This document shows positions 1 through 64,000 of a stretch of DNA of 64,000 bases, in pieces. Within the stretch, counting starts at the first letter, position 1; the number at the start of each line of letters is the position of its first letter. The DNA lies in the IMG/VR virus record IMGVR_UViG_3300037391_000017, positions 1-64,000 of that record; one strand, given 5' to 3'. Position numbers and translations under genes: made by a program. The notes beneath the pieces are model-generated. The model did no database searches. It saw nothing but the letters and a program-made list of their open reading frames with translations, and was not told the origin of the DNA. The DNA is from a virus.

Positions 1-99
1 CTTCTGTTGGTTGATCTGATCGCGACCGCTCTGAAGGGCGGTCACCCGGGCTTTAAGCTGCTTCAGTTGTTCCTGTGTCTGTTCAAGCTCCACAATCAT
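1..99 (-). CDS. Partial coiled-coil protein running off the window (MIVELEQTQEQLKQLKARVTALQ...)
   Basis: ATG at 99 overlaps the end of the Rad50-like gene; frame open to position 1; heptad pattern. Confidence 0.6.
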   Translation of the reverse strand, partial: MIVELEQTQEQLKQLKARVTALQSGRDQINQQK

Positions 100-1240
100 G
101 CTCCATGCCTTTGCCGCACTTTGGGCAAAGACTCTTCTTCAATTCTTCCTGCGCTTCAGTCAATTTTGAGTCAGTTTCAGTCAACTCGGCTGTCTTGGCC
201 TTCAGGCTGCGACGAAGCTCAATCACCTGCCCTATGGTCTTAATACTGGAATAGAGTCGCACCGAAGAGGCGTACTGTGGCTCTACGGCGTCGATGTCGG
301 GGAACACGCGGCGGTTGGCTTTCAGGACACGTAAGGTCTCGACAGCGACCAACTTCCGCCAGATCGGTAGGACGGGCACCCATGCCTCGGAGCCGCCGTC
401 TATAACCGTGGTGACCTTACCAAGCCACTTCGACAGGATGCGGGATTCCGCCGCCTGATTGAGGTAGGCGATTTGTTGCGTCAATCGCTCAACTGGGGTC
501 GTATTTGGCACCGCCAGAGCGTTCTGGAGCCGTTCTAGGGGCTTCAGACGGCTAAGGCGTGTCAGAGCCTCCCCAAGCCATACGGACTTGAAATCCAGCG
601 CCCTAATGCGAAGCTCCAGTTCGTGGAGGGTGCTCAGGAGGCAGCCGCCATTGGCGCTCAGGGGCATGAGCTTGGACTTCCGTTCCTCAGCCTCACGAAT
701 CTCCGCAGCTAGGGTTTTGGCTTCACCGTTTTTGTCACTTATCCGTGACCCGGCCTCCTTCTTGCCAGCTTCCAATTTCTCCGTGCCGCCAAAGGCACCG
801 AGGATGGCATTCAGGTCGGCAGGCTTGTAGGCTTTCTTGTCGAGCAGGAATTGGGGGTCATTCTGTACCCCGAAGATGGGGTCAAAGTCGAAGTCCCCGA
901 CAGTGATCTCTCCGCAGAGCAGGTCTTTGACGGGCGGCGGGATGTGGCCGTCCAAGCTGGTGTAGGCGTTCTTCTCGTCGCCATTGAGGACGTACTTAAC
1001 CTTCCCCGCCTTGTTGCGGGTTGCCTTGATCGTGATCCCGTTGATACTGAGGGTGAGTTCGAGGGGTTCCTTCTTAGGGTCACGGATAAAAGCGGCGTCG
1101 AGTTCGTTGCGAAGGATACCCCTGAGGGCACGGGACAGGCTGGACTTCCCCTTGTTGGAAGGGCCTGTCAGGACGGTAAGCCCGCCGATTTCTAGCTCGA
1201 AGTCCGCCCACGGTTGGAAGTTTTTGCCTGAGAGCTTCAC
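83..1240 (-). CDS. SbcC/Rad50-like ATPase, N-terminal half (Walker A, Q-loop, coiled coil, terminal CxxC)
   Basis: NFQ..ADFELE, GLTVLTGPSNKGKSS Walker A, FGVQNDPQFLL Q-loop, ends in CPKC; no ABC signature or Walker B. Confidence 0.8.
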   Translation of the reverse strand: MKLSGKNFQPWADFELEIGGLTVLTGPSNKGKSSLSRALRGILRNELDAAFIRDPKKEPLELTLSINGITIKATRNKAGKVKYVLNGDEKNAYTSLDGHIPPPVKDLLCGEITVGDFDFDPIFGVQNDPQFLLDKKAYKPADLNAILGAFGGTEKLEAGKKEAGSRISDKNGEAKTLAAEIREAEERKSKLMPLSANGGCLLSTLHELELRIRALDFKSVWLGEALTRLSRLKPLERLQNALAVPNTTPVERLTQQIAYLNQAAESRILSKWLGKVTTVIDGGSEAWVPVLPIWRKLVAVETLRVLKANRRVFPDIDAVEPQYASSVRLYSSIKTIGQVIELRRSLKAKTAELTETDSKLTEAQEELKKSLCPKCGKGMEHDCGA

Positions 1241-1409
1241 TCTATCTAATACCGCACCACAGCAATTTCGGCAGTTGGGGACTCTAATTTAAGCGAGACG
1301 TACTTTTAAGGGACGGTGCCGTTCTAGAAAATGTGCGGCGGTCTAAAGGTGATTTTGTAGCTTCTGATTTCCTAATCAAGGTACGTTTTTACGGAGGATA
1401 CAAAGAGAA

Positions 1410-1437
1410 ATCCCCGACGTGGGAAAACGTCGGGGAT
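1410..1437. other. Perfect 11-bp hairpin upstream of the tRNA-like RNA
   Basis: atccccgacgt-gggaaa-acgtcggggat. Confidence 0.6.
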
Positions 1438-1466
1438 CAGATAAAACGGCGTGCAAATCAATTCAC

Positions 1467-1540
1467 GGGCGTAGCAGGGTGCGGGAAAGGGCCTGATAAT
1501 CCAGTTCCCAGCGGTTCAAGTCCGCTTACGTCCACCACCA
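1467..1540 (+). ncRNA. tRNA-like RNA with Ala identity (G3:U70, A73), intact T arm, reduced D arm, CCACCA end
   Basis: Acceptor GGGCGUA/UACGUCC, T arm AGCGG-UUCAAGU-CCGCU, ACCACCA. Confidence 0.75.
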
Positions 1541-1617
1541 AAACAGTGCCTCGGCGTTGCCGTCGAAGTGTGTCCTATCTATGTGTCTGGTAGTAATATT
1601 TTCACTGGCTGGCGGCT

Positions 1618-1656
1618 GGTGGGTTGGAATAGGAAACTTCCAACCCCCACTTTTTG
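1618..1656 (+). terminator. Probable intrinsic terminator
   Basis: gggttggaa/ttccaaccc stem followed closely by a T-run. Confidence 0.55.
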
Positions 1657-1751
1657 CCTTCTGTGATGTAGTGGTTTCAAGCGGATACGGGGCGAGTGGT
1701 TGGGAATGGAAACTTTGAAGCCAGCGTATGGTCCCCTAGCCCATTATACCA

Positions 1752-2057
1752 TCAACCGAACGTAATGTCATTCGGGTTGGGTTTTGGTTTTGAGACCCGA
1801 GGCTTTCGTGGTCTATAAGATCGAGATCGACGCCTCTTGGTGTAAGTCGGCGTCGGCGTGTATGGTTCTCTCCACTTCGGCGCTTGAGACGGCGTAGAGA
1901 CGGTCGGAGTCGGCGTTGTTGATTTGTTAGCAAGCCAGATCAACCCAATGATTACTAGCACGGGTAGAGTGATGTACCAGTACATCACCAGTCCATATAT
2001 GGCAATCACTATCAGACCAAGAATGCCGCCAGCCGCGTTGCCGCCTCTCCGTGCCAT
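1752..2057 (-). CDS. Small membrane protein with a basic, Pro/Thr-rich tail
   Basis: Two hydrophobic segments; start overlaps upstream stop (TAATG). Confidence 0.7.
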   Translation of the reverse strand: MARRGGNAAGGILGLIVIAIYGLVMYWYITLPVLVIIGLIWLANKSTTPTPTVSTPSQAPKWREPYTPTPTYTKRRRSRSYRPRKPRVSKPKPNPNDITFG

Positions 2058-3466
2058 TAAAATAACTCCTGTGCAAACTGCGGCTCAGCTTTTTGTTCCT
2101 GTTGACGAGCCGCACGTTGTGCCAATGTTTCTCGGTACTCCCGTGCTTCTGGATACTCAACAAACTGAGCACTCAGGCCCTTTTCCCGTACAACCGTTTC
2201 GATCTCCGACAGATCGACATTGTGGAAGAACTCTTTGCGGTTGTTCACAAGGTTCAACTTACGTTCCTCAAAATGTTTGTGGAGGGCGGATTCCAATTCG
2301 GGGGCGTTCATCGAAAACATCATAGCGTGCAGGTCGAACGGGAACGGCACGGATGCCCCACTCAGTTCGGCGATGCGTTCCAGCGGCTCGATGCGGCGGG
2401 TCAAACCAATTTTGTAGACCCCCTCGCCGAAAGCGCCAATGTTTGAAATCACGTACACGAAGCCAGACTTGGTGAGTTGTGCGCGGGAGATCGCCTTCTC
2501 TTTCTTTTTGCGTGCTTCGTCCAATTTGGCTTCAAACGTGGCGACTTGGTTAGTCAACTCTTGCAACTGTGCGCCTGTCGCCGCAGCCGCTTCCTGCCGA
2601 GCCTGTTCCAGAAGCCGTTGGTAAAGAGCCTCTGCGGATTCCGCTTCTTCTTTCGCGACTTCAATTTCTTCCTGTGCCTTGGATTCCTCTCGTGCCTTTT
2701 CCCGAGCAGCACGCATCTCCTCCTGCTCTTGATGCTTCTTCTGCTCATACTCATACGCCAAACGAACCTCGTTCAGCTTGAGTTCTAGGTAATCGGGAAG
2801 GATTGAAATCCTCAGGGTCTCGCCGAGCGCGTTGACCTGAATGAACGCCTTACGGACACGCTCTTCGATCTTGGTGATGTTGTTCCAAGCCACGTCTGCC
2901 AAGAAACCTTCGCATTCACCGTTAAAGCTACGCAGCAGGGTTTTGGTCATGAGTTTGGAGAGCCGTTCCCCCTCACGACGATTGCCGCCTACCATCATTT
3001 CACGTGGGGCTGTCGTAGCTTGACCAGCCTTGACGAGTGCCCCGGTTTGGCTCCGCAAATTTTCCAAAGCCAAGCGGTACTCGGTGGACGCTTGGAATTG
3101 GAAGTGTGGTTCGTAAAGTCCAAACGAAATGTCATCCAGTTTCTCTTCGTAGAGAGCGACTTCATCGCGGAGAGCGTTGTACTTGGTTAGACCACCTTGA
3201 TACTCGGTTTCGAGTTGGGTTTTCTTCCGCATGAATTCAGTGCAGTCGATCTCTAGTTGTTGTTTCGCTGTCACCCCGGCTGCGGCGGCTTGGGCTATCG
3301 CTTCCTCTAAATTAGCAATCCCCAAGTACCGAGATCGGCACGCGGTGAGGTCTGAGGATAGTCCGAGGTTGGCCGTTTTGAGAGCCGTCCGCTGTTTGTT
3401 GAGAAAGTAAACGGCGACCGCCAAAACTACGATAACGACGGGGACGATGATGTAGATGAGGTTCAT
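2057..3466 (-). CDS. TM + DUF4041 + T5orf172/GIY-YIG nuclease (SNIPE/PD-lambda-1-like architecture)
   Basis: N-terminal TM, coiled coil, LLRSFNGECE, GFVYVISNIGAFGEGVYKIGLTRR, ELSGASVPFPFDLH, LESALH. Confidence 0.85.
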   Translation of the reverse strand: MNLIYIIVPVVIVVLAVAVYFLNKQRTALKTANLGLSSDLTACRSRYLGIANLEEAIAQAAAAGVTAKQQLEIDCTEFMRKKTQLETEYQGGLTKYNALRDEVALYEEKLDDISFGLYEPHFQFQASTEYRLALENLRSQTGALVKAGQATTAPREMMVGGNRREGERLSKLMTKTLLRSFNGECEGFLADVAWNNITKIEERVRKAFIQVNALGETLRISILPDYLELKLNEVRLAYEYEQKKHQEQEEMRAAREKAREESKAQEEIEVAKEEAESAEALYQRLLEQARQEAAAATGAQLQELTNQVATFEAKLDEARKKKEKAISRAQLTKSGFVYVISNIGAFGEGVYKIGLTRRIEPLERIAELSGASVPFPFDLHAMMFSMNAPELESALHKHFEERKLNLVNNRKEFFHNVDLSEIETVVREKGLSAQFVEYPEAREYRETLAQRAARQQEQKAEPQFAQELF

Positions 3467-3472
3467 ACCCCT

Positions 3473-3502
3473 ATTATACCCAAAAGGGATGAGGAATCGC
3501 TA
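3473..3502 (-). promoter_or_regulatory. Conserved promoter TAGCGA-N18-TATAAT, leaderless start
   Basis: One of six copies with identical spacing; ATG 6 nt after TATAAT. Confidence 0.75.
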
Positions 3503-3609
3503 ATTTTTGGCTTAATCTTTAGTAACCGTGACGGAGAATTCCCTGTTCTCCTGCGGCGTTGAGGACAGAGGCTTTACGAGGACGGCGGTATCACTAAAAC
3601 GGTATCAGG

Positions 3610-4053
3610 TTACTGAGTAGGCAACCCGAGTTCGGTGCGAGTCTTTCCGCAGGTCTTACATTTATGCCAGTTGGCACGGCAGTCAGCGTCACACTGCTGT
3701 TCATCATCGTGCGGAGGCGGGACGAATTCGTGAAGATGGAGACTAGCGGCATGGGCTGGACGAACGCAGGCCCAACTGCCTTCCTCTTCATAGCATAAGG
3801 CGCAATCGGGTTCTTGTTTTCCGAGAACCTTACGAATGGCGTTCAGCCGTTTCTCTTCGAGATCGCCTTGACCGTAGTTTCCGTCAGGTCCGGGACCGAG
3901 CGGCATATCGCGCCATTCAGTCTGCTGGAGCCGACCTTCAAGCTCCGCAAGCTTGGCGAGAACATGCACTTGGAACTGCTCGGGAAAATAACCAGTGTTC
4001 CCGTTCGCATTCAGATCACCGCAGAATGGACAGGTTGTCGGATCATGCGCCAT
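3610..4053 (-). CDS. Hypothetical Cys/His-rich protein
   Basis: Several CxxC motifs; GTATTAA-N6-ATG start motif. Confidence 0.65.
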   Translation of the reverse strand: MAHDPTTCPFCGDLNANGNTGYFPEQFQVHVLAKLAELEGRLQQTEWRDMPLGPGPDGNYGQGDLEEKRLNAIRKVLGKQEPDCALCYEEEGSWACVRPAHAASLHLHEFVPPPHDDEQQCDADCRANWHKCKTCGKTRTELGLPTQ

Positions 4054-4721
4054 ATTGATTTAATACTCGACTCGTCTGGTGTCAGGGTGACAAATCTTTT
4101 ATTCATAAACTTCGCTGGTCGAGTACGACCACGAACCCAGCCTTGTTGGAGGTGCTGATTCAATTCCGCCATTTTGATTTTCTTCTCAACTCCGTTGAGT
4201 TGAATCCAACAAGTCCCGAATTGTGAATTTTGTGGTCTGTCTTTAAGCTTTTCACGTGTCCCATCGGTCATGAACCGCAGTCCGTTCCGATTGAGGTTAG
4301 CCAGTTGTTTTTCAGTTCTTGGGGTTGCTTTCATTCTGGCTATGGCGTCAGGGGTATGCTTTCGCCCTAATAAGGTCGTCTGTATTTTCTTTCGTGTTTT
4401 AGAGGAATGATGTCCAGTAAACCCCTCACCGCCTCTGCAAACGTTGTAGCCGTACTCGGGGTCTTGGGAACGAAGGAAAGCGATGAAGTCCCGCTCGTAC
4501 TGATTTAACTCGGCATGGGTTTGAACGTCAGACAGAAGGGCGTGAATAGACCAATCGCAAGGGAGCGGATGCTTACGCATGGAGTTGAACAGATGGGAAG
4601 ACCCATGGACATGCCGCGCCTTAGAAAACTTCTTCTGGAAATACAGCTTCAAGTTGTCGCCTTTGTGCTGGCCGACATAATACTTCCCCGTGATGTGGTT
4701 GACGATCAGGTAAATGAACAT
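4011..4721 (-). mobile_element. Free-standing GIY-YIG homing endonuclease with NUMOD3-type repeats
   Basis: FIYLIVNHITGKYYVGQH, ERDFI, YGYN..RGGEG, GHHSSKTRKKI, GRKHTPDA. Confidence 0.85.
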
Positions 4722-4725
4722 GAAA

Positions 4726-4748
4726 AGACCCCCTTATTAAGAGGGTCT
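4726..4748 (-). promoter_or_regulatory. Hairpin sequestering the SD of the GIY-YIG gene; may also terminate recA transcripts
   Basis: agaccctctt-aat-aagggggtct then tttc-ATG. Confidence 0.55.
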
Positions 4749-4781
4749 GAAAGTCGTTTAATTTCAACTACCTTTCTCGAT

Positions 4782-6083
4782 TCAATCTTCCTCAACCTCA
4801 AACGCCGCACGTGCGGGCAGTTCCACACTGTCGTCGTCCAAGCCCGTCATGTAACGCTCAGTATCCGCATCAACTTCCATGATGTGGCGTCCCGTTTCGT
4901 CGTTGCGGACGGCTTCCTTGACCAGCACCCGCAGTTTGGCAAGCACTTCAGGATTCTGCTTGATGACGAGATCGTCGATGGCCGCTTCCTGATCGGGGTA
5001 GCCTGCAATGGCTTCCTCAGCCGATTTGCCGACGAACCACTTCTTGCCCACGTTGCTGATGAAGCCGTAGTCACGAGCAAGATCACGGACGGTAACGTTG
5101 TCGTCGAATCCGATGCCTTTACGTAGGTACATCGAGCCTTCACGGTAACCGCCGCCGTTGGTCTTGTTCTTCAGGATGCGAACCTTGATACGAGTCGCGG
5201 CGAAGTCCTGTAAATCACCCTTGACGCCAGTGCCGGGTTCGAGCAGGAATGCATCTTCCTGTTCGCTGCCTGCACGGATGGCTTTGTGCGTCATCGTCTC
5301 GATCATCACGCTGGGCGTGAAGCGGCAGGTCTTGCCGCCCGGAAGGATGTAAGGTAGGTTGGTGAAAGATGGGTACTTGATGGCGTACTGAGCGTCCTTC
5401 GTGGATTCAATACGTGCGCGGGGCTGGTTGACCATGAGGAATACGCAATCATAGCGGGCCGCTGGGGTCAACATGTTCTTGAAGAAACATTCCATCGCAC
5501 GGGCGTGTTCACCCGGCGTAGTCTTGTGGGATTTCTTAACATCCATGACGATCTTGCGCTCAACCTCTTCGCGCATACGGACGATGGAGTCGAATACGAA
5601 CAGGCGGACACCACCTTCCATGAATTCGAGGGTGCGCTTTTCGGCGTCCTGAATGCTATCCGGCATTATGAGTTCGCAACTGCCATCATCAACGCCGATC
5701 TTGTGGAGGTAGTTCCAATCGCCTGTACGCTCAAAGTCGAAAATGACCGCAGGCTCACCAGTGAACTTCTGATATGCGCTGACGATGCCGTAGGTCAGGG
5801 TGGACTTGCCACTGTGCTCGTTTCCGTGGATTTCAATGACACGTCCACGGCGGGGCATACCGTCCAAACCGCAAACGTCGTCAAGGGTGACGAATCCATA
5901 CGGAATACGCTCTTCCGCCACGTTGGGGTCAACGACTCGATAGTCTTTCTTGTTGCCCGCACGAGCCTTGGCGAACAGGGCGCACCGCTCCTTCGCGCTG
6001 AGTGCCCGAACCGCCTGAAAATCTACTCCCTTTACTTCTGCTTTTGCTTTCTTTGGCACGTTTTCCTCCGAACTAAACGACAA
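4782..6083 (-). CDS. recA: RecA/UvsX-family recombinase
   Basis: GMPRRGRVIEIHGNEHSGKST Walker A, LFVFDSI Walker B, VNQPR, PGGK, KNK. Confidence 0.9.
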   Translation of the reverse strand: MSFSSEENVPKKAKAEVKGVDFQAVRALSAKERCALFAKARAGNKKDYRVVDPNVAEERIPYGFVTLDDVCGLDGMPRRGRVIEIHGNEHSGKSTLTYGIVSAYQKFTGEPAVIFDFERTGDWNYLHKIGVDDGSCELIMPDSIQDAEKRTLEFMEGGVRLFVFDSIVRMREEVERKIVMDVKKSHKTTPGEHARAMECFFKNMLTPAARYDCVFLMVNQPRARIESTKDAQYAIKYPSFTNLPYILPGGKTCRFTPSVMIETMTHKAIRAGSEQEDAFLLEPGTGVKGDLQDFAATRIKVRILKNKTNGGGYREGSMYLRKGIGFDDNVTVRDLARDYGFISNVGKKWFVGKSAEEAIAGYPDQEAAIDDLVIKQNPEVLAKLRVLVKEAVRNDETGRHIMEVDADTERYMTGLDDDSVELPARAAFEVEED

Positions 6084-6912
6084 ACTCGACTCGGCTCAAC
6101 GTCTTCTTGGGGATGGTTGCATCCTTGACGGCAACGTCGTAGCTCTGGCGCTGATACATATACCAATACTCATTTCGATGAAAAATCCCCTTGGTTACGA
6201 TGCGGGTTCTGACCCCTTTACCTTTTGTTTCCTGTGTCGCATTGCAAAGAGAATTCAGGAAGTTTTGAGGAACCTCATCAGGGAATCCCATCACGACGGA
6301 TGTCACGTGTCTGGCGACCATAGCCACGAGGACGGCATCACAAGAATCAGGGTCTAACTCGGGGTAGGTTTCCTTGCTAATGAAATCGTAGGCACGGGCT
6401 ATATTCTCTGCCTTGTTCTTCGGCCCGCGCTGGGTCAACTTCATGAGCGACCGCAGCGTGCTTGCATTGATGTACAGGATGCGGATTTGCCCAAAGTTGT
6501 CCGAAAGGAAGCTGTTCTGAAATAGAACCATGTGAATCGCTCGATGGATGGACGCCAGATAGTCGTTCTGAGGCGGTGGAGCTTCGAGGGCGATAATCAA
6601 CCCAACCTTCTTGGTGTCCACCCCCTCGTCCTGCCACTTGGTGATCTGTGTCTCAAATATCTTCCGCAGGTACAGGGCGATGAGCTTACACCGTATCCAA
6701 ATCGTAGCCTGAGGGCTTAATCCACTCTCAATGGGATCGGGCTTGATCGACCCCGCACCCACCCATGAGGCTGTGGTGCCTTTGACTTCGGCGGGCTGTA
6801 CCCGCATCAGCGAATACCCAGTTCTACTGAGTGATGGATCGAGCCCGAGAATAACCCATTCCTTAATCTCTTGAATTGGCCCGGGAATCTGAAGAGGAAT
6901 CTCTTTCGGCAT
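6073..6912 (-). CDS. RuvC-like Holliday junction resolvase
   Basis: ILGLDPSLSRTGYS, IIALE, DSCDAVLVA. Confidence 0.8.
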   Translation of the reverse strand: MPKEIPLQIPGPIQEIKEWVILGLDPSLSRTGYSLMRVQPAEVKGTTASWVGAGSIKPDPIESGLSPQATIWIRCKLIALYLRKIFETQITKWQDEGVDTKKVGLIIALEAPPPQNDYLASIHRAIHMVLFQNSFLSDNFGQIRILYINASTLRSLMKLTQRGPKNKAENIARAYDFISKETYPELDPDSCDAVLVAMVARHVTSVVMGFPDEVPQNFLNSLCNATQETKGKGVRTRIVTKGIFHRNEYWYMYQRQSYDVAVKDATIPKKTLSRVEFVV

Positions 6913-7215
6913 TTAGGCTCCAAATCCAGTGCACATGGGTTTGAAGATGGGCACGAACTTCTTGCAGTCGCAGGGCTTGGTGATGGTGATCTTGGTCTCG
7001 CCGCGTTCCTTGGCCTCTGCGACAAGCTTCTGAACCTCTTCGACGCTCAGAGGGAGCGGTACGTCCCCGAGGCACTTTCCACGGCGGGTTGCGAACGGAA
7101 GGTACTCATCTGCCTTGGGATGCATTATGACCGTTAAACAGTCATACTCCTCTTCGTGGACAATCTCAGGGCAACCGCACTCACACAGGTTGAAATGTTC
7201 GCGGGAAATACACAT
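6913..7215 (-). CDS. Hypothetical Cys-rich protein
   Basis: Abuts the RuvC-like gene; GTATTAA-N5-ATG. Confidence 0.6.
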   Translation of the reverse strand: MCISREHFNLCECGCPEIVHEEEYDCLTVIMHPKADEYLPFATRRGKCLGDVPLPLSVEEVQKLVAEAKERGETKITITKPCDCKKFVPIFKPMCTGFGA

Positions 7216-7291
7216 ACTACTTAATACCGCAAAAAGAAACCCTCGGGGGTTAGCCGAGGGCGTTTTTATGTGTACGCTTGCTTTGGAAGGT

Positions 7292-8962
7292 CTACTGTTT
7301 GCTATCGGGAGGAGCTTGCTGTGTTTCCCGTTGAATCTTAACCACGGGCGGGTCTTTCCTCATCCCGTACCCGCTGTTATCTTTGTCACGACCCGCGTTG
7401 GCCTCTTCGTCATCAGACCAGTCGTCGTAAGAACCCGTGCTTTCCTTGGGCGGGCTGACTTTCTTCCGCTTGTCGTACTTGCCGTTGGACGCCGAGGATT
7501 CAATCCACCACCGCTGTGAGCCCTCAGTGTAGGACTTGGCGTATGGCTTATCCTCGATGAATTTGTTCTCACCCGGGGTCACGAGACCGCTGACTTCCGA
7601 GCCATCTTCGAATTCGAAGATCAGCTTGCGGGTGTTGCTGTACTCATCGACCTTCGCCTGAACCTTCTTGGCGAAGTCACCCTTCGGACGATAATACTCG
7701 ATCACCTGACCAGCCGAGGCATCGTAACGCTTACCCGCTTTGGTGTATTCCTTGGCGATGTACTCGATCTCGCGGTACTGGCTATGTTCGTGATCTATAT
7801 CGGTGCCATCCGTTGGCATCTGCATCTTCTTGAACTTGATGCGGACGTTGAAATTGTCCCCCATCGCGGTCACGTACTTGTAGGGGACGATCCAGCCGTC
7901 TGCCTCAGCCGACTTCTCCCACGGATCAATTGGCTTATCCGTGCGGGAGATTTCGATCTTGAACAGATTGTGTGGGGGCAGGGTGCGGTTGTCCTTCTTC
8001 TTGTCGGCGAAGAGGGTAGCCAGCAGGCTGCCATCGCGGATTACATCCTGCACATTCTCGATGTTGGAGACCGACTCAAGGATGTCTGGCAGGCCAAATC
8101 CGGCATCGCGACCTTCACGGTCGGTGTCAATCAAGACCACTGCGCCATAGCCGCCAGTCGGGAAGAAAATCTTGAGAGCGGGCTTCGACTCTTGCTTGCC
8201 GTCAATCACACGGTAGCCTTCGATGTAGTTGCCCTTGTTGTTCTGCGGTTGATCTTCAGTGATGATCTTGTAGTTCGTCAGCCGAATGCTCATCTTCCGA
8301 GCCTTCCAGAGGAAAGCTTCGCTATCGTCTGGGTGAGCGGGATCGGCGACTTTGTGGTCGAAGGGGCTGGAGAAGTCCAATTCAAGCGACTCAATCTCTT
8401 TCAGGGAGCCGTCCTTCTTGGCACCCTCAACCTCGTCAGACTTGAATGGAAACGCCTCGGACAAATCCTTGGACGTGAAAATCTTGCGGATGTTATACCC
8501 GCCGCTCATTTCAGCGTCACGCCCGTACTCTTCCTTATCGCCCATCTTCTGTTGGAACTCGTTGTACAGGTAGGCGGTGTGCACGCGGGCCTTCTGAGCC
8601 TCGGTGACCTCTTCTTCATGCTCCAAGTCCTTGCGGAGATTGAAGGTTTCGAGGTACTGGCGCATCTCCTGATTATTGGGGTCGAGAGAAGAGTTCAGGT
8701 CATTCAGCACAACGTCAATCTGGCTGTCAACCTTGGCGGTCGGCACCTTGCCGTAGATCACGACGTACTGGCCCGTGCCTTCCTTCACTTCACGAGCCCA
8801 GCCGATACGGTCATAGTAAGCGAACGCGGCAAGGACTTGCTTCTTCGTCCAGTGCTTCTCTTTGCCAGCGTCCTCAAACGCTTGACGGTAGGGCGGCACG
8901 CAGCTAGCTAGGAACATCGTGGCGATTATTGCGAGGGTTGCTAGTACGGTACGGAACTTCAT
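7292..8962 (-). CDS. Predicted lipoprotein of unknown function
   Basis: Signal peptide with LASC lipobox; 556 aa. Confidence 0.75.
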   Translation of the reverse strand: MKFRTVLATLAIIATMFLASCVPPYRQAFEDAGKEKHWTKKQVLAAFAYYDRIGWAREVKEGTGQYVVIYGKVPTAKVDSQIDVVLNDLNSSLDPNNQEMRQYLETFNLRKDLEHEEEVTEAQKARVHTAYLYNEFQQKMGDKEEYGRDAEMSGGYNIRKIFTSKDLSEAFPFKSDEVEGAKKDGSLKEIESLELDFSSPFDHKVADPAHPDDSEAFLWKARKMSIRLTNYKIITEDQPQNNKGNYIEGYRVIDGKQESKPALKIFFPTGGYGAVVLIDTDREGRDAGFGLPDILESVSNIENVQDVIRDGSLLATLFADKKKDNRTLPPHNLFKIEISRTDKPIDPWEKSAEADGWIVPYKYVTAMGDNFNVRIKFKKMQMPTDGTDIDHEHSQYREIEYIAKEYTKAGKRYDASAGQVIEYYRPKGDFAKKVQAKVDEYSNTRKLIFEFEDGSEVSGLVTPGENKFIEDKPYAKSYTEGSQRWWIESSASNGKYDKRKKVSPPKESTGSYDDWSDDEEANAGRDKDNSGYGMRKDPPVVKIQRETQQAPPDSKQ

Positions 8963-10437
8963 TTCACCACCGCCTTTGAATTGGGCTTGAACGTGCCGAG
9001 AAACTGTAATGCTTCCACTGGCGTCATCTTCTGGAGTTCACTCAACTTCTCCGGGTGTTCGCGGAAAAATGTCTCGATGTTTTCCTGCTCACGAGCCGTG
9101 AACATGCGGTTGTACTGATCGAGAAGAGACGGGGGGACACGAGTAATCATATCCATGCTGGAGCCGCCCTTGTCGCCGCCAAGACCCTTCTTGAACGCCG
9201 AGTCGCCGATCTCTTTGATCTCCTCACTGTGCGAATTCAGCCAGTCCATCGTCTTAGCTGCCCCGCCGAGGAGGGTCGGATTGTAGTGTAGGGCCATCGT
9301 CATGCGGAACACGCTGTTGTTGTCGCCGCGAATATCGTTGACCGCAGACCACCAAACAGGATCGGAGTAGAACTCGGGGATGGTCTCGTCCATGAAGAAC
9401 TTGAGCATCTCTGCTTTGATCGTGTCGATCTGCTTGTAGTAGTAGAGGTAGTTCGCATCGTCGTAGACGATGTTGCCCTCAAAGTCGAACTTCTCCGTGT
9501 CATCATGGAACTGATCCCAATCGAACCCGTAGTAAATCGCGGACAATTCGCGGATGTCCTTTGCGTAGCCGTGAGTCGGGAAGTCCGTCGTATTCTCGGA
9601 GTACAGAACGATGGGCATGTCAGCCATCAACTCCACGTCGAACGCTTCGCTCATGGGGAACTTCTCGAAGTTGATGTTGCCGTGTACCATCTCGTGCTGC
9701 ATGATCTTGGGGACAGTGTTAACGTAGTCGGTCATCCAAGCATTCGGGTTGTAGTAGATGACGCCAGTGTTGAGCCACGTGACGCCGAGGATGCCGCCGA
9801 GGGGCGGGTTGTAACCAAGGTGCAGTTCGCGAGGGACGAAATCAGATGCCTTGGACGGCTTCGGCAGACGGTGCAATTCGCGGAAGGTGATATTGTACCC
9901 GGGAACCTTTTCGTCAAGCTGAGCCAGCAGTTCTTCGCGCTTGATGCCGAGCTTCGCGGCACGGGCCGTAACTGCTTTGTCAGCGACTACCGCATAGAAA
10001 TCGTTGTCACGCTTAGCGGCGATGACCACGATCTGGGTCAGAGTGTCTTCGACCAGCTTCAACTGATCTTCGGTAATGAAAAACTGATCGCACATCGACG
10101 TGTAGCGGATGCGGCCATCGGGCAGTCTGTAAGCGTGGTCGATGACGATCTTCAACTTCGTGGGGTTCTCGGTGACGCTGGATGTGCTCACAACGTCGGT
10201 GACTACCGAGATGCTATCGCTACCCGGGATGGTCTCACCGAGCGCACCGCCCTGATTGCAGTTCCATGTGGCTTGGAAGATGTGCATGTACTCTTCGCGC
10301 TGGCGAAGAAGGTCGGTTGATTGCTGGATACCCTTTGGGAAGAAAAACGGCTGGGCGGTGGGCATGTTCTGGCTAAACGCAGCGGCAGCCAGTAGGAGCA
10401 GAGATGCGATGGTCGTGCAAATCTTGCGAAACTTCAT
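8959..10437 (-). CDS. Secreted protein with an HExxH zinc-metallopeptidase-like motif
   Basis: Start re-called at MKFRKIC after GGGGGA; Sec signal peptide; MQHEMVHG. Confidence 0.7.
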   Translation of the reverse strand: MKFRKICTTIASLLLLAAAAFSQNMPTAQPFFFPKGIQQSTDLLRQREEYMHIFQATWNCNQGGALGETIPGSDSISVVTDVVSTSSVTENPTKLKIVIDHAYRLPDGRIRYTSMCDQFFITEDQLKLVEDTLTQIVVIAAKRDNDFYAVVADKAVTARAAKLGIKREELLAQLDEKVPGYNITFRELHRLPKPSKASDFVPRELHLGYNPPLGGILGVTWLNTGVIYYNPNAWMTDYVNTVPKIMQHEMVHGNINFEKFPMSEAFDVELMADMPIVLYSENTTDFPTHGYAKDIRELSAIYYGFDWDQFHDDTEKFDFEGNIVYDDANYLYYYKQIDTIKAEMLKFFMDETIPEFYSDPVWWSAVNDIRGDNNSVFRMTMALHYNPTLLGGAAKTMDWLNSHSEEIKEIGDSAFKKGLGGDKGGSSMDMITRVPPSLLDQYNRMFTAREQENIETFFREHPEKLSELQKMTPVEALQFLGTFKPNSKAVVK

Positions 10438-10531
10438 TGATCCCCCGAAACTGTGACCTAGATCACATATTACTACAATACTCATGTTAGCGGAAGTTGG
10501 CAAACAAAATCGTTAGCGATTTTGCCACTAT

Positions 10532-11257
10532 TTATTTGATTACTTCAATCGAAAAACCCGCAGCCGTGCATTCTTCCCGCTCTTGCTCAACGAAAAGCTC
10601 CTTCATTTCCCTGAACCACATCACGAATTTGCCGTCTTTGTACTCAGCATGATAACCACGTTTCTTGGCAAGCTCGTTGTTATGGAAGGTCACCAGCGCC
10701 TTCACGACCACCATTGGGCTCCGAGCCAGTTCCAGCACCTTATCCAGCGGGTATTGGTCAAGAAGCATCAACATACTGACTGTATCGAACGCCGCTCGGT
10801 GGGGAAATGGGTTCGGATAAAGTTTGTGATCGATGGGCATGTAGGGTAGCTTCCGAGAGAACCCCTTGGGGAGAGGCAGGTCGGTCATCGTGTCGATCCA
10901 AAGCTTGTTGGGATCGGATTCGAAATTATGACGGTCAGCCCACGCCTGCGTGAAGCCCTTATCGAACTTGATCCCATTGTGGGCACAGACGATTTCAGCC
11001 GCTTGATACCAGAGGAAGAACTGCTTAGCGCCTCTGAGATCATCCACACCATACTTGACCGATAACTCGGGTGCTTGGGGAAATTTTTCGAGAACTTCGA
11101 CCTCCCATATAGCGTCTGGGCCCGGATTAACTGGGTATCCCATGATCTTTATGGGTTGGCGCAGGTCGGTGTCCCACGTCGCCATTCCGACTTCGGTGAT
11201 GCGGTGGATTTTAGGATCGCCGCCCGTGGTTTCGAAATCGAGCCCTAGAATTAGCAT
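10532..11257 (-). CDS. DEDDh 3'-5' exonuclease (DnaQ-like)
   Basis: LDFETTG, AHNGIKFD, HRAAFD. Confidence 0.9.
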   Translation of the reverse strand: MLILGLDFETTGGDPKIHRITEVGMATWDTDLRQPIKIMGYPVNPGPDAIWEVEVLEKFPQAPELSVKYGVDDLRGAKQFFLWYQAAEIVCAHNGIKFDKGFTQAWADRHNFESDPNKLWIDTMTDLPLPKGFSRKLPYMPIDHKLYPNPFPHRAAFDTVSMLMLLDQYPLDKVLELARSPMVVVKALVTFHNNELAKKRGYHAEYKDGKFVMWFREMKELFVEQEREECTAAGFSIEVIK

Positions 11258-11649
11258 CAGTCCTTCACGACGGAGGCGGCTAGTCCGAGGCTCTTCTTCA
11301 ACTTGGTTTTTGCGTGGTAGGCGGAATCAGGCTTAGAACGATTGTACGCCATTTTCTCGTCCAGAGCAGCTTGGGGGTCAATGTCCCGCTCGTGGGCGTA
11401 AGCATAAAGATTCAGTAGCACGTCGGCGACTTCAGTTTTATCACCATCAGGAGGGATGCCAGCGTCTCTGCGGCGACGGTCTTGTCCAATGGAGAGATCG
11501 ACAGCGGATTGAATTTCTGCGGGAGAGAGACCAGCGGCGAGACCGAGTTCAACAGCTTCTTCAACGAGAGCCAGAGCACGTCCTAGCGGACCTGCCCATT
11601 CGGGAAAAACCCGCCTTACCCACGTTCCAACTGTCTCTGGAGTTTCCAT
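11257..11649 (-). CDS. MazG-like nucleotide pyrophosphohydrolase
   Basis: LVEEAVEL, EVADVLL, EKMAYNRSK. Confidence 0.75.
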   Translation of the reverse strand: METPETVGTWVRRVFPEWAGPLGRALALVEEAVELGLAAGLSPAEIQSAVDLSIGQDRRRRDAGIPPDGDKTEVADVLLNLYAYAHERDIDPQAALDEKMAYNRSKPDSAYHAKTKLKKSLGLAASVVKD

Positions 11650-11713
11650 GGTCTCATTGTATCACAAACCTCTAATGGGGGCGGTTGCCCGCCCCCAAAT
11701 CTTGGAGGGAGGT

Positions 11714-12697
11714 TTAGAGGTCTTCTACGTCGTCGAGGCGAGCTTCTTCGGCACCAGCCGCCACACCCGACAGTAGGGCTTTCCACTCTTGGAGAGTCAG
11801 CTTCTTGCCGAGACGCCCCTTGAGAATCTTGCCGTCTTCTTTGGTGAACTTCTCAGCGGCCTGTTTGACTTCTTCGACCAACTGAGGGTTCTGCTTCCAG
11901 CGGGCCTTTTGAGAGATGCGTTGGAACTGGTAACCGAATGCACGATCTGGATCGTGCTTCATCACGATGTCGATGTCGTACACGCTGACGTTCGGGTTAT
12001 CTTCAACCATCTCGTCAATCAAGTGCGAGACCGCACGGTAGTTGGAGCGGGTCAGGTCAACGTACTGAACTTCCCACTCGATGACTGCGCCCTTGTCGTA
12101 GCCGCCAGTCTTGGTGTCCGCGTTGGTGTAGCGGATAACGAGGGCTGCCACGTGCAACTCGCCGTCTTCGCCCAGCTTGGCGCAGCAATAGCCCGCGTCA
12201 GGGGAGTTGGCGGGAGTCAAACAACGTGCAGTCAGTTTCTTGCCCGGGAGTTCGACGAAGTGATTCTTCGCGCTCTTCGGCTTGATGAATGGGAGCAATG
12301 CGAAACGCACAGCCTTGCCCTTTTCGGAAGGGCGGCAGCGGTTGAGCATGTTCGGACGTGTGGCGAGCTTGTCGTCGCCGAACTCTACGTCGAGATCGTC
12401 CTCGTCTGCGGCTGCGGCTGGGGCATTACCCTTGGTGCCCTTGTGCCCACCTGCGGCGGCAGCTTTTGGAGTTGGTTCGTCGAGTTCATCTTCGGCAACC
12501 TTTGTCTTCGCTGGAGCAGTTGCGGCAGCGGCTTGTGGTTGTGCTGCTGGTGTGGCTTGCGCTACGGGTGCGGATACAGCGGCTTCGGCGTCCGCGAGTG
12601 CTTTCGCGGCGGCTGCGGCAGCGGCACGGGCCTTTGCAACAGCGTCGGATACAACGGGCTTTACATCTGCTAGTTCGTCTTCTGGAAATTGATTCAC
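11714..12697 (-). CDS. Probable single-stranded DNA-binding protein
   Basis: Disordered Ala-rich N-terminus, VRFALLP strand, His/Cys ligands, acidic tail LDDVEDL; replication context. Confidence 0.55.
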   Translation of the reverse strand: MNQFPEDELADVKPVVSDAVAKARAAAAAAAKALADAEAAVSAPVAQATPAAQPQAAAATAPAKTKVAEDELDEPTPKAAAAGGHKGTKGNAPAAAADEDDLDVEFGDDKLATRPNMLNRCRPSEKGKAVRFALLPFIKPKSAKNHFVELPGKKLTARCLTPANSPDAGYCCAKLGEDGELHVAALVIRYTNADTKTGGYDKGAVIEWEVQYVDLTRSNYRAVSHLIDEMVEDNPNVSVYDIDIVMKHDPDRAFGYQFQRISQKARWKQNPQLVEEVKQAAEKFTKEDGKILKGRLGKKLTLQEWKALLSGVAAGAEEARLDDVEDL

Positions 12698-12739
12698 GGT
12701 GTTTGTTCCTCTCAGGTCGATTTTTATTTGTTTGGTTTG

Positions 12740-13057
12740 TTACTTTACAACTTCCTGCTTACGCAGGTCCCCGAGCGTGATGAACTTGACTTTGCGCTTG
12801 GCATTCGTCATTTTGATCTCGCCCGTAAAGGGTATCTTTCGTCTAATACCCGATTTGTGGCGAATGGAGAACTTGCCAAAAGAATTTAGTTTCAATTGGA
12901 ATCCATTCACTGCTAGGTTGTTCAACAGGGTGTGCTCAAGTTCCGAGATCACCACGGTGATGATGTTTTCGGCTTCTTTTTTGGTCGAGAGATTCAACGC
13001 CTGTTGAACCCGTACCGTTAACTCGTCGCGGCCAGCTTTTGATTTGCCTGTAGACAT
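12740..13057 (-). CDS. HU/IHF-family DNA-binding protein
   Basis: LNSFGKFSI, RKIPFTGEI, KVKF. Confidence 0.9.
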   Translation of the reverse strand: MSTGKSKAGRDELTVRVQQALNLSTKKEAENIITVVISELEHTLLNNLAVNGFQLKLNSFGKFSIRHKSGIRRKIPFTGEIKMTNAKRKVKFITLGDLRKQEVVK

Positions 13058-13108
13058 GCGGGAAATTCCTCTTCATGTCTTAATACTGGATTTCAGGGTT
13101 TTATTGGG

Positions 13109-13140
13109 AAAAAAGAAAAGCCGCCCAGAACGGGCGGCTC
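13109..13140 (-). terminator. Intrinsic terminator after the beta-barrel gene
   Basis: agccgccc/gggcggct stem with a U-rich tail on the minus strand. Confidence 0.7.
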
Positions 13141-13165
13141 TCTGACTTACAGGATCAGGCGATCC

Positions 13166-13825
13166 TTAGAACACCAGCTTGAGGCCCACACCAGCGGAAC
13201 CGCCGCTGATGCGCTGCGTGATGTTGGTGGTCGGAACGTTCTGTACGGCAGTGTTAAGCGAAATATCCTGAGTCAAGCGAAGATGACCCTTCTTTGTCAG
13301 GAAGACTTCGTTGTGGAAATCCACGGTACGCTGGTTGGTAGCTGAACGACCCGGCAGTTCGTACAACGCCGTGATGCGATCACGGGAGAACTGGAAGCCG
13401 CCGCCGATAAGCGGAACAAAGGTCTGTCCTGCGTTGGGGAACAGGCCGCGAATCGTCTTGGCAGTTACGGTGTCCTGATAAAAGGTGCCGCCGCCGAGCA
13501 ACAGCTTGCCGACCTTCAAGAAGCCCGTACCCTGAACCGTGGCAGCGTAGGAATCGCCGCTACCAATTGCGGAGATGCCGAAGGTGCGATAGTTCTGGGA
13601 ATTGAAATTGGCATGAACGTCGAGCAACAGGTACTTGGTGCTGGATTCGATACCAGCGCCGACCGTGTAGTTGGGGTTGATGGCGGTAACGCTGGAACTA
13701 GCGGTAAGAGTGGACGACCCGCTGATGCCTGCGTCAACGTATGGAGCAAATGCTCCGCTTTGGGCGAATGCGGAACCGACCATGAGGACGAGAGCCGCAA
13801 GGACTAACAGAAATGACTTCTTCAT
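13166..13825 (-). CDS. Outer-membrane beta-barrel protein
   Basis: Signal peptide (AFA/Q), alternating beta-strands, C-terminal GVGLKLVF. Confidence 0.7.
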   Translation of the reverse strand: MKKSFLLVLAALVLMVGSAFAQSGAFAPYVDAGISGSSTLTASSSVTAINPNYTVGAGIESSTKYLLLDVHANFNSQNYRTFGISAIGSGDSYAATVQGTGFLKVGKLLLGGGTFYQDTVTAKTIRGLFPNAGQTFVPLIGGGFQFSRDRITALYELPGRSATNQRTVDFHNEVFLTKKGHLRLTQDISLNTAVQNVPTTNITQRISGGSAGVGLKLVF

Positions 13826-13864
13826 TACTTTATTCTCCTCGGGGATGATGTCCCCATTTACATA

Positions 13865-14722
13865 CTACTGCGTTTCCCAGATTTTGGCAAGCTTGAGGGC
13901 ACAAATGTATGGGTCACCCTTGTGCAACCGCCATCTGGAAAGCTCAACAATACTGTCAAAAACGCACCCTATGGGGAGCCGTAATTTTTTCAACATATTG
14001 AATTCTCTGGGCTTAAACTTGCCGATTTTACGGGCCGCGTACTCATCCCCTTCCCGAGCGAAGACGTAAACCACCAGTTCTTTGTACAGGGAGTTGAGGC
14101 GAAGACTGGGGTTCGTTCCACGGGGGAACCACGTCAAATGGTTGTTCCATGGATGAGGCCAGAACTTAAACGGCGGGGGTTCAGGACCTGTCAATAACCA
14201 CGCGGCTGCCCAGATCGCCGCATAAACGTCGTCCACTTCTTTGTGGACACTCAGGTCGCTCATCATCTTGACCATCGCATCGCCGAACTTCTCCACCGAG
14301 GCACGTGCGGGTCGTTCCAATTCGAGTAACTCGGCGGCGTATCGAACGATGGCGTTGGCTCCATCGCTCCCCTTGGTGATTGGGGCGAGAGCCCATATTC
14401 CCACGTTCGCTTTTACTTTGGAGGACAGATCGATTTGGCGGGAACGATCAACTCGAAGCAGGGAAGGTTCGTCTTTACCCAACACCATCTCGTCTTGGAC
14501 GGACTCAACTTCAACGCATTTGAGTTTGAAATGGTTCACTCCCTCACAGCCATCTATGCAGAAATGTGCGTGAGATAGGTAGTGCTCCGCGAAGCGGATT
14601 TGTGCCAGATCGTCCCCGACAAGAACGTTGTGCTGTTTGGGGGTCGGCTTTTCGAGGAGCAGGGGTGTCGAGGGATCACCTGATACCCTAACACCCGTCC
14701 TCAGTTTTCCTTGTGTTGGCAC
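13865..14722 (-). CDS. Hypothetical protein
   Basis: 285 aa ORF; GTATTAT-N6-GTG start motif. Confidence 0.65.
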   Translation of the reverse strand: MPTQGKLRTGVRVSGDPSTPLLLEKPTPKQHNVLVGDDLAQIRFAEHYLSHAHFCIDGCEGVNHFKLKCVEVESVQDEMVLGKDEPSLLRVDRSRQIDLSSKVKANVGIWALAPITKGSDGANAIVRYAAELLELERPARASVEKFGDAMVKMMSDLSVHKEVDDVYAAIWAAAWLLTGPEPPPFKFWPHPWNNHLTWFPRGTNPSLRLNSLYKELVVYVFAREGDEYAARKIGKFKPREFNMLKKLRLPIGCVFDSIVELSRWRLHKGDPYICALKLAKIWETQ

Positions 14723-14740
14723 AAGGAGATAATACCACGA

Positions 14741-14908
14741 TTACAGCTTCTTGGCTTCGGCTTTGGCGTCGGCTTCAACTGTTGCCAGCTTTGCCTTGGC
14801 CCAAATGTAAGCCTTGTGCAAGAATGCACCTGCGGCTGCGGTGAAAGCGTGCGACCAAGATGCGAGGCTTGCTGCGAATTTTGCGAGTTCTGCGGCGTTG
14901 ATGGACAT
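14741..14908 (-). CDS. 55-aa Ala-rich peptide (MSINAAELAKFAASL...), below the ORF-track cutoff
   Basis: GGAGG SD; open frame read manually. Confidence 0.65.
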   Translation of the reverse strand: MSINAAELAKFAASLASWSHAFTAAAGAFLHKAYIWAKAKLATVEADAKAEAKKL

Positions 14909-14934
14909 TGGGTTAAGTCCCTCCTAAGATAGGG

Positions 14935-15276
14935 TCAGGAAGTCCGTTTTGTGAAGGGGTCGGGGTAGTCCCAGTATCTGTGGACGAGCCACAAAACCCC
15001 TGCGGTTGCTATGGTTTGAGTCACATACCAGCCGATGAGGAAGGGGGCGTGTTCCGCGTAGGCGAGAGCCCCATTGTTGATCTGGATGAGGAAGTTAAGC
15101 CAGCAGGTGGTTTTGCAGAAGTCCCGCGTGTGCTTGCGGCGAATCATGCGGCGGTACAGGACGACATACATCCAGATCGCCATGAACATCGAGATCGAAA
15201 TGCAGATCGTCTTATCCGAGAATCCCGAAGGTAGAATCCCTATCAACATATTCTCCCCGTGCGACCATTGTGCCAA
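14935..15276 (-). CDS. Small three-TM membrane protein
   Basis: Three hydrophobic segments. Confidence 0.6.
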   Translation of the reverse strand: MAQWSHGENMLIGILPSGFSDKTICISISMFMAIWMYVVLYRRMIRRKHTRDFCKTTCWLNFLIQINNGALAYAEHAPFLIGWYVTQTIATAGVLWLVHRYWDYPDPFTKRTS

Positions 15277-15730
15277 TGAACTCGTCCCACGTATTGTAGT
15301 GCTGCACGGGCTTTATTCCTTCTTGCCGCAGGTCTGGAGGCAGGTCTCGGAGAAACACAAAGATCGTGTCGATGTTCGCCCGCAATGCGGGGTCTTCGGG
15401 ACCGATCACGATGCACTGGCGACCAGAGAGCAACGCCCCGCCGAATTCGGCCAAGCGAGTATTGCGAATGATTGCGGTGCCCGCACTGAACAGGACGAGA
15501 GTGTCGGCAGCTAGGATGTCTCGAATGTCGCGGATGGCGCAGCCGAATGCAAATAACTCGCGACTCAGATCGGTGGAGCCGTCTTTGTTGGTGAGGTTTG
15601 TAGCGCCCGTAGTGGACTGCTCGTCATGCCAGCGGGACGTGATGGTGAAGCCGATAGCACGCAGTTCTTTGGCGTGAGCCCGAATCTTTTCGAGCCAATC
15701 GAACGTCGCGGCTAGGTAAATTTTCTGCAA
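15212..15730 (-). CDS. Nucleoside 2'-deoxyribosyltransferase-like protein
   Basis: KIYLA, ITSRW, DIRDILAADTLVLF, EFGGAL. Confidence 0.75.
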   Translation of the reverse strand: MQKIYLAATFDWLEKIRAHAKELRAIGFTITSRWHDEQSTTGATNLTNKDGSTDLSRELFAFGCAIRDIRDILAADTLVLFSAGTAIIRNTRLAEFGGALLSGRQCIVIGPEDPALRANIDTIFVFLRDLPPDLRQEGIKPVQHYNTWDEFIGTMVARGEYVDRDSTFGILG

Positions 15731-15786
15731 AAGAAAACCCCACGGGGAAAATCCCCATGGGGTATGATACTGGATTTCTCGGGTTT

Positions 15787-16155
15787 TTAGTGGTTATTTG
15801 CAACCCACGCCGTAAACAACCCGCTGAAAATCGTCAGGCCCAACCACCAGTGAACCAGCGAAGCGATTTGAGCATCGCTCCCCGTCCATACGAAACCGAA
15901 GAACATCGGAGCCACGAGCAGAGCCACGAACATTACCACGAGAGGCACCACAAAAATTCCGCCGCACACAACGCCCAGAATAAAGCCCTTGAATAAATCC
16001 CACGGGTTCATGGGGGTGGGATCGTACTCTACGCGAGTGTTGGCTTCAACCGATACGACCTGCGACCCCGGTACTCCAGCGCCGTCAGCGTAAGTCCTAA
16101 CCCTGAGCGTTCCGCCTTGGGCGAGTAGCGTTTGCAGTTCGGTTATGTTTTCCAT
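15787..16155 (-). CDS. Membrane protein
   Basis: Hydrophobic C-terminal half; conserved promoter with leaderless ATG. Confidence 0.65.
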   Translation of the reverse strand: MENITELQTLLAQGGTLRVRTYADGAGVPGSQVVSVEANTRVEYDPTPMNPWDLFKGFILGVVCGGIFVVPLVVMFVALLVAPMFFGFVWTGSDAQIASLVHWWLGLTIFSGLFTAWVANNH

Positions 16156-16161
16156 ACCCCT

Positions 16162-16191
16162 ATTATACCCGAAATAAGACCGAAAACGGTA
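16162..16191 (-). promoter_or_regulatory. Conserved promoter TACCGT-N18-TATAAT
   Basis: Same gggtataataggggtatg 18-mer as at 3466 and 38300. Confidence 0.7.
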
Positions 16192-16227
16192 GGAATTCTG
16201 GACTATATTTGGTTTGTTTTCAACAAC

Positions 16228-16905
16228 TTAGCTCATACTCAACTTCGGCTTGGCGGTTTGGAACCGAGTATGGGCCTTGCCCATCTCCTGAACGAACCGC
16301 TGCGCGTCTACCATGTGCAGGAAAACCCGCTTGCCGAGCGGCGTCAGGGCGGTGCCGCCTTTCTTTGCGCTCACGATGCCGTATTGCTGACCCACGGCAA
16401 TGATGGCGTTAGCCAGATCGGTACAGACTTGCCGCTTGATGGCTTGTTCTTTTCCGGGCACAGCCTTGGACGTTATCGTCAAACTTTTTTCCATCGACTC
16501 CACGAGATATCTGTGGCGCGGGTGATTGAGTTCATCGAGCAGAAGCAGAAGCATGTGCCGCAGCACGGGCTCAAGGTGTGGTTGCATTCGTTTGAGTTCT
16601 TCGACGATGAGTCCGCCGACAAGAATCGCAACGCCGAATGTCGCTCCCCACTTCGTGCCGTTCATCAGTGCGTCTGGCTCCGCACTCATCTCGCTCATGG
16701 TTGGGTAGTTGGCGTACTTCGTAAGAAGCTTGCGCTCCTCGGCGATGAATATGGGTGCGGCTTTTGGATTGCCCGCACCGTCCGAGGCGATTGAAAGCAT
16801 TTCATTCTTCGCTTGCTCGGTCACGGTTTTTTGGATGAAAAGAATTTTCTTCAACTCATCCACGCTGTTGATGGGGACTAATGGTCGATCAAATTGTGTT
16901 TTCAT
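16228..16905 (-). CDS. Hypothetical protein
   Basis: 225 aa ORF, GAGGG SD. Confidence 0.7.
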   Translation of the reverse strand: MKTQFDRPLVPINSVDELKKILFIQKTVTEQAKNEMLSIASDGAGNPKAAPIFIAEERKLLTKYANYPTMSEMSAEPDALMNGTKWGATFGVAILVGGLIVEELKRMQPHLEPVLRHMLLLLLDELNHPRHRYLVESMEKSLTITSKAVPGKEQAIKRQVCTDLANAIIAVGQQYGIVSAKKGGTALTPLGKRVFLHMVDAQRFVQEMGKAHTRFQTAKPKLSMS

Positions 16906-17091
16906 GTTGCCCTCTAACTACGGAATACGATAACTAGCGAAACTTTTGTCTTTACACGATCCTCTTAATGAATGACAATCTAAAACCGAGGTATCGCCAT
17001 GACAGACTTGAAGATGCAGTTTTGGATCACTTTGTACCGTCTGTTCGGCAAGGCAGAAAGTTTCTGCTTGAAAATGGTAATTCGCGCCAAG

Positions 17092-17379
17092 CTAGGCTCT
17101 AAGCAGCATACGCCGTAAATAGTTCACAGTCGATGGGATGGTCTTGCAAATTTCAGACGAGCGATCCCCGACTGTGATGACGTAGTGCGATCCCGCGTAC
17201 ACATCCACAAACCACGTGAGCCCCTGAGTCTGGCTCTGCAACCGGTAATTCGGCACGTTGTTCACCGAGTATCGCCAGCCCTCTTGAATTTCTGTATCCA
17301 TGGCAATCGTGTTAACCAACACGGTCTTGACTACGCCGATGTCTCGCGGGTGGGGGAAGCGCGGGCGTCCTTTTCTCAT
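17092..17379 (-). CDS. Hypothetical protein
   Basis: Follows the upstream gene by 2 nt. Confidence 0.55.
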   Translation of the reverse strand: MRKGRPRFPHPRDIGVVKTVLVNTIAMDTEIQEGWRYSVNNVPNYRLQSQTQGLTWFVDVYAGSHYVITVGDRSSEICKTIPSTVNYLRRMLLRA

Positions 17380-17381
17380 AC

Positions 17382-17771
17382 CTAATACCTGACGTAGTTG
17401 ACCAACGCGGGGTCAAGTTCGTCGATGCCTGTCTGTGCCGCCTGTTTTGGCGGGGTGTAGATCAACGGGAACGGGGCGTCACCGTTGTACTGGCGTACCG
17501 TCCAATCGATGACTACGCTTTCCACGTAGACCACGGTGTGCCCCTCGAAAATGATGTTGGGATACCACTCGGGGCAGTAGTGCCGATCATGCTCGTCGTC
17601 CAGCACGATCTCCCATGTGGTGCACTTGATGCCGTCCTCAATCGCCAGCCTGCGGAAGGCGTAACTGGCTTCGGTACAGCGACCGTGGGCCGACTGGTGG
17701 TCTGCCAGCGAAGGGTTGCCCGTCTTGAAGTTCTCGATGAGTTGCTGGAGCCGCTTGCTGAGTTTCCTCAT
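17382..17771 (-). CDS. Papain/transglutaminase-like fold protein (Cys-His-Asp)
   Basis: GRCTEAS...HTVVYV...IDWTVRQY; start re-called from ggtattatctggtATG. Confidence 0.55.
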   Translation of the reverse strand: MRKLSKRLQQLIENFKTGNPSLADHQSAHGRCTEASYAFRRLAIEDGIKCTTWEIVLDDEHDRHYCPEWYPNIIFEGHTVVYVESVVIDWTVRQYNGDAPFPLIYTPPKQAAQTGIDELDPALVNYVRY

Positions 17772-17817
17772 ACCAGATAATACCATGATTACCAGTTTCT
17801 AGGTAGGAGGGTTCCCC

Positions 17818-18360
17818 ATGTTTTCATACTGTCCCGGCTATCAAAATCTCTTCGTCCGTTTCCTGTACAATTTCTTCATTCAGACACCCGAACAGGTTTG
17901 GATGCGGTGGATTTGCCGCATCATTCCGAGCAGCAAGACGCTCACCAATTACACCAGTGTCTCGGATGCAGTCCTGCTGAACGCATGGACACAGGCACAG
18001 CAGGGGTTGGCGACCGCCCCATTCCCTCTCAACGACGCGGGCGGCGATATACACGCAGCCGATCCACGGGCACTGACAATCCAGCCCGAGAACCTGACAG
18101 TGGTTGGTGTTCCAGACGTGTCGATTGCTACGCTCGTGAAGTACATCGATTCGGCGTGGTCGAAGGATAAAGACCCTTCGGGGACGATCCTTCTCATTGG
18201 GAGTAGCGGGCTTTTGGATTACGAGACCTGTCACGGCTTTACTTGTCCGTGGGCTCGGCCTCGCGTCTACGGGGCAAACAGCGTACTGGCTGCCGTGTGC
18301 GTGTACGAGTTCCAGAACGTGATCCTGAATAAACTCGGCTACGACGTTTCCGCCCGTTAA
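17818..18360 (+). CDS. Hypothetical protein
   Basis: AGGAGG SD; 180 aa. Confidence 0.6.
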   Translation: MFSYCPGYQNLFVRFLYNFFIQTPEQVWMRWICRIIPSSKTLTNYTSVSDAVLLNAWTQAQQGLATAPFPLNDAGGDIHAADPRALTIQPENLTVVGVPDVSIATLVKYIDSAWSKDKDPSGTILLIGSSGLLDYETCHGFTCPWARPRVYGANSVLAAVCVYEFQNVILNKLGYDVSAR

Positions 18361-18515
18361 GCGGCGGCAGCCATCGCCTTTGGCTTCTCTTCTTCATGGC
18401 GAGGCAAGCCCATCGTTTCGGGCGAGTGCTTCCGCAAGGCGTTGTACGTGATCGTCATGCATTGGTCGATAAACCCGAAACGCTCTCTTGATCGGCGATC
18501 CCCTGTTGTCGGCAT
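18357..18515 (-). CDS. 52-aa peptide ending KAMAAAA
   Basis: AGGAG SD; frame read manually. Confidence 0.55.
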   Translation of the reverse strand: MPTTGDRRSRERFGFIDQCMTITYNALRKHSPETMGLPRHEEEKPKAMAAAA

Positions 18516-18565
18516 AATATTCTCCTGTGTCTAAAATGTGGGGAGGGCGGGGGAGGAATCCCTTG

Positions 18566-20284
18566 TTAAAAGCTGGATGCGAAATCTGGTGCTTCCAGCC
18601 CGATGATTGAGTCTGTCCACCACTTCGACAACTGGATGCTATTCGAAGTCGTGCACTGGTTCTTGTTATAGAAATCGCGGAACCCTTCGTCCAGAATGTA
18701 GGTGTGAGCCTTGTCCGTCATGCTGCGGACTACGCGGCCTGTCGCCTGCTCCAGAACCAGAGCCGTCAGCCATTGATACCACGCGGGGTCGCGATCCATG
18801 CGAGCCTTAACGTATGGGTCCATGAACGGGTACGGCACCTTCGTGACGACGCAGAACCGAGCCAAGTCTTCCTTCAAATCCAAGCCTTCGGTCATCGACG
18901 GGGAGAACAGAACGGTCGGCTCGGGGCTGGCAATGTGCTCCATCACCGCACGATCACGCGAACCCTTCGAGTTGTCGTGGGTGATGATACGGAACCCAAA
19001 CTCAGCTTTTAGGTACTCCACAAAATAGCGGTTGTTCTCGTAGCTGTGCGTGTGGATGATGCCCTTCTTGGTCGCGTACTTGCGGAGAATCTGCGCCATA
19101 AAAGCAGCCATCTTCGGCATCGTGTTCTTCTTGAAACGGAAGCCCATGTTGCCGCAGGGCTTGAAGAAAATCGGGCGATTCTCAAGCGGGAATTCGGAGT
19201 CAACCGCGAGGCAAGTCGCGTCCTTGGGGTTGATACCCAGATTACGCATGAATGTCGGGAAGTCCAGAATCGTAGCCGACATCAACAGAACCTTGTCAGC
19301 CTTGCTGAACAGGATATCGTCGGCGAACAGGGTAGCAGTCAGTGGCTTGATGGCGAGATCGGTCGTGCCCTTGCGCTTCTCCGCGTCCCAATCGCTCCAC
19401 GCCAGCCAGTCGCGGCGATCTTCGGCGTTCAGGAAGAAATTGATCTTGCCCATGAAACGTTCCATCGACTGGACTTTCTTGAGCAACTTGACGGCGAGTT
19501 CTTTGTCCTGCGTCTCTTTGGCAACGCTGATCTGCGATTTGAGGTTACGCTTGTGGCTCTCGTAGGCGGGAACGAATTCAGCGTGCAGCCAGTTCGCCAC
19601 GTCTTCATTGTAGCCAGCAGAGAAAATCGGCAAGCCGCCGACCACACCATACTCCTCGCAGCGGCGTTTGTCGATGACGGTATCCGTGAAGCCCAGAATC
19701 TTGCCTTCGCAATTGTGCGCTTCGTCGCACACGATCAGGTTGCGGTTCTTCAACTGCCCTGCGTGCATCGTCTCGTTCAAGTAGTAGTCGAAATTGGTGA
19801 CGCCCATCGGGGTCGATTGGAAGATGCGCTTAGCGGGCTTGTAGCCAGTGCAGGTCTCGACGTTGTGCTCTTCTTCGTACAGCATCGCTGCGGTCTCGCA
19901 ATCGATCTCCATGCCAGCCTGCTCAGTGAAGCCGTGGCAGGTGTAGTTGGACTGACCCTTGAGTTCCACGAGGCCGTTCGTGGCGAAGTCATCGACGTAC
20001 TGCTTGGTGAGAACTTTCTGCGGGGAGAGGATGTAGCCGCCCTTCTCGTAAACTTCACCGACTGCGGAATTCAAGGTCTTAGCCCAAGAGCAAGCGGCAA
20101 TGCCGACGCCGGATTTACCGAAGCCAGTCGGGCCTTCAAGCACATAGAACTTTTTGTCGCCACGGAATGCGTCCTGCACGCCGTTCATGGCTTGGGTCTG
20201 GGTCGCACGCTGGGTTGGGAATGGAAAGTGAGCGGTGATGTCGTTCGAAAACTCGCCGTTCAGATTTTTATCTATGGTTGGCAT
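18566..20284 (-). CDS. DinG/XPD-family SF2 helicase
   Basis: EGPTGFGKS, LKGQSNYTC, DEAH, MSAT, EGLD, QATGRVVR. Confidence 0.9.
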   Translation of the reverse strand: MPTIDKNLNGEFSNDITAHFPFPTQRATQTQAMNGVQDAFRGDKKFYVLEGPTGFGKSGVGIAACSWAKTLNSAVGEVYEKGGYILSPQKVLTKQYVDDFATNGLVELKGQSNYTCHGFTEQAGMEIDCETAAMLYEEEHNVETCTGYKPAKRIFQSTPMGVTNFDYYLNETMHAGQLKNRNLIVCDEAHNCEGKILGFTDTVIDKRRCEEYGVVGGLPIFSAGYNEDVANWLHAEFVPAYESHKRNLKSQISVAKETQDKELAVKLLKKVQSMERFMGKINFFLNAEDRRDWLAWSDWDAEKRKGTTDLAIKPLTATLFADDILFSKADKVLLMSATILDFPTFMRNLGINPKDATCLAVDSEFPLENRPIFFKPCGNMGFRFKKNTMPKMAAFMAQILRKYATKKGIIHTHSYENNRYFVEYLKAEFGFRIITHDNSKGSRDRAVMEHIASPEPTVLFSPSMTEGLDLKEDLARFCVVTKVPYPFMDPYVKARMDRDPAWYQWLTALVLEQATGRVVRSMTDKAHTYILDEGFRDFYNKNQCTTSNSIQLSKWWTDSIIGLEAPDFASSF

Positions 20285-20299
20285 CTTCTCTCCACCCCT

Positions 20300-20329
20300 A
20301 TTATACCCAAAACATGACCTGAATCGATA
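20300..20329 (-). promoter_or_regulatory. Conserved promoter TATCGA-N18-TATAAT
   Basis: Same motif family and spacing. Confidence 0.7.
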
Positions 20330-20365
20330 GAATTTTTGAACTTTATTACCCTTATTATCAACAAT

Positions 20366-21031
20366 TTACGGTATGAATATGCGGAAGCAATCCTGCGTAC
20401 ACTGAAAATCAGCAATCTGCTCCTTGTCACAGACGCCTCGCTCGATGTCGGGCAGGAAATTGCGGATGTTGTCGCGGATGTCCTCGATCTGTGCTCGGAA
20501 AAACGCATCCGTGACTTTACCCGGGTAGGTCGCCATTAGCCCGCGCATTTTCTGCATGTAATGCTGGCATACGTCCGTTGGCAGATAGCTGGTGGTCGAG
20601 CATTTACGCAGGAGCAACAACGCTTCGCCCATCCGTTGCTGCGGGTCGTCCAGATGATTATACAGGCAATTGAGCTTTGCCCACAACTTCAGGGGGTCGG
20701 GCAATTCCTCCCACCGTGGTGCGAGTTTTGAACCGATCACCAGAATCACATCATCGTACATTTCCTCGGCTCGTAAGTATCGCTCACAGGCTTTCAGTTC
20801 TGCTTCATCCATGGCGAGGAATCGTTCACGGCGGCGGGCTTTTTCCTGCTGAACAAAGGTAACTTGACAGGCGGCATCGCCTGCGTTACCCATTGCCGCG
20901 AGGTGGAGTTGGTGATAGGGGAGGAGACGGAGGGATGTTTCGTCGAACTTCTTGTCTTGCTCGATCAGGTCGCTGCGGAGATCGTAGAAATCCCGCCGCG
21001 CACTCCCGTATGATTCGACATCGACTTTCAT
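20366..21031 (-). CDS. Hypothetical helical protein
   Basis: 221 aa; GTATTAA-N6-ATG. Confidence 0.65.
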   Translation of the reverse strand: MKVDVESYGSARRDFYDLRSDLIEQDKKFDETSLRLLPYHQLHLAAMGNAGDAACQVTFVQQEKARRRERFLAMDEAELKACERYLRAEEMYDDVILVIGSKLAPRWEELPDPLKLWAKLNCLYNHLDDPQQRMGEALLLLRKCSTTSYLPTDVCQHYMQKMRGLMATYPGKVTDAFFRAQIEDIRDNIRNFLPDIERGVCDKEQIADFQCTQDCFRIFIP

Positions 21032-21215
21032 ACAGGTTTAATACCGCAATTGTTCCTTATGTGCCCAGACTTGTGATCGGAACAATAATAGACTTAACTG
21101 CTCCCGCAAGCCATACGACGGCAACGCCCGTTGTAGCATTCACAGCCACAATTTTTGCACTCTGTCCGTTCACCGTCGTTGTTTGTCCCATTTGGTTTGC
21201 CATAGATTCTCCCGA

Positions 21216-22886
21216 TTACGCTGTTCCAACAGCCAGCCAGAACACGTTCGCGGTATCGCCCGCACTGGATGATGTAATGACGAACGTGGTGCCCGAGGTG
21301 ACGGTTGCACATAGCGCGTTCGCTGGGGTCGTCGCCTCGTTGTAAAGAACCGTGACGATGTAGTTTGTGTCGGCAAATGCCGCAGCACCGGATAACGTGA
21401 CTATAACCGTCCCCGCCGCCAAAGTCGCTTTACCGCTCACAATGTGATTGTCGCCAGCGACAGGGCTGGTGCCCGTCTGTCCGTAGATGGGTGGGCTGGC
21501 CGCGATCCACTTAGTTCCAGTCACCGTGCTGCTCAGCACTTGACCGCTAGTTCCAACTGACGAGGTGCCGTCAGTCACCGTGCCAGTGAGTATGACGGAT
21601 GGGCTGGTGATGCTGGTGCCGCAGATGACAATACCGAGTTGATTCTTCTCCGTGGATGAAGCCTGATAAATGCCCCACGCATTAGTGTTCGACCCGCCCG
21701 AGTTCTGGTTCTGCGGCTGCATCAGGATGCCGTAGCGAGCGGTGAGCGTGCAGCCTGCTGGGACACGCGGGCCTTCCATGAAAATACCAGCGGAGCTTCC
21801 AATGGTTCCCGTTGCGTGCCCAACATAACCCATACCCGCGCAGTGGTAATTCCAGTGGTCGTCGAGGTTGTACACGCCATCGGGGTTGGAGAAGTTTCCG
21901 ATCAGCGACTCTGTATACAAGCCCACAACTTGATGGATTTGAACCGTGCTCGTATCACCACCCGGTAGTTGAACTGAGTTTTCAGTCACGATAGCCGTGA
22001 TGCCCACGCCGCTGCTGGAGCCGCTGATCGTCGTCTGCGTGGCGGTGGTCATGTTCACCGACAAGCCTGAGATGTACGCGCTGTCATCTAGGTCGGGATT
22101 TCCAACGGGAGCTATCACTACATTGATGGTCTCTCCGCTGAACGACATGTTTCCGTTCAAGGTTACTGTCGCCGCATGAGACTCCGCTACGCCTGCGGAA
22201 TTCAGGACAGTGATGGTGGTGCCCGTAGAGGACAAGACCAAGAATGTTCCGTTGTTCCCGCCGTTACTGAATCCGGCTACCGTAACGTAGCCGCCTGCGT
22301 AACCTGTGCCTTGGATCGTGCCCGTGTAAGTCGTCGTGCCTGACGCGGCGGTTGCAGCGGCAGATTCAGCTACGGCTGCACCATTCCACACAGTCAGCGT
22401 CGTCGCGGTGGATGCGATGCAGTAGAACGTACCGTTGTTCCCCGCGTTGACAAATCCGCTGATCGTGAACGAATATCCTGCGAATGCGTTCGACGCCCCA
22501 CCCGTGATGGTTCCAGTATAGATGGCGTATCCGTTGTATACGTTACCAACGGTCGCTGCGACTGATGTCAAGCTGAGACTGTACGTCGTAGCTGTTGCTG
22601 CGGCGGTCAATGTCATGGCAGCGAGAGGTTGAGATGGTGTCCATGTGCGATTGATGACCAGACCGTTTGACTCTGAGTTGTAGAATCCGCCGAAGGTTGG
22701 AATCAACGGGCCGAATGATGGGGCGTAGTCATCCGTAAGCACGATGAGCCCAGTGTTGAACGCTCCAACAGCGTAGCCGCCCGCTGAAATTTGAACTGCG
22801 GGAACGGCCTCTGTGCCAAACACACTTGTGCTTTGCAGGCTGCCTGAAGCCCCCACACCGCTAAAAATTGGATTTTCGTAGCTCAT
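21216..22886 (-). CDS. Fibre/virion structural-like protein
   Basis: Thr/Gly/Ser-rich; duplicated module (TISGFVNAGNNGTF / TVAGFSNGGNNGTF); GTSGQVLSSTVTG shared with the neighbouring gene. Confidence 0.65.
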   Translation of the reverse strand: MSYENPIFSGVGASGSLQSTSVFGTEAVPAVQISAGGYAVGAFNTGLIVLTDDYAPSFGPLIPTFGGFYNSESNGLVINRTWTPSQPLAAMTLTAAATATTYSLSLTSVAATVGNVYNGYAIYTGTITGGASNAFAGYSFTISGFVNAGNNGTFYCIASTATTLTVWNGAAVAESAAATAASGTTTYTGTIQGTGYAGGYVTVAGFSNGGNNGTFLVLSSTGTTITVLNSAGVAESHAATVTLNGNMSFSGETINVVIAPVGNPDLDDSAYISGLSVNMTTATQTTISGSSSGVGITAIVTENSVQLPGGDTSTVQIHQVVGLYTESLIGNFSNPDGVYNLDDHWNYHCAGMGYVGHATGTIGSSAGIFMEGPRVPAGCTLTARYGILMQPQNQNSGGSNTNAWGIYQASSTEKNQLGIVICGTSITSPSVILTGTVTDGTSSVGTSGQVLSSTVTGTKWIAASPPIYGQTGTSPVAGDNHIVSGKATLAAGTVIVTLSGAAAFADTNYIVTVLYNEATTPANALCATVTSGTTFVITSSSAGDTANVFWLAVGTA

Positions 22887-22889
22887 ATA

Positions 22890-25800
22890 TTAGTAAATCC
22901 AGTATTGCGTTCCGTCCCACTGTACAGTGACGCTTTGTCCTTGTGTAGAGAGGGTGACGGTTGGACCGAAATCAATGTTCACAGTTGATGCCACGGTGAT
23001 TATGCCGATGCCGATGTTCTTGATGTAGTATTCCTGTCCAATCACGATCCCAGTTGTCGGCAGCGTCACGGTGAATGTGCCGTTGCAGTTGATCGTGTGA
23101 TCGAACTCCGTGGCGGTATACGTCGTGGTCTGCGTCTGAATGCTGGTAGCAAAGCCGCCCGTAGCAACCGTGCCTGTCTGGGAACCAACGGTTTGACCAA
23201 CAGCGAACACACCAGCCGATACACGAGACAGGAAGATGTCAGTTGCCGCCGCACCGAAGCCTAAGTAGCTCGTGTACAAATCCATCACGGATGGGGTTGT
23301 ATCGCTTAGATGGAAGTGAGGAACCCCCGAGAGACTAACCTGAGCCTGCCCTGTTGCGCTAAGAATCTCGATTGTGGTGTCGTACAACTGAATGGTGTGC
23401 GCTGGGAGACCGCTGTTTACCAACCAGAGGGAGCCGCTAGTGTCCAGATACATGTTCGGCGTCCCGCTGCCGTTGATGTACCAGTCTTGGATGTCAGAAC
23501 TATTTGGATCGCCCGTCACTGACAAAGCTACAGCGGGGTTTATCGCGTTTGTTTCATCAATCGTTACAGGCGTGCTGCTAATTGTGACTTGATCGCCGCC
23601 ACCCGTGCCCGGGATGATAAAGACATGACCTTCAGTCTCACCGAAAATCTTAAACACACCGGGCTGCAATTGCACTGTCGCGCCTGCGGTGTCTTCCATG
23701 AACAACTGAACGCCGCGAGTATCACCGTAGGCAGTAACCGTCATGCCGGGGTTTGCCGTGCCTTGTATGTACCAGTTCTGGATCGGGTCGGCGAAAGTAT
23801 CACTGTACAGAGACAACGCTACGACTGGAGCCAGTGCTGGGTCTGGGGTGATCGACATCTGACCGATCCCATCAATACTCGCGATTGGAGTTCCGTTACC
23901 GTTTACGTACCAATCCTGAATGTCACTATCCGCCGCATCACCTGTCGTGGACAATGCCACGCCTGTGCCTGTAGGTGCAAGAGCGACGGCACCAGCCGTC
24001 GTAACGGAGCTTCCCGCGATACCTGCAAAGGCACCCGCGAGGTTGTACTGAATCTCAGTCGGCGACCCGCCCGGTGTTCCTGTTGCTGGAATCCATGCAA
24101 CGCCCGTTACCGTGGAACTCAGAACGTAACCGCTTGCGCCGGGGGAAGCCGATCCGTCCAGCAATGTCGAGTTGATCTGCGCGGGACCGCCGAAGAAACT
24201 CGTGCCCTCGGTCGCGTAAAACGCCCAGTAAGTTGAAGGCGCTGTTCCAGCGTGAGCACCGATGAACACGCCGTAGTAAGTACCGAATGTCCCAGTGTTG
24301 AAGATGCCATCAACCTTAACGCCATATCCAGTAGTGACTATGCCGGGGGCAGAATTGACCACGGTAACTTCTACGCCAACAAGCGTCGTGATTGTGCCTT
24401 GTGCTCCTTCAGCGGCGAATACACCACCTTGAACTAGAGTGGTGGAAGCGCCCGCAGATGCACCAGCGGAAATACCTACAATCGAATTCGCAGCGCCAGT
24501 TCCGGGGTTCGCACTAACTGATGTGCTGATACCAGTGATGTTATCAATGGTTCCACTGCTCTCGTGCGTGTAGCTGGTCGAGATTGTTGAAACGCTTCCA
24601 AAGTTCGCTGTCCCATCCGTGGACATCGTTGCTTCGTAGCCAATGTAGTCGGTGCCTGTGAAGTCGCCTGAGCCGTTGACCGTCAGGTTCATCTGATAGC
24701 CAGAATAAATGGATGGCGTCGTCGTGGTGAACAAATCCAGCACATCGATGCGGCTGTTCGGAATGTCCCCACCTGCCGAGATGTTGTTTCCGACAGCTAA
24801 GGCCGCGTCGAAAGCTGACACTGTGTTTGTTGTGTCCCAGACAAATTCAGCAGAACCGCCGAATGCTCCCGAGTTGTTGTACTGAACATTCGTGTTTGCA
24901 CCACCCGGGGATGTAACAGTCGGTGTTGCCCACGCTGCTGCCGTACCACTTGTCGCTGTGAGTACCTGTCCCGTAGTCGGTGCCGTCTGACTGACCAGCA
25001 CTAACCAAAGCTGAGTCGCTTCCACCACGCCCGATCCGCTGACCATGAGCGTTGCACCTGAATCTACGACCATTGCGGCGGAAGTATTTGTGCCTGACAA
25101 GATGTCGGTGAATGAGGTTGTCGCTGCGCTGGATGGAGTCCATGCGGAACCGTCCCACACGATTGCTTCGCCAGTTGTTGCACCTGACTGCGGGATGTCG
25201 GCGAGGGTGAACGTCACCACCCCAGTGCGAGTGTTGAACGAGTTTACAACGGGCTGCCACGAAGGAATACCACCCACCACCGTCAGTGCTTGACCAGTTG
25301 TACCGATGGGCAGACGCAATGGTCCTGCCGCGCCCTCGTAAATCATATCCCCCGTTGTGGTCATGGGATTGATTATCACGTTCGCTAAAGAAACACCTGA
25401 ATCCTGCGTATTGCCGAACACGTCAAAGGTGACGATATCGCCAGCGGTGATACCGCCCGCTCCCGAAGGAACGGTGATGGTCTCGGCGGCTCCAAAGGTG
25501 ACGCTCGCGCCTGTGGAGATCGCCCTACCATTCAGAGCACCTCCGACAAACGAAATTCCAGCTTGAGCGATGATGGTTCCTACAAAACTACCCGTGGCTT
25601 GGTTAGCATCGAAGGTAGCCGCACTGCCGACCACAAAAATCACATCCGCCGCTGACGCACCGTTGGTAAGAACAAACGTTGTCGGAGCCGTGGTGACATT
25701 CAACGCAGAACCAACTTGGAAGATGTAAACCCCAGCACCGTTCAGGGTTACGGTTCCACCCGAGAAAAGCAACGTGCTTGATGCGGTGTACGTTCCCGGA

Positions 25801-26768
25801 GTGAAGGTTTGCGAGGCGACAGACGATATGATCGTACCTGCGGGCAACGTGGAGTAGTAGTTATACGCGGCGACCGCAGCCGTTTGAGCCGCACCTGCGT
25901 CGGCATTATCTACGGTAGCTGGGGGCGGGTTGAAGCCTGTGATGCTCGGGGTTGGCGATGATCCAATGACGCCGCCAGTGATTGAGGTCGAGCCCGTATT
26001 AGTGATTCCAGCCGAAGCAAGAACAGCATAGTTCGCCGCCGAGCCCAATTCCGTAGTAACGGGGGACGCGGGTGGGGCGGGATTTGTCAGTTGAACAAGA
26101 GTGCCATTACCCTGAGCACTGCAAATTTGAGACGTTGAGAGGCAGCCAGACAAGCGGCTGAAATCGTTAAAGCCCGCGAGGAATATGGCGGTCACAACAT
26201 TGGGAGCAGTGAAAGCTACGACGTATCCGACAGTTTGATCGAGGCTTGGAGCGCCCGGTCGAGTGAGGGTGATGCCGCCCGGTGTGACAGCCGACAAGTA
26301 AACTTCCGCACCAACACTGCTGAGAGAAAATTCGTGGTTCTGATCGATGTACTCGAAAAGGCCGCTGAATGCAACGGTTCCGGGCTGTCCTGCGTCGATA
26401 GGTGACGTTAGAAAACCTTGAGCAGACAAGGCTAGGGTCGGGGGTGAACCGCTGCCAGCTTCGGCAAGTTCTGCCGTCAAAACACCGCCAACACTGTAAA
26501 GATGAACGAGGGGGGCACCGAGTTGAAGGTTTGTAGCCGCCACAGCGGTGACGCCAGTGTTTAGCAGCGAGGGATCAAGAACACCATTCGGGTTGAGAAC
26601 TACGGGCACACCATACGACGCTGGTCCGAGCGATTGCACAATAACACCATCGACACCCGTAACGATGTCAATCAAGTTCGATCCCGTTTGCTGCGGCACA
26701 ATCGGTGCTGCCACAACCTGATTCGGGTTGATGTTAAAGACGCAGACTCTTGTCGGTGATTGTGCCAT
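22890..26768 (-). CDS. Large fibre-like protein with an ice-binding (DUF3494) domain
   Basis: LGSAANYAVLASAGITNTGSTSITG, FTPGTY, YIFQVGSAL, LTNGASAADVIFVVGSAAT, FVGTIIA, LNGRA; fibre linkers; C-terminal QWDGTQYWI. Confidence 0.8.
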   Translation of the reverse strand: MAQSPTRVCVFNINPNQVVAAPIVPQQTGSNLIDIVTGVDGVIVQSLGPASYGVPVVLNPNGVLDPSLLNTGVTAVAATNLQLGAPLVHLYSVGGVLTAELAEAGSGSPPTLALSAQGFLTSPIDAGQPGTVAFSGLFEYIDQNHEFSLSSVGAEVYLSAVTPGGITLTRPGAPSLDQTVGYVVAFTAPNVVTAIFLAGFNDFSRLSGCLSTSQICSAQGNGTLVQLTNPAPPASPVTTELGSAANYAVLASAGITNTGSTSITGGVIGSSPTPSITGFNPPPATVDNADAGAAQTAAVAAYNYYSTLPAGTIISSVASQTFTPGTYTASSTLLFSGGTVTLNGAGVYIFQVGSALNVTTAPTTFVLTNGASAADVIFVVGSAATFDANQATGSFVGTIIAQAGISFVGGALNGRAISTGASVTFGAAETITVPSGAGGITAGDIVTFDVFGNTQDSGVSLANVIINPMTTTGDMIYEGAAGPLRLPIGTTGQALTVVGGIPSWQPVVNSFNTRTGVVTFTLADIPQSGATTGEAIVWDGSAWTPSSAATTSFTDILSGTNTSAAMVVDSGATLMVSGSGVVEATQLWLVLVSQTAPTTGQVLTATSGTAAAWATPTVTSPGGANTNVQYNNSGAFGGSAEFVWDTTNTVSAFDAALAVGNNISAGGDIPNSRIDVLDLFTTTTPSIYSGYQMNLTVNGSGDFTGTDYIGYEATMSTDGTANFGSVSTISTSYTHESSGTIDNITGISTSVSANPGTGAANSIVGISAGASAGASTTLVQGGVFAAEGAQGTITTLVGVEVTVVNSAPGIVTTGYGVKVDGIFNTGTFGTYYGVFIGAHAGTAPSTYWAFYATEGTSFFGGPAQINSTLLDGSASPGASGYVLSSTVTGVAWIPATGTPGGSPTEIQYNLAGAFAGIAGSSVTTAGAVALAPTGTGVALSTTGDAADSDIQDWYVNGNGTPIASIDGIGQMSITPDPALAPVVALSLYSDTFADPIQNWYIQGTANPGMTVTAYGDTRGVQLFMEDTAGATVQLQPGVFKIFGETEGHVFIIPGTGGGDQVTISSTPVTIDETNAINPAVALSVTGDPNSSDIQDWYINGSGTPNMYLDTSGSLWLVNSGLPAHTIQLYDTTIEILSATGQAQVSLSGVPHFHLSDTTPSVMDLYTSYLGFGAAATDIFLSRVSAGVFAVGQTVGSQTGTVATGGFATSIQTQTTTYTATEFDHTINCNGTFTVTLPTTGIVIGQEYYIKNIGIGIITVASTVNIDFGPTVTLSTQGQSVTVQWDGTQYWIY

Positions 26769-27433
26769 TATCTAGTCCTCTGAGGCCACTCGACCCTCTT
26801 ATGCTTCATCTCCGCTAACTCAGGAAAATCTTCTTCAGCCTCGAAGTCCTGTGCCACAGCAACAGGATTTGGTGGGGTCTTATCGAACTTGGGGGAATTG
26901 CCGAGATCATCCAACTCTGGGGACTTCCCGTCCGTGCCGCCGCGCTCGAAAACTTCCCCGCTAACATCGTATCCGTAGGCTAGTTTTTGTTGAGACCCAC
27001 GTTTCTTGTTGGCGTCCAGAGTCAAGGCGTCCAGCACTCGATGGAGCTTCATCATGGCGTAGGACTGATAGACGGTCGCCATGCCGTAGTCCCCCGCCTT
27101 GCCGTAGGAGCTTGCGATGTCAAAATCGTGGTGGGAGTTCGTTACGTCGCGGGCGATGTCCCTGCGGGTGCTAAGTTCTTTGGAAACGTCTTCCAGCCCC
27201 AGCACAAGCTCCCGAAGATGAGTTTCGGTCTGGGTGTAAAGCTCTTGATCCTGTTCGGGAGCCTTCAGGCGATCCCAAACGGCGTAGATTTCCATGTAGG
27301 TGTCGCGGAGATAGTTCACGTCCTGCGGCCAAGAGGCCCCAGATTGCAGCAAAGCACTGGGAAATTGCGGGGTTGTCTGAAGAGGGGCAACCGCCGAGGC
27401 AGCTAATTTGATGATGGGAAGACGGACAGGCAT
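26768..27433 (-). CDS. Hypothetical protein
   Basis: AGGAG SD; stop overlaps the downstream ATG. Confidence 0.65.
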   Translation of the reverse strand: MPVRLPIIKLAASAVAPLQTTPQFPSALLQSGASWPQDVNYLRDTYMEIYAVWDRLKAPEQDQELYTQTETHLRELVLGLEDVSKELSTRRDIARDVTNSHHDFDIASSYGKAGDYGMATVYQSYAMMKLHRVLDALTLDANKKRGSQQKLAYGYDVSGEVFERGGTDGKSPELDDLGNSPKFDKTPPNPVAVAQDFEAEEDFPELAEMKHKRVEWPQRTR

Positions 27434-27460
27434 CTGGGCTCCTGTCTAAGAGCCAGAAAG

Positions 27461-28045
27461 TCAGATTCGATAGGACTGCCAAACCTCGGTGTCGAGTTCG
27501 CGGACGGTCTTGCCCCGCTTTTTGGCTTCGGCGATAAAGGCTTGCTCTAGTTCAAGATACCGCCTGCCCGCCTGAGGGGTGCTTTTGGGGGCGTTGTACC
27601 CCTGAAGCTTCAACCATTTGAGGATGTGGGTATCCAGCGGGACGCAGTTGGCCTCGGGCTCGTAGTACAGGATGGTCATGCGAGCGGTTTTGGGGCCAAT
27701 ACCCGGAATTTTCTCCAGCGATTCGATACTGACATGAGCGAGGTCGATGTTGACGGCGGCGGGGAACGCCTTGCGGTAGAGCTTGTACTTGCCGAGTTTG
27801 TGTTTGCGAAGGTAATAGTTAAGAGTGTTGTAATAGATGGCGTGCTTGACGATCTCGAACGGCGAGACACCCTCATAACCCGGCATGGTGCTGCGGATGT
27901 CATCCAGAAAGGCGCGGAGCTTTTTCTCCGTACCCTTCGCACTCTTGCCCGCCACGCAGATGCCGAAGAGAATCCACCACTCAAGCTGGAGTTTGGTCAT
28001 CCGTTTTGGCAAGTTGGTTGGGTCCACCGCTGCTGTCACTACCAT
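27461..28045 (-). CDS. HhH-GPD superfamily DNA glycosylase-like protein
   Basis: LEKIPGIGPKTARM, VPLDTHILKW, YLELE, ELDTEVW. Confidence 0.8.
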   Translation of the reverse strand: MVVTAAVDPTNLPKRMTKLQLEWWILFGICVAGKSAKGTEKKLRAFLDDIRSTMPGYEGVSPFEIVKHAIYYNTLNYYLRKHKLGKYKLYRKAFPAAVNIDLAHVSIESLEKIPGIGPKTARMTILYYEPEANCVPLDTHILKWLKLQGYNAPKSTPQAGRRYLELEQAFIAEAKKRGKTVRELDTEVWQSYRI

Positions 28046-28298
28046 CTTCCTTAACCTCACTCCACGTTCCGTCAACGATCTGGTTGACAAAAACTTTGAA
28101 CTTGAAACCCTTGCGTTGCCAATCAGGTTCCACTTGAATCTGGGCGTTCGGACCCAATTCCTGAATCACGCCCTCAGGAATGAAGACTTCCCAGCCGCCA
28201 TCGATCCTATAACCGAACTTGCGGATGAGCAGCCCTAACGCAGCTAGGGGGTCTTGTTTAATAGCCGATCTCCTCGATGATACCGATGACCTCAGCAA
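27981..28298 (-). CDS. Hypothetical protein (start uncertain)
   Basis: Protein-like composition; fills the gap in the operon. Confidence 0.45.
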   Translation of the reverse strand: MLRSSVSSRRSAIKQDPLAALGLLIRKFGYRIDGGWEVFIPEGVIQELGPNAQIQVEPDWQRKGFKFKVFVNQIVDGTWSEVKEDGSDSSGGPNQLAKTDDQTPA

Positions 28299-28419
28299 GG
28301 ATCAGGAACACGGCGCAGGCATAAATAGCGGGGTGGTGATCCACGAAGAACAGGCAGCCGTATCCGAGGATTCGGACACCGCTCTTGACGTAACTAATTT
28401 TCGCGTGTGCGCTCGCCAT
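28258..28419 (-). CDS. 53-aa membrane peptide (MASAHAKISYVKSGVRILGY...)
   Basis: Read manually; start overlaps upstream stop. Confidence 0.6.
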   Translation of the reverse strand: MASAHAKISYVKSGVRILGYGCLFFVDHHPAIYACAVFLILAEVIGIIEEIGY

Positions 28420-28724
28420 TACTGATACGGCCTTTCACGTTTATGCAATTCCTTGACCAGTTCTTTGTAGGGAAGGTTCTGGATCGCTTCTTTGTCGTGC
28501 TGTTCCTTTTGATTGGAGACGCAGGATTCATTGTCTTTATCAAGAGGCTTTATCGATTTGTCACTCGTGTACGAATATGGCTCGTACACCTTGTACTGAC
28601 ACCCGTCAAAGATCACGATCTCAGGCCCCATTGCTTTTTCGATGGCCTTGACGCCCAGCATGACTGGATAGGCCGCGACTAGGCAGCCCAGCAGAACGTA
28701 TGCTCTGATCTCGTCGCCGTTCAT
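28419..28724 (-). CDS. Hypothetical protein with an N-terminal hydrophobic segment
   Basis: ATGA overlap coupling. Confidence 0.6.
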   Translation of the reverse strand: MNGDEIRAYVLLGCLVAAYPVMLGVKAIEKAMGPEIVIFDGCQYKVYEPYSYTSDKSIKPLDKDNESCVSNQKEQHDKEAIQNLPYKELVKELHKRERPYQ

Positions 28725-28987
28725 CGCACCAAGCCCCTACCGTGGGCATTGGGAGCCGCACCTTCGCTCAGCATGATGTCCACCGCCACGCGAGCGTGGA
28801 AGCGAGCCCCAGCGGGACTCAGGTTGTACTTAGGGTCGCGGAATTGTTTGATTTTCTCGTTCAGCAGTTTGTGGCGAAACTTCCGACGTGCGGCCTTGCG
28901 TGCTCCTTGGCCGCGATGTTCCCTGACTGGTGCCGCTTCGACTACGGGCTCAGCCGCTTTCTTCTTTTTGAACGGGTTCAGATTCAT
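28721..28987 (-). CDS. Small basic hypothetical protein
   Basis: ATGA overlap coupling. Confidence 0.6.
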   Translation of the reverse strand: MNLNPFKKKKAAEPVVEAAPVREHRGQGARKAARRKFRHKLLNEKIKQFRDPKYNLSPAGARFHARVAVDIMLSEGAAPNAHGRGLVR

Positions 28988-29730
28988 ATTTCGAAAACCT
29001 CCGCTTTGTACTCTTGTTGCCTCGGCCCCATGTTTACTCTTTCATGAGGGTAACCAAAAGGATAACACACCACATGCGTTTCTCCAAGGAAGTATTCCGC
29101 CATGCCATGCGTGTGCCCATGAAACCAGTATCTCGGCTGTTTGGCTTGGATCAGTTCCGTCTCATCCGATACGAAAAACCGATTGGTCGGTTGATTGAAA
29201 AACTGTGGCGGCGTGCTCCGAGGGTGCGGCAGATGATGACTCAACACCACGGTCTGAGGCGTCACCAGCCGCATCGCAGCCTCGCGGAACGCAAAGTTGT
29301 CATCGTACACCCACTGACGAAGGTCCTTAATCACGTGGAAATCCGACATGAGGTTCTCGTACAACTGGTTCAACGGTTGATGGGGAAACCACATCGTGCC
29401 GCCGAAGAAGTGGATGCCGTCGAGAGTCACATCGCTGTTTTGCAGCCAGACGAAGTTCTTCGGCATGTAAGACCTGAGAACAAATTCCGTTCGCTCGCGG
29501 GTGCCGCCGTAGTATTCGTGGTTGCCCGTGGTGTAGAGGACGTGGCGGGCTTTCTTGCTCAGGAAGTCGAGCACGTCCTTGACATTCTTCGGATGCTGGC
29601 GGCAGGGAACGACGATATCTCCGGGTAGGGCGAGGAAATCCAGATCGGGGGCGAAGTCTATCCGCTTGAGAACGGACAGCGGCATGTCATAGAACTCGGT
29701 GTGCAGGTCGCTGACGATCTGGAGCTTCAT
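28984..29730 (-). CDS. Calcineurin-like metallophosphoesterase
   Basis: SDLH, GD, GNHE, HHLP, HGHTH. Confidence 0.9.
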   Translation of the reverse strand: MKLQIVSDLHTEFYDMPLSVLKRIDFAPDLDFLALPGDIVVPCRQHPKNVKDVLDFLSKKARHVLYTTGNHEYYGGTRERTEFVLRSYMPKNFVWLQNSDVTLDGIHFFGGTMWFPHQPLNQLYENLMSDFHVIKDLRQWVYDDNFAFREAAMRLVTPQTVVLSHHLPHPRSTPPQFFNQPTNRFFVSDETELIQAKQPRYWFHGHTHGMAEYFLGETHVVCYPFGYPHERVNMGPRQQEYKAEVFEI

Positions 29731-30109
29731 AGGGAGTAATACTCAAAAATATCGTGCAAGGATTTGTCCCGCTCAAACGTTTATATCAACGACAGGAAAA
29801 TAAAGTCGCTGACGGTCGGGAGAAACAGGCCCCTCGAACGTTTTTATCTTTGACGGGCTGTAACGCTTTGACCCCTCCCGTGCGATTTACAAATATACGG
29901 TGCGTTTTTCACCGTCTCAGCGTCTTTGTCTAATAGGAGAACACACGTGAACTTTGATTCGTTGTGCGCCGTTGGCCGTATGTATATTATAGCACGGAGG
30001 ATCGTGCTCGGGATAGTCTTCTTGGCTGCCGCAGGGCTGGGCGTGACTATCTACAAACTGCAACATCAACCCGTCCAGTACGACACGGACGGCTACCAGA
30101 ACCATAGGT

Positions 30110-30352
30110 ATGACGCAAGGTACGAACCAGTTGTGCTGGATGGGCTGCGGTCGGGAAGCCAAGTTCGGGGGTGGGAGCGAGCAGCTTAGGTGCTCGAAGA
30201 AGACCATTGACTGTCCCCAGTTCAAAGCACGGACGATGACGGGTAACCGTGGCGTCCGCAACTGGGGCTCGTTCGCAAATAACGCCTCGCAGAACACGCG
30301 AAACATGATCGGCAACGCCAAGTCGTTCAACATTCGAAGACGCGGCAAGTAA
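30110..30352 (+). CDS. Small Cys-containing hypothetical protein
   Basis: CWMGCG..C..CP; converges on the end of the tRNA array. Confidence 0.5.
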   Translation: MTQGTNQLCWMGCGREAKFGGGSEQLRCSKKTIDCPQFKARTMTGNRGVRNWGSFANNASQNTRNMIGNAKSFNIRRRGK

Positions 30353-30355
30353 AAT

Positions 30356-30431
30356 TGGGGGCGTTTACGGGAGTCGAACCCGCCATCATGTGATTGAAAG
30401 TCACAGGTCCAAGCCGATAGACGGAAACGCC
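30356..30431 (-). tRNA. tRNA-Glu(TTC)
   Basis: Cloverleaf, loop CT-TTC-AA, encoded CCA. Confidence 0.9.
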
Positions 30432-30608
30432 ATGTTTCTAAACTCTGCGGTTGTTGTCCACAACCCCTGCAAGGGCAGCGACCTTCAACCGCTTTGGGAC
30501 TTGGCTGTACCAAAATCCGTACACTTCACGTTTGCAGACGTTGCTGCACGAACATCGCGGGTATTCGCCGTATTCCCCGCCAGCCTAGAGGAAACTACCC
30601 CCTAATCT

Positions 30609-30684
30609 TGGTACGCCGTGTTGGACTCGAACCAACGGTCTCTACCTTGTCATGGTAGCGATTTAGCCGCTAATCTAACAGCGC
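30609..30684 (-). tRNA. tRNA-Val(GAC)
   Basis: Cloverleaf, loop AT-GAC-AA, CCA. Confidence 0.9.
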
Positions 30685-30686
30685 AC

Positions 30687-30775
30687 TGGTGTACCCGAGA
30701 GGGATCGAACCTCCGACCTGCTTCCAGCAACCCGAAGGCTGATGGAAACCGCTCTGCCAGTTGAGCTACAGGCAC
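30687..30775 (-). ncRNA. Anticodon-less tRNA-like RNA (G3:U70, A73, UUCG-capped long arm)
   Basis: Normal acceptor, D and T arms and CCA; anticodon arm is gtttcca-t-cagcc-TTCG-ggttg-c-tggaagc. Confidence 0.85.
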
Positions 30776-30846
30776 AAACAAACTGGTGGAAAGGAAACCC
30801 CGGCAAGGATTTTACATTGCTACATGTCTGCAACAACCCACCCGTA

Positions 30847-31056
30847 CTATTTCTGAGCTTCTCGGATTGCTCGTAGAAGCGCATTCTGCGAAGCATCCTC
30901 GGGCAAACCATACTCCAAGTTCGCCTTCTTCAAATGTGCATCCCTACGCAACCCCGTATCGATACCGAACTCGTCTTCGAAGGTTCCGACGTGCTTGTCG
31001 TTACGTGTCTTGCGAATCTGACCATCTTCATCTGTAGAACGATCATCTAGTCCCAT
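30847..31056 (-). CDS. 69-aa protein (MGLDDRSTDEDGQIRK...)
   Basis: AGGAGG SD. Confidence 0.7.
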   Translation of the reverse strand: MGLDDRSTDEDGQIRKTRNDKHVGTFEDEFGIDTGLRRDAHLKKANLEYGLPEDASQNALLRAIREAQK

Positions 31057-31071
31057 ACAGCCTCCTAAACT

Positions 31072-31147
31072 TGGTGGACCCGAGGGGATTCGAACCCCTG
31101 ACCTCCGCAGTGCGAGTGCGGCGTTCTCCCAACTGAACTACGAGCCC
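31072..31147 (-). tRNA. tRNA-Ala(CGC)
   Basis: Cloverleaf, G3:U70, CT-CGC-AC. Confidence 0.95.
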
Positions 31148-31539
31148 AACTCAAAATCTTTCGCCCAACGGATACCGTCACGCTGGTTGTTCTTCGACGG
31201 TGCCAAACGCAACTGGCATCCAGCGATAGGCGCATCTATCACGGGAATTACGTACACCTTATCGAGTTCCACGCAATACACCGCAAACAAATCCGCATCC
31301 CCACGATAGTCCCGACGTGGACAATTTCGAGATTGGCTACAGGTGTCAAATCTTAAAACAGTACGACCCCTGCACAGACGCCCTTTCTTCACTTGAATCC
31401 GCACGGCGTTCGCACCATCCAGAGTCACCAAATCGTACCGCTGGGCGTCCCCAAATGGGACCAGAACCTCTTTACCGTTTCTTACCAGTGCCGCCAGTAC
31501 AGCGGCCACAGCCATGTTTCCCGCTTGAGAGCTATTCAT
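31138..31539 (-). mobile_element. PD-(D/E)XK homing-endonuclease-like protein (group I intron-associated family)
   Basis: PFGDAQRYDLV, IQVKKG, DYRGDADLFAVYC; own TG-TAGAAT promoter. Confidence 0.8.
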
Positions 31540-31557
31540 CTCTCCATTCTATCACAC

Positions 31558-32625
31558 CTACTCGCCCGCGATAACCGAGTGTAGGGGAGAGGACGGCTCC
31601 CACACGAGCTTCCCATCCGTTGCCCCTCCATCTTTCGCATGTTTTTCAGCAGTTGCCTTGAGCAGCGCGGCCACACTATCCAGATTCGCAAGGTGCGGTG
31701 TAATCGGGCCATGTTCTAGGCAATCCACCGTGAAGAAACGAAATCCAAAATCCGTGCCTTCTGATGCTTCACATCGCCGCCCACACTGCGGACAAACGAT
31801 GAAAGTCTCACTATGCCCGTCCTCCTCCACCTTTACCATGATCTTGAAATCCATTATCACTGGCTCGGCTGGCGTTTCCTCGCGATTATACGCAGGTGCG
31901 GTATGCCGGGATGAATCCTTCTGCCAATCAATATCCCACCGACGAAACACAGAACCCGAAGCTACCAACTTCGCCGCCATGTAATTGAAATAGTAATCGC
32001 GCAATTGATCCACCACGGGAGACACTTTCTTATCTTTGAGTAGCGGTGCCCAAGGGTACGCCCAGCGCCCGTTGTCCATCTTAATTTTCATGTTCGCCGA
32101 CATCACCACGATAGCCTGCACGTGCGGAAGAGACTCCTTTCCAGTATCTTTCTTGTACTTGAGCATAATCCGTTCGCACAGAATCAAGAAATCTGTTGGG
32201 TGATGTAGACGATTATTCTCGTTCGCAATCAAAACGAGTCCGAAAGCATCTGGCTTATTCAGACGGCGCTTGGACGCCTTGATCTGGAAGTTGGCTTTGA
32301 GGATGTGGTTCTTAATGGATGGTTCCAGCAGAGCACACCACTCGTCTTGTAGGTCAAGGGACAAGTCTTTCAACCTGAGCATCGTCTGCCCAATCGGAGC
32401 AACGCGGCCCGACGCCTGCCAACGTGCAAACATATCCGTTAATGCCGCGTAGTATTCGTCTGACGGGTCTTCCAGCAGCGTCTTTTGCTCCACGATCAAG
32501 TTGAGGTCGGGATACCAGTAATCTGCGCTCGGCTCACCCTCTTCGGTGGAGAACGGGATTAGGGTTCCTCCGACAGCGACCGTGATGTCACGCCACAACT
32601 GCTCCGACTTTGCAAACTGAAACAT
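31558..32625 (-). CDS. PD-(D/E)XK-like nuclease with a C-terminal zinc ribbon
   Basis: Start re-called at MFQFAK after GGAGG; SADYW..LIVEQKTL; CPQC...CLEH. Confidence 0.6.
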   Translation of the reverse strand: MFQFAKSEQLWRDITVAVGGTLIPFSTEEGEPSADYWYPDLNLIVEQKTLLEDPSDEYYAALTDMFARWQASGRVAPIGQTMLRLKDLSLDLQDEWCALLEPSIKNHILKANFQIKASKRRLNKPDAFGLVLIANENNRLHHPTDFLILCERIMLKYKKDTGKESLPHVQAIVVMSANMKIKMDNGRWAYPWAPLLKDKKVSPVVDQLRDYYFNYMAAKLVASGSVFRRWDIDWQKDSSRHTAPAYNREETPAEPVIMDFKIMVKVEEDGHSETFIVCPQCGRRCEASEGTDFGFRFFTVDCLEHGPITPHLANLDSVAALLKATAEKHAKDGGATDGKLVWEPSSPLHSVIAGE

Positions 32626-32641
32626 ACGTCCTCCGTGAACT

Positions 32642-32717
32642 TGGTGCACCTTGCAGGATTTGAACCTGCGACTCCCACCGTGTGAAAGTGGTACTCTGGC
32701 CGCTGAGTTAAAAGTGC
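32642..32717 (-). tRNA. tRNA-Val(CAC)
   Basis: Cloverleaf, TT-CAC-AC, CCA. Confidence 0.9.
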
Positions 32718-32723
32718 AAAACT

Positions 32724-32799
32724 TGGTAGCGTTGATGGGAGTCGAACCCACCGTCATTGCATTGAGAGTGCAAGGTCCAAACCGATAGACGGCAACGCC
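32724..32799 (-). tRNA. tRNA-Glu(CTC)
   Basis: Cloverleaf, CT-CTC-AA, CCA. Confidence 0.9.
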
Positions 32800-32869
32800 A
32801 CAATCATATAATTGGCCCTTTTAGTGAAATTCTTCACGGTTTTGGCCGTTTTATACGACGTAATAAACT

Positions 32870-32945
32870 TGGTGGACCTAAGGGGGGTCGAACCCCTGAC
32901 CTCATCCATGCCATGGATGCGCTCTCCCAACTGAGCTACAGGCCC
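32870..32945 (-). tRNA. tRNA-Ala(GGC)
   Basis: Cloverleaf, G3:U70, AT-GGC-AT. Confidence 0.95.
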
Positions 32946-32948
32946 AAA

Positions 32949-33356
32949 TTACCACTCCCAAAGTTTCGCGTCGATGTACTCCGCGATGTTGTTCTTTGGA
33001 CGTTCGTACCGCAACGTTAAAACCGATTGTCCATCCCACAAAACCGCTGGGAGCATGTAAACTTTATTCGTTTGCGGCGAGTACGCTGCGATGAAATCAA
33101 CCTCAGCCGCCGTATACTTTTTCCGCTTCTTGTTGTGACCGATGGACGACACTTTCACTTGGAAGCTGCCACTCGTTGCTTTGGACGATGCTCCCGCGTA
33201 CTTAACCTGCACACGAGACAGCTTCCCGTCCACATCCATCACTAAATCGTAGCGGCAATTCTCCGTTACGGGGCGACTCATCATGACGCCCTTTTCAATT
33301 GCGCGGAGCAGAACCCTAAGAATGGCCTGCTCACCCTTGGTCGTGGTTATATCCAT
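32949..33356 (-). mobile_element. Second PD-(D/E)XK homing-endonuclease-like protein
   Basis: TTTKGE, RYDLV, RVQVKY, YTAAEVDFIAAY; TG-TATCAT-N6-ATG. Confidence 0.85.
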
Positions 33357-33378
33357 CTTACGATGATACCACAAAATC

Positions 33379-33453
33379 TGGAGCGAGTGGTGGGATTCGA
33401 ACCCACGACCTGATGGTTGGGAACCACCTATTCTACCACTGAACTACACCCGC
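33379..33453 (-). tRNA. tRNA-Gly(CCC)
   Basis: Cloverleaf, U73, TT-CCC-AA. Confidence 0.95.
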
Positions 33454-33511
33454 AGCGGGTGCGAGAAGGGGCTCGCGTCGTCTCGGCTCCGTTTAGCCGA
33501 ACCCGTAATCT

Positions 33512-33586
33512 TGGAGCGGACAGCGGGGCTCGAACCCGCGACCTCATCCTTGGCAAGGATGCGTTCTACCACTGAACTATGTCCGC
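33512..33586 (-). tRNA. tRNA-Gly(GCC)
   Basis: Cloverleaf, TT-GCC-AA. Confidence 0.95.
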
Positions 33587-33793
33587 ACTACGTGTGTCCC
33601 AGTCGGTCGGCTTTCACCACAATTGGTTCGGATTTCTCGGAACCAACGCCCCTGTTGGGGATCGAGTCTCGCAGCCGCAGCTACGGCGTTTTTCACTTTC
33701 GTGTCCACGCGGATCACACGGGTTACTTATTTGGGGAGGATGGGCGTTACTCCAGTTTTGACCTCCGTCCAACAACGGAGCCTCCCCTAATCT

Positions 33794-33868
33794 TGGAGCG
33801 AGCAACGGGAATCGAACCCGTCTCTGTGGCTTGGAGGGCCACGGCACCGCCAGTTATACCTTACTCGC
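33794..33868 (-). tRNA. tRNA-Gly(TCC), atypical (A8, C33)
   Basis: Cloverleaf, CC-TCC-AA, U73-CCA. Confidence 0.85.
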
Positions 33869-33879
33869 TTAAAGTATTC

Positions 33880-34254
33880 GTGTTGAACCTATAGCCGGGA
33901 TTCTGTCGCGGACGACCATTCCTCTAGGCGTTGCATCACTACAACGCTCAAGCACCCTACCCGCTGATTACCCGCCTCTTGCGAAGCGAACGGATCGAAC
34001 ACAATCCTGCTCAGCCTATTTGGGCTTCTGCACGTGGAGATTGCTCGTTTCACCCGAACTGAATCGGCTCGTCTCTGTAGCTCTAATCGTCAACACCCTT
34101 GCGGGTGCCGCCCAGCCGTTAGCTGGCACGCTGTTCTTTGCAGTCCCGAACTTCCTCCCCTGCGCTCAACGCCGGACTTGGTTGGGAAGGCTTTCGCCAA
34201 CGCTTCCAAGCACAGGACGTATATCTACGCAGCGGCGGTCGTCCAGTTCAACAC
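33880..34254 (-). ncRNA. rnpB: RNase P RNA, bacterial type A-like
   Basis: P1 gtgttgaac/gttcaacac; GAGGAAGUUCGGGA and ACAGAAUCCCGGCUAU forming P4; tgccag-taac-ctggg, acagagacgag, gggtgaaac, ctagaggaatg landmarks in order. Confidence 0.9.
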
Positions 34255-34331
34255 AAATTTTCAAAGAGCCTACTATACTAGGCGAAAGCTGACCTTCTGC
34301 CTCTAAAGCCCAATATGCTAGGCTTTAATCT

Positions 34332-34407
34332 TGGAGCACCCGGTCGGTGTCGAGCCGACTCAGTAGTGGTTTTGCAGACCACCGCGTTCCCGTTTCGCCA
34401 CGGATGC
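34332..34407 (-). tRNA. tRNA-Cys(GCA)
   Basis: Cloverleaf, CT-GCA-AA, U73. Confidence 0.85.
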
Positions 34408-34529
34408 AAACTTTTTGAAAGCACTCGACTCGGTAGGGTTCGATTCCTACATAAGCGCACAACCACCACGCTATTTATTGGAACAGGCGATTTAGCCTGC
34501 CTTAACTTACGTCTGGCGCTCTCAAAGCT

Positions 34530-34606
34530 TGGCGGTGACGGGGGGATTTGAACCCCTATATTCTCCCGTGACAGGGGAGCCCATTAGCCAGTTATGGTAC
34601 GTCACC
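34530..34606 (-). tRNA. tRNA-Asp(GTC)
   Basis: Cloverleaf, CT-GTC-AC, G73. Confidence 0.9.
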
Positions 34607-34612
34607 AAAATT

Positions 34613-34691
34613 TGGCGGGGACGACGGGATTTGAACCCGCGATCTCTTCCGTGACAGGGAAGCATGTTAGACCGGGCTACACCACGGCCCC
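34613..34691 (-). tRNA. tRNA-Asp(GTC), second copy
   Basis: Cloverleaf, CT-GTC-AC, G73. Confidence 0.9.
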
Positions 34692-34705
34692 GCATTACAA
34701 AAACT

Positions 34706-34780
34706 TGGAAGCGGCGGCGAGAATCGAACTCGCGAATAAAGACGTTGCAGGTCTCGACCTTACCACTTGGCTACGCCGCT
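34706..34780 (-). tRNA. tRNA-Cys(GCA), second copy
   Basis: Cloverleaf, CT-GCA-AC, U73. Confidence 0.9.
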
Positions 34781-34793
34781 GTGAATCTAAAAT

Positions 34794-34868
34794 TGGTGGA
34801 CACGGGGGGATTTGAACCCCTTCTTTCACTTTGCAAGAGTGACGCATTCCCAGTTATGCTACCGGCCC
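34794..34868 (-). tRNA. tRNA-Ala(TGC), divergent acceptor stem
   Basis: G3:U70, CT-TGC-AA, mismatches at pairs 5 and 6. Confidence 0.8.
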
Positions 34869-35086
34869 ATTTTTGCTGGCTTCGCGACACTCTTCAACGT
34901 GCCGTGAGTCAGATCAAACTCTAATTGCCGAACCACCATCTTGTCCATCTTGTCGAGGACTTCATCCTCGGTGTCGGCAGTCGCAACTAATCCCAACGTC
35001 GGGTGCCACGCTTGGAAGCCCCAATCCTGTCTCTCGACCTCTACAGTCGTGACCAGCTTTACGATACGTGATCTGTTGCGTTTCAT
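34859..35086 (-). CDS. HicB-like fold small protein
   Basis: VEVERQDWGFQAWHPTLGLVATADTEDEVLDKM matches the HicB N-terminal pattern. Confidence 0.55.
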   Translation of the reverse strand: MKRNRSRIVKLVTTVEVERQDWGFQAWHPTLGLVATADTEDEVLDKMDKMVVRQLEFDLTHGTLKSVAKPAKMGR

Positions 35087-35101
35087 CTTTCAATCCAATC
35101 T

Positions 35102-35177
35102 TGGTGCGCCGGGTGGGACTCGAACCCACGGTAGTCGTCTTGTAAGGGCGATGCTTTAGCCGCTAAGCTACCCGCGC
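35102..35177 (-). tRNA. tRNA-Val(TAC)
   Basis: Cloverleaf, CT-TAC-AA, CCA. Confidence 0.9.
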
Positions 35178-35189
35178 AAATTTTACCGC

Positions 35190-35222
35190 AAAAACAAAAA
35201 GGACGCTCTGTTTGAGCGTCCT
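35190..35222 (-). terminator. Attenuator terminator immediately upstream of the tRNA array
   Basis: aggacgctc-aaaca-gagcgtcct then ttttgttttt. Confidence 0.85.
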
Positions 35223-35271
35223 CGGAAACCGTTGATTTGGAAGTTGTTACTCTCCAAACCCTCCCGAGGAC
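35218..35271 (-). promoter_or_regulatory. Antiterminator hairpin
   Basis: gtcctcggga/ttccgaggac (10 bp) plus ggtttggag/ttccaaatc; overlaps the 5' arm of the terminator. Confidence 0.75.
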
Positions 35272-35378
35272 ACCATATCTCCTACCGCCGCCGCGTCAGC
35301 GGCGACAGTACCGCGTTCGGCTGCGCTACACGCTGCGACCGTCACGATAACACCTGCGTTTTGGAGATTGGAGTTCAT
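35247..35378 (-). CDS. 43-aa GNN-codon-rich leader peptide MNSNLQNAGVIVTVAACSAAERGTVAADAAAVGDMVSSGGFGE
   Basis: 26 of 43 codons are GNN; first ATG after the promoter; stop lies in the antiterminator loop. Confidence 0.75.
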   Translation of the reverse strand: MNSNLQNAGVIVTVAACSAAERGTVAADAAAVGDMVSSGGFGE

Positions 35379-35393
35379 AAGCGTCTCTGTACT

Positions 35394-35421
35394 ATAATAC
35401 CCGAATTTCAAAAACTTGCAA
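35394..35421 (-). promoter_or_regulatory. Sigma70-like promoter of the tRNA operon
   Basis: TTGCAA-N16-TATTAT. Confidence 0.7.
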
Positions 35422-35600
35422 CAACTATTTTTCAGAAAAGAGCGAGAGCCTATGTCCTGCACCCGCGTTGCGGGAAAACTAAGCGGACAAACGCCGTCTC
35501 CGACCGACCTAACGCGAGGGCATGATCCCCGTTCGCTTATCGGCTCTCTTGCTGGTGCAGCTTCATCAGGCGGATGAGCGCCAACTGCATCAGCGAAACT

Positions 35601-35676
35601 TGGTGGACCTGAACGGGCTCGAACCGATGACCTCTTCCTTGCAAAGGAAGCGTTCTCCCAACTGAACTACAGGCCC
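35601..35676 (-). tRNA. tRNA-Ala(TGC), upstream of the attenuator
   Basis: Cloverleaf, G3:U70, TT-TGC-AA. Confidence 0.95.
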
Positions 35677-35862
35677 AGACGTTGCAGGTCTTTCAACATG
35701 CAACAAATCCCCCAATTCATTCGCATCCCTCAGGACGGTGACACGTACCTGTGGTCGGGGGTCTGCGGGACATACTCTAAGGCTGTCACGCCCTATCGCC
35801 TTTCGGCTGAGCAGCGGTAAACCGCAGGCATACACTAATACAATACCGTAGTCTGGGCATTT

Positions 35863-36108
35863 TTACAAGCGAGTCGTGACTTCTTTGTAGATGCCGTCTA
35901 TTCGCTCAACGAATCCGCTGATGCCTGTGTGCTGCTCCAGCCAGCGAGTCGTCTGGTTGCCCTTGCGGGCGTCCATCAACTTGTGCAGCCGAAGCGCCAG
36001 CGTGCGGGCCTTCTTCTCGTCACCGCATGTGTGTCGCACGTACTCATGGCGCGGCGAAGCGTCGTAGTTGTAGACCAACAGGTTGATGTAAATTTTGTCG
36101 CTCTTCAT
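35863..36108 (-). CDS. Hypothetical protein
   Basis: GGAGG SD before MKSDK; ATGA coupling. Confidence 0.6.
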   Translation of the reverse strand: MKSDKIYINLLVYNYDASPRHEYVRHTCGDEKKARTLALRLHKLMDARKGNQTTRWLEQHTGISGFVERIDGIYKEVTTRL

Positions 36109-36281
36109 TGCGCCTCCGTCCATGAGTCGCGAACCAATTCGTCCAGTAACCATTCATCGTCCTCGCGGGCGGGCGTCCAACCGAATAGGCGTTCCAGCCC
36201 CGTATCGAACATGCCGCCCTGCCAGCACCGAAACGTCAGGTACACGGCGAGCACTACGAACCATGCGACGAGAAACTTCAT
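36105..36281 (-). CDS. 58-aa membrane peptide (MKFLVAWFVVL...)
   Basis: Read manually; ATGA-coupled on both sides. Confidence 0.55.
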   Translation of the reverse strand: MKFLVAWFVVLAVYLTFRCWQGGMFDTGLERLFGWTPAREDDEWLLDELVRDSWTEAQ

Positions 36282-36454
36282 CCGACCTTACCCCCTGCGC
36301 CAACTTCGTAATTGATGATCGCCTGAACCAAGTCCACCCGCTTGCGACGGTCTGCCCAATCAACGTTGTACTGCCGCTCAACCCGCCGAAACAGTCTGCG
36401 GAGTTTGCGGAAGGTCATCGCTGTCAGTTCCTCTCGTCGCTCGCCGATAGTCAT
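36278..36454 (-). CDS. Small basic helical protein
   Basis: AGGAG SD before MTIGE. Confidence 0.55.
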   Translation of the reverse strand: MTIGERREELTAMTFRKLRRLFRRVERQYNVDWADRRKRVDLVQAIINYEVGAGGKVG

Positions 36455-36522
36455 GGTTCTCCTGTCTAAACTTTGGGGCACGCTGGTTTCATCCAAGACG
36501 TGTCTAGAATCCCCGCCGACCG

Positions 36523-36804
36523 TTAGGGAATATTTGCGAGGAGAACGACATCAGCCCAATTGTTTTCTCCGGGCTCGTCTGTGTCGTTCCAATCCTCACG
36601 TTCCCAATGTGTGTCGTCTTCACGACCGTTCCACAGCTTGTTATCGCGGACTTTGGTCACGCGAATATCTCGTACTGGACGCGGCCCCCACTCGGCATCG
36701 CCGCGAAGGACTGGCGTCTCCGGTGAAAGTTCCCCACGCTCGACGCGAGCCTTGAGTGCTTCCACCTGTTCGATCAACTGCCCGAGATTGATTCCAGTGT
36801 CCAT
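36523..36804 (-). CDS. Hypothetical acidic protein
   Basis: 93 aa ORF. Confidence 0.6.
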   Translation of the reverse strand: MDTGINLGQLIEQVEALKARVERGELSPETPVLRGDAEWGPRPVRDIRVTKVRDNKLWNGREDDTHWEREDWNDTDEPGENNWADVVLLANIP

Positions 36805-37305
36805 TTGATTGACTGGCGGCGATCACAGGGACTTCACGCTCCCACCTTGTCCGCGAGTAATGGAGGCTGGCCTAGCCTACTCACGTGACGCCTTTGTCCT
36901 GTAGACCGCTGCTAGTAAATCAAAAAGCTTGTGTGACCTCAGCCTAGCACTAGGGGGTTTCAGGGGCAAACCAGCAGCCGAACTGTCTGGCGGCATTCCT
37001 ACACCTGTGCATTGCTCACCGAAGCCACAGCAAGATCAAAAGTGGGGAGGGCGGGGTGCAGGATGACCGCAACTTCTTCGACCAGTAAACCACGTCTGGC
37101 TGTTAACGGCGTCCTGCACCCCAAATGTTGTGGGTCGGTTGATTGCCGACCAGTTGAGCGTTGTTTCCGAGGCCGTAGCCTATAGAGGTCGAGTCGTTCA
37201 GTTCGTACCCATTGTGTCCACCCCTCAGATGGTTACGCTGTCGCCTATTATCGGAAATTCACAAGCCGTGCGACACCGCGCCTGTTACTGTGTATCAACG
37301 ATACA

Positions 37306-37335
37306 ATTATACCAAACCCAAAGGGGGAATCGCTA
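37306..37335 (-). promoter_or_regulatory. Conserved promoter TAGCGA-N18-TATAAT facing a non-coding region
   Basis: Same motif family; no convincing ORF for about 500 nt downstream. Confidence 0.7.
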
Positions 37336-37346
37336 GGAATCTGAAA

Positions 37347-38300
37347 CTATTTTTTCGTGGTGCCATCCGCCAGCGGAACCAGCTTCCAGTTGGCGACCAG
37401 CGCGTCGTGGAACTGGATGTCACCCTTGAGGCTGCTGATCTTGAACTCGGTGCGGTCGATCTCGGACTCGCGGATTTCGTTGTACTCGCGGGTGCCCTTG
37501 TCGAACGTCTCGACGGTGACCAACGGCTTCTTGCCGTAGCCCTGATAGGTTTCCTTCGTGCGTTCCAGCGTCGGCATGGTGCTGTTCTTCAACGATTTCA
37601 GGTATTGCTGTGCGGACTTGAGCGCGGGGCGAAGGTACTGCGCCAACCACTGCTTGTTGCCTTCGCACGAGAACTCGTAAGGCAGGAACGCGCAACCGAA
37701 GCAGCTACCGATGCGGTAACCAGCGTGGTTGTATTCCGACATCTGGTAGCCGTGATGAACCATCTTCTGCTCGGCGGTGAGTTTCTGGCGGTTCTGGCAG
37801 ATGGTGCAGATGCCAGTGTTGGCGATCTCTTCCGCGATCTGAGCGGCGGTCTTGTTGGTCACGTTCGGCTTGCGGCCCTTCTTGATGATCGGCTTGAACG
37901 ACTTCAAGAACTGGAATAATTCGTTGATCTGATCGAGGGTCTCGATGTAGGTCACGAGGCCCGCAGTCTTCTGGTCGGTGGGCAGTTTCTTCAAACGGCG
38001 GCTCAGCTTGGCGGCTTGGTTCATACCGAAAGCGTAGCCGATGTCGTGGCGGGGGTCGGACGAAGGCAGTTCGCGGCGAATGTCGCGGGAGATCGCACCG
38101 TCAGCGGCGATATGCTGCGCGTGTTCGCAACCAGACGAGACATACGACTTCGCGTTCAGGAATTCTTGGTTGTAGATTTCGCCAGCGGCGAGTCCAGCTT
38201 CAAGAGTCTGGATGGCAGCGAGGAAGCGGTCACCCTGCGTGAAGGCGGAACGGATGTACGGGGTGCTGAAGGTCACCGTGATTTTGTCTGTGTTGTTCAT
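37347..38300 (-). CDS. Hypothetical protein with CxxC/HHG/C motif
   Basis: 317 aa, strong codon bias, conserved promoter with leaderless ATG. Confidence 0.75.
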   Translation of the reverse strand: MNNTDKITVTFSTPYIRSAFTQGDRFLAAIQTLEAGLAAGEIYNQEFLNAKSYVSSGCEHAQHIAADGAISRDIRRELPSSDPRHDIGYAFGMNQAAKLSRRLKKLPTDQKTAGLVTYIETLDQINELFQFLKSFKPIIKKGRKPNVTNKTAAQIAEEIANTGICTICQNRQKLTAEQKMVHHGYQMSEYNHAGYRIGSCFGCAFLPYEFSCEGNKQWLAQYLRPALKSAQQYLKSLKNSTMPTLERTKETYQGYGKKPLVTVETFDKGTREYNEIRESEIDRTEFKISSLKGDIQFHDALVANWKLVPLADGTTKK

Positions 38301-38306
38301 ACCCCT

Positions 38307-38352
38307 ATTATACCCCGAAACTCGTTGAAATCGCTAGGAATTTGGGTATTAT
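38307..38352. promoter_or_regulatory. Overlapping divergent promoters
   Basis: Minus: TAGCGA-N18-TATAAT; plus: GGTATTAT-N5-ATG. Confidence 0.65.
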
Positions 38353-38357
38353 CTGGT

Positions 38358-38801
38358 ATGACAGACAAACGCAAGGAACACGCCCTACGACTGGAAGCCC
38401 TTGAAAACAAGGTGTTTGCGGTCGTCAAGGGGGTAACCGACAAAACCGACCCCGAGATGTTACTAAAGGTCGGTGCTCCAAGTGACGAATATGACCCGAT
38501 TTCACGGCGGATTGCCGAGGGTTGGGTGCACAATGGACAGGGGCGGGTGGGTGAGACGGGGTTGGCACACATCATCGCCCTGCAATGGCACTATTCCTTC
38601 GGCGATTGGACGAAGCCCGTACCGTTTTTCTCCGTGTATTTCGAGATGGCTAAGGAAATGCTCCCGCTAATGTCGTGGGACGCCCCGAAAGAGTCGGGCG
38701 AAGTCGAGCACAAGGACGGCGCAAAGTTCTGTCGCGGTTGCTGCTACGGCAGCCATTGTCTGGGTGCCGAGTCCGGCTGTGAATGTTGTAGACCCGCTTA
38801 G
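38358..38801 (+). CDS. Hypothetical protein with a Cys-rich C-terminus
   Basis: Start re-called from ggtattatctggtATG. Confidence 0.65.
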   Translation: MTDKRKEHALRLEALENKVFAVVKGVTDKTDPEMLLKVGAPSDEYDPISRRIAEGWVHNGQGRVGETGLAHIIALQWHYSFGDWTKPVPFFSVYFEMAKEMLPLMSWDAPKESGEVEHKDGAKFCRGCCYGSHCLGAESGCECCRPA

Positions 38802-39100
38802 TCGCCACTCACCAAGCCGCCGCGAGGCGCGGGCGGCACATCCAAAGCGTTCGCGATCAGGACGGACGGCAGTTCACACTCCACGAACATGATCTGGCTC
38901 GGGCAGAGCAGAATGAACTTACCCTTATCCGGTTGACGAAGCATACCCACCTGTGCATACTGGTTGAGCATACGCTGCATCACCATCATTTGCTGTTGTT
39001 CGAGCGTGATATTGGGGTCGGGGACGTAAGGAGCAGTGATCTCTTGGGTTTCTGTCTCACCATCAACTCTGGTGATGAGGAACGTCAGTTTGATTTCCAT
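38798..39100 (-). CDS. Hypothetical protein
   Basis: GAGG SD after the RNR gene. Confidence 0.65.
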   Translation of the reverse strand: MEIKLTFLITRVDGETETQEITAPYVPDPNITLEQQQMMVMQRMLNQYAQVGMLRQPDKGKFILLCPSQIMFVECELPSVLIANALDVPPAPRGGLVSGD

Positions 39101-39107
39101 AAAACCT

Positions 39108-41021
39108 CTAGTTCATGCTAAGCTCGCAAGCCCCTCCAGCGCAGGCGGGTTCGTGCGTGCCCGTAGTCATGTCTTCTGTTTCGTAGCTAGGAAGCAGCGC
39201 CCAGTCAAGAACGGGCATCGTTGTCCTACGTTTCTGGTACTCGATTTCAGTGATTTCCGTGTTTGGGGCCTGCTTGTAAATATGATCGGAATGGGGCTGG
39301 AAGCTCACACCGCCCATCACATCGAAATGCTGGTAGACCCAAGCGCACACGTCTATCCACTCGTGCTGCCTCACATAAATTGTACATGAGGGGTTGTGCT
39401 CTGTCCAGTGTTGTTTGTAAGTGAGGTACAGTTCGAGTTGTTGAATTGCATTGAGATCATTTCGGCAGAGGGTCGAGGCTGGAGCTTCCAACGGGAAGTA
39501 GAAAATATCCACGTCGTTCGGCTTGTCTTTTTCTGGCTCGTTGACCACTCCCATCGCCTTCAAGAATGTGCCCACGGGGTTCTTTCTGTCCTCACGCACG
39601 CCCCGCCAAATGTAACGCGAGTAGCGAGTGTGAATTCCGGGTGAGCAATCAACAAGCTGGCTCACGGTGCCACTAGGCTTGACGCAGGTGATTGCCGCTG
39701 GCACAGGAATGCCGAGCTTGCCCGCCCATTCCGTAGCGACTTCGATGGAATACAGACGAAGCTCATCGAGCAACGCGACCAACTCAGGCCCGTTCGTGGA
39801 CATCATCCGATTGTCCATGATGCCAGTCAAACTGACGCCAAGGAGCCGCTCCTCCTCAGCGTTCTTTTGCCATTCCTTGCGTAAGTAGCGGAACTCAGTC
39901 AGCGTGGACTGGAGGCAGCCAAGAATGACAGCGCGGCGAATCTTTTGCTTGATGGTTTCTTTGGTGTCGTATGGGCGGCAGACCACTTCGGTCAGGTTGC
40001 AGAAGCCTTTGGGACGCAGGAGGATTTCAGCGCACGGGTTCAATCCGAAGTCGTAGTAATTCCCCTTCTCGTCTTTGACCGCACGGCGACCGTTTTTCGC
40101 CACATGCTTGCGGGCACCCTCGCGGTTGAACAGGCCGCGCTCACCCGACTTCGACTCGATCAGTGTGAGAAATTCCTTCATGAAAATCTCAACGTCGGGC
40201 TTCTCCGTGTAGGCAACGGAATTATTTGCCAGCCGCCGCCACGGGGTTGCGTCGTCCTCGTACCACTTACCATTCTTTGCATTCCGCATACGGTCGTCGC
40301 TCAGGTTTGAGAGCGAGATCATGGCCGAACGGCGCACGCCGCCACAGACTACCACATCGGCGATCATGCACATTAAGTCATGGCACTCCAACGAGTTAAG
40401 CTTGCGGCCAGCGGCGTTCTGAAAGAGCTTTACGGTGAACTCGAAGAGCCTGTTGAGGGGCTCCGGGCCGCTCGCCCGTCCACCAAAGGTCTTCAGGATG
40501 CTACCTGCGGGTCGCACGGCGGATAAATCCCATGTAGGGATCAGTCCGCCGTACAGCAAGCTGATGAGTTGGCGAAACGATGACGCCCACCCGATCTTGG
40601 AATCCCGAACATGGATAACGGTTTCAGTTGAGTAAAAAATCTCGGCGATCTCTGGCAATTTGTTGACGTGCTGGCGCTCCACACTGAAGCCGACGCCTGT
40701 GCCGCACATGCTGATGTACATCGCTTCGTCGAAAGCTCTAGGATCATCGACGTTGATATAGGAGCAATTGTAACCAGCGCAGTTGTCTTTCTTCAGGGCC
40801 TCGCCTGCGGTCATGAGGGCACGCATGGACGGCATGACTTCCATGTCGTAGATGGCCTGCTCTAGTTCTGCGGCGGTTGCCTCTCGATCAGTTTCAGGTA
40901 AGCGGGGCGCGAAGAAATTGATGTAGCGGTGAACTGTTTCGTCCCAGTTTTCTCTTCGGTTTAGTTCAGGTATCCAGCGGGCATAGCGAGACTTATGAAT
41001 ATACTGTTGGTACGGCGTCAT
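39108..41021 (-). CDS. nrdJ: Class II (adenosylcobalamin-dependent) ribonucleotide reductase
   Basis: MPSMR, YNC, GTGVGFS, NPCAE, CNLTE, TCVKPSGT, C-terminal CAGGAC; no beta subunit nearby. Confidence 0.9.
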   Translation of the reverse strand: MTPYQQYIHKSRYARWIPELNRRENWDETVHRYINFFAPRLPETDREATAAELEQAIYDMEVMPSMRALMTAGEALKKDNCAGYNCSYINVDDPRAFDEAMYISMCGTGVGFSVERQHVNKLPEIAEIFYSTETVIHVRDSKIGWASSFRQLISLLYGGLIPTWDLSAVRPAGSILKTFGGRASGPEPLNRLFEFTVKLFQNAAGRKLNSLECHDLMCMIADVVVCGGVRRSAMISLSNLSDDRMRNAKNGKWYEDDATPWRRLANNSVAYTEKPDVEIFMKEFLTLIESKSGERGLFNREGARKHVAKNGRRAVKDEKGNYYDFGLNPCAEILLRPKGFCNLTEVVCRPYDTKETIKQKIRRAVILGCLQSTLTEFRYLRKEWQKNAEEERLLGVSLTGIMDNRMMSTNGPELVALLDELRLYSIEVATEWAGKLGIPVPAAITCVKPSGTVSQLVDCSPGIHTRYSRYIWRGVREDRKNPVGTFLKAMGVVNEPEKDKPNDVDIFYFPLEAPASTLCRNDLNAIQQLELYLTYKQHWTEHNPSCTIYVRQHEWIDVCAWVYQHFDVMGGVSFQPHSDHIYKQAPNTEITEIEYQKRRTTMPVLDWALLPSYETEDMTTGTHEPACAGGACELSMN

Positions 41022-41178
41022 TATGATTCCTTACGAGGTCAGCGGCGGCTTAAAATTGTTTGCTCGATGTATTAGCTTTCGAGATTGGGTGAACGGGTTC
41101 ACAGGCGTTTTTCATTTCGCCTGTGTTGATGGGTTTTTCGTTAGAGCAATTTTTCGTTTTTGCAGTGTTGTTGGGAAA

Positions 41179-41952
41179 TTATTCTTTGGGCTGTCCGAAC
41201 TCCCAGAAGTGCGGGGAGGTTAAGTCTTCAATACGGCGGAAAGTCCCTTCGAGATACTGGCTCTTGTCGTCCAAGTCTCCCTTGGTCATGTTGCCAGCGA
41301 TGACGAGTTGCCCGCCGTGCTTGTACATCGCGTTGATGAGGTTGTACATCTCGCCCATACGGAACACGGACTTCTTGACCTTCTCAAATTCATCCAAGAA
41401 CAGGTGAGTGGCGAAGCCATACCGCTGCTTGAGAATTTCGATCTTCTCTGCGGTTATCAATGGGCTCTCGATCTTACCGAGTTTCCAGTCTTGAATCATG
41501 TCCATCAGGGTGATGGCATCCAACATAACCACTGGGTGATAATTGCCAATCCAAGCGCCTGTGTTCAGTACGATCTCTGGGCCGCAGGCGTAGAGAGCCT
41601 CACGGTAGAGGGCGCACATAAAAGTGGATTTAGACCAACCGCTGGGAGCGCAAAAAGCGTAGCCGCTCAATGGGGCGGCACGGAGCTTCTTAATGACCGC
41701 TCGTTGCTTCTCCAAAGGCATGTGAGACACGTCACTCGGCTCCAAAGTGCTAAGGTCTACATTTCGGTAACGCTCGGGAACCGTGCGCTGCCAAATTCTC
41801 TGAATCCCCTCACTGATCTTCTGGGACTTCTCGTCTCGATTCCGCTTCTCCCTCAGGGCACGAGCTTGAACTTTCTCCTCGGGAGAAAGAATCTTCGGTG
41901 GGTACTGTTTCAACAAACGGTCAATTGTCTTCTCGTTGAATTGTTCTATCAT
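41179..41952 (-). CDS. DnaC/IstB-like helicase loader
   Basis: VPERYRN, atypical Walker A APSGWSKST, LFLDE, LIN..Y, GN, RRI. Confidence 0.7.
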   Translation of the reverse strand: MIEQFNEKTIDRLLKQYPPKILSPEEKVQARALREKRNRDEKSQKISEGIQRIWQRTVPERYRNVDLSTLEPSDVSHMPLEKQRAVIKKLRAAPLSGYAFCAPSGWSKSTFMCALYREALYACGPEIVLNTGAWIGNYHPVVMLDAITLMDMIQDWKLGKIESPLITAEKIEILKQRYGFATHLFLDEFEKVKKSVFRMGEMYNLINAMYKHGGQLVIAGNMTKGDLDDKSQYLEGTFRRIEDLTSPHFWEFGQPKE

Positions 41953-42839
41953 ATTTCCTCTTGTTGGAACTTTGGTGTGGTGTGAACCGCAGGCTTCTTA
42001 CTCTCCGCAGGAACCTGACCGCTCATAGTCTCAAAGTGCTTCTTAAAGAAAGCCTCATCCCTGACTCGACCCCTCCAGAAAGGATCAGAATCGCTACCCC
42101 AATGCCAATCGACGACGAGCTTAATCTGAGCGGCGGTCCACCCATCAAAAGGCGCAACCGACCACGGGTCAAACCCCACCTTCCGACGCGACCCCGCCGT
42201 AGATGAGACAGCGGTAGCTTTGATTTTGGCCTTACACTTACAGCCAGTTTGGAGGGCATGACACTTCAAACAGTGAATCTTGCGTTCTCCATCCAGATAA
42301 CAGGGGCCGTTGCAGCGCATACAGGGTTCCGCGTGTGGGGTCTGGGTTGGAGCTTGACCATCCTGCGGAGCCGAAGCTTCTTCTACCTCTGCTTCTAATT
42401 CTTCTTCTCTTTCTTCTTCTACTTCTAAGTCTGTGCTGTTCTGTTCGAGCCCGTTCAACACCTGTTCAACACGTGTTGACGCCTGTTTAGCAGCCGCCGA
42501 CGCACGTCCAGCACGTGATTTGGCCTCAATCGCCGTCAAGGTTTTCCCATATTCTTCGGTAATTCTGTGGTGTTCATAGCCGTTATCCGTGAGGGTAAAC
42601 ATGCCCATCACGGCGTCTTTATTCTCTTTCCACACATCTTCGGGCACGTCCGCTAGAAGCATCAGTGTGGCGTCATCCGTGGGAAGGTAGGGTCGCGTGT
42701 TGCAGAATGGAGCCTCAAGACAGAGGGTTCGGTACATGTGCCGTTGGATGTAATTCTTGAGTCCCCGCTGAAACTTTGGGGAACTCAAGAACAATCCGTG
42801 ATGGTAGGCAACGTATTTGGGTAGGTAACGATCCGCCAT
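41949..42839 (-). CDS. DUF1376/YdaU-type replication initiator
   Basis: LPTDDATL, HHRITEE, SRAGRASA, iteron-like middle, EEEREEE tract. Confidence 0.7.
   Translation of the reverse strand: MADRYLPKYVAYHHGLFLSSPKFQRGLKNYIQRHMYRTLCLEAPFCNTRPYLPTDDATLMLLADVPEDVWKENKDAVMGMFTLTDNGYEHHRITEEYGKTLTAIEAKSRAGRASAAAKQASTRVEQVLNGLEQNSTDLEVEEEREEELEAEVEEASAPQDGQAPTQTPHAEPCMRCNGPCYLDGERKIHCLKCHALQTGCKCKAKIKATAVSSTAGSRRKVGFDPWSVAPFDGWTAAQIKLVVDWHWGSDSDPFWRGRVRDEAFFKKHFETMSGQVPAESKKPAVHTTPKFQQEEI
42441..42490. repeat. Iteron-like GTT(CAACAC) repeats
   Basis: GTT at 42443, 42453, 42464, 42475, 42485. Confidence 0.55.
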
Positions 42840-42840
42840 A

Positions 42841-44457
42841 TTATGCATCTTCCAGCCCCGGATCGACGAATTCGGTTCGGGTAGTTGGCGTGCTTGGAAC
42901 CGACACATCCTCGTCGGTCATGAACTTCTCTGTTGAAGATGTTCCGCCCACAGCGGCTCCGATTTTCTCAACCACTCGTCCAGACCCGAGCACGATCTCC
43001 ATGAGAGCCATCGGTGGGCGCTTGCCCTTACGCACCTTGAGCGTTTCCATGATGAGTTCGTTCTTGGCTTTGTTTTTCTCGTCCGAGTACACGGAAAAAA
43101 TGTAGTCCATGTCATGTTGATACTCAGAAAAGTTGGCGATGGCGTTAAGATCGTAGAACGTGCTCGTATCTCCGCTGGTGTTTTCTTCTTTTTCGGAGGC
43201 TTTCTTAGCCGCTTTGTTCGCTTCGCGGTTGACCTGCATGGGCGTCACAACCACGAGCCCGCGACCGTTGTGGTAGTTGCGGGTGAGGATTTGAGCCTTG
43301 TGGATGATGTTTTTGATTTCCAGATCGTGATAACGAGAATCCCCCGCCGTCTGTAGACGGGCGAGATAGTCGATGACTAAGAACTGGTAATTGGATTCGG
43401 AGAACGCTTCTAGGTAACCGACCACTCCCTCAAACGTGTTAATGTTCACGCTGGCCTGTACGTCGAGTCGCCCCGGAAGATTGACATGGGTTTTCATGTC
43501 CCGCAGGATGCGAGCCATGTGTGCCCTGATCTCGGGCGAGATCGTGATACCAGACTCGTCGTCTCGCGCCAAATCCCAGTCTGACAACGAGGGCAATTCG
43601 ATGCCGCTATCCTCGTAGTCTTCATGTGAAGAATGCAGGAACGCCATGAACTCCCAAATCTCCAGTGGAGTGTGTTCGAAACTGATGTAAAGCCCATTGT
43701 ACCCTTGCTTTAGCCAGTTGTAGACGATGGTGTTCTCAATCGTTGTCTTGCCGTCGCCGCTCATGCCCGCTATGCCGATGAAGCTCAGGTTTTGCGGCCC
43801 GATGATGCACGCTTTGTCGATGTGAGGCATCAGTGTCTTCATGCGGGTTACGGAGGATTCTTCAACTAGGCGGTTGTCGAGAGATTCGGCAACGCTGTCG
43901 ATGTGTTCGTCAAGCCAACCCGACTCGATTTCTGTCTCAGTGTACACGTCATCCATGAGCCCTTTGAGCATCATGGCTTTCGCGTCCTTCGTTCCGCTGG
44001 GGTCTTTGAACTTTCCAACCTGCTTCGTCGGCCCCGCGTTAACGATTCCCTCGAAATGCTGACCGAGGAAGCGGTAATGGTCTTTCTCAGCTTCCTTGAT
44101 GACGTTCTCAATCAGGACATTGATGTCGCTGATGGACTTCACGCGGGTCTCATCGATGTCGTTCAGGCTCTTGAGCGCGGCGACTAAGGTCTCTGACCAC
44201 CCCATGCGAAGCTCATGTTCCTCGGATGTCTTTACGAAATCGCGGAGAGCGTTTTTATTTGGTGGGAGTTGATGGAAGTGTTCCGAGTATTGGATGATGA
44301 TATCGAGAATTTTGTAGCACTCATCGTCGTCTTGCTTCGGCCAGTTGCAGATTTTCTTGAGGGGCTTTACATTCTTGCGGAGGGTATCGAGCAGCGATTG
44401 ATCCCCCGAGAGAAGGCGGTACACCAATACGTCAATTTTCACTTCGTTCACAACCAC
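42841..44457 (-). CDS. DnaB-like replicative helicase
   Basis: AGMSGDGKTT, ISFE, VIDYL, MQVNR, LKVR. Confidence 0.8.
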   Translation of the reverse strand: MVVNEVKIDVLVYRLLSGDQSLLDTLRKNVKPLKKICNWPKQDDDECYKILDIIIQYSEHFHQLPPNKNALRDFVKTSEEHELRMGWSETLVAALKSLNDIDETRVKSISDINVLIENVIKEAEKDHYRFLGQHFEGIVNAGPTKQVGKFKDPSGTKDAKAMMLKGLMDDVYTETEIESGWLDEHIDSVAESLDNRLVEESSVTRMKTLMPHIDKACIIGPQNLSFIGIAGMSGDGKTTIENTIVYNWLKQGYNGLYISFEHTPLEIWEFMAFLHSSHEDYEDSGIELPSLSDWDLARDDESGITISPEIRAHMARILRDMKTHVNLPGRLDVQASVNINTFEGVVGYLEAFSESNYQFLVIDYLARLQTAGDSRYHDLEIKNIIHKAQILTRNYHNGRGLVVVTPMQVNREANKAAKKASEKEENTSGDTSTFYDLNAIANFSEYQHDMDYIFSVYSDEKNKAKNELIMETLKVRKGKRPPMALMEIVLGSGRVVEKIGAAVGGTSSTEKFMTDEDVSVPSTPTTRTEFVDPGLEDA

Positions 44458-44687
44458 GTCCTTTTACAACCGGAATTTAACAACATTTCGGGTTTCTTTA
44501 AGCGAGAACACCGCCCTTTTTCGGAAAAAGTGGGGGTGGAAAGGGACGGTAACCACCCCCATGAACTCGGTCATCAACAATCAGACCGAGACGCATGTAC
44601 CTGTTAATACCAGCTTTTCGGGGAAGTTCGGCGTATTAAACCTATGGCATCGATTTCACTCATTTGCGCTTTGCGTTTGAAAGGTAT

Positions 44688-45200
44688 ATGGACAACACTG
44701 TCGAGGTCAGGGTTCTCAAGTATCAGTTTCGGTTCAAGCCCATCTACTGGCGCGAAGAGTTAGGAATCAAACCAGACCCTACGCTCGACCGCAGGCGGCA
44801 AATTCTCGCTCACGCCTTGGTACAAATATCAGGATTGAAAATCAACAACATAACCGAAGCGACGAGGGTGTTCGTTGCCATTCCGCTTTCGATTATCGAC
44901 CGCATTTTTACTGTGTACAAGGGGAGCCTGCCCGCACCGCGTATTTTCAAAACCATGGGCTTGTACAAGGCCCCAGAGCCGCTCAAATATGCTCGCCGCG
45001 TCGAGCGGGAGATCAGGGATCAGGAAGAAGAGGCGTTCCATAGAGCCGAAGAGTTGCTTGAAAGCAAATACGGCAAAGAAGAGCTTCGAGAAACTCGCGA
45101 GCTTGAGATGGCGATCCTGAAGGGGTCGAAGCTGCGTGGAGCTACAAGAGCTACCCACGACCCGAGCGATGAGGAAATCAATGGCAAAAGAAAAAATTAA
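44688..45200 (+). CDS. Hypothetical protein, tail assembly chaperone-like context
   Basis: First gene of the plus-strand tail module; ATG after AAAGGT. Confidence 0.55.
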   Translation: MDNTVEVRVLKYQFRFKPIYWREELGIKPDPTLDRRRQILAHALVQISGLKINNITEATRVFVAIPLSIIDRIFTVYKGSLPAPRIFKTMGLYKAPEPLKYARRVEREIRDQEEEAFHRAEELLESKYGKEELRETRELEMAILKGSKLRGATRATHDPSDEEINGKRKN

Positions 45201-46335
45201 CCGAGCGGTATTCGGCGGTCAGTTTGAGGGCGCTCCCAAGCCCCGCCCACGGTCGGGAATCCGCCGCCCCCTGCCCACGGGTAAGGAGTTGCTGGAACGA
45301 ATTCAAGACGGGCAATACAAGCCCGCACCTACGGAGTACCTTGCCGCCGTTCGACAGAAGGTGTCGGAGAACATCGAAGAGATTCTTGAACTGGGAGCCC
45401 GCATCCGCCCTTTGATGGCGGGGGACAAACAGATCGGGTGGGTCAGGGGCGTCCATGGCTCCGAGAGTAAGCAGCTTAAACGCTGGGTGAAGGACCCCAA
45501 CGACTTCATCCACAACATGCTTTTGCTTGGAACCTCTTTTTCCACCAGTGAGATAGACGCCATGTCGTCCACGGAAGTTTACGAGTTGGTTGAGATCGTC
45601 CGTAAGATGACAGATTACGACATCTCCCTTTTCCCATACGTATCGGCATTTTCCACCACTCAAATGTCGGAGAACTTGTGGTTCAGTAAGGGGGTGGGGC
45701 TTACCAACTACGAGAATCGGGCGGTTACCATGCCCGATGGGAAGGTCGTAAGGATTTCCACACCGCCCGATCACACGCGGATGTGGTCGAGCCTGTGCAC
45801 TTACCGCGAGCAGGCCAAGCGTCGGCTGGAGGAAAATTGGAATGCTTTGCTGATCGTTCGACCAACAGCGGGTAAGAGTGCCGACCCCGTTGCGACCGAC
45901 CTGAAGGCTATCGCCCGATCATTAGAGACGGGCAGCATGGAGCCGTGGTCTCGAATCATCAAGAATGACGAGAAGAAACTGGATGACGGCTGGGCGCACG
46001 GCGGGGGTTCGTCTATGGAAGAGTTGATGCGGGAAATGAACGCCATGATTAAGGGCGACAAACACGAAAAGGTCATGGATGCGTGGGGGGAGCAAATGGA
46101 GGCTGAAGAGAAAGAGCGATTCAAGAAAATGGATGAGGCTCGCAAGGCCCGCAATACTACGGGGCAGGCAGGTGTGGTGGACGAGCGAGTGGAGTTTTTC
46201 ACCGAAGCGGAGATGCGCGAACGTCAAGCCGCCCTCAAAGCGGGCAAAGTTCCACCCGTCAAGGAGCGCGTTAAAGAGCGGGATCGTCGGGAAACCTATG
46301 AAACTAATGTCTCTAAGCTCCGAAGATACCGATAA
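45181..46335 (+). CDS. Hypothetical protein in the tail module
   Basis: GAGGA SD before MAKEK. Confidence 0.65.
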   Translation: MAKEKINRAVFGGQFEGAPKPRPRSGIRRPLPTGKELLERIQDGQYKPAPTEYLAAVRQKVSENIEEILELGARIRPLMAGDKQIGWVRGVHGSESKQLKRWVKDPNDFIHNMLLLGTSFSTSEIDAMSSTEVYELVEIVRKMTDYDISLFPYVSAFSTTQMSENLWFSKGVGLTNYENRAVTMPDGKVVRISTPPDHTRMWSSLCTYREQAKRRLEENWNALLIVRPTAGKSADPVATDLKAIARSLETGSMEPWSRIIKNDEKKLDDGWAHGGGSSMEELMREMNAMIKGDKHEKVMDAWGEQMEAEEKERFKKMDEARKARNTTGQAGVVDERVEFFTEAEMRERQAALKAGKVPPVKERVKERDRRETYETNVSKLRRYR

Positions 46336-46385
46336 ACAACGATTTTCAAATTCTAACCTGTAGGTTGGATTATCAGGAGGATGTC

Positions 46386-46565
46386 ATGCCAGAAGAGAAA
46401 GAATACGATGGGTGGGGTCACACACTCGAAAGCAAAACGATCAAGGACGACTTGAAGGAGCTTGTGGGTTATCTTGCAGGCACCGACAAGCACGAGCAGG
46501 TGATGCAGAAGCTCGAAGAGCAAGTCCAAGAGCAAAACTCGACTAACCAGTCGAATAAACAGTAG
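46386..46565 (+). CDS. 59-aa mini-paralogue of a segment of the upstream protein
   Basis: AGGAGG SD; DGWxH...DKHExVM in both. Confidence 0.7.
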   Translation: MPEEKEYDGWGHTLESKTIKDDLKELVGYLAGTDKHEQVMQKLEEQVQEQNSTNQSNKQ

Positions 46566-46579
46566 CATAGGAGCGTTTT

Positions 46580-47266
46580 GTGGAAGAGCAAATTAAGCAA
46601 TCGCCAGCCGAAATTGTCATACAGGCGCAAGGCGAGATCGTCTCTCATTCGGAAGAAAGTTCCCTGTCTCTCGATGACATCGTTTCCGACCTAAAAGGGT
46701 TCGGGATCGAAGACCTCGAAGAGATCATTACAATCAAAATGAAGAGTGGCAAAACCGCCAAGCTTCGTGTTTCGAATATTCCGTCAAACGACGAAATGGC
46801 ATCGTTATTGGCCGTGGAGGGGCAAAAGGGCTACCTCTGGGTCAAAGCGGTGAAGATCGAAATCCTGTCGCGAGCAATCTCGTGGGTCAACGGAAGAAGT
46901 CTCCGCACACTAACACAAGAGCAGCGACTCGTAGTAGACCCGACCGCCGTGGACGAAGAAACTGGTAAGCCCATAACGGTGACGCGGGACATTCAAGTGG
47001 TTCTTCGAAACCTCCTTAAAGGGTGGGGCGAAGAGCTTGTCGAAATTCTCTGGAAGATTCTCATGACGCACTCACAGACGATTGAGGATCGATTGAAAGC
47101 GAGCTTGCCGGAATCTGCTCTTATGACCGAAGTCGAATCCCGTCTGTTTGAACAGGCGCGGGCTCAGATCGACGCGGCGACAGATCAGATCATTCAAGAG
47201 TCAGTGGCGAAGCTGTATGACCCAGAGCTTGACGGGCCGCTTCCCGCTGTTGAGGAGAAGAAGTAA
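46580..47266 (+). CDS. Probable tail assembly chaperone
   Basis: Acidic protein directly upstream of the tape measure gene. Confidence 0.5.
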   Translation: MEEQIKQSPAEIVIQAQGEIVSHSEESSLSLDDIVSDLKGFGIEDLEEIITIKMKSGKTAKLRVSNIPSNDEMASLLAVEGQKGYLWVKAVKIEILSRAISWVNGRSLRTLTQEQRLVVDPTAVDEETGKPITVTRDIQVVLRNLLKGWGEELVEILWKILMTHSQTIEDRLKASLPESALMTEVESRLFEQARAQIDAATDQIIQESVAKLYDPELDGPLPAVEEKK

Positions 47267-47270
47267 CTAA

Positions 47271-50200
47271 ATGGGCGGAATCGGTGGAGTACCTCCGGGC
47301 AGCGGCGGCACCCCTCCCCCCTCTAATCCGGGTGGAGGTGGTGGTGACCCCAACTTTGAGTTTTTTAAGGACGCCGCTGGTGCCGCCAAAATCTACGCCG
47401 ACTCTAACCTATTGGTCGCAAAAGCTCTAGAGGCGATGACGGGACAGGTAGAGACCGCCGATAAGAAGATCGCAAAATTCAGAGATAACCTACGCGGCAG
47501 CATCCTCATCGCCGACAACACCACCGAAGCTTTGAAACTCATGACCGACCAGACCAAGGGTCTGGCCCGTGCCTTCTTGGAGAAGAAGGGATTCGAGAAC
47601 GCCAAGAAAGCCTACGAGGGCATGATCCACAACTTAAGGGAGATGGTGAAAGACGGCAAGGCCAACGAAAGACAGATAGCGGCGATGAACGGTCAGATCG
47701 CCAAGTTGGTGCAAGCCGAACATAAACTCAACGCCGTAGGCAAGGATTTGTTCGAGGCATCCGAAGAAGGTTGGAAGGGGGTCGCAAAGGACATAAACGG
47801 GGTTGCCGTAAGCGTGGCTAAATTGAATACCGCTCTCAGTCAGGTAAAGATGGGAAAGATCGGTACGGCAGTCGCGGGCGTGCGGCAAGACCTCATCACG
47901 TCGGGGTTGATGAAGGCTGGCAAGATGGAAAAGTTCATGGACATTGGTATGGCGGGCACCAAGCTCAGAGAACTTGGGAGACAAAAGAAAGAAGCGAAAA
48001 CCGAGGATCGGGCGGGTATACGCGCACACGCTCAAGACACCCTGTTGGATTTGGAGAGGAAGGGCCACGTCAAGCTGAAGAAGACTGGTACAGGCGAAGT
48101 CGATTGGGCTGGCATGGCAGCGATGAAGAAGAAAGACTTAAAGGGAGTGGGGGGAGTCGGCGGTAATTTAGGAACAACGATGAATCTGTTAGCCGATGCG
48201 AATACCGCACCCAGAGCGGGGTTGATGTCGAAGCTTCAGGGCGGCGGGCTCGTGCAGGATGCGATAGGTAAGGGCGCAGAGTTGGCGGGTCAGTTTGCCC
48301 TCCCGTTGGCAATCGCCGAGACGATCAAGGATTTGATCGTGTCGCTTATCGATAAAAATGCCGCGATGAATAAGCAGGCCGAAGCTGGTGGTGGTGGGCT
48401 CGGAGCATTTCTAGGCCCGGGTTCTGGCTCGGGTGCGGACACCATGTTGGCAATTCGTAACAACCTCGCTGGGCTGAGACCCGGAGAGTTATTCAGTAAA
48501 TACGGCTTGGGGTACGACCGAAACATCAAGATGGCACAATCCATCCAGCAGTCGGGCTATCTGATGCCTGAAATCGGGGAAGGTGGAGCCGCAGGAGCCG
48601 CAAGAGATACTGATTTCGGCCCCGGAGCTTTTGGTGACGTTCAAAAGATTGCCGCTACGTCTGGACGTATGCTGGGTATGAGCGACGATCAGTCCATCCA
48701 AATGACCATGAAGCTGCTCATGCAGTACAGAGAGTCCATGGAGGGCACGCAAAGTTTTTTCACTAACTTGACGAAAGATTCTCGGGCCGCTGGGATATCC
48801 GCCACGAAGTACGTGTCGATCATTGATGAGATTCTCAGTGGCTTCGATATGATGAACAAAAGCTTGGATCAAGTGACGGGCACTATGCGTGTGCTGAGCC
48901 GCACGGGGAGAGGGACTAGCGAAGACTTACAAGCCATGATGCAGTCGCTCACTGGTGCAGGCCGCGCACCGCTGGATACGGCTAGTATGACGTTTGCGGC
49001 TATTCAAATGAAGAAGGGCGGCGGACAAGCGGGAACCGTCTTAGAGTCGGCTCAAGAAGAGAGTCTCACTACCGCAGCAAATCAGATAACGAAATCGCTA
49101 GGGAAAATCGGCATCAATTACGATGCGGGTTCCGTCAGAACCATGATGACCACCGCCGCTGGTCGTGACCAACTTCGTGCGGCTATCGACACCGCGAAAG
49201 GTGCGGGTGCAAGCGGTACGATGGTCACAAACGCTTATGCGACGGTAGACCAAGGACAGCAGAGAGCAATCGCCTTGGACGTAACCAAGAAATTCATGAA
49301 ACCGGGAGCGAGCCCTCTCGACTGGTCTACTGGAATCAGCGCCCTTAAAGACCCTCAAATCATGGAACAAGTCCGCGCCACGCTGGAAGATTTCATGATG
49401 CAAAAAGCGGGTTACACCCGAGAGGACATGATATCGGGGAGAGCCCTACCTCCGAAGTTGAAATTGATGTTAGAAGGAACGTTCCAAGGATTCCAAGAAA
49501 CTGATATCGCGAAGCGGGCGATGGCGGCACAAAATGCCGCATCAGGGCGTTTCGGTGCTGCGGCTGGAAGAGACCAATTCATTGCAACTGGCAAGCCAAC
49601 AGATGAGGTGGACAGAAAGAAATTCGAGGAAGCCCAAGAAGCGCAAGCGGAAAAGTTGGCCGATGAGCTTGGGAAGTTGATGCCCGACGATAAAGAGATG
49701 CAAGATCAACTCAAGGCTATGAGGGCTCTCAATCCTAAAGATCGAAACTGGGTCAGTCTCTTTAGGAAGATCGATAAAGACACAACCCAAAGCGGGTTCA
49801 AGGGGAAGATCATACACGCCCTTTCGAAGTCCGATGGCACGTGGAAAGAGATTCTAGACGGTCAGGATACGGCTTTGAGTTCCCAGCAAGAAGCAGCTAA
49901 GCAAGCCGAGATTGATGAGAAGGCTCAGTCCGTTGCGTCTGCCACACAGGACACGGCGGAAATATTTGCAAACGTGTTCTCCACCTACTTCAACAAGATC
50001 ATCGGCATCTTGGAACAAGTCAGGACGTGGATGGCTCACTCCAAATTCTTTGGCGGTCTATCCGAGGCCGATGAAAAGAAGGCGGCGGATTTGATAAAGA
50101 ACCAAGAACAGAACCTCAAGGACGCCAAGGCCGCTAACCTCATTCAGATCGATTGGTTGAAGTCACAGAAGAACGTAGAAACAGACCCGATAAAGAAGGC

Positions 50201-50714
50201 TCAGCTTCAGGCGAGAATAGACAGCGAGCAGAAAAAGCGGGATTACTCACTCAACAAGGGGGTGGGGGATTACGGCGTGAATTCAGGCCGCGATATTTAC
50301 CAAGCTCAAGCTGAGTTGGCTGATGCCGCTGGTGAGCTTGGGGCTCAGTATGGCCCGCTAACAGAGGCGATGGGAAAACTGAACAAGCAGGCGGATGCTG
50401 CGGGAGATTTTACGCTTTCACCCGAAGAGTACAAGCGGTATCAGGGAGTAATCGACGCCTACCCAGCCAGCATGTTAGATGTCAAAACACAGAAAGACGC
50501 TTCGGGCAACGTGACTAATATCACCATCCATGAGGTGCACAATTCCGTGGACATCCAGCATCAGAGCAACGCGGCGGATATTGCCAGTCGTGCTTCGTCC
50601 AACATCGCGGCGAATGCGACCAGCGGACAAACCCCGTACACAGGGTCATCGCCCGGTTCAAGAGAATCGATTAACGCAGCGAGGGCAGCGAGAGGAATGC
50701 CGCTCCTTAAGTAA
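47271..50714 (+). CDS. Tape measure protein
   Basis: 1147 aa, helical, Ala/Gly/Lys/Met-rich, lies between chaperones and baseplate genes. Confidence 0.7.
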   Translation: MGGIGGVPPGSGGTPPPSNPGGGGGDPNFEFFKDAAGAAKIYADSNLLVAKALEAMTGQVETADKKIAKFRDNLRGSILIADNTTEALKLMTDQTKGLARAFLEKKGFENAKKAYEGMIHNLREMVKDGKANERQIAAMNGQIAKLVQAEHKLNAVGKDLFEASEEGWKGVAKDINGVAVSVAKLNTALSQVKMGKIGTAVAGVRQDLITSGLMKAGKMEKFMDIGMAGTKLRELGRQKKEAKTEDRAGIRAHAQDTLLDLERKGHVKLKKTGTGEVDWAGMAAMKKKDLKGVGGVGGNLGTTMNLLADANTAPRAGLMSKLQGGGLVQDAIGKGAELAGQFALPLAIAETIKDLIVSLIDKNAAMNKQAEAGGGGLGAFLGPGSGSGADTMLAIRNNLAGLRPGELFSKYGLGYDRNIKMAQSIQQSGYLMPEIGEGGAAGAARDTDFGPGAFGDVQKIAATSGRMLGMSDDQSIQMTMKLLMQYRESMEGTQSFFTNLTKDSRAAGISATKYVSIIDEILSGFDMMNKSLDQVTGTMRVLSRTGRGTSEDLQAMMQSLTGAGRAPLDTASMTFAAIQMKKGGGQAGTVLESAQEESLTTAANQITKSLGKIGINYDAGSVRTMMTTAAGRDQLRAAIDTAKGAGASGTMVTNAYATVDQGQQRAIALDVTKKFMKPGASPLDWSTGISALKDPQIMEQVRATLEDFMMQKAGYTREDMISGRALPPKLKLMLEGTFQGFQETDIAKRAMAAQNAASGRFGAAAGRDQFIATGKPTDEVDRKKFEEAQEAQAEKLADELGKLMPDDKEMQDQLKAMRALNPKDRNWVSLFRKIDKDTTQSGFKGKIIHALSKSDGTWKEILDGQDTALSSQQEAAKQAEIDEKAQSVASATQDTAEIFANVFSTYFNKIIGILEQVRTWMAHSKFFGGLSEADEKKAADLIKNQEQNLKDAKAANLIQIDWLKSQKNVETDPIKKAQLQARIDSEQKKRDYSLNKGVGDYGVNSGRDIYQAQAELADAAGELGAQYGPLTEAMGKLNKQADAAGDFTLSPEEYKRYQGVIDAYPASMLDVKTQKDASGNVTNITIHEVHNSVDIQHQSNAADIASRASSNIAANATSGQTPYTGSSPGSRESINAARAARGMPLLK

Positions 50715-50719
50715 AACCT

Positions 50720-52255
50720 ATGCCTACACGTACCCCAATTTCGGTAAAGAGCCCCATCGTCACGTCGTTGGCTAATGCTATCGCGCTGGCGAATGGCTAC
50801 AACGTGGTGGGCTCCATCCCGAACAAGAACAACAATCCGGGCAATCTGAAAAATGGAGATGTAGGGAGTGGTGTGGACAGCATGGGGAATACCATTTACC
50901 CGATTCCCGAGATGGGCAATGGGGCGCTGCAAGCTCAGGCCGCTCACATCCTCAACGGGGACAACAGAACCTTTAGCTACGACCCCACTCAAACAACGCT
51001 GAGTGCAATAGGGGTGATCCTCGCGCCGAATGATGCGACTTGGATAAAGAATGTGGCGTCATCGCTGGGAGTTTACCCGTCTACCAAGCTATCGGCAATT
51101 GCCAACGGCTCTGCGCCCGTCACCCCCGCTCTCCAAATTCTGCCCATCAACAAGCTGACGCTGCAAGGAACGTTGCCGGGGCAGGTACAGCCATCAGATG
51201 CGGCATCGGCGGGCAATCAAGTGGGATTAGATTTCCCCGTCGTAGCCGCAGTGCCCGTCGCAGGAACACCCATCAGTGGTGCGGCCACATCCGCTGCGAC
51301 TGCCGCTACTTTGAACCTTCAAATCTCCGATGCCAGTATGAGCGCCATTCCGTGGTACAGCGATACTCACTTGATTACGGGAAATCAACGCATTCGCAAC
51401 AGTGCGGGCAACTTGGCAAACGGGACGCTCACGCTTCCAGTGTCGTTCCAAGCGTACTTGAGCAAGTCAAGTAACTCGCTGCTGATTAACCCAACCACGC
51501 AGAGGCCGATTACGGTGCAGTTGAATGCATCGATCAATCAGTTTAGTCTCTTGAGCAAGCACATTTTCACCCGTCAACCAACACGCACGGGAATGCTCAT
51601 CACGTTCTGGGGTATGGCCGCTGATGTCATTACAGGGTCGGGATCGACAGGCGTTTTCATGAACCAGTATGGAGTCACGGACTACTTCAGCACTGCCAAG
51701 ACCACCGATGACATCGCCACAAAAGTTGGCATGGCATTCAGCAACGATCCTGATGTGGAGCAGACCATAGCCACAAACCCAGAGGCGTACCGCGTGGCGG
51801 CTCAGGATGCTTTCGTGGAATTCCTGAAACTGTTCCAGATGAACGGCAACGTGTGGTATAGCTCATCGACGAACAACGATTCTACCCAATTGAATCAGAG
51901 TCAAGTCGCACCCGCTGTGTGGCAAGCAAACTCAGGTGCTACCAATTTCCAACAGAACTCCCGAAACAATGACGTGCGATCCAAAGGGTATGTCGTGATG
52001 ACCTACAGAAACAATAAGTATCTGGGGTACTTCAAGTCGCTTTCTTGGACGATGGATGCCGACAAACCGTTTCAATGGAACTTCAACTTCACGTTCCAAG
52101 TAGAGAAAACTCTGACCGCACTGTACGTTCCGATTCAGCCCGCTCCGACTCTTACGAATGTTCCGCTCAATACTCGTCAGACACCGCTGTTGACGCCTAA
52201 TGTATTGCCGCCGTCTACACAACCCGGGCCGTCAACAGGATCAACAGGAATATAA
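50720..52255 (+). CDS. Baseplate/tube-initiator-like protein with an N-terminal lysozyme-like domain
   Basis: NNNPGNL motif; C-terminal YLGYFKSLSWTMDADKPFQWNFNFTF. Confidence 0.6.
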   Translation: MPTRTPISVKSPIVTSLANAIALANGYNVVGSIPNKNNNPGNLKNGDVGSGVDSMGNTIYPIPEMGNGALQAQAAHILNGDNRTFSYDPTQTTLSAIGVILAPNDATWIKNVASSLGVYPSTKLSAIANGSAPVTPALQILPINKLTLQGTLPGQVQPSDAASAGNQVGLDFPVVAAVPVAGTPISGAATSAATAATLNLQISDASMSAIPWYSDTHLITGNQRIRNSAGNLANGTLTLPVSFQAYLSKSSNSLLINPTTQRPITVQLNASINQFSLLSKHIFTRQPTRTGMLITFWGMAADVITGSGSTGVFMNQYGVTDYFSTAKTTDDIATKVGMAFSNDPDVEQTIATNPEAYRVAAQDAFVEFLKLFQMNGNVWYSSSTNNDSTQLNQSQVAPAVWQANSGATNFQQNSRNNDVRSKGYVVMTYRNNKYLGYFKSLSWTMDADKPFQWNFNFTFQVEKTLTALYVPIQPAPTLTNVPLNTRQTPLLTPNVLPPSTQPGPSTGSTGI

Positions 52256-52256
52256 A

Positions 52257-53360
52257 ATGGCAAATTCAAACGACATTAGCGACGTAAAGGCTCCATCGGC
52301 AATAGGGTCGCCGAAGACACTGCCCATTCGCGGAGAGAAGCGCATTCTCCCAATCACCGTCAATCCCGACTCACTGAGCAATACTTTCGAGCAGGAATGG
52401 TCGAAGTCGGGGTTGAAGTCGCCGCAGGACAAGGGTTACGCGCCCACGGGTCGAACTCAGCTTGTGCAGTACGACGATTTCTACGTTGCCGCCGCGATGA
52501 AGCCTTACGTGGACTACGTGACTGTTCGTATCTTGAATCGTGGACAAGATGCCAACGGAAATCCTGATCCGACTACAAGTGCATCGTATCGGTTTCTCAT
52601 CAACCCTAGTCAGGTTCAGGTTAGCCGTTCGACGCTTGACGCACAAGCCTTCGCTCGCTCCGGTTGGCAGTTCGGCGTTTGGGGTGAGGATTCGGTTTCG
52701 ATCACGCTCGATGGGAAGACCGCAGGTCAATACTGGGCATTTGGGATCACCGATAAATACCAGCCGTTCAGTGAGTCCTACCGCAATCTGGAACAGCTTC
52801 AGGTCGTTTTCGAGAATAACGGGTATTGGTTTGAGGGGGAGCAGGCGGCGGGAGAAGGCCCACTCGCTACCGATTTCGCTCGCCGACGTATCAAAATGCA
52901 CCAAGATGTGGAACTTACGGTCGGGAATTTTATCTGGTACGGTATGTTTGAACAATTGGAAATTTCGCAAAACGCGGATGAGCCGTTTCTCATGAGCTTC
53001 AACTTGCAGTTCATTGCATGGAAAGAGCGGTTCCGTTCTAGCTCGCCGTATGGAAACCAGATTTTGAACAGCACCCAGCGGGGGAATGCATACGGCGCAT
53101 ATTCGGCTACGCAGACCACTCCATCCAACGTGTCCCCCACGACGGCCATCCCACCTCAACTCTCCGATGCAGTGGGCTTAGCCCCGCCAGCAAACCCCAA
53201 CGTGAATTCAAGCACGCCATCGGTGACGACGGCTAATAGTGCGCCGAGCTTGCCAACCGCACAAGCACCCGCTTACGACTACACCCCCATGACGGTGCCC
53301 GGTACGACGGGGAGTCCGTTGGCTCCCGGTGTTTCGCTTCTGACGGGGGTTCCAGTCTAA
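52257..53360 (+). CDS. Baseplate/tube-initiator-like protein
   Basis: FLINPSQ, WGED, GMFEQLEISQNADEPF; paralogous to the C-domain of the previous gene. Confidence 0.6.
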   Translation: MANSNDISDVKAPSAIGSPKTLPIRGEKRILPITVNPDSLSNTFEQEWSKSGLKSPQDKGYAPTGRTQLVQYDDFYVAAAMKPYVDYVTVRILNRGQDANGNPDPTTSASYRFLINPSQVQVSRSTLDAQAFARSGWQFGVWGEDSVSITLDGKTAGQYWAFGITDKYQPFSESYRNLEQLQVVFENNGYWFEGEQAAGEGPLATDFARRRIKMHQDVELTVGNFIWYGMFEQLEISQNADEPFLMSFNLQFIAWKERFRSSSPYGNQILNSTQRGNAYGAYSATQTTPSNVSPTTAIPPQLSDAVGLAPPANPNVNSSTPSVTTANSAPSLPTAQAPAYDYTPMTVPGTTGSPLAPGVSLLTGVPV

Positions 53361-56252
53361 ATGGCTACTCCTCTCACTCCAGCGCAGATAGCGGCAATCG
53401 TCAATACACCAGTGGAGACGACGACATCAACTCTCCCCGATGCAATTCCCGGCGGCGGAAGCGCGACCGCTGCTGCTTCTCAACCAGCAACTTCGATTCG
53501 CAACATCTCGCAGACGGCTCAAGAGCGGGAGATCATCAAGACCGCCCCTGACCTAATCGTGTATCTGGATGGGCTACCGTACATTGTGAATTACTTCATC
53601 AGTGACGCGGACACGAAGAACCCCTTCACTGTTGTAGGCATCAACGATTACGTTACGTCCTTCAACGCTGGTTACGACACAGAGAACTTGATTCCTTCCG
53701 CATCGATCCAGTTGCAGGTGCCGAACTACGTCAAACACTTGTTCCAGATGCCCGGTGGGAACAACCTCATCGCAACGATGATGCAAGTGCAGGTGTTTGC
53801 GAAGGGCTACTACTTTGGAAATGACGGCTCCACGCTGATGCGGCGGGTTTTCAAGGGAGTTGTAAGCCACATCTCTTACGCTGACGATGGGAAGATGCTT
53901 CAAATCCAATTGCAGTGTAACGGCATACTTCACTTGCTGGAAATGATGCAGTTGGAGTTAGCCCCCGGCGTGGTCTCGAACGCCCCTTTCGAGTCCGTGC
54001 CGTACAATACGAACTTGGCATCGTGCAATCCTTATTTCATGCTTCAGCAGATGTTCCTCCGCAGCATCACGACAGAAGGTTTCTACGTCAACAGTTTGGA
54101 GGGCGGCGGTATCGTATCCGATCCAGACAACACGAACAACCAGTATTATGACGCGGTGAAGAATGGATACGTGGCTAAGTGGCAGAACATTCTTAACGGC
54201 ATCAAAAATGACGTGCACTTCTATGGGCCGATATACAAAGACGGGGATGCAGGCAGAGCCCTCGGCACAACCTCGCCCGTCAAAGGTACGGAGGATTTGA
54301 GTTCTAAGGCGGACATCAACAATATTGTCCCCGCAAATAACGAAGCGGCACAGGTCGGTGATTTTGCATCCGTAACAAAGGATGGTGAAACGTTCCCGTC
54401 CATCCGACAGTACCTTCCCGACATGTCGGTGTCGTCGATCCAGTTGCTAAACGGCAAGATCGTAAACCGCATGGATCAGCTTCGTCAGATTATCCGCATG
54501 ATCCTGTATGAAGGGTATCAGGATGTCGATGGCAAGATCATTTTCAAACCACCGTTGTACAATTTGGACGTGACGATGATTGGGACGGAGACAGACACCA
54601 CATCTGGTCAAAATAGCACCACTGCGGGTACGACGCCCCCAACATCCGGTACGAGCACCGTCAATCCGTCCAACTCCGTAACCGAAATCAATTCCACGAA
54701 TAATCCGTTCATCATCTATCTCTCGGAGATCATCAGCGAACAGGAGACCGAAGACGAAGCCGCTATCCGAACCACTCGTATGACGGTGCGTGGTAACTGG
54801 TGCACCTCGTTTCAAGTTAACGGCGCGGTTTACCTGCTCGACACCGTGGACTACATCGACATTCCCAAGATGCAGAAGTTTGGTCTTCGCGAAGTCCCCA
54901 CCGTTCCCGTTGGGTGGTTCAGCGACGGTGATAAATACGGTCTATGGGCTTTCGCGGCATCGGAGACGGTTCGCAGCAACCGAGGCTACCGCATGTATAG
55001 TTGCACCATCCCGATGCGCCCCGAACTCAAGTTGGGGTTCCCCGTATTCCTACCGCACAAGGACATATACGGCTACATCAAATCGATTCAGCTTCAATAC
55101 AATCAGGGCGGACAGGCGACTATGTTCTTGACCCTCGATGCGATTCGCCGCCGCTTCCTGCTCCCAACCAATAGTACGGATTCTAACGGCAACCCAAAGC
55201 AGGTGTTCGTAAGCCAACCAGATTTGGTTTTACAGTGGACGACAGCGCCCAATCAACCATCCACGCCCACCTCACCAGCCACGCCCACCACGCCCACTAC
55301 CACCTCGGCTACGACGACGAATCAAACCACGCTGAGCCCATCGTCTGCGAATAGCGGCCCCGTACAGCAAAGCACAGATACGCCAGCAACCCTCGTAGGC
55401 CAGTCCGCCACGTTGCCGACAACCACGGATCAAGCCTTAACCCCCGAACAACTGGCAATAATCAATAATGCTCAGGTTACTATCTCAAATCGGTGGACAA
55501 CCGAGTCAGATAACCCCGGAGCCAGTTGGCGCTATCAGTTGGACACCTACGGAAAATACATCATGCCGCCAGCAGGTGCGGCTCCAGACGCACAGGGGAC
55601 GTATGGTGCCGCTGGTGGTGGGGGTGTTTTCAAGGGCGGCTACAACCCGATCACGGGGGTGTTCGCATCGCCGCGCCATGTGGACTCGGGATACTATCAC
55701 GACATTCGCCGCACGATGCCGTTCACGGATTACAAAGGGTACGAGGTGATCTCGCCGTTCCCATGGGGTCGGTACATCTCTTTGCGTCAGGCGTTCAAAG
55801 AATTTACGCAAGAGGGATACATTGTCCCCACGCCTAATCCAACGCCAGATTCTTACACCCCGCCCGATCAGGTGCAGGCACTTCTCGCGGCTGGGTTGGT
55901 TACCCCCACAGGTGCGGGCGCAAATGGAGTAACGGCCCTGCAAACGCAAATGAATACCCAAAGCCAAGTGGCTCCCGACTACACAATTATTGTCCTTAAG
56001 TATACGGGGATGAACACCGTGTCCGATTCTCAGTTGATGACCACCGCCCAGCCCGACGTAAATTCGGCGATTCAGCAACTTCAGAATACGGTTACCACTC
56101 AACAGCAGGCAATTGACGTATTAGTAAGTGGGAGCATTTCGCCGACGAAAGCCACGACAGAGGCACTGGCGATTACGCAGACACAGACTACCCCGGGGTC
56201 AACCGCCGCCACAGCAAGCCCACAAAAGGGATTGCCTCAGTTCGGAAACTAA
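53361..56252 (+). CDS. Baseplate hub-like protein
   Basis: VFKGVVSHI, YQDVDGKIIFKPP, KFGLR, RPELKLGFPV. Confidence 0.65.
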   Translation: MATPLTPAQIAAIVNTPVETTTSTLPDAIPGGGSATAAASQPATSIRNISQTAQEREIIKTAPDLIVYLDGLPYIVNYFISDADTKNPFTVVGINDYVTSFNAGYDTENLIPSASIQLQVPNYVKHLFQMPGGNNLIATMMQVQVFAKGYYFGNDGSTLMRRVFKGVVSHISYADDGKMLQIQLQCNGILHLLEMMQLELAPGVVSNAPFESVPYNTNLASCNPYFMLQQMFLRSITTEGFYVNSLEGGGIVSDPDNTNNQYYDAVKNGYVAKWQNILNGIKNDVHFYGPIYKDGDAGRALGTTSPVKGTEDLSSKADINNIVPANNEAAQVGDFASVTKDGETFPSIRQYLPDMSVSSIQLLNGKIVNRMDQLRQIIRMILYEGYQDVDGKIIFKPPLYNLDVTMIGTETDTTSGQNSTTAGTTPPTSGTSTVNPSNSVTEINSTNNPFIIYLSEIISEQETEDEAAIRTTRMTVRGNWCTSFQVNGAVYLLDTVDYIDIPKMQKFGLREVPTVPVGWFSDGDKYGLWAFAASETVRSNRGYRMYSCTIPMRPELKLGFPVFLPHKDIYGYIKSIQLQYNQGGQATMFLTLDAIRRRFLLPTNSTDSNGNPKQVFVSQPDLVLQWTTAPNQPSTPTSPATPTTPTTTSATTTNQTTLSPSSANSGPVQQSTDTPATLVGQSATLPTTTDQALTPEQLAIINNAQVTISNRWTTESDNPGASWRYQLDTYGKYIMPPAGAAPDAQGTYGAAGGGGVFKGGYNPITGVFASPRHVDSGYYHDIRRTMPFTDYKGYEVISPFPWGRYISLRQAFKEFTQEGYIVPTPNPTPDSYTPPDQVQALLAAGLVTPTGAGANGVTALQTQMNTQSQVAPDYTIIVLKYTGMNTVSDSQLMTTAQPDVNSAIQQLQNTVTTQQQAIDVLVSGSISPTKATTEALAITQTQTTPGSTAATASPQKGLPQFGN

Positions 56253-56255
56253 GCT

Positions 56256-58694
56256 ATGGTTCAAGACAATTCCATTTTCTATCCGCAAGCGCCCGTAACG
56301 CGGGGTCGTACTCAATTGCAGTACGAGATTTTCATTGGTCGCGTGCTCTCCGTTGACCAAGAGCGGATAGTGTTGACACTAGAGGACATACGCGATGGCG
56401 TGATTTACAAGGAAGTTAACATCTTCCCGAGTGAGCATTCGTCGGTTGAATCAACCACCATTCACATGCCCGAGCAGTTCTCGATGTGCGTGGCGTGCCA
56501 AACACTGTACAATCAGGGGTTCAGTCAGGTCACCATCATAAGCTGGATCACGTCGAGCGTGACGAAGGCTCTGGACGCAATTGCTCAACGTCCGATCTCT
56601 GGCACTGTGGTTCAGGGAATGTCGGATCGTTTACGCGGCACCTACCGAAAGGCGTACCCCGGACAGAAGACCTCATCCTACACGGGTGGTTACACGGAAA
56701 AGATTGACACGGGCTGGGATCGCGCTGGGTATGACTTCAGTCGAGACCGTCTCGATCCAGAACGTCGGCAGTGGACTCAGGTCACGGGTCGGCATGTTGG
56801 GTACTCGGACGCTGGTCTCTCCTTCCGTGGCACAGTGAATCGCCCTAATGCGACCAACATTAAGCCCGCCGTGCTTCCCGATGGGAGCTACCAGTACGTG
56901 TATTATCTCGCGCCGGGATCGCAGCCCACTGACCGCTACCTATCGGGCAAACCCGACGTGATTCCATTCGTGGAAAACACGGAACTCACGCAGGAGTTCG
57001 CTCTCGATTATCCGCTACCCGTGGAGCTTATCCAGACTGATCTGTTCGATCAAATTCTTGGCACTACTCAATCCCCGTGGACTCGCACATCCGTTGGCGC
57101 ATTACCCGTAACAGGTGCCGCTGTCGCCGAACCATTCTACGCAACAACGGGTAACCTCCCTCCAGCCGTCACTCCGAATGTTCTAGCGGATAATCAGACC
57201 TACCTCATTCAACAAGGCATTGACCACCCGTATGACACAACGGCAACTCCAGTCGGCCCAACTCTGAACGAGGGCCAAACCCCGCAACGTCGGGCATTCA
57301 TTATTGAGAAGGTCGCTGGTACGCTGGTCGGCTACAACCGTTTTGACAAGGGAACCTATGGTTACGTGCTCAAGCCCGTTCTGTTTCCTTACACATCACA
57401 GGGTCGTTTCGGGGCGGATGTAGATAGTAGTTACTTGGCGGTTAAGGACTCGCCCAACCACGCTGAAGCCCGACTCGCTGCCTCGGCTCTCGCAATTCGG
57501 TTCCCCCACGAGTACAACACGACTCGTCTCGATGTGACCAAAGAGGGATTCACAAGCATGGAAATTGGTTCTACGCTCCCGATGGAGAACAATCAGTTCG
57601 GAGGCGGGTATGAGCACCCGCACGGTGCTGGACGATCTTTGGAAGCCCACTTCGTCGGCAGCGTCAAGGCGGTCGTGGGTAAGAACCGCGATGAGGAAGA
57701 GGCCATCGATCTTCAGGCGTTAGGGCAAGTGGTTGTGCGTCTCGGGGCAGACGATCAGGGATTGCCCAATGCCCGTCGCAGCGTACAGACACAGACTCGT
57801 AGCAAGGCTGATGCCCCAGCAGCCCGCACATTGCAATATTGGGATGCTAACCATCTTGGGTTGAAAGTCGCGGGGGATTCAGGCGTCAACGCCATGGGCT
57901 ACAACAAGACTGGAGCCGAAAGCATTTCGCTTCAGGCGGCATTCGACGGTGCGGCTGTTGTCCGCCTCGGTGCTCGTAACCCAGCGGCACTACGCCGCCA
58001 TCTGATGAATGGCTACATTGATGGCCCGGGCGTTCAAGCATGGAGCGTGGGAGATTCAGGTCGTATGGATTCTCATTCTCCGGGTCGTCCGAATTACGGA
58101 GGAGGAGACAGCAAGTATTCCTTCCACGACATGACAACCGCAGGTGCACCGACCTTGAACATGCTGCCGTACAACACGGCAGCATACAATGCACTCGGTA
58201 CGCCAATCCCCATCAATCCGAATATAACGCCGCAGACGACGGCAATGGATCAGCACGGACTGTCGTTTGATTTTCACTCGGTACGAGACCTGTTGGTTCG
58301 CGTGGGGAAAAACCCAAGTTCTGGGCAGTCCATATTGATTGATTCGGCTGGCGGTTTGGTTGCAACTCTCGGGAAGGACAACCAAGGACGCTCGATCACG
58401 GCATCGTTTGACGGTGGGGTGCAGATCACCATTGCGGCAAACAACAGCGGCAAAGCCCTTCAGATCGAGCTTTTGGGTGATGTTGACATCGTACACGAAG
58501 GCAACTTGCAGTACCTATGCACGGGCGATTTCGTCACGGAATGCACCACGTGGAACCATGTCAGCAAGACCGACACGGTATTTACGCAACAGAAAATGGT
58601 TCAAGCGTCTAACGCACGCCATACAATAGAGGCTCCCGATATCGTGCATAACCAAGGAACTCAGGTTTCAGCACCCGGGGGAGAGAATAGCTAA
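56256..58694 (+). CDS. Central spike (gp5/VgrG-like) protein
   Basis: N-terminal OB-fold pattern IGRVLSVD, C-terminal beta-repeat region; follows the hub gene. Confidence 0.55.
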   Translation: MVQDNSIFYPQAPVTRGRTQLQYEIFIGRVLSVDQERIVLTLEDIRDGVIYKEVNIFPSEHSSVESTTIHMPEQFSMCVACQTLYNQGFSQVTIISWITSSVTKALDAIAQRPISGTVVQGMSDRLRGTYRKAYPGQKTSSYTGGYTEKIDTGWDRAGYDFSRDRLDPERRQWTQVTGRHVGYSDAGLSFRGTVNRPNATNIKPAVLPDGSYQYVYYLAPGSQPTDRYLSGKPDVIPFVENTELTQEFALDYPLPVELIQTDLFDQILGTTQSPWTRTSVGALPVTGAAVAEPFYATTGNLPPAVTPNVLADNQTYLIQQGIDHPYDTTATPVGPTLNEGQTPQRRAFIIEKVAGTLVGYNRFDKGTYGYVLKPVLFPYTSQGRFGADVDSSYLAVKDSPNHAEARLAASALAIRFPHEYNTTRLDVTKEGFTSMEIGSTLPMENNQFGGGYEHPHGAGRSLEAHFVGSVKAVVGKNRDEEEAIDLQALGQVVVRLGADDQGLPNARRSVQTQTRSKADAPAARTLQYWDANHLGLKVAGDSGVNAMGYNKTGAESISLQAAFDGAAVVRLGARNPAALRRHLMNGYIDGPGVQAWSVGDSGRMDSHSPGRPNYGGGDSKYSFHDMTTAGAPTLNMLPYNTAAYNALGTPIPINPNITPQTTAMDQHGLSFDFHSVRDLLVRVGKNPSSGQSILIDSAGGLVATLGKDNQGRSITASFDGGVQITIAANNSGKALQIELLGDVDIVHEGNLQYLCTGDFVTECTTWNHVSKTDTVFTQQKMVQASNARHTIEAPDIVHNQGTQVSAPGGENS

Positions 58695-61600
58695 TGGGAA
58701 GTGCACCTTCAGGCAGTCTTTTTCCGATCTTAACACCGGGGGCAATTGTCCGCCACACCCCTGCTGGCGATCCCACCATCGAGCAATACTACCACCAAGC
58801 GATGGAAGATGGGCGCTTGCTCGAAGCCTGCGTTGGGGATGCCAACAACTGGCTCCTCGAAATGAAGATGCGGATCACCAAGGATATCAACACTTGGTTG
58901 AGCATGAACCAACTCGCCGTGGATGGTCAGCTTGGTCACAGACCCCGAGTGCCGAAGTACATCGCGGATTCAATTCAGTTGTTGCATACCGTTAGCCAGT
59001 ACCAGAAGGAGTTGGCGGGCGTTGCTACGGCTCTCAACCAGAACATCACGCTGCTGCTGACGATGAAAAACACCTTGACGGGATACGTTCAATCGACCTT
59101 GAACGCTCTTGCAAATCTGTTGAATAACATCTGTAATTGGAATCTTCCGAAGATACCATCCCTTCCAGTTTTGCTTGCCAGTGGGCACTTCAATTGGAAC
59201 GGGTTTCAGTTTTCACCGTTGCAGGGGTTTGCTAAATCCATCGGCAACTTGCCAAATCTCAACTTCAATTTCTCGTTCAGCCAGTGCAACCTTTTGAGTT
59301 TGGGTGCCAACCCCACTACTCAGCCGTCCTCGATCACCACGTTGGGCGGACTGACCATCAACCCGTCAGGATTGTTCACCCCGCCGCTCGGCGGCACCAT
59401 AGCGACTGGAACCGAAACTCCAGCGCAAATGCAAGCGATCACCACGCCTCCAATCTACGGGCCTACATTCAATCCAAACTCCTCTATGTTGGGCGCGGTT
59501 CCCGATCCCCACACAATCATCGACAACTACCAGATGCCGCCCGCCACATATCAGAGCAACATCGTGAGTATCGTGCCCGCTCTCCGTGGCGACACCATAG
59601 AACCGACTGATCCCGACTACGCTAATCCGAATCTGACGGTTCGACAGGCGAAGCTTCGCCAAGACTTGGTGCATTACATCACGCTTGAACAGGTGGTCGC
59701 GTCGAACTATGACCCGTTCATCACATCCGCGTGGTTGTTCTACTTGCAAATCTGCCGCACTGGGCGCGGCGGTAACTGGATTACGAATTTCCAAGCGGCC
59801 TACAATCAGTACATCGTGCCGTCTCTCACTTCACTGGCAAACAATCCCGTTCCGTGGAACAATGTCCTCGGCAGTCTCGGTGATTTTTATGAGGGTGCGT
59901 GGCTCGTTGGAACAAACTATTTAGCTGGAGATGTGGTTGTCTATAACAGCACGTTCTACATCGCACTCGTCGCAAACACTGGGTTTGAACCCGATACCAA
60001 CCCCGCCACTTGGCAAACCCCCATTCCCACGGACATCGTGTACCAGAACACGCCCACGGACATACCGCTGATCGATGTGCTCACCGCCGCAGGCGCGGGT
60101 ACGCAAGCTCAACTGAACATTCTGTGGAAGCTGAGCTACGTTGAGGCGTCCTTGCTGGGTTACACTCGGACGACGCTCTGGGATGGCGGTGGGGATTCGA
60201 ACTACCTTTCGGGATTCACTGGAACTGATTTGGATTACGAGCCCACGGCTATCGTTACCACAAATACGACAAGCGAAATTCTGGGATCAGGTACGGCAGC
60301 GTACCCCGTGTCCGTCATCATTCCAACCGCAATCAAGGTGATCTTTGATGAAGTTGTGGCACAAGCGACTCTCAACATTGCGAATGACATAACGTATCAG
60401 TCGCCCTACCCGAAATTCAAGTACGTTTACGATCAGTTCGCCGAGGCTACACTCGTAGACAGATTCACGCAATTCTGGCGGACTTTCAACTACAATTTAT
60501 TGGTGCTGCTGGCTCAAGACCCATACCTCGTGTCGTTCGTGGTAACGTATGAAGGGGCGCTGGACTCCGCGATTGACCCGTTGGGTGACCCCACAGACTA
60601 CAACGCCGTATCAGCGGATGCCGCGAGTCGCAACCGTGGTTGGACGCCCGGAACCCCGCTGTTGAATATCCCGACCGCACCCATCGTTGCATACGTCAAT
60701 TCCACCCCGCCGACCAGTGCGAACAACGGCTGGCTTTCGCCGACCCAATTTGATGCTAACGCATTCTTGATGCGTCCCGACGTTCAGGCACTTCCGATTC
60801 CAACGCAGTTAGCCATGCTGCGGACGAACATTAGCTATGCGGGGCTGAGCCTCTTCCTACAACAGGCGATCACGGGGTTCAACACCGCGATTACCAACGC
60901 CCAAAACGCCATTGCATCGGCATCGCAGTTGGGGTTCTATGTGAGCGCCAATGGTCAAACAGTTACGTCCCCCGTGCCAGTAGTTTTTACAACCACAGGA
61001 GCCAACAATTTTGACATGAGTGGGTACGTCACAGGCCCGTCCACGTTTACCATTCAGAACGCAGGAAACTTCGCGGGATACGGTGAGATTGACTGGGATG
61101 TGACTACGGCGGGTTCTTTTACCATCACGGTGACTCAGAATGGCATTCCGATTTCTACCACAACGTCAGACCTCGTGGTTGGATCACCAGAAGCCATGCA
61201 GTTCTCGTTCACAGGAAATTTCGCGATAGGGGACGTTATACAGGTGATTGCTCAGAGTACGTCCAGTTCACAGATTCTAACGACTGGCTATTTCAGCATG
61301 ATTCAAACAAGCTCAACCCCCGCCCCCGCTCCTCCGTCAGTGGTTGTCATGGATGATTCAAGCCAGTTCACCGCTGACGCCACGATGATTGCGGGCACTG
61401 TAGTGCAGGTACAACCCGATGGCGGGATAGCCCCGCTCAACTTGTTCGTGTCATCGTTGGATTCAACATTAGGAACAAACGCTCAGATTATTGCCCCGAA
61501 TCAGATTCTCGTCACCGTCAATGGGCATTATTTTGTTCCGAGTGACATCATCACGTTTACGGGTACGAGCGGCATAACCCCCGCCGTCAACGGGCCGACT

Positions 61601-62281
61601 GTTGCAGCGATAGTCACCGCAGTGACACCTACGTCGATCACCGCCACACTTTATGGGGTGAACTCTCCCATGTCGTGGGCACCATCCTCAGCGGTAACAA
61701 GCCCCGGAACCATAAATCTCATGGATCAATCGGGAGTCGTCGTTCAATACCCCCTCTCGGATGGTGTTCTAACGGCGGCGGGAGCGATCACCAGTAGCGT
61801 AGCCGCAGGCGTTACCTATGGCGGGCAGTTCGGAGTGGTTGGAGCAAGTTTTGTGGTAGGTGGTTTGGTTTACGCGGGTATGGGCGGCGTCCTGACGCAG
61901 AACTATGCCGCGATCACCGCTTCGCCTCTCACTATCACCGCAACCGCAACCGCTGGCGGCGTGCTTACCGTCACAGCAACCAGTCCAGTTTCGCTTGTCG
62001 GGGCTTCCGTGCTCCTGTACGACACAGCCGAGACCAGCACTTTGAACGGTCAAACGTTCGTCGTCACATCTATGGTTTCCTCGGGTTCCCCGCCGACCTA
62101 CACTGGTTTCAAAACCAGCAGCACATCTACGTCGGGCGTCACCATCCCTGATGGATTGAACAACTCGTCGGACACGGGCACCGCCAATCCAGCCGTGGAT
62201 TATATCGTCTGCGTCGGTCGGGCGGTCTCAGGCACCGAACTCATCTACGAGCCCCACATCCCAACCCTCGTCGTCCCGTAA
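58694..62281 (+). CDS. Large virion structural protein with a CBM5/12-like module
   Basis: GAWLVGTNYLAGDVVVYNSTFYIAL..P...W; beta-rich C-terminus. Confidence 0.6.
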   Translation: MGSAPSGSLFPILTPGAIVRHTPAGDPTIEQYYHQAMEDGRLLEACVGDANNWLLEMKMRITKDINTWLSMNQLAVDGQLGHRPRVPKYIADSIQLLHTVSQYQKELAGVATALNQNITLLLTMKNTLTGYVQSTLNALANLLNNICNWNLPKIPSLPVLLASGHFNWNGFQFSPLQGFAKSIGNLPNLNFNFSFSQCNLLSLGANPTTQPSSITTLGGLTINPSGLFTPPLGGTIATGTETPAQMQAITTPPIYGPTFNPNSSMLGAVPDPHTIIDNYQMPPATYQSNIVSIVPALRGDTIEPTDPDYANPNLTVRQAKLRQDLVHYITLEQVVASNYDPFITSAWLFYLQICRTGRGGNWITNFQAAYNQYIVPSLTSLANNPVPWNNVLGSLGDFYEGAWLVGTNYLAGDVVVYNSTFYIALVANTGFEPDTNPATWQTPIPTDIVYQNTPTDIPLIDVLTAAGAGTQAQLNILWKLSYVEASLLGYTRTTLWDGGGDSNYLSGFTGTDLDYEPTAIVTTNTTSEILGSGTAAYPVSVIIPTAIKVIFDEVVAQATLNIANDITYQSPYPKFKYVYDQFAEATLVDRFTQFWRTFNYNLLVLLAQDPYLVSFVVTYEGALDSAIDPLGDPTDYNAVSADAASRNRGWTPGTPLLNIPTAPIVAYVNSTPPTSANNGWLSPTQFDANAFLMRPDVQALPIPTQLAMLRTNISYAGLSLFLQQAITGFNTAITNAQNAIASASQLGFYVSANGQTVTSPVPVVFTTTGANNFDMSGYVTGPSTFTIQNAGNFAGYGEIDWDVTTAGSFTITVTQNGIPISTTTSDLVVGSPEAMQFSFTGNFAIGDVIQVIAQSTSSSQILTTGYFSMIQTSSTPAPAPPSVVVMDDSSQFTADATMIAGTVVQVQPDGGIAPLNLFVSSLDSTLGTNAQIIAPNQILVTVNGHYFVPSDIITFTGTSGITPAVNGPTVAAIVTAVTPTSITATLYGVNSPMSWAPSSAVTSPGTINLMDQSGVVVQYPLSDGVLTAAGAITSSVAAGVTYGGQFGVVGASFVVGGLVYAGMGGVLTQNYAAITASPLTITATATAGGVLTVTATSPVSLVGASVLLYDTAETSTLNGQTFVVTSMVSSGSPPTYTGFKTSSTSTSGVTIPDGLNNSSDTGTANPAVDYIVCVGRAVSGTELIYEPHIPTLVVP

Positions 62282-62367
62282 CCAGTAACTCCATTGTTTT
62301 CAACGCAGGGATAACCCCTTTCTTTTCAACACATGATGTAAGTCCTTTGTTTTCAACGTATAATTCC

Positions 62368-62397
62368 TATCTTTTCCTGATTATGGGCTGGTATAAT
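62368..62397 (+). promoter_or_regulatory. Conserved promoter TATCTT-N18-TATAAT
   Basis: attccta context and 18-nt spacer as in the other copies. Confidence 0.65.
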
Positions 62398-62440
62398 AGT
62401 GGGAGCGATAGTAAAATGGAACGAGAGAAAGGGGACGACT

Positions 62441-62977
62441 ATGAAAAACATACGAGCACTTCTGGTACTCGCTGTTCTGACGATCACCCCGATTTTCGCT
62501 CGGGCACAGGCGGTGGACACCGACAAGGTGCACTCTCTGGCGGTCGCTATCGCCAAGGCTGAGGGCTTCGGCGTCAAGGGCACCGTCCCTACTCGCTACC
62601 ACAACCCGGGCGACATCCGCAGCCGCCTGCCACACGCCTACAAGGGTCAGATCGGCCTCAACCATCAGGGGTACGTGATCTTCAAGAACGACAAAGCTGG
62701 CTTCGCGGCTCTCGAAACAAATCTGCTTCTGATGGCTTCGGGCGATTCCAAGTTCTATGGCCCTAGCATGACCATTACCAAGGTCGCCAAGGTGTACGCT
62801 ACTGGCTGGCGGCTCTGGTCGAAGAACGTTTGCAAGACCCTCGGCGTGCCGCCGACCACCACCCTGCGGGCGTACTTCACGCCTGAGGAGATCGTGGCTC
62901 CGACCGTCCCCATGACCTCCGTGATGATCGAACTCCCCAACATGGGAATTGTGCTTCCCATTCTTGCGGAAAATTAG
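62441..62977 (+). CDS. Secreted lysozyme-like protein
   Basis: Signal peptide (ARA/Q); AIAKAEGF, HNPGDI, YAT, WSKNV. Confidence 0.65.
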   Translation: MKNIRALLVLAVLTITPIFARAQAVDTDKVHSLAVAIAKAEGFGVKGTVPTRYHNPGDIRSRLPHAYKGQIGLNHQGYVIFKNDKAGFAALETNLLLMASGDSKFYGPSMTITKVAKVYATGWRLWSKNVCKTLGVPPTTTLRAYFTPEEIVAPTVPMTSVMIELPNMGIVLPILAEN

Positions 62978-62989
62978 TATCATAGAAGT

Positions 62990-63238
62990 ATGAAAGTAAT
63001 CCGCGTTGATTTACCACCTGAATTGCATGAGTACCTAACGACCGTCATCAAGCGGTATTCGTCAGCGGGCATCGACCCCGAAGAGGGGATGATCCTGTTC
63101 CACCTGTGGGACTTCGTTGCTAAGCGAGCGCAGGTCATCGAACTCGACATGCCGAAAGCCACTACCGCCCCCACTCCGCAGCCGCCAGTTCAGGTTCCTA
63201 ACCCACCAGCCGACGAGGATGATCTAGGGGATCGGTAA
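62990..63238 (+). CDS. Hypothetical protein
   Basis: TATCAT-N6-ATG. Confidence 0.6.
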   Translation: MKVIRVDLPPELHEYLTTVIKRYSSAGIDPEEGMILFHLWDFVAKRAQVIELDMPKATTAPTPQPPVQVPNPPADEDDLGDR

Positions 63239-63510
63239 TGCTGCCCCTTCTTCGCCTCTTCGTGTTGCACCATCTGCATCTCGCAATCGCAGTGGACGCC
63301 GCGCTCCATGGCTTGACCATCGGCCTGTCCATTCTCGCGTTGATCTGGACTTTCAAATTCATCAAAGCGGTTAGAGCCCATCCCCGAGCAACCAAAAAAG
63401 CGAAGTTGATTTCCTACTGCATGGTTCCGATTGTTCTGTCCTTCATCGTCAATACGTTCCAGAGTTTTTATGCTTGTGCTACTCAGTATCACCAATGGTG
63501 GAATCGATAA
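63238..63510 (+). CDS. Two-TM membrane protein
   Basis: TAATG coupling; hydrophobic segments. Confidence 0.55.
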   Translation: MLPLLRLFVLHHLHLAIAVDAALHGLTIGLSILALIWTFKFIKAVRAHPRATKKAKLISYCMVPIVLSFIVNTFQSFYACATQYHQWWNR

Positions 63511-63911
63511 TGAAACGCATCCTCGCTGTCGTACTTTTCGCACTATCCGCAGTGGCTTTTGCTCAAACCCCAACTCTCACAGGCAAGTGGACAATCGAAT
63601 GGATGAAACCGGGAGGCAGCAAAACAAACAAGGTCACGCTGACGGAGACCAATTCCCTAATCACTGGAACCTACGCCTCTGACTACGGCGAAGTCTGCAA
63701 GGTCAGTGGTCGTTCCGCCGAGAGGATCACGCTTCGTGTCGAGTGCGCCTACTGGCACATGACGATGGACGGCAAATTCTCGGATGACGAGATTGACGGC
63801 ACTTACACTACCTCGGGCGAAACCCCTACGAATCGTCATTGGGAAGGCGCGGGCGAGTTTGACATGACGAGAGACGCCTGCTGGTTGCCTGAGGGCTGCG
63901 GCGGCAAATAA
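63510..63911 (+). CDS. Secreted small beta-barrel protein
   Basis: Signal peptide MKRILAVVLF..AFA/Q; LTGKW; ITGTY. Confidence 0.65.
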   Translation: MKRILAVVLFALSAVAFAQTPTLTGKWTIEWMKPGGSKTNKVTLTETNSLITGTYASDYGEVCKVSGRSAERITLRVECAYWHMTMDGKFSDDEIDGTYTTSGETPTNRHWEGAGEFDMTRDACWLPEGCGGK

Positions 63912-64000
63912 TGGCTGATCTAGACAACCCATATCGGATGCTCCCGACCGACGACGGCGGGCAAAGCTATCAGATGGAGTGCGTCTTCTGTAAAGAGTGG

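Follow-up and report, generated by a model that had tools for sequence, protein, structure and literature searches.

Why would a phage gather the tRNAs for every GNN codon, together with tRNA-Cys, into one array? This question is raised by a block of the window analyzed here, a stretch of 64,000 nucleotides (positions 1 to 64,000 of IMG/VR record IMGVR_UViG_3300037391_000017). The source contig, of 103 kb, comes from an uncultured giant phage and covers about one-third of a jumbo phage.

Contents and conservation of the block

ARAGORN identified 16 tRNAs between positions 30356 and 35676, every one on the minus strand, and all 16 were matched by Rfam RF00005 at 43 to 74 bits (Table 1). Coordinates and anticodons are identical to those in an earlier note on this DNA, and Rfam agrees, with no anticodon call changed. 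The description given in that note is also borne out: C36 is present in 14 of the 16 tRNAs, the remaining two being Cys-GCA (A36), the anticodons cover 12 of 12 for GNN codons, and the ARAGORN calls include no ANN or CNN decoder within the block. C36 is found in none of the six tRNAs located elsewhere on the 103-kb contig (Thr, Lys, Leu-AAG, two CTA, and Ile). The outermost tRNA-Ala(TGC) lies upstream of the promoter-like site and leader ORF described below, and is hence outside the gated unit; the arrangement is equal in G002, G003, and L002.

Table 1. Features of the GNN and Cys block and its upstream region, in order along the minus strand
Feature	Position	Strand	Evidence or remark
tRNA-Ala(TGC)	35601..35676	-	ARAGORN + Rfam
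Promoter-like site TTGCAA-N16-TATTAT	35390..35421	-	Consensus match only
Leader ORF, 43 codons + TAA	35247..35378	-	26 GNN codons + one Cys
Candidate antiterminator strand, segment 2 GTCCTCGG	35264..35271	-	In leader ORF 3' end, 14 nt before stop
Intrinsic terminator: segment 3 CCGAGGAC..., loop, segment 4, T-run	35189..35225	-	10-bp stem
tRNA-Val(TAC), first gene of gated unit	35102..35177	-	ARAGORN + Rfam
tRNA-Ala(TGC)	34794..34868	-	ARAGORN + Rfam
tRNA-Cys(GCA)	34706..34780	-	ARAGORN + Rfam
tRNA-Asp(GTC)	34613..34691	-	ARAGORN + Rfam
tRNA-Asp(GTC)	34530..34606	-	ARAGORN + Rfam
tRNA-Cys(GCA), immediately 5' of RNase P RNA	34332..34407	-	ARAGORN + Rfam
RNase P RNA, bacterial type A	33876..34254	-	Rfam, 165 bits, E about 1e-53
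tRNA-Gly(TCC)	33794..33868	-	ARAGORN + Rfam
tRNA-Gly(GCC)	33512..33586	-	ARAGORN + Rfam
tRNA-Gly(CCC)	33379..33453	-	ARAGORN + Rfam
PD-(D/E)XK endonuclease ORF	32949..33374	-	PF11645, E=2e-26
tRNA-Ala(GGC)	32870..32945	-	ARAGORN + Rfam
tRNA-Glu(CTC)	32724..32799	-	ARAGORN + Rfam
tRNA-Val(CAC)	32642..32717	-	ARAGORN + Rfam
ORF, ~360 aa	31558..32640	-	No family match
PD-(D/E)XK endonuclease ORF	31138..31539	-	PF11645, E=3e-31
tRNA-Ala(CGC)	31072..31147	-	ARAGORN + Rfam
tRNA-Ala-like gene (17th), alanine identity	30687..30775	-	G3:U70, A73, encoded CCA
tRNA-Val(GAC)	30609..30684	-	ARAGORN + Rfam
tRNA-Glu(TTC), final gene of block	30356..30431	-	ARAGORN + Rfam

Three types of item were missing from the earlier listing: a tRNA-like gene, an RNase P RNA, and three ORFs. 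In the tRNA-Ala-like gene, a 13-nt UUCG-capped hairpin splits the UGC anticodon loop, and at the identical site the homolog in G003 carries an insert of 25 nt. The RNase P RNA spans the full model with a reduced specificity domain, ~43 model positions being missing. Its homologs, present in the blocks of relatives wherever scanned for, score 139 to 267 bits; core strands are invariant among the phage copies (alignment A1), and the order Cys-RNase P RNA-Gly(TCC) is kept in G001-G004 and L002. No gene for the RnpA protein was found in the four phage genomes searched. The RNA would be excised from a shared tRNA precursor, since tRNAs flank it on both sides; a tRNA-Gly lies within 4 to 11 nt of the phage RNase P RNAs (7 nt between the 3' end and the 5' end of tRNA-Gly(TCC) in this window), so that RNase P would itself generate the 3' end. 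Among the ORFs, the endonuclease ORF nearer the RNase P RNA is likely a mobile or homing element, and PHROG and Pfam searches with the ~360-aa ORF gave no match. Because these three ORFs sit inside the 5-kb block, we can only infer that it forms a single transcript.

The block recurs in ~11 related phage contigs (G001-G005, L002, L051/L054, L056, L107, and L163/L156). The order of the tRNAs inside it is shuffled between relatives, and Cys-GCA is a constant member. Of ~156 decoders in these blocks, all are GNN or Cys decoders with the sole exception of Phe-GAA in L107.

A candidate attenuator upstream of tRNA-Val(TAC)

The earlier note read the array as a functional regulon, and this reading gains support from the region upstream of tRNA-Val(TAC), where the block has a promoter-like site, leader ORF, candidate antiterminator, and terminator of its own, with both block and leader conserved. 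The leader ORF ranks first of the contig's 477 small ATG ORFs in its fraction of GNN + Cys codons; 27 of its 43 codons are GNN or Cys (binomial P=2e-4), and 15 of the 16 GNN codons are used. Homologs were found in G001-G005 and in the distant lineages L107 and L163. Enrichment holds for all six GNN-unit leaders compared (P=2e-5 to 8e-3), with one or two Cys codons apiece against a background of 0.9%. Promoter-like sites in the region are as many as in shuffled sequence; the promoter block is conserved in alignment A2, and the 103-kb contig contains only two copies of the 12-mer -10 context GGTATTATAGTA, against 0.01 expected, both lying just 5' of a leader ORF, one in the GNN unit and one in the second gated unit of the contig.

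Segment 2, within the 3' end of the leader ORF, is an 8-nt perfect complement to the 5' arm of the terminator, which ends ~10 nt before tRNA-Val(TAC). The minimum-energy fold (MFE) of the free RNA in this window uses the segment 2 pairing, and the terminator returns (-17.7 kcal/mol) once the nucleotides that a ribosome would cover at the stop codon are blocked. The free-RNA MFE folds of G000, G001, G003, and G005 use the antiterminator, those of G002 and G004 do not, and it appears in that of one of three Ile-unit leaders. Antiterminator pairing is found in 96% of cells, versus 44 to 58% when the partner is slid, and terminator pairing in 87% versus 34 to 66%. In G002, a U-A to C-G change is mirrored in segments 2, 3, and 4. 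Covariation is thin, with one compensatory pair per helix, and was not significant against shuffle controls (94/500 and 126/500). No clear candidate for segment 1 of an attenuator was identified.

We propose, with a probability of roughly 60%, that a clade of jumbo phages has several tRNA operons, each gated separately, of which the GNN and Cys block is one, and that this block is controlled by a ribosome-mediated attenuator; the grouping most likely reflects one self-regulating tRNA operon and not a genome-wide sorting by row. Transcription would begin at the phage promoter at ~35390-35421 (minus strand) and pass first through the 43-codon leader ORF, whose codons, mostly for Val, Ala, Asp, Glu, Gly, and Cys, are those decoded by the downstream tRNAs. 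Under fast reading, the ribosome at the stop codon would cover GTCCTCGG, the terminator at 35225-35189 would form, and the operon would be off. When GNN tRNAs, in total or in charged form, run short, the ribosome would stall in the GNN tract and GTCCTCGG would pair with the 5' arm of the terminator; antitermination would then allow read-through into 15 tRNA genes, the tRNA-like gene of Ala identity, and the RNase P RNA. From the arrangement of these elements, we infer regulation by the leader, including its translation, a working switch, and the sign of the response. If the attenuator reading is true, the full GNN row simply lists the members of one feedback unit and does not point to a sorting of tRNAs by the first base of their codons. 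The model gives no account of why one unit unites Cys with the five amino acids of a whole codon row.

Complete relatives have about six or seven tRNA units that are probably gated separately. The other units also have their own leader and terminator, and the leaders are enriched for the amino acids of their own unit. Those before the Tyr/Leu, Pro/Met/Phe, Ile/Thr/Gln, and Trp/His/Arg/Asn/Gln/Lys units were found without a composition criterion, and inspection of unit heads first missed by the search revealed a Ser-run leader 5' of the Ser unit of G004 and, in G002, a second leader of the K/H/Q/R/N/W type. The Tyr/Leu and Pro/Met/Phe leaders show weak enrichment (P=0.02-0.27). When leaders are matched to units, the true assignment ranks first of 120 (score of 4.77 versus 2.78 for the runner-up), in an independent sample of about 5 to 7 unit types, leaders within one unit type being homologs.

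This matching bears on the possibility that the block is a frozen accident, an inherited cluster preceded by a small ORF that is untranslated or nonregulatory and by a hairpin that terminates the transcript of the upstream tRNA-Ala or gene. All of the tRNA modules, five or more, keep a stable composition throughout the clade, and the purity of the block could therefore stem from one ancestral event; the covariation statistics and the look-elsewhere effect of a large scan are also consistent with such an origin. However, it leaves unexplained why ORFs before 5 to 7 units are written in the amino acids of each unit, why Cys is in every GNN-unit leader, why the stop codon and its 14-nt spacing to segment 2 are invariant in six genomes, and why an identical 12-mer precedes both leaders on the contig. 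We consider it unlikely, although it survives best among the alternatives.

The attenuator might also act with the opposite sign, by a pyrBI-like coupling in which the ribosome trailing the polymerase blocks the terminator, so that the operon would be on when GNN codons are decoded well and off under scarcity. The leader ORF does end only 13 to 26 nt before the terminator stem in six genomes, and the G002 and G004 folds retain the terminator in free RNA. In this window, however, the stem is ~24 nt downstream and would not be reached by a ribosome at the stop codon, and the complementarity between the ORF 3' end and the terminator 5' arm, at a fixed 14 nt, better fits trp/his-type logic, which makes the opposite sign quite improbable.

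Codon demand and sorting by codon row

Co-expression driven by demand alone, with the tRNAs of the most-used codon row and RNase P RNA placed in one strong operon that has no codon-sensing switch, seems to us very unlikely. In the long ORFs of the contig, 34.4% of codons are GNN, Ala, Gly, and Val rank with the commonest residues, and RNase P RNA is located in this very block. Yet Cys, the rarest residue (0.9%), is always in the block, whereas Thr (8.7%), Leu (7.9%), and Ser (7.1%), as abundant as Val, are encoded elsewhere. GNN usage is equal in early and late gene blocks (34.9% and 33.7%), and the matched leaders are unaccounted for.

The earlier note had asked for a permutation test of position 36, and clustering is indeed seen on the 103-kb contig, with p<=3e-4 at the gene level and p=0.015 for all five GNN families falling in a single array when isoacceptor families are taken as units; the latter value is 0.002-0.003 in two complete relatives, and that for any whole row in one array is 0.003-0.005 at the family level, all of these representing effectively one evolutionary event picked from a scan of very many windows. 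The clustering of GNN families is thus real but moderate. Once the GNN block is excluded, the other clusters of the relatives display no row sorting (p=0.45-0.85) and mix first bases (Tyr/Leu; Pro/Met/Phe; Gln/Thr/Ile/Lys/suppressor; Ser/Leu-TAA; Trp/His/Arg/Asn/Gln/Lys), and row sorting is therefore not a rule of these genomes. The sister arrays that the note foresaw do exist as separately controlled units with leader peptides of their own, but they are not codon rows.

Neither the A36 of the invariably present Cys, which every GNN-unit leader mirrors, nor Phe-GAA in the L107 block fits C36 as the grouping rule, and a host tRNase spectrum or shared modification finds no support in phages that carry near-complete sets of 39 to 69 tRNA genes and not a targeted subset. 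No tRNase or modification enzyme with a specificity of precisely "C36 plus Cys" is known to us. The interpretation in the earlier note is partly supported, in that the block behaves as one regulon. Sorting by row on a shared C36, whether to replace the targets of a host anticodon nuclease or for a common modification at position 37/36, with sister rows elsewhere, is the least probable explanation of all, even though one block holds all 12 GNN anticodons, whole-row partition reaches p=0.002-0.005, and composition is kept in ~11 contigs despite the shuffled order.

Comparison with known systems

A literature search found no publication on a leader-gated phage tRNA operon. Ribosome-mediated attenuators are known from amino acid operons and pheST (trpL, hisL, thrL, ilvL/ivbL, leuL, and pheL; model in PMC1183508). 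As in these, the phage unit has a short ORF rich in "regulatory" codons 5' of an intrinsic terminator and an alternative pairing between the ORF 3' end and the terminator 5' arm, and like thrL and ilvL, the phage leaders are multivalent for several amino acids. Unlike them, the phage unit controls tRNA genes and RNase P RNA and not biosynthetic enzymes or a synthetase, so that the leader would sense the operon's own product, tRNA supply. A further difference is that the system is phage encoded, in six to seven cassettes with a common 3' tail and rewritten sensor tracts.

T-box riboswitches similarly set read-through of translation-supply genes by the state of a specific tRNA. They bind uncharged tRNA directly via a specifier codon, free of the ribosome, whereas the phage sensor would be the translating ribosome; a T-box search of the block region gave no match. 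The RNase P RNA resembles bacterial rnpB (RF00010) in matching the whole model with the conserved core strands present, and differs from it in being phage encoded, in lying inside a tRNA operon, in the ~43 missing specificity-domain positions, and in the lack of an RnpA gene in the four phage genomes.

Arrays of tRNA genes have been described in the T4 and T5 clusters, in the "tRNA array units" of mycobacteriophages and Mycobacterium, and in cyanobacterial L-arrays (PMC6409571, PMC5966550, PMC8421152). The phage block shares with them the dense same-strand tRNAs, encoded CCA, small ORFs, homing-type endonucleases, and a large phage carrier. In an unrelated jumbo phage, Tunturiibacter phage Tunturi_5, the codon rows are mixed and no RNase P RNA was found. 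To our knowledge, the described arrays likewise mix codon rows and contain no RNase P RNA. In contrast, the GNN block is row-pure plus Cys and is preceded by a matched leader ORF, with a ribozyme among its genes.

tRNA and RNase P RNA genes of the GNN block

ARAGORN, applied to the whole window, finds 16 tRNA genes within 5.3 kb, all on the minus strand, and returns for them the same genes and anticodons that an earlier note had listed from the sequence by eye. The Rfam tRNA model agrees for each (43 to 74 bits). Fourteen of the 16 have C36, the anticodon base pairing to G-first codons, and together cover all 12 GNN anticodons; the remaining two are tRNA-Cys(GCA). Expected identity elements are present, e.g., G3:U70 (Ala), U73 (Gly and Cys), and G73 (Asp). 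With 16 tRNAs and one tRNA-like gene densely packed on one strand, the block is a tRNA array unit of the phage tRNA cluster type. The ORFs inside it encode two PD-(D/E)XK endonucleases and one 360-aa protein of unknown family.

Two genes in the block were absent from the earlier list. One is the tRNA-like gene, whose UGC anticodon loop is split by a 13-nt UUCG-capped hairpin; its homolog in the related contig G003 (locus L047) has an insertion of 25 nt at this place. Another tRNA-like gene, which lacks an anticodon, lies between tRNA-Val(TAC) and tRNA-Gly(GCC) in the related locus L163. The other is a bacterial type-A RNase P RNA, which matches the full RF00010 model and has a conserved core that does not vary among five phage copies. 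Its specificity domain lacks about 43 model positions, and the adjoining helix is shortened. All related blocks in which this RNA was sought contain it, mostly with tRNA-Cys before and tRNA-Gly(TCC) after it. In all relatives its 3' end is 4 to 11 nt from tRNA-Gly, so that RNase P would trim its own RNA. A search of four phage genomes returned no gene for the RnpA protein. If the switch proposed below works, a further gain would be an RNase P ribozyme that a phage carries in the midst of its own substrates.

The source is a single virus contig of 103,414 bp, 33% complete according to CheckV, with the window as its first 64 kb; among its products are helicases of phage type, a ribonucleotide reductase, and large proteins that look structural. 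Beyond the window, it carries six further tRNA genes, all lacking C36 (Thr, Lys, Leu-AAG, two with a CTA anticodon, and Ile). The two CTA tRNAs raised the possibility of stop-codon recoding, which was rejected for this contig, as reading TAG or TGA as sense gives no longer long ORFs and the apparent TAA fusions are neighboring genes in the same frame. The contig uses the standard genetic code. Despite the CTA tRNAs, its long ORFs are open in that code; TAG terminates 8 of 53 long ORFs and TAA 37 of 53, though the genome is 53 to 54% G+C. CTA tRNAs are kept at two to three copies in the related contigs G001, G002, and G004, G003 has one called copy and an irregular call, and none was called within the fetched regions of G005.

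Positions, strands, and supporting evidence of features in the window, in the rest of the contig, and in related loci
Feature	Position	Strand	Evidence or remark
Block of 16 tRNAs	30356-35676	-	ARAGORN, Rfam
tRNA-like gene (17th)	30687-30775	-	Permissive Rfam scan; G3:U70, A73, and encoded CCA, the alanine identity set
Bacterial type-A RNase P RNA (RF00010)	33876-34254	-	165 bits against a threshold of 100; model positions 1-367
tRNA-Val(TAC), first gene of the unit	starts 35177	-	
Intrinsic terminator, GC-rich hairpin (9-10 bp stem) and T-run	35225-35189	-	Ends about 10 nt before tRNA-Val(TAC)
Predicted leader ORF, ATG, 43 codons	35378-35247	-	ORF reading
Promoter-like site TTGCAA-N16-TATTAT	35421-35394	-	Consensus match
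tRNA-Ala(TGC)	35601-35676	-	Upstream of the promoter-like site
1292-aa protein	22890-26768	-	Ice-binding-like domain (PF11999), residues 249-427
1195-aa protein	58694-62281	+	CBM_5_12 carbohydrate-binding module
Permuted tmRNA call, outside the window	contig 93612-94012	+	ARAGORN; overlaps a dubious tRNA-Thr(GGT) with mismatched acceptor strands
Two tandem CTA (amber-reading) tRNAs, outside the window	contig 100290-100461	+	
Second putative leader-gated unit, outside the window	contig 103063-103253	+	
Four-base anticodon (AGTT) tRNA call	L002:4700-4774	+	ARAGORN; no match in the Rfam scan at gathering threshold
HNH-type endonuclease ORF, AT-rich	L163:2187-2574	+	Between attenuator terminator and tRNA-Val(TAC)

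Codon-row grouping in relatives

Proteins flanking the block have matches with 52 to 87% identity in three jumbo-phage contigs (223, 332, and 456 kb). A clade-specific RNase P RNA motif gave six further contigs, including one of 463 kb and one of 265 kb, and an attenuator-cassette pattern recovered the loci L107, L148, and L163/L156; the latter pattern had 87 matches, five of which were real loci (four new and one already known). A second RNase P motif found no further clade members, and a relaxed one had 18 extra matches, of which the 16 that were rescanned were all without RNase P RNA or tRNA. The best GenBank match, the cultured Tunturiibacter phage Tunturi_5, was set aside as a relative, since its similarity is confined to tRNA; it is an unrelated jumbo phage that serves here as a contrast only, with a mixed-row array and no RNase P RNA, unlike the GNN block. 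In the related locus L002, the four-base anticodon call lies 1.3 kb upstream of the block.

All of the approximately 11 distinct blocks examined have decoders for Val, Ala, Asp, Glu, and Gly plus Cys-GCA, in an internal order that varies greatly from lineage to lineage. ARAGORN had passed over three complete tRNAs in related blocks, and these were likewise of the set (Cys-GCA, Glu-TTC, and Ala-TGC). Relatives that mixed these tRNAs with other rows would have spoken against the grouping described in the earlier note; across the blocks, a single one of about 156 decoders is neither GNN nor Cys (Phe-GAA, in L107).

The permutation test that had been suggested for this grouping is significant, with p<=3e-4 in a gene-level shuffle of this contig. 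As isoacceptors cluster anyway, the fair unit of the test is the amino-acid and row family, and at this level the probability of finding all five GNN families within one array is 0.015 in this contig and 0.002 to 0.003 in two complete relatives (0.003 to 0.005 for any whole row within one array). The grouping is therefore real but moderate, and it is effectively one evolutionary event, picked from a scan of very many windows.

A rule by which the tRNAs are sorted by first codon base, as had been proposed, does not extend to the other arrays. The complete tRNA sets of the five related contigs G001 to G005 contain stable modules of Tyr/Leu; Pro/Met/Phe; Gln/Lys/suppressor and Ile/Thr/Gln; four Ser with Leu-TAA; and Trp/His/Arg/Asn/Gln/Lys. 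All of these non-GNN modules mix first codon bases, and family-level row sorting disappears without the GNN block (p=0.45 to 0.85), which indicates that the genome is modular, not row-sorted. As all modules are compositionally stable, conservation of the GNN block alone is no proof of selection for C36. Minor departures from module content were seen in G003, with Gln-TTG within the Pro/Met/Phe unit, and in G004 (locus L063), with a third Cys-GCA among the Asn, Gln, and Lys tRNAs of the Trp/His/Arg/Asn/Gln/Lys unit, whose leader has no Cys codon.

Among the explanations for the set, demand has one point in its favor, as GNN is the largest codon row (34.4% of codons). However, no residue is rarer than Cys (0.9%), and the tRNAs for Thr, Leu, and Ser sit outside the block even though these residues match Val in abundance, so that demand alone does not define the set. 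An origin by duplication and anticodon shift was rejected, because tRNAs for different amino acids are as similar within the block as across arrays (0.61 to 0.62 identity in both cases). The ideas that the set matches the target spectrum of a host tRNase or a shared modification requirement were not supported. A more limited and better supported reading than a row-sorted genome is that one feedback unit happens to comprise an entire row.

Predicted leader peptides and terminators of the tRNA units

The case for feedback begins with the minus-strand elements upstream of tRNA-Val(TAC), which are, in order, a promoter-like site, a short ORF, and an intrinsic terminator. The tRNA-Ala(TGC) gene that precedes the promoter-like site is outside the proposed gated unit. 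The predicted ORF, translatable as judged from its sequence, starts 15 nt downstream of the -10-like hexamer, and its ATG is preceded at 6 to 11 nt by purine-rich sequence. Its codons include 26 GNN and one Cys (27 of 43, P=2e-4), the top share among the contig's 477 small ATG ORFs. Cognate codons are likewise overrepresented in leaders of six genomes, L107, and L163, and a terminator lies between the ORF and the first gene in all relatives. A generic scan for promoters and terminators found as many sites as in shuffled sequence. The leader does not appear to sample every GNN codon by design, as its 15 of 16 codons are not beyond chance (P=0.07; 0.14 to 0.64 in relatives).

An 8-nt strand at the 3' end of the ORF (35271-35264) is the exact complement of the 5' arm of the terminator. 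In minimum free energy folding of the sequence of this contig, the free RNA folds to this putative antiterminator, and the terminator forms (-17.7 kcal/mol) if the stretch covered by a ribosome at the stop codon is blocked. All six genomes have the 8-bp complement; 96% of cells are paired and one change is compensatory, and the minimum free energy fold uses the putative antiterminator in four of the six. Covariation is thin and, with n=6, underpowered, with one compensatory pair per helix and shuffle controls that are not significant, although pairing is far above that of slid controls. The stop codon and its 14-nt spacing to the antiterminator strand are invariant in the six genomes, which fits a putative ribosome occlusion.

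The 12-mer GGTATTATAGTA occurs exactly twice on the contig, against 0.01 expected, and both copies lie directly before a leader ORF. At the second unit, an extended -10-like site is only 7 nt before the ATG, which makes a leaderless transcript probable. The ORF there has 30 codons, many of them for Thr, Gln, Lys, Ile, and Arg, and is followed by a terminator and then by a tRNA-Ile that lies 86 bp from the contig end.

A composition-blind search of all fetched arrays took the longest ORF whose end is close to a terminator directly before a tRNA. In each of the six genomes it found a homologous leader ahead of the GNN block, with one or two Cys and an enrichment in the residues of its own unit (P=2e-5 to 8e-3). 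Different leaders were found before four other units, and their own-unit enrichment was P=4e-5 to 7e-4 for Ile/Thr/Gln, P=8e-3 for Trp/His/Arg/Asn/Gln/Lys, P=0.02 to 0.27 for Tyr/Leu, and P=0.05 to 0.13 for Pro/Met/Phe. In a matrix of leader types against units, each type is most enriched for its own unit, and the true assignment ranks first of 120. Inspection of unit heads missed by the blind search added a leader with a Ser run before the Ser unit of G004 and a second leader rich in Lys, His, Gln, Arg, Asn, and Trp in G002; no leader was found within 320 nt upstream of the first tRNA of the G002 Ser unit. The C-terminal tail, which encodes the antiterminator strand, is similar among leaders of different units, and this suggests one cassette with rewritten sensor tracts. 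The proposal of a functional regulon is thereby supported, including sister arrays with leaders of their own, although these arrays are not codon rows.

L163, from a distant lineage, keeps the leader, one Cys, and the cassette, with the HNH endonuclease ORF inserted before tRNA-Val(TAC). Together with the PD-(D/E)XK ORFs in the block of the window, this suggests that such operons attract mobile nucleases. The leader of L107, the locus with the Phe decoder, has three Phe versus zero to two in the other GNN-unit leaders, which is no more than suggestive of coevolution.

Proposed mechanism and comparison with known attenuators

These observations raise the possibility that stalled ribosomes turn on each tRNA operon, the stall occurring in a leader composed of the codons that the operon itself serves. 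In this way, the phage would have a direct measure of how fast it decodes and would make up for a shortage in just the tRNA class concerned, e.g., after host tRNA shut-off or attack by a defense nuclease, and the GNN unit would also supply the phage's own RNase P ribozyme. That a single transcript spans the 5-kb block is an inference, as is the sign of its regulation. We give a probability of about one half to the reading that these phages carry a distributed tRNA homeostat of some six to seven self-gated operons, which would be the first instance of leader-peptide attenuation by which tRNA genes regulate themselves. A literature search, in a corpus covering only a minority of subscription journals, turned up no account of tRNA operons gated by leaders, of phage tRNA clusters grouped by codon row, or of an RNase P RNA encoded by a phage.

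If the switch works as proposed, viruses have reused attenuation, a textbook device of amino acid operons, for tRNA supply, and the attenuator has been copied into a family of cassettes with sensor tracts rewritten for each tRNA set. This would provide a direct and testable answer to why huge phages hold near-complete tRNA sets and how these are deployed, and it would offer small natural modules for reading out how fast chosen codons are decoded.

The units would work like the multivalent leader-peptide attenuators of amino acid operons, with which they share three features at the sequence level: a short leader ORF, overrepresented cognate codons, and an intrinsic terminator before the first gene. 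They differ from these in that the genes controlled are those of tRNAs and an RNase P RNA, that they are borne by phages, and that they form a family of cassettes.

Follow-up and report, generated by a model that had tools for sequence, protein, structure and literature searches.

Genomic context and anatomy of the locus

The stretch of DNA analysed here (hereafter the window) covers positions 1-64,000 of one virus contig of 103,414 bp with a G+C content of 54%. This contig encodes tail-fibre-like proteins, a helicase and a class II ribonucleotide reductase, and no close relative of it was found among the deposited phage genomes that we searched. We used the reductase gene, 3.7 kb upstream of the leader described below, as a query and retrieved 32 related loci in IMG/VR, including records of 463, 455 and 332 kb. 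In addition, a 1147-residue ORF (47271-50714) aligns to the annotated tape measure protein of the Acidobacteriota jumbo phage Tunturi 5, which is the sole cultured phage with a detectable match to this ORF. We also searched viral contigs for relatives of the 360-residue ORF located within the tRNA array and for the exact 30-nt pattern of the terminator; neither search found any. The features of the locus are the following.

35394-35433, minus strand: promoter (consensus scan), with an A/T-rich upstream tract at 35433-35422
35421-35416 and 35399-35394, minus strand: -35 box TTGCAA and -10 box TATTAT, separated by a spacer of 16 nt (consensus scan)
35247-35378, minus strand: leader ORF of 43 codons plus TAA (ATG at 35378, TAA at 35249-35247)
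35283-35357, minus strand: codon-sampling stretch, codons 8-32 of the leader (codon listing and masking model)
35284-35309, minus strand: inner G+C-rich hairpin inside the ORF (predicted; 11 pairs, 4-nt loop)
35215-35274, minus strand: antiterminator hairpin (folding, covariation)
35190-35223, minus strand: intrinsic terminator (terminator scan; stems complementary in relatives)
30356-35177, minus strand: tRNA array, 15 tRNA genes and small ORFs (ARAGORN, Rfam)
33876-34254, minus strand: bacterial class A RNase P RNA gene (Rfam RF00010)

This arrangement (promoter TTGCAA-N16-TATTAT, 43-codon ORF, terminator, 12-nt gap and 15 tRNAs) had been proposed in a first-pass annotation, and all of its coordinates hold. 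It presents two features that define leader-peptide attenuators, namely a short ORF, here of 43 codons, between the promoter and the first tRNA, and a terminator ahead of the first regulated gene. The terminator consists of GGACGCTC-AAACA-GAGCGTCC, with a stem of 8 pairs that can be extended to 10, followed by TTTTTGTTTTT; its T run ends at 35190, and 12 nt separate it from the start of tRNA-Val(tac) at 35177. Consensus scans of the region for promoters and terminators showed no enrichment compared with shuffled sequences. Our confidence in both sites comes from their conservation in relatives, and not from their match to a consensus.

The leader ATG is located 15 nt downstream of the -10 box. 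Assuming that transcription starts about 7 nt past this box (the start is unmapped), the 5' untranslated region would be about 8-11 nt long, and no Shine-Dalgarno sequence was found before the ATG. As this sequence is lacking and the transcription start is unmapped, the case for translation of the ORF rests on the conservation of its frame only, and translation is therefore inferred. The predicted peptide starts with MNSNLQN and is rich in Ala, Val and Gly. Within the ORF, the inner hairpin (35309-35284) has the core GTCGCCGC-N4-GCGGCGGC. Its stem sequence is kept in 10 of the 12 homologous leaders described below and its loop is variable, but it displays no covariation and no pairing with the antiterminator strand. 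It may act as a hairpin at which RNA polymerase pauses and waits for the ribosome, which is an inference only.

In the downstream array, ARAGORN identified three tRNAs for Val (anticodons tac, cac and gac), three for Ala (tgc, ggc and cgc), two for Asp (both gtc), two for Glu (ttc and ctc), three for Gly (tcc, gcc and ccc) and two for Cys (both gca). With these 13 anticodon species, the array covers every anticodon normally used for GNN codons, plus Cys. Small ORFs are interspersed among the tRNAs, and a further tRNA-like gene lies within the array region at 30690-30775. The RNase P RNA gene is located between tRNA-Cys and tRNA-Gly(tcc) (165 bits vs. a gathering score of 100 for RF00010) and was found at the same position of the array in four related loci (L001, L003, L006 and L009; 151-189 bits). 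Other tRNA genes of the contig are not preceded by a leader: a tRNA-Ala at 35601-35676, and Thr and Lys/Leu/suppressor genes at 93-100 kb of the contig.

Codon content of the leader

We then compared the codons of the leader with the anticodons of the array. From codon 8 to codon 43, 26 codons out of 36 are GNN, and they comprise 15 of the 16 GNN types, i.e. all four Val and all four Ala codons, both Asp and both Glu codons, and GGT, GGA and GGG, only GGC being absent. The leader also possesses one Cys codon (TGT); in the long ORFs of the phage, Cys accounts for 0.8% of the codons. Each of the 13 anticodon species of the array thus has at least one cognate codon in the leader. Our codon count agrees with the first-pass annotation, in which every anticodon of the array was said to be sampled. 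In the codon-sampling stretch (codons 8-32), 20 of 25 codons are decoded by the downstream tRNAs (19 GNN codons and TGT). The remaining five, as well as codons 2-7, are not decoded by the array, and stalls at such non-cognate codons would also give read-through.

The fraction of GNN codons in the long ORFs of the phage is 0.347, and at least 26 GNN codons out of 36 would be rare at this frequency (binomial P = 5e-6). However, structural constraints make the final 8-12 codons G-rich in every leader class, which inflates the raw GNN count of the leader. In the whole 103-kb contig, three places reach 26 GNN codons out of 36, and only the leader also displays 15 distinct types. Taken alone, finding 15 types within 26 GNN codons would be only slightly unexpected (P = 0.07).

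Homologous leaders in uncultured relatives

Homologues were searched for by BLAST of the 255-nt leader against the related loci, by a degenerate pattern search and by a generic scan. Together with the leader of the window, we obtained 12 distinct GNN leaders (L001, L002, L003, L005, L006, L007/L008, L009, L030, L031 and L036). The homologues come from uncultured relatives, two of them represented by records of 455-463 kb. As in the window, a GNN+Cys array is found downstream of the leader in these relatives. In nine homologues, the end of the leader is 2-24 nt from the first tRNA of the array, and in two others (L031 and L005) about 400 nt lie between the terminator and the first tRNA. An A-tract, a -35 box and a -10 box precede every homologous leader as well as every paralogous leader (see below). 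All GNN homologues have an ATG, an A-rich second codon, an open frame of 34-46 codons and a terminator. As these sequences are related, counts made across homologues are not independent.

The conservation of the reading frame was observed at several levels. The frame is open in the 12 GNN leaders and the indels that distinguish them are in-frame only. Accordingly, the conserved GTCGCCGC motif lies 51, 63, 69, 72, 75 or 81 nt from the ATG, all multiples of three. In the codon alignment, conservation is highest at the first position (0.81) and is 0.69 at each of positions 2 and 3, which is the reverse of the pattern of an ordinary protein gene. Several columns of the alignment keep a G at the first codon position across three to six different amino acids, and a Cys codon is present in every GNN leader (mostly TGT, TGC in L007/L008). 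The C-terminal third of the peptide varies freely, while its RNA keeps the ability to pair. The homologues thus retain an open frame, the GNN bias, the Cys codon, covarying hairpins and a place before a GNN+Cys array, as expected if the first-pass annotation was correct in reading the element as an attenuator.

Long stop-free stretches are also found on the opposite strand of all homologues, and in the window a 97-codon ORF (35232-35525, plus strand) is antisense to the leader. It could be argued that this ORF is the real gene. Stop-free antisense stretches are nevertheless expected here, because a GNN-rich composition lacks antisense stop codons. For the same reason, counts of stop-free antisense frames, which we tried as a strand test, cannot separate the strands. 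A crude test of stop-codon recoding was uninformative. Moreover, a plus-strand gene would cross the conserved promoter and terminator of the other strand, it would have to recur in every differently written paralogue, and we know of no protein family of such a kind. We give almost no credence to this possibility.

A conserved putative RNA switch at the end of the leader

The end of the leader is predicted to fold into a long hairpin (antiterminator) that would compete with the terminator. Codons 36-43 provide the 5' arm of this hairpin, and the stop codon (35249-35247) is found in the apical region. The last nucleotides of the 3' arm, GGACGC, also belong to the 5' arm of the terminator. The locus thus has a third feature of attenuators: the antiterminator uses the final codons of the ORF for one strand and has the other in common with the terminator. 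The stop codon had been placed correctly in the first-pass annotation, but the 5' strand of the terminator, which was thought to be taken entirely, is taken for 6-7 of its 8 nt only. The 90-nt fold with the antiterminator hairpin has an energy of -35.3 kcal/mol (z = -3.67), and the upstream 62 nt reach z = -5.3 compared with 1000 mononucleotide shuffles.

Covariation was observed in this structure. In an alignment of ten sequences analysed with RNAalifold, the lower stem of the antiterminator has 10 pairs, five of which display compensatory changes, and almost none is broken. A covariance model built on this alignment retrieved 15 copies, paralogues included, with double changes at 14 of 18 pairs. 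The covariation score of this second alignment is 0.365, compared with 0.170 for shuffled alignments (none of 500 reached 0.365) and 0.08-0.10 when the partners are slid. It should be kept in mind that these 15 sequences were aligned by fitting them to the model. The stems of the terminators also differ between relatives and yet remain complementary (e.g. GGGCGACC/GGTCGCC and GGGACGAACC/GGTTCGTCCC).

The same layout was found in 16 leaders belonging to five codon classes. In each of them, the stop codon is in the tip of the hairpin, 21-32 nt (mostly 23 nt) before the terminator, and 6-10 nt of the terminator's 5' arm are paired within this hairpin. The strand shared by the two structures is GGACGC, GCCGCC, ACCCGCC or CCCGGAGCC, depending on the class. 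Since the shared strand differs between classes while the overlap is kept, the antiterminator arm, the shared strand and the terminator arm change together, as predicted for a switch.

Such a strongly conserved and covarying structure, together with the absence of proof of translation, could also suggest an untranslated RNA with tRNAs or a protein as its direct ligand, comparable to a T-box or a riboswitch, the open frame being incidental. We consider this very unlikely. From 29500 to 37000, Rfam matches at E values up to 1 consisted only of tRNA, RNase P and chance matches, and neither the T-box (RF00230) nor any other family matched the leader (35190-35425). Furthermore, an incidental frame would not account for a conserved ATG, for indels that are all multiples of three or for a stop codon that always lies in the tip of the hairpin, and the conservation of the first codon position would be meaningless.

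To model the effect of a ribosome on this structure, we masked a 28-nt footprint at each codon of the transcript of the window. When the A site is at any of codons 6-32, the model predicts the antiterminator, and the probability of the terminator does not exceed 0.08. From codon 33 through the stop codon, the terminator is predicted to form with a probability of at least 0.91. The antiterminator is also predicted in the absence of a ribosome. Folding with and without ribosome masking, a check that had been suggested for the initial reading, therefore places the switch between codons 32 and 33, and the stretch that is permissive for the antiterminator coincides with the run of GNN and Cys codons.

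This agreement is restricted to the leader of the window. In most relatives, the terminator combined with a shortened hairpin equals or exceeds the antiterminator state in stability, and because the terminator is thermodynamically favoured there, the same equilibrium model predicts it at every position of the ribosome. We rejected this model as a test of a kinetic switch in these sequences. The choice between the two folds would therefore have to be kinetic, the antiterminator winning by forming first. The earlier claim that the position of the ribosome, or the lack of translation, selects the fold is reproduced by the equilibrium model for the leader of the window only. A variant of the masking model that allowed pairs spanning the ribosome was noisy (P = 0.11), and it was replaced by folding only the RNA located 3' of the ribosome.

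Paralogous leaders match the codons of their own arrays

Three large relatives carry 49-69 tRNA genes organized in several sub-arrays that are sorted by amino acid. Terminators are found just ahead of most of these sub-arrays and almost nowhere else in these loci, and upstream of each such terminator is a short ORF whose codons are those of the sub-array that it precedes. The correspondence between leader codons and the regulated product is a further feature of attenuators. The sub-array for Ser (gct, gga, tga and cga) and Leu (taa) is preceded by a leader with the core TCC TCA TTA TCG TCG TCT AGT AGC TCC, i.e. all six Ser codons and TTA, the Leu codon read by the tRNA-Leu of this array. Other leaders are ..KHN..RKQWRNRRH.. 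(with all four CGN codons) before a Trp/His/Arg/Asn/Gln/Lys array, ..SLSLSLLYSLL.. before a Tyr/Leu array, MKQTQTTRTTTTQRI.. before an Ile/Thr/Gln array and MN.MRPFTMFRP.. before a Pro/Met/Phe array. The Ile/Thr/Gln leader is also found on the contig of the window (about 103108-103250), directly before a tRNA-Ile(gat) at the contig end.

We scored each pairing by the fraction of the codons of a leader that can be decoded by each array. In the 463-kb genome, which has six leaders, the true pairing of leaders and arrays ranks best among all 720 permutations; it also ranks best among the 24 permutations possible for the 455-kb genome and the 6 possible for the 332-kb genome. As the three genomes are related, these are not three independent trials. 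The first-pass annotation had proposed, as a check, that each sub-array of related phages should have its own leader with codons matching its own anticodons, and this expectation was met.

The position of the matched codons was also examined in the non-GNN leaders, only the RNA located 3' of the stalled ribosome being folded. Cognate codons represent 55% of the codons inside the antiterminator-permissive stretch and 18% outside (Fisher test, 1.4e-7); this value is not a true probability because the leaders are related.

The locus could also be explained if the promoter, the ORF and the terminator formed an independent small gene, encoding a peptide or a small RNA, with the terminator insulating the tRNA operon. 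The latter would be expressed by constitutive leak-through or from an unrecognized phage-specific promoter. A strong terminator that is thermodynamically dominant in most relatives, the lack of a Shine-Dalgarno sequence and the two relatives in which the tRNAs begin about 400 nt past the terminator are all compatible with this explanation. On the other hand, the peptide is poorly conserved, whereas conservation is seen for the codon class, the frame, the location of the stop codon at the apex of the hairpin and the overlap of the latter with the terminator. In the window, moreover, the T run is only 12 nt away from the first tRNA. Insulation also leaves unexplained why leaders are written in the codons of their own array and why cognate codons lie inside the permissive stretch. 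We regard an independent small gene as improbable, although it is harder to dismiss than an untranslated RNA.

Putative mechanism

We propose that the element is probably a multivalent ribosome-mediated leader-peptide attenuator whose output is a tRNA operon, translation of the ORF and control by stalling being inferred. The attenuation logic put forward in the first-pass annotation is supported by the homologues, the covariation and the codon matching of the paralogues; this support is comparative only, with no experimental measurement behind it.

In the putative mechanism, transcription would start at a strong promoter of the sigma-70 type, and the first 132 nt would encode the 43-codon test peptide. 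If GNN and Cys codons are decoded rapidly, the ribosome would be at codons 33-43 or at the stop codon while the polymerase makes the terminator. By sitting on the 5' arm of the antiterminator, it would leave GGACGC free to pair with GCGTCC; the terminator would then form and transcription would end 12 nt before the first tRNA, leaving the array off. If a cognate charged tRNA is scarce, the ribosome would stall within codons 6-32 and the antiterminator would form first, which would also be the case when no ribosome is loaded. The antiterminator would hold 6-7 nt of the 5' arm of the terminator, and the polymerase would enter the genes encoding the tRNAs and the RNase P RNA. Slow decoding of one codon family would thus top up the tRNAs of that family only, sister leaders serving the other families. 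The product would thereby act back on the signal, and the amount of each tRNA family would settle where decoding regains its speed.

In a broader version of this proposal, about six paralogous attenuators would sample nearly the whole genetic code, and each of them would induce only the block of tRNAs whose codons are decoded slowly, together with the RNase P RNA in the case of the GNN and Cys block ("tRNA on demand" resolved by codon family). We lean towards this broader version with much less assurance than towards the attenuator itself.

The physiological trigger is also inferred, and sequence data cannot separate the cleavage of tRNAs by host nucleases, a mismatch between host tRNAs and phage codons, and amino-acid starvation. 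A real attenuator might even sense the supply of amino acids or the general capacity of translation instead of the abundance of tRNAs, in which case the synthesis of phage tRNAs would be coupled to starvation or to overall ribosome traffic, and not to the loss of particular tRNAs. Since the speed of the ribosome is what is read, an uncharged tRNA and a missing tRNA look alike. In the model, read-through occurs without a ribosome, so that a global drop in initiation would induce the array, and the non-cognate codons within the permissive stretch are also consistent with a general sensor. However, making tRNAs cannot relieve a shortage of amino acids, and six differently written leaders would not be needed for a general sensor. 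The sampling of synonymous codons and isoacceptors (six Ser codons plus TTA; 15 of 16 GNN types) also suits sensing at the level of the anticodon. We therefore consider sensing of amino acids or of general translation unlikely, although it is the most serious of the alternatives.

Comparison with known systems

The trpL, hisL, leuL, pheL, ilvGMEDA (Ile, Leu and Val codons) and thr (Thr and Ile codons) leaders are enterobacterial leader-peptide attenuators, and in the trp attenuator the antiterminator wins by forming first, i.e. the choice is kinetic. The multivalent ilvGMEDA and thr leaders are the nearest to the phage leader in mechanism. Like it, they have a small reading frame close behind the promoter, which contains a run of regulatory codons for more than one amino acid and stops next to a strand of the antiterminator. 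Terminator and antiterminator have one strand in common, and the position of the ribosome selects the fold kinetically and not thermodynamically, which for the phage leader is an inference. These leaders control biosynthetic enzymes, whereas the phage leader would control tRNA genes and an RNase P RNA gene. Unlike them, the phage leader is phage-encoded, samples synonymous codons and isoacceptors, and belongs to a paralogous set that partitions nearly the whole genetic code. In addition, no clear 1:2 protector pairing exists in the phage leader, and read-through is accordingly predicted when it is not translated.

The nearest system in the kind of output is the attenuator of pheST (pheM leader), which controls the phenylalanyl-tRNA synthetase of Escherichia coli and responds to one amino acid. 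There too, a leader peptide controls a component of decoding when its own codons are decoded slowly, but the regulated genes encode a synthetase in a cellular genome and not tRNAs. T-boxes, which are untranslated and directly bind one uncharged tRNA via a specifier codon, also act by antitermination before genes of the translation apparatus and respond to the status of tRNAs. A T-box reads the tRNA directly, whereas the conserved frame of the phage leader points to the ribosome as the reader. Although the short ORF, the matching codons, the terminator and the overlapping antiterminator of attenuators are present, the downstream genes encode tRNAs and RNase P RNA instead of enzymes or a synthetase, and the element is thus not a plain member of this class.

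According to the first-pass annotation, no described leader-peptide attenuator was known to have tRNAs as its output. We likewise found no published description of leader-peptide attenuation of tRNA genes, and a survey of huge phages is also silent on this point. The only regulated array of extra tRNAs that we found in print is the trn operon of Anabaena sp. PCC 7120, whose tRNAs are normally silent and are induced when translation is impaired (PMC8421152, PMC10272220). This operon is controlled by a repressor at promoter repeats, with no mention of a leader peptide or of attenuation (PMC8421152, PMC10272220). Moreover, unlike the arrays described here, the Anabaena array is not resolved by codon family and is not found in a phage.

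The reasons why phages carry tRNA genes have been debated for more than 50 years (PMC10264068). The main ideas are codon compensation and escape from tRNA-cleaving defences (PMC10264068, PMC11555353, PMC12409363). If our interpretation is correct, phage tRNAs would be made for the relief of a decoding shortage, under a regulation specific to each codon family, and leader-peptide attenuation would extend from amino-acid and synthetase genes to tRNA genes and to viruses. If the broader version also holds, a huge phage could gauge the decoding capacity of any host in real time, and replace exactly those tRNAs that are scarce or destroyed by host anticodon nucleases. The leaders would also provide ready-made natural reporters of the speed of decoding for defined sets of codons.

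Analogous leaders in the cultured phage Tunturi 5

Finally, we looked for such leaders in Tunturi 5 (PP885688.1, 309 kb; host Tunturiibacter psychrotolerans X4BP1). Judging from its genome sequence, this phage is an independent lineage with analogous leaders. It sorts its tRNAs differently from the clade of the window, and three leaders, located at about 231156-231305, 239222-239378 and 241573-241800 of the record, match its three arrays. The first leader (MKTLCLSSYCLSSSLSLS..) precedes a Leu/Cys/Tyr/Ser array and the second (MQHVSTFRFAVPATAGNPAGQQGT..) a Gln/Gly/Thr/Pro/His/Ala/Phe array. The third is gp308, a 49-codon ORF annotated as a hypothetical protein, which is rich in Lys, Arg, Asp, Val, Trp, Glu and Met and precedes a Trp/Asp/Met/Lys/Val/Arg/Glu array. 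Each of these leaders has its stop codon within a long hairpin, 25-31 nt upstream of the terminator, and this hairpin pairs with 6-9 nt of the 5' arm of the terminator. The paper describing Tunturi 5 lists 43 tRNAs and mentions neither leaders nor attenuation.

The tRNA for Cys is grouped with those for Leu, Tyr and Ser in Tunturi 5 and with those for GNN codons in the clade of the window, and the Cys codons of the leaders move along with it. As Tunturi 5 is cultured, with its host, and possesses analogous leaders, the proposed attenuation can be tested at the bench. As a side observation, the tRNA arrays of Sinorhizobium phage Phosso are unsorted.

RNase P RNA and other genes within the tRNA array

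The tRNA array that follows the GNN/Cys-rich leader contains a gene for an RNase P RNA of the bacterial class A type, immediately before tRNA-Gly(tcc). Four related uncultured phages with a homologous leader and array also carry a class A RNase P RNA at the equivalent position (151-189 bits; L001, 7499-7881; L003, 17181-17555; L006, 8940-9257; L009, 16051-16349). The RNA of RNase P, the ribozyme of tRNA 5' processing, appears to be co-expressed with the phage's own tRNAs. Other genes are interleaved with, or close to, the array tRNAs.

Features in and next to the array (window coordinates)
30690-30775, minus strand: extra tRNA-like gene within the array, adjoining tRNA-Val(gac)
31558-32640, minus strand: protein-coding ORF of about 360 residues, between array tRNAs
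33876-34254, minus strand: class A RNase P RNA gene
34859-35086, minus strand: protein-coding ORF of 75 residues, between array tRNAs
35601-35676, minus strand: lone tRNA-Ala(tgc), upstream of the leader promoter

The tRNA-like gene was detected with Rfam (41.7 bits) and was not called by ARAGORN. Neither ORF had a match in Pfam, and no relatives of the longer one were found in viral contigs; both would be co-transcribed with the tRNA array. The lone tRNA-Ala(tgc), also present in L001 and L003, is placed outside the attenuator control. About 150 nt upstream of this tRNA there is a -10-like GGTATTGTATTAG; neither a leader ORF nor a terminator was seen in the region upstream of the tRNA, viewed to about 35830.

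Other leaders in the contig and in other phages

Outside the window, a second member of this leader family occurs in the whole contig (G000); it immediately precedes the tRNA-Ile(gat) at the end of the contig. This leader, which reads MKQTLQTRTTTTQRITT..., contains all four Thr codons as well as Gln and Ile codons, and is equipped with a hairpin and a terminator. In relatives, an Ile/Thr/Gln array comes after its counterpart. Elsewhere in the contig, also outside the window, two tRNAs whose anticodon, CTA, reads amber codons stand in tandem; ARAGORN also called a permuted tmRNA overlapping tRNA-Thr(ggt).

Features outside the window (G000 coordinates)
93612-94012, plus strand: permuted tmRNA/tRNA-Thr(ggt)
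100290-100461, plus strand: tandem CTA tRNAs
about 103108-103250, plus strand: second leader

The Pro/Met/Phe leaders (peptide MN.MRPFTMFRPC..), found in L048 (reverse strand, upstream of tRNA-Pro), L043 (about 7940-8044) and L045 (about 7690-7871), have a 3' structure unlike that of the other leaders: the stop codon falls within one short hairpin, after which comes a G+C-rich hairpin whose T run is poor. A simple terminator scan of these three leaders called none.

Finally, the cultured jumbo phage Tunturi 5 of Tunturiibacter (PP885688.1, a record without tRNA annotation) presents three codon-matched leaders before its three tRNA arrays (leaders at 1169-1318, 9235-9391 and 21586-21800 of locus L051, taken from that phage); one of the leaders is carried in the record as the hypothetical protein gp308.
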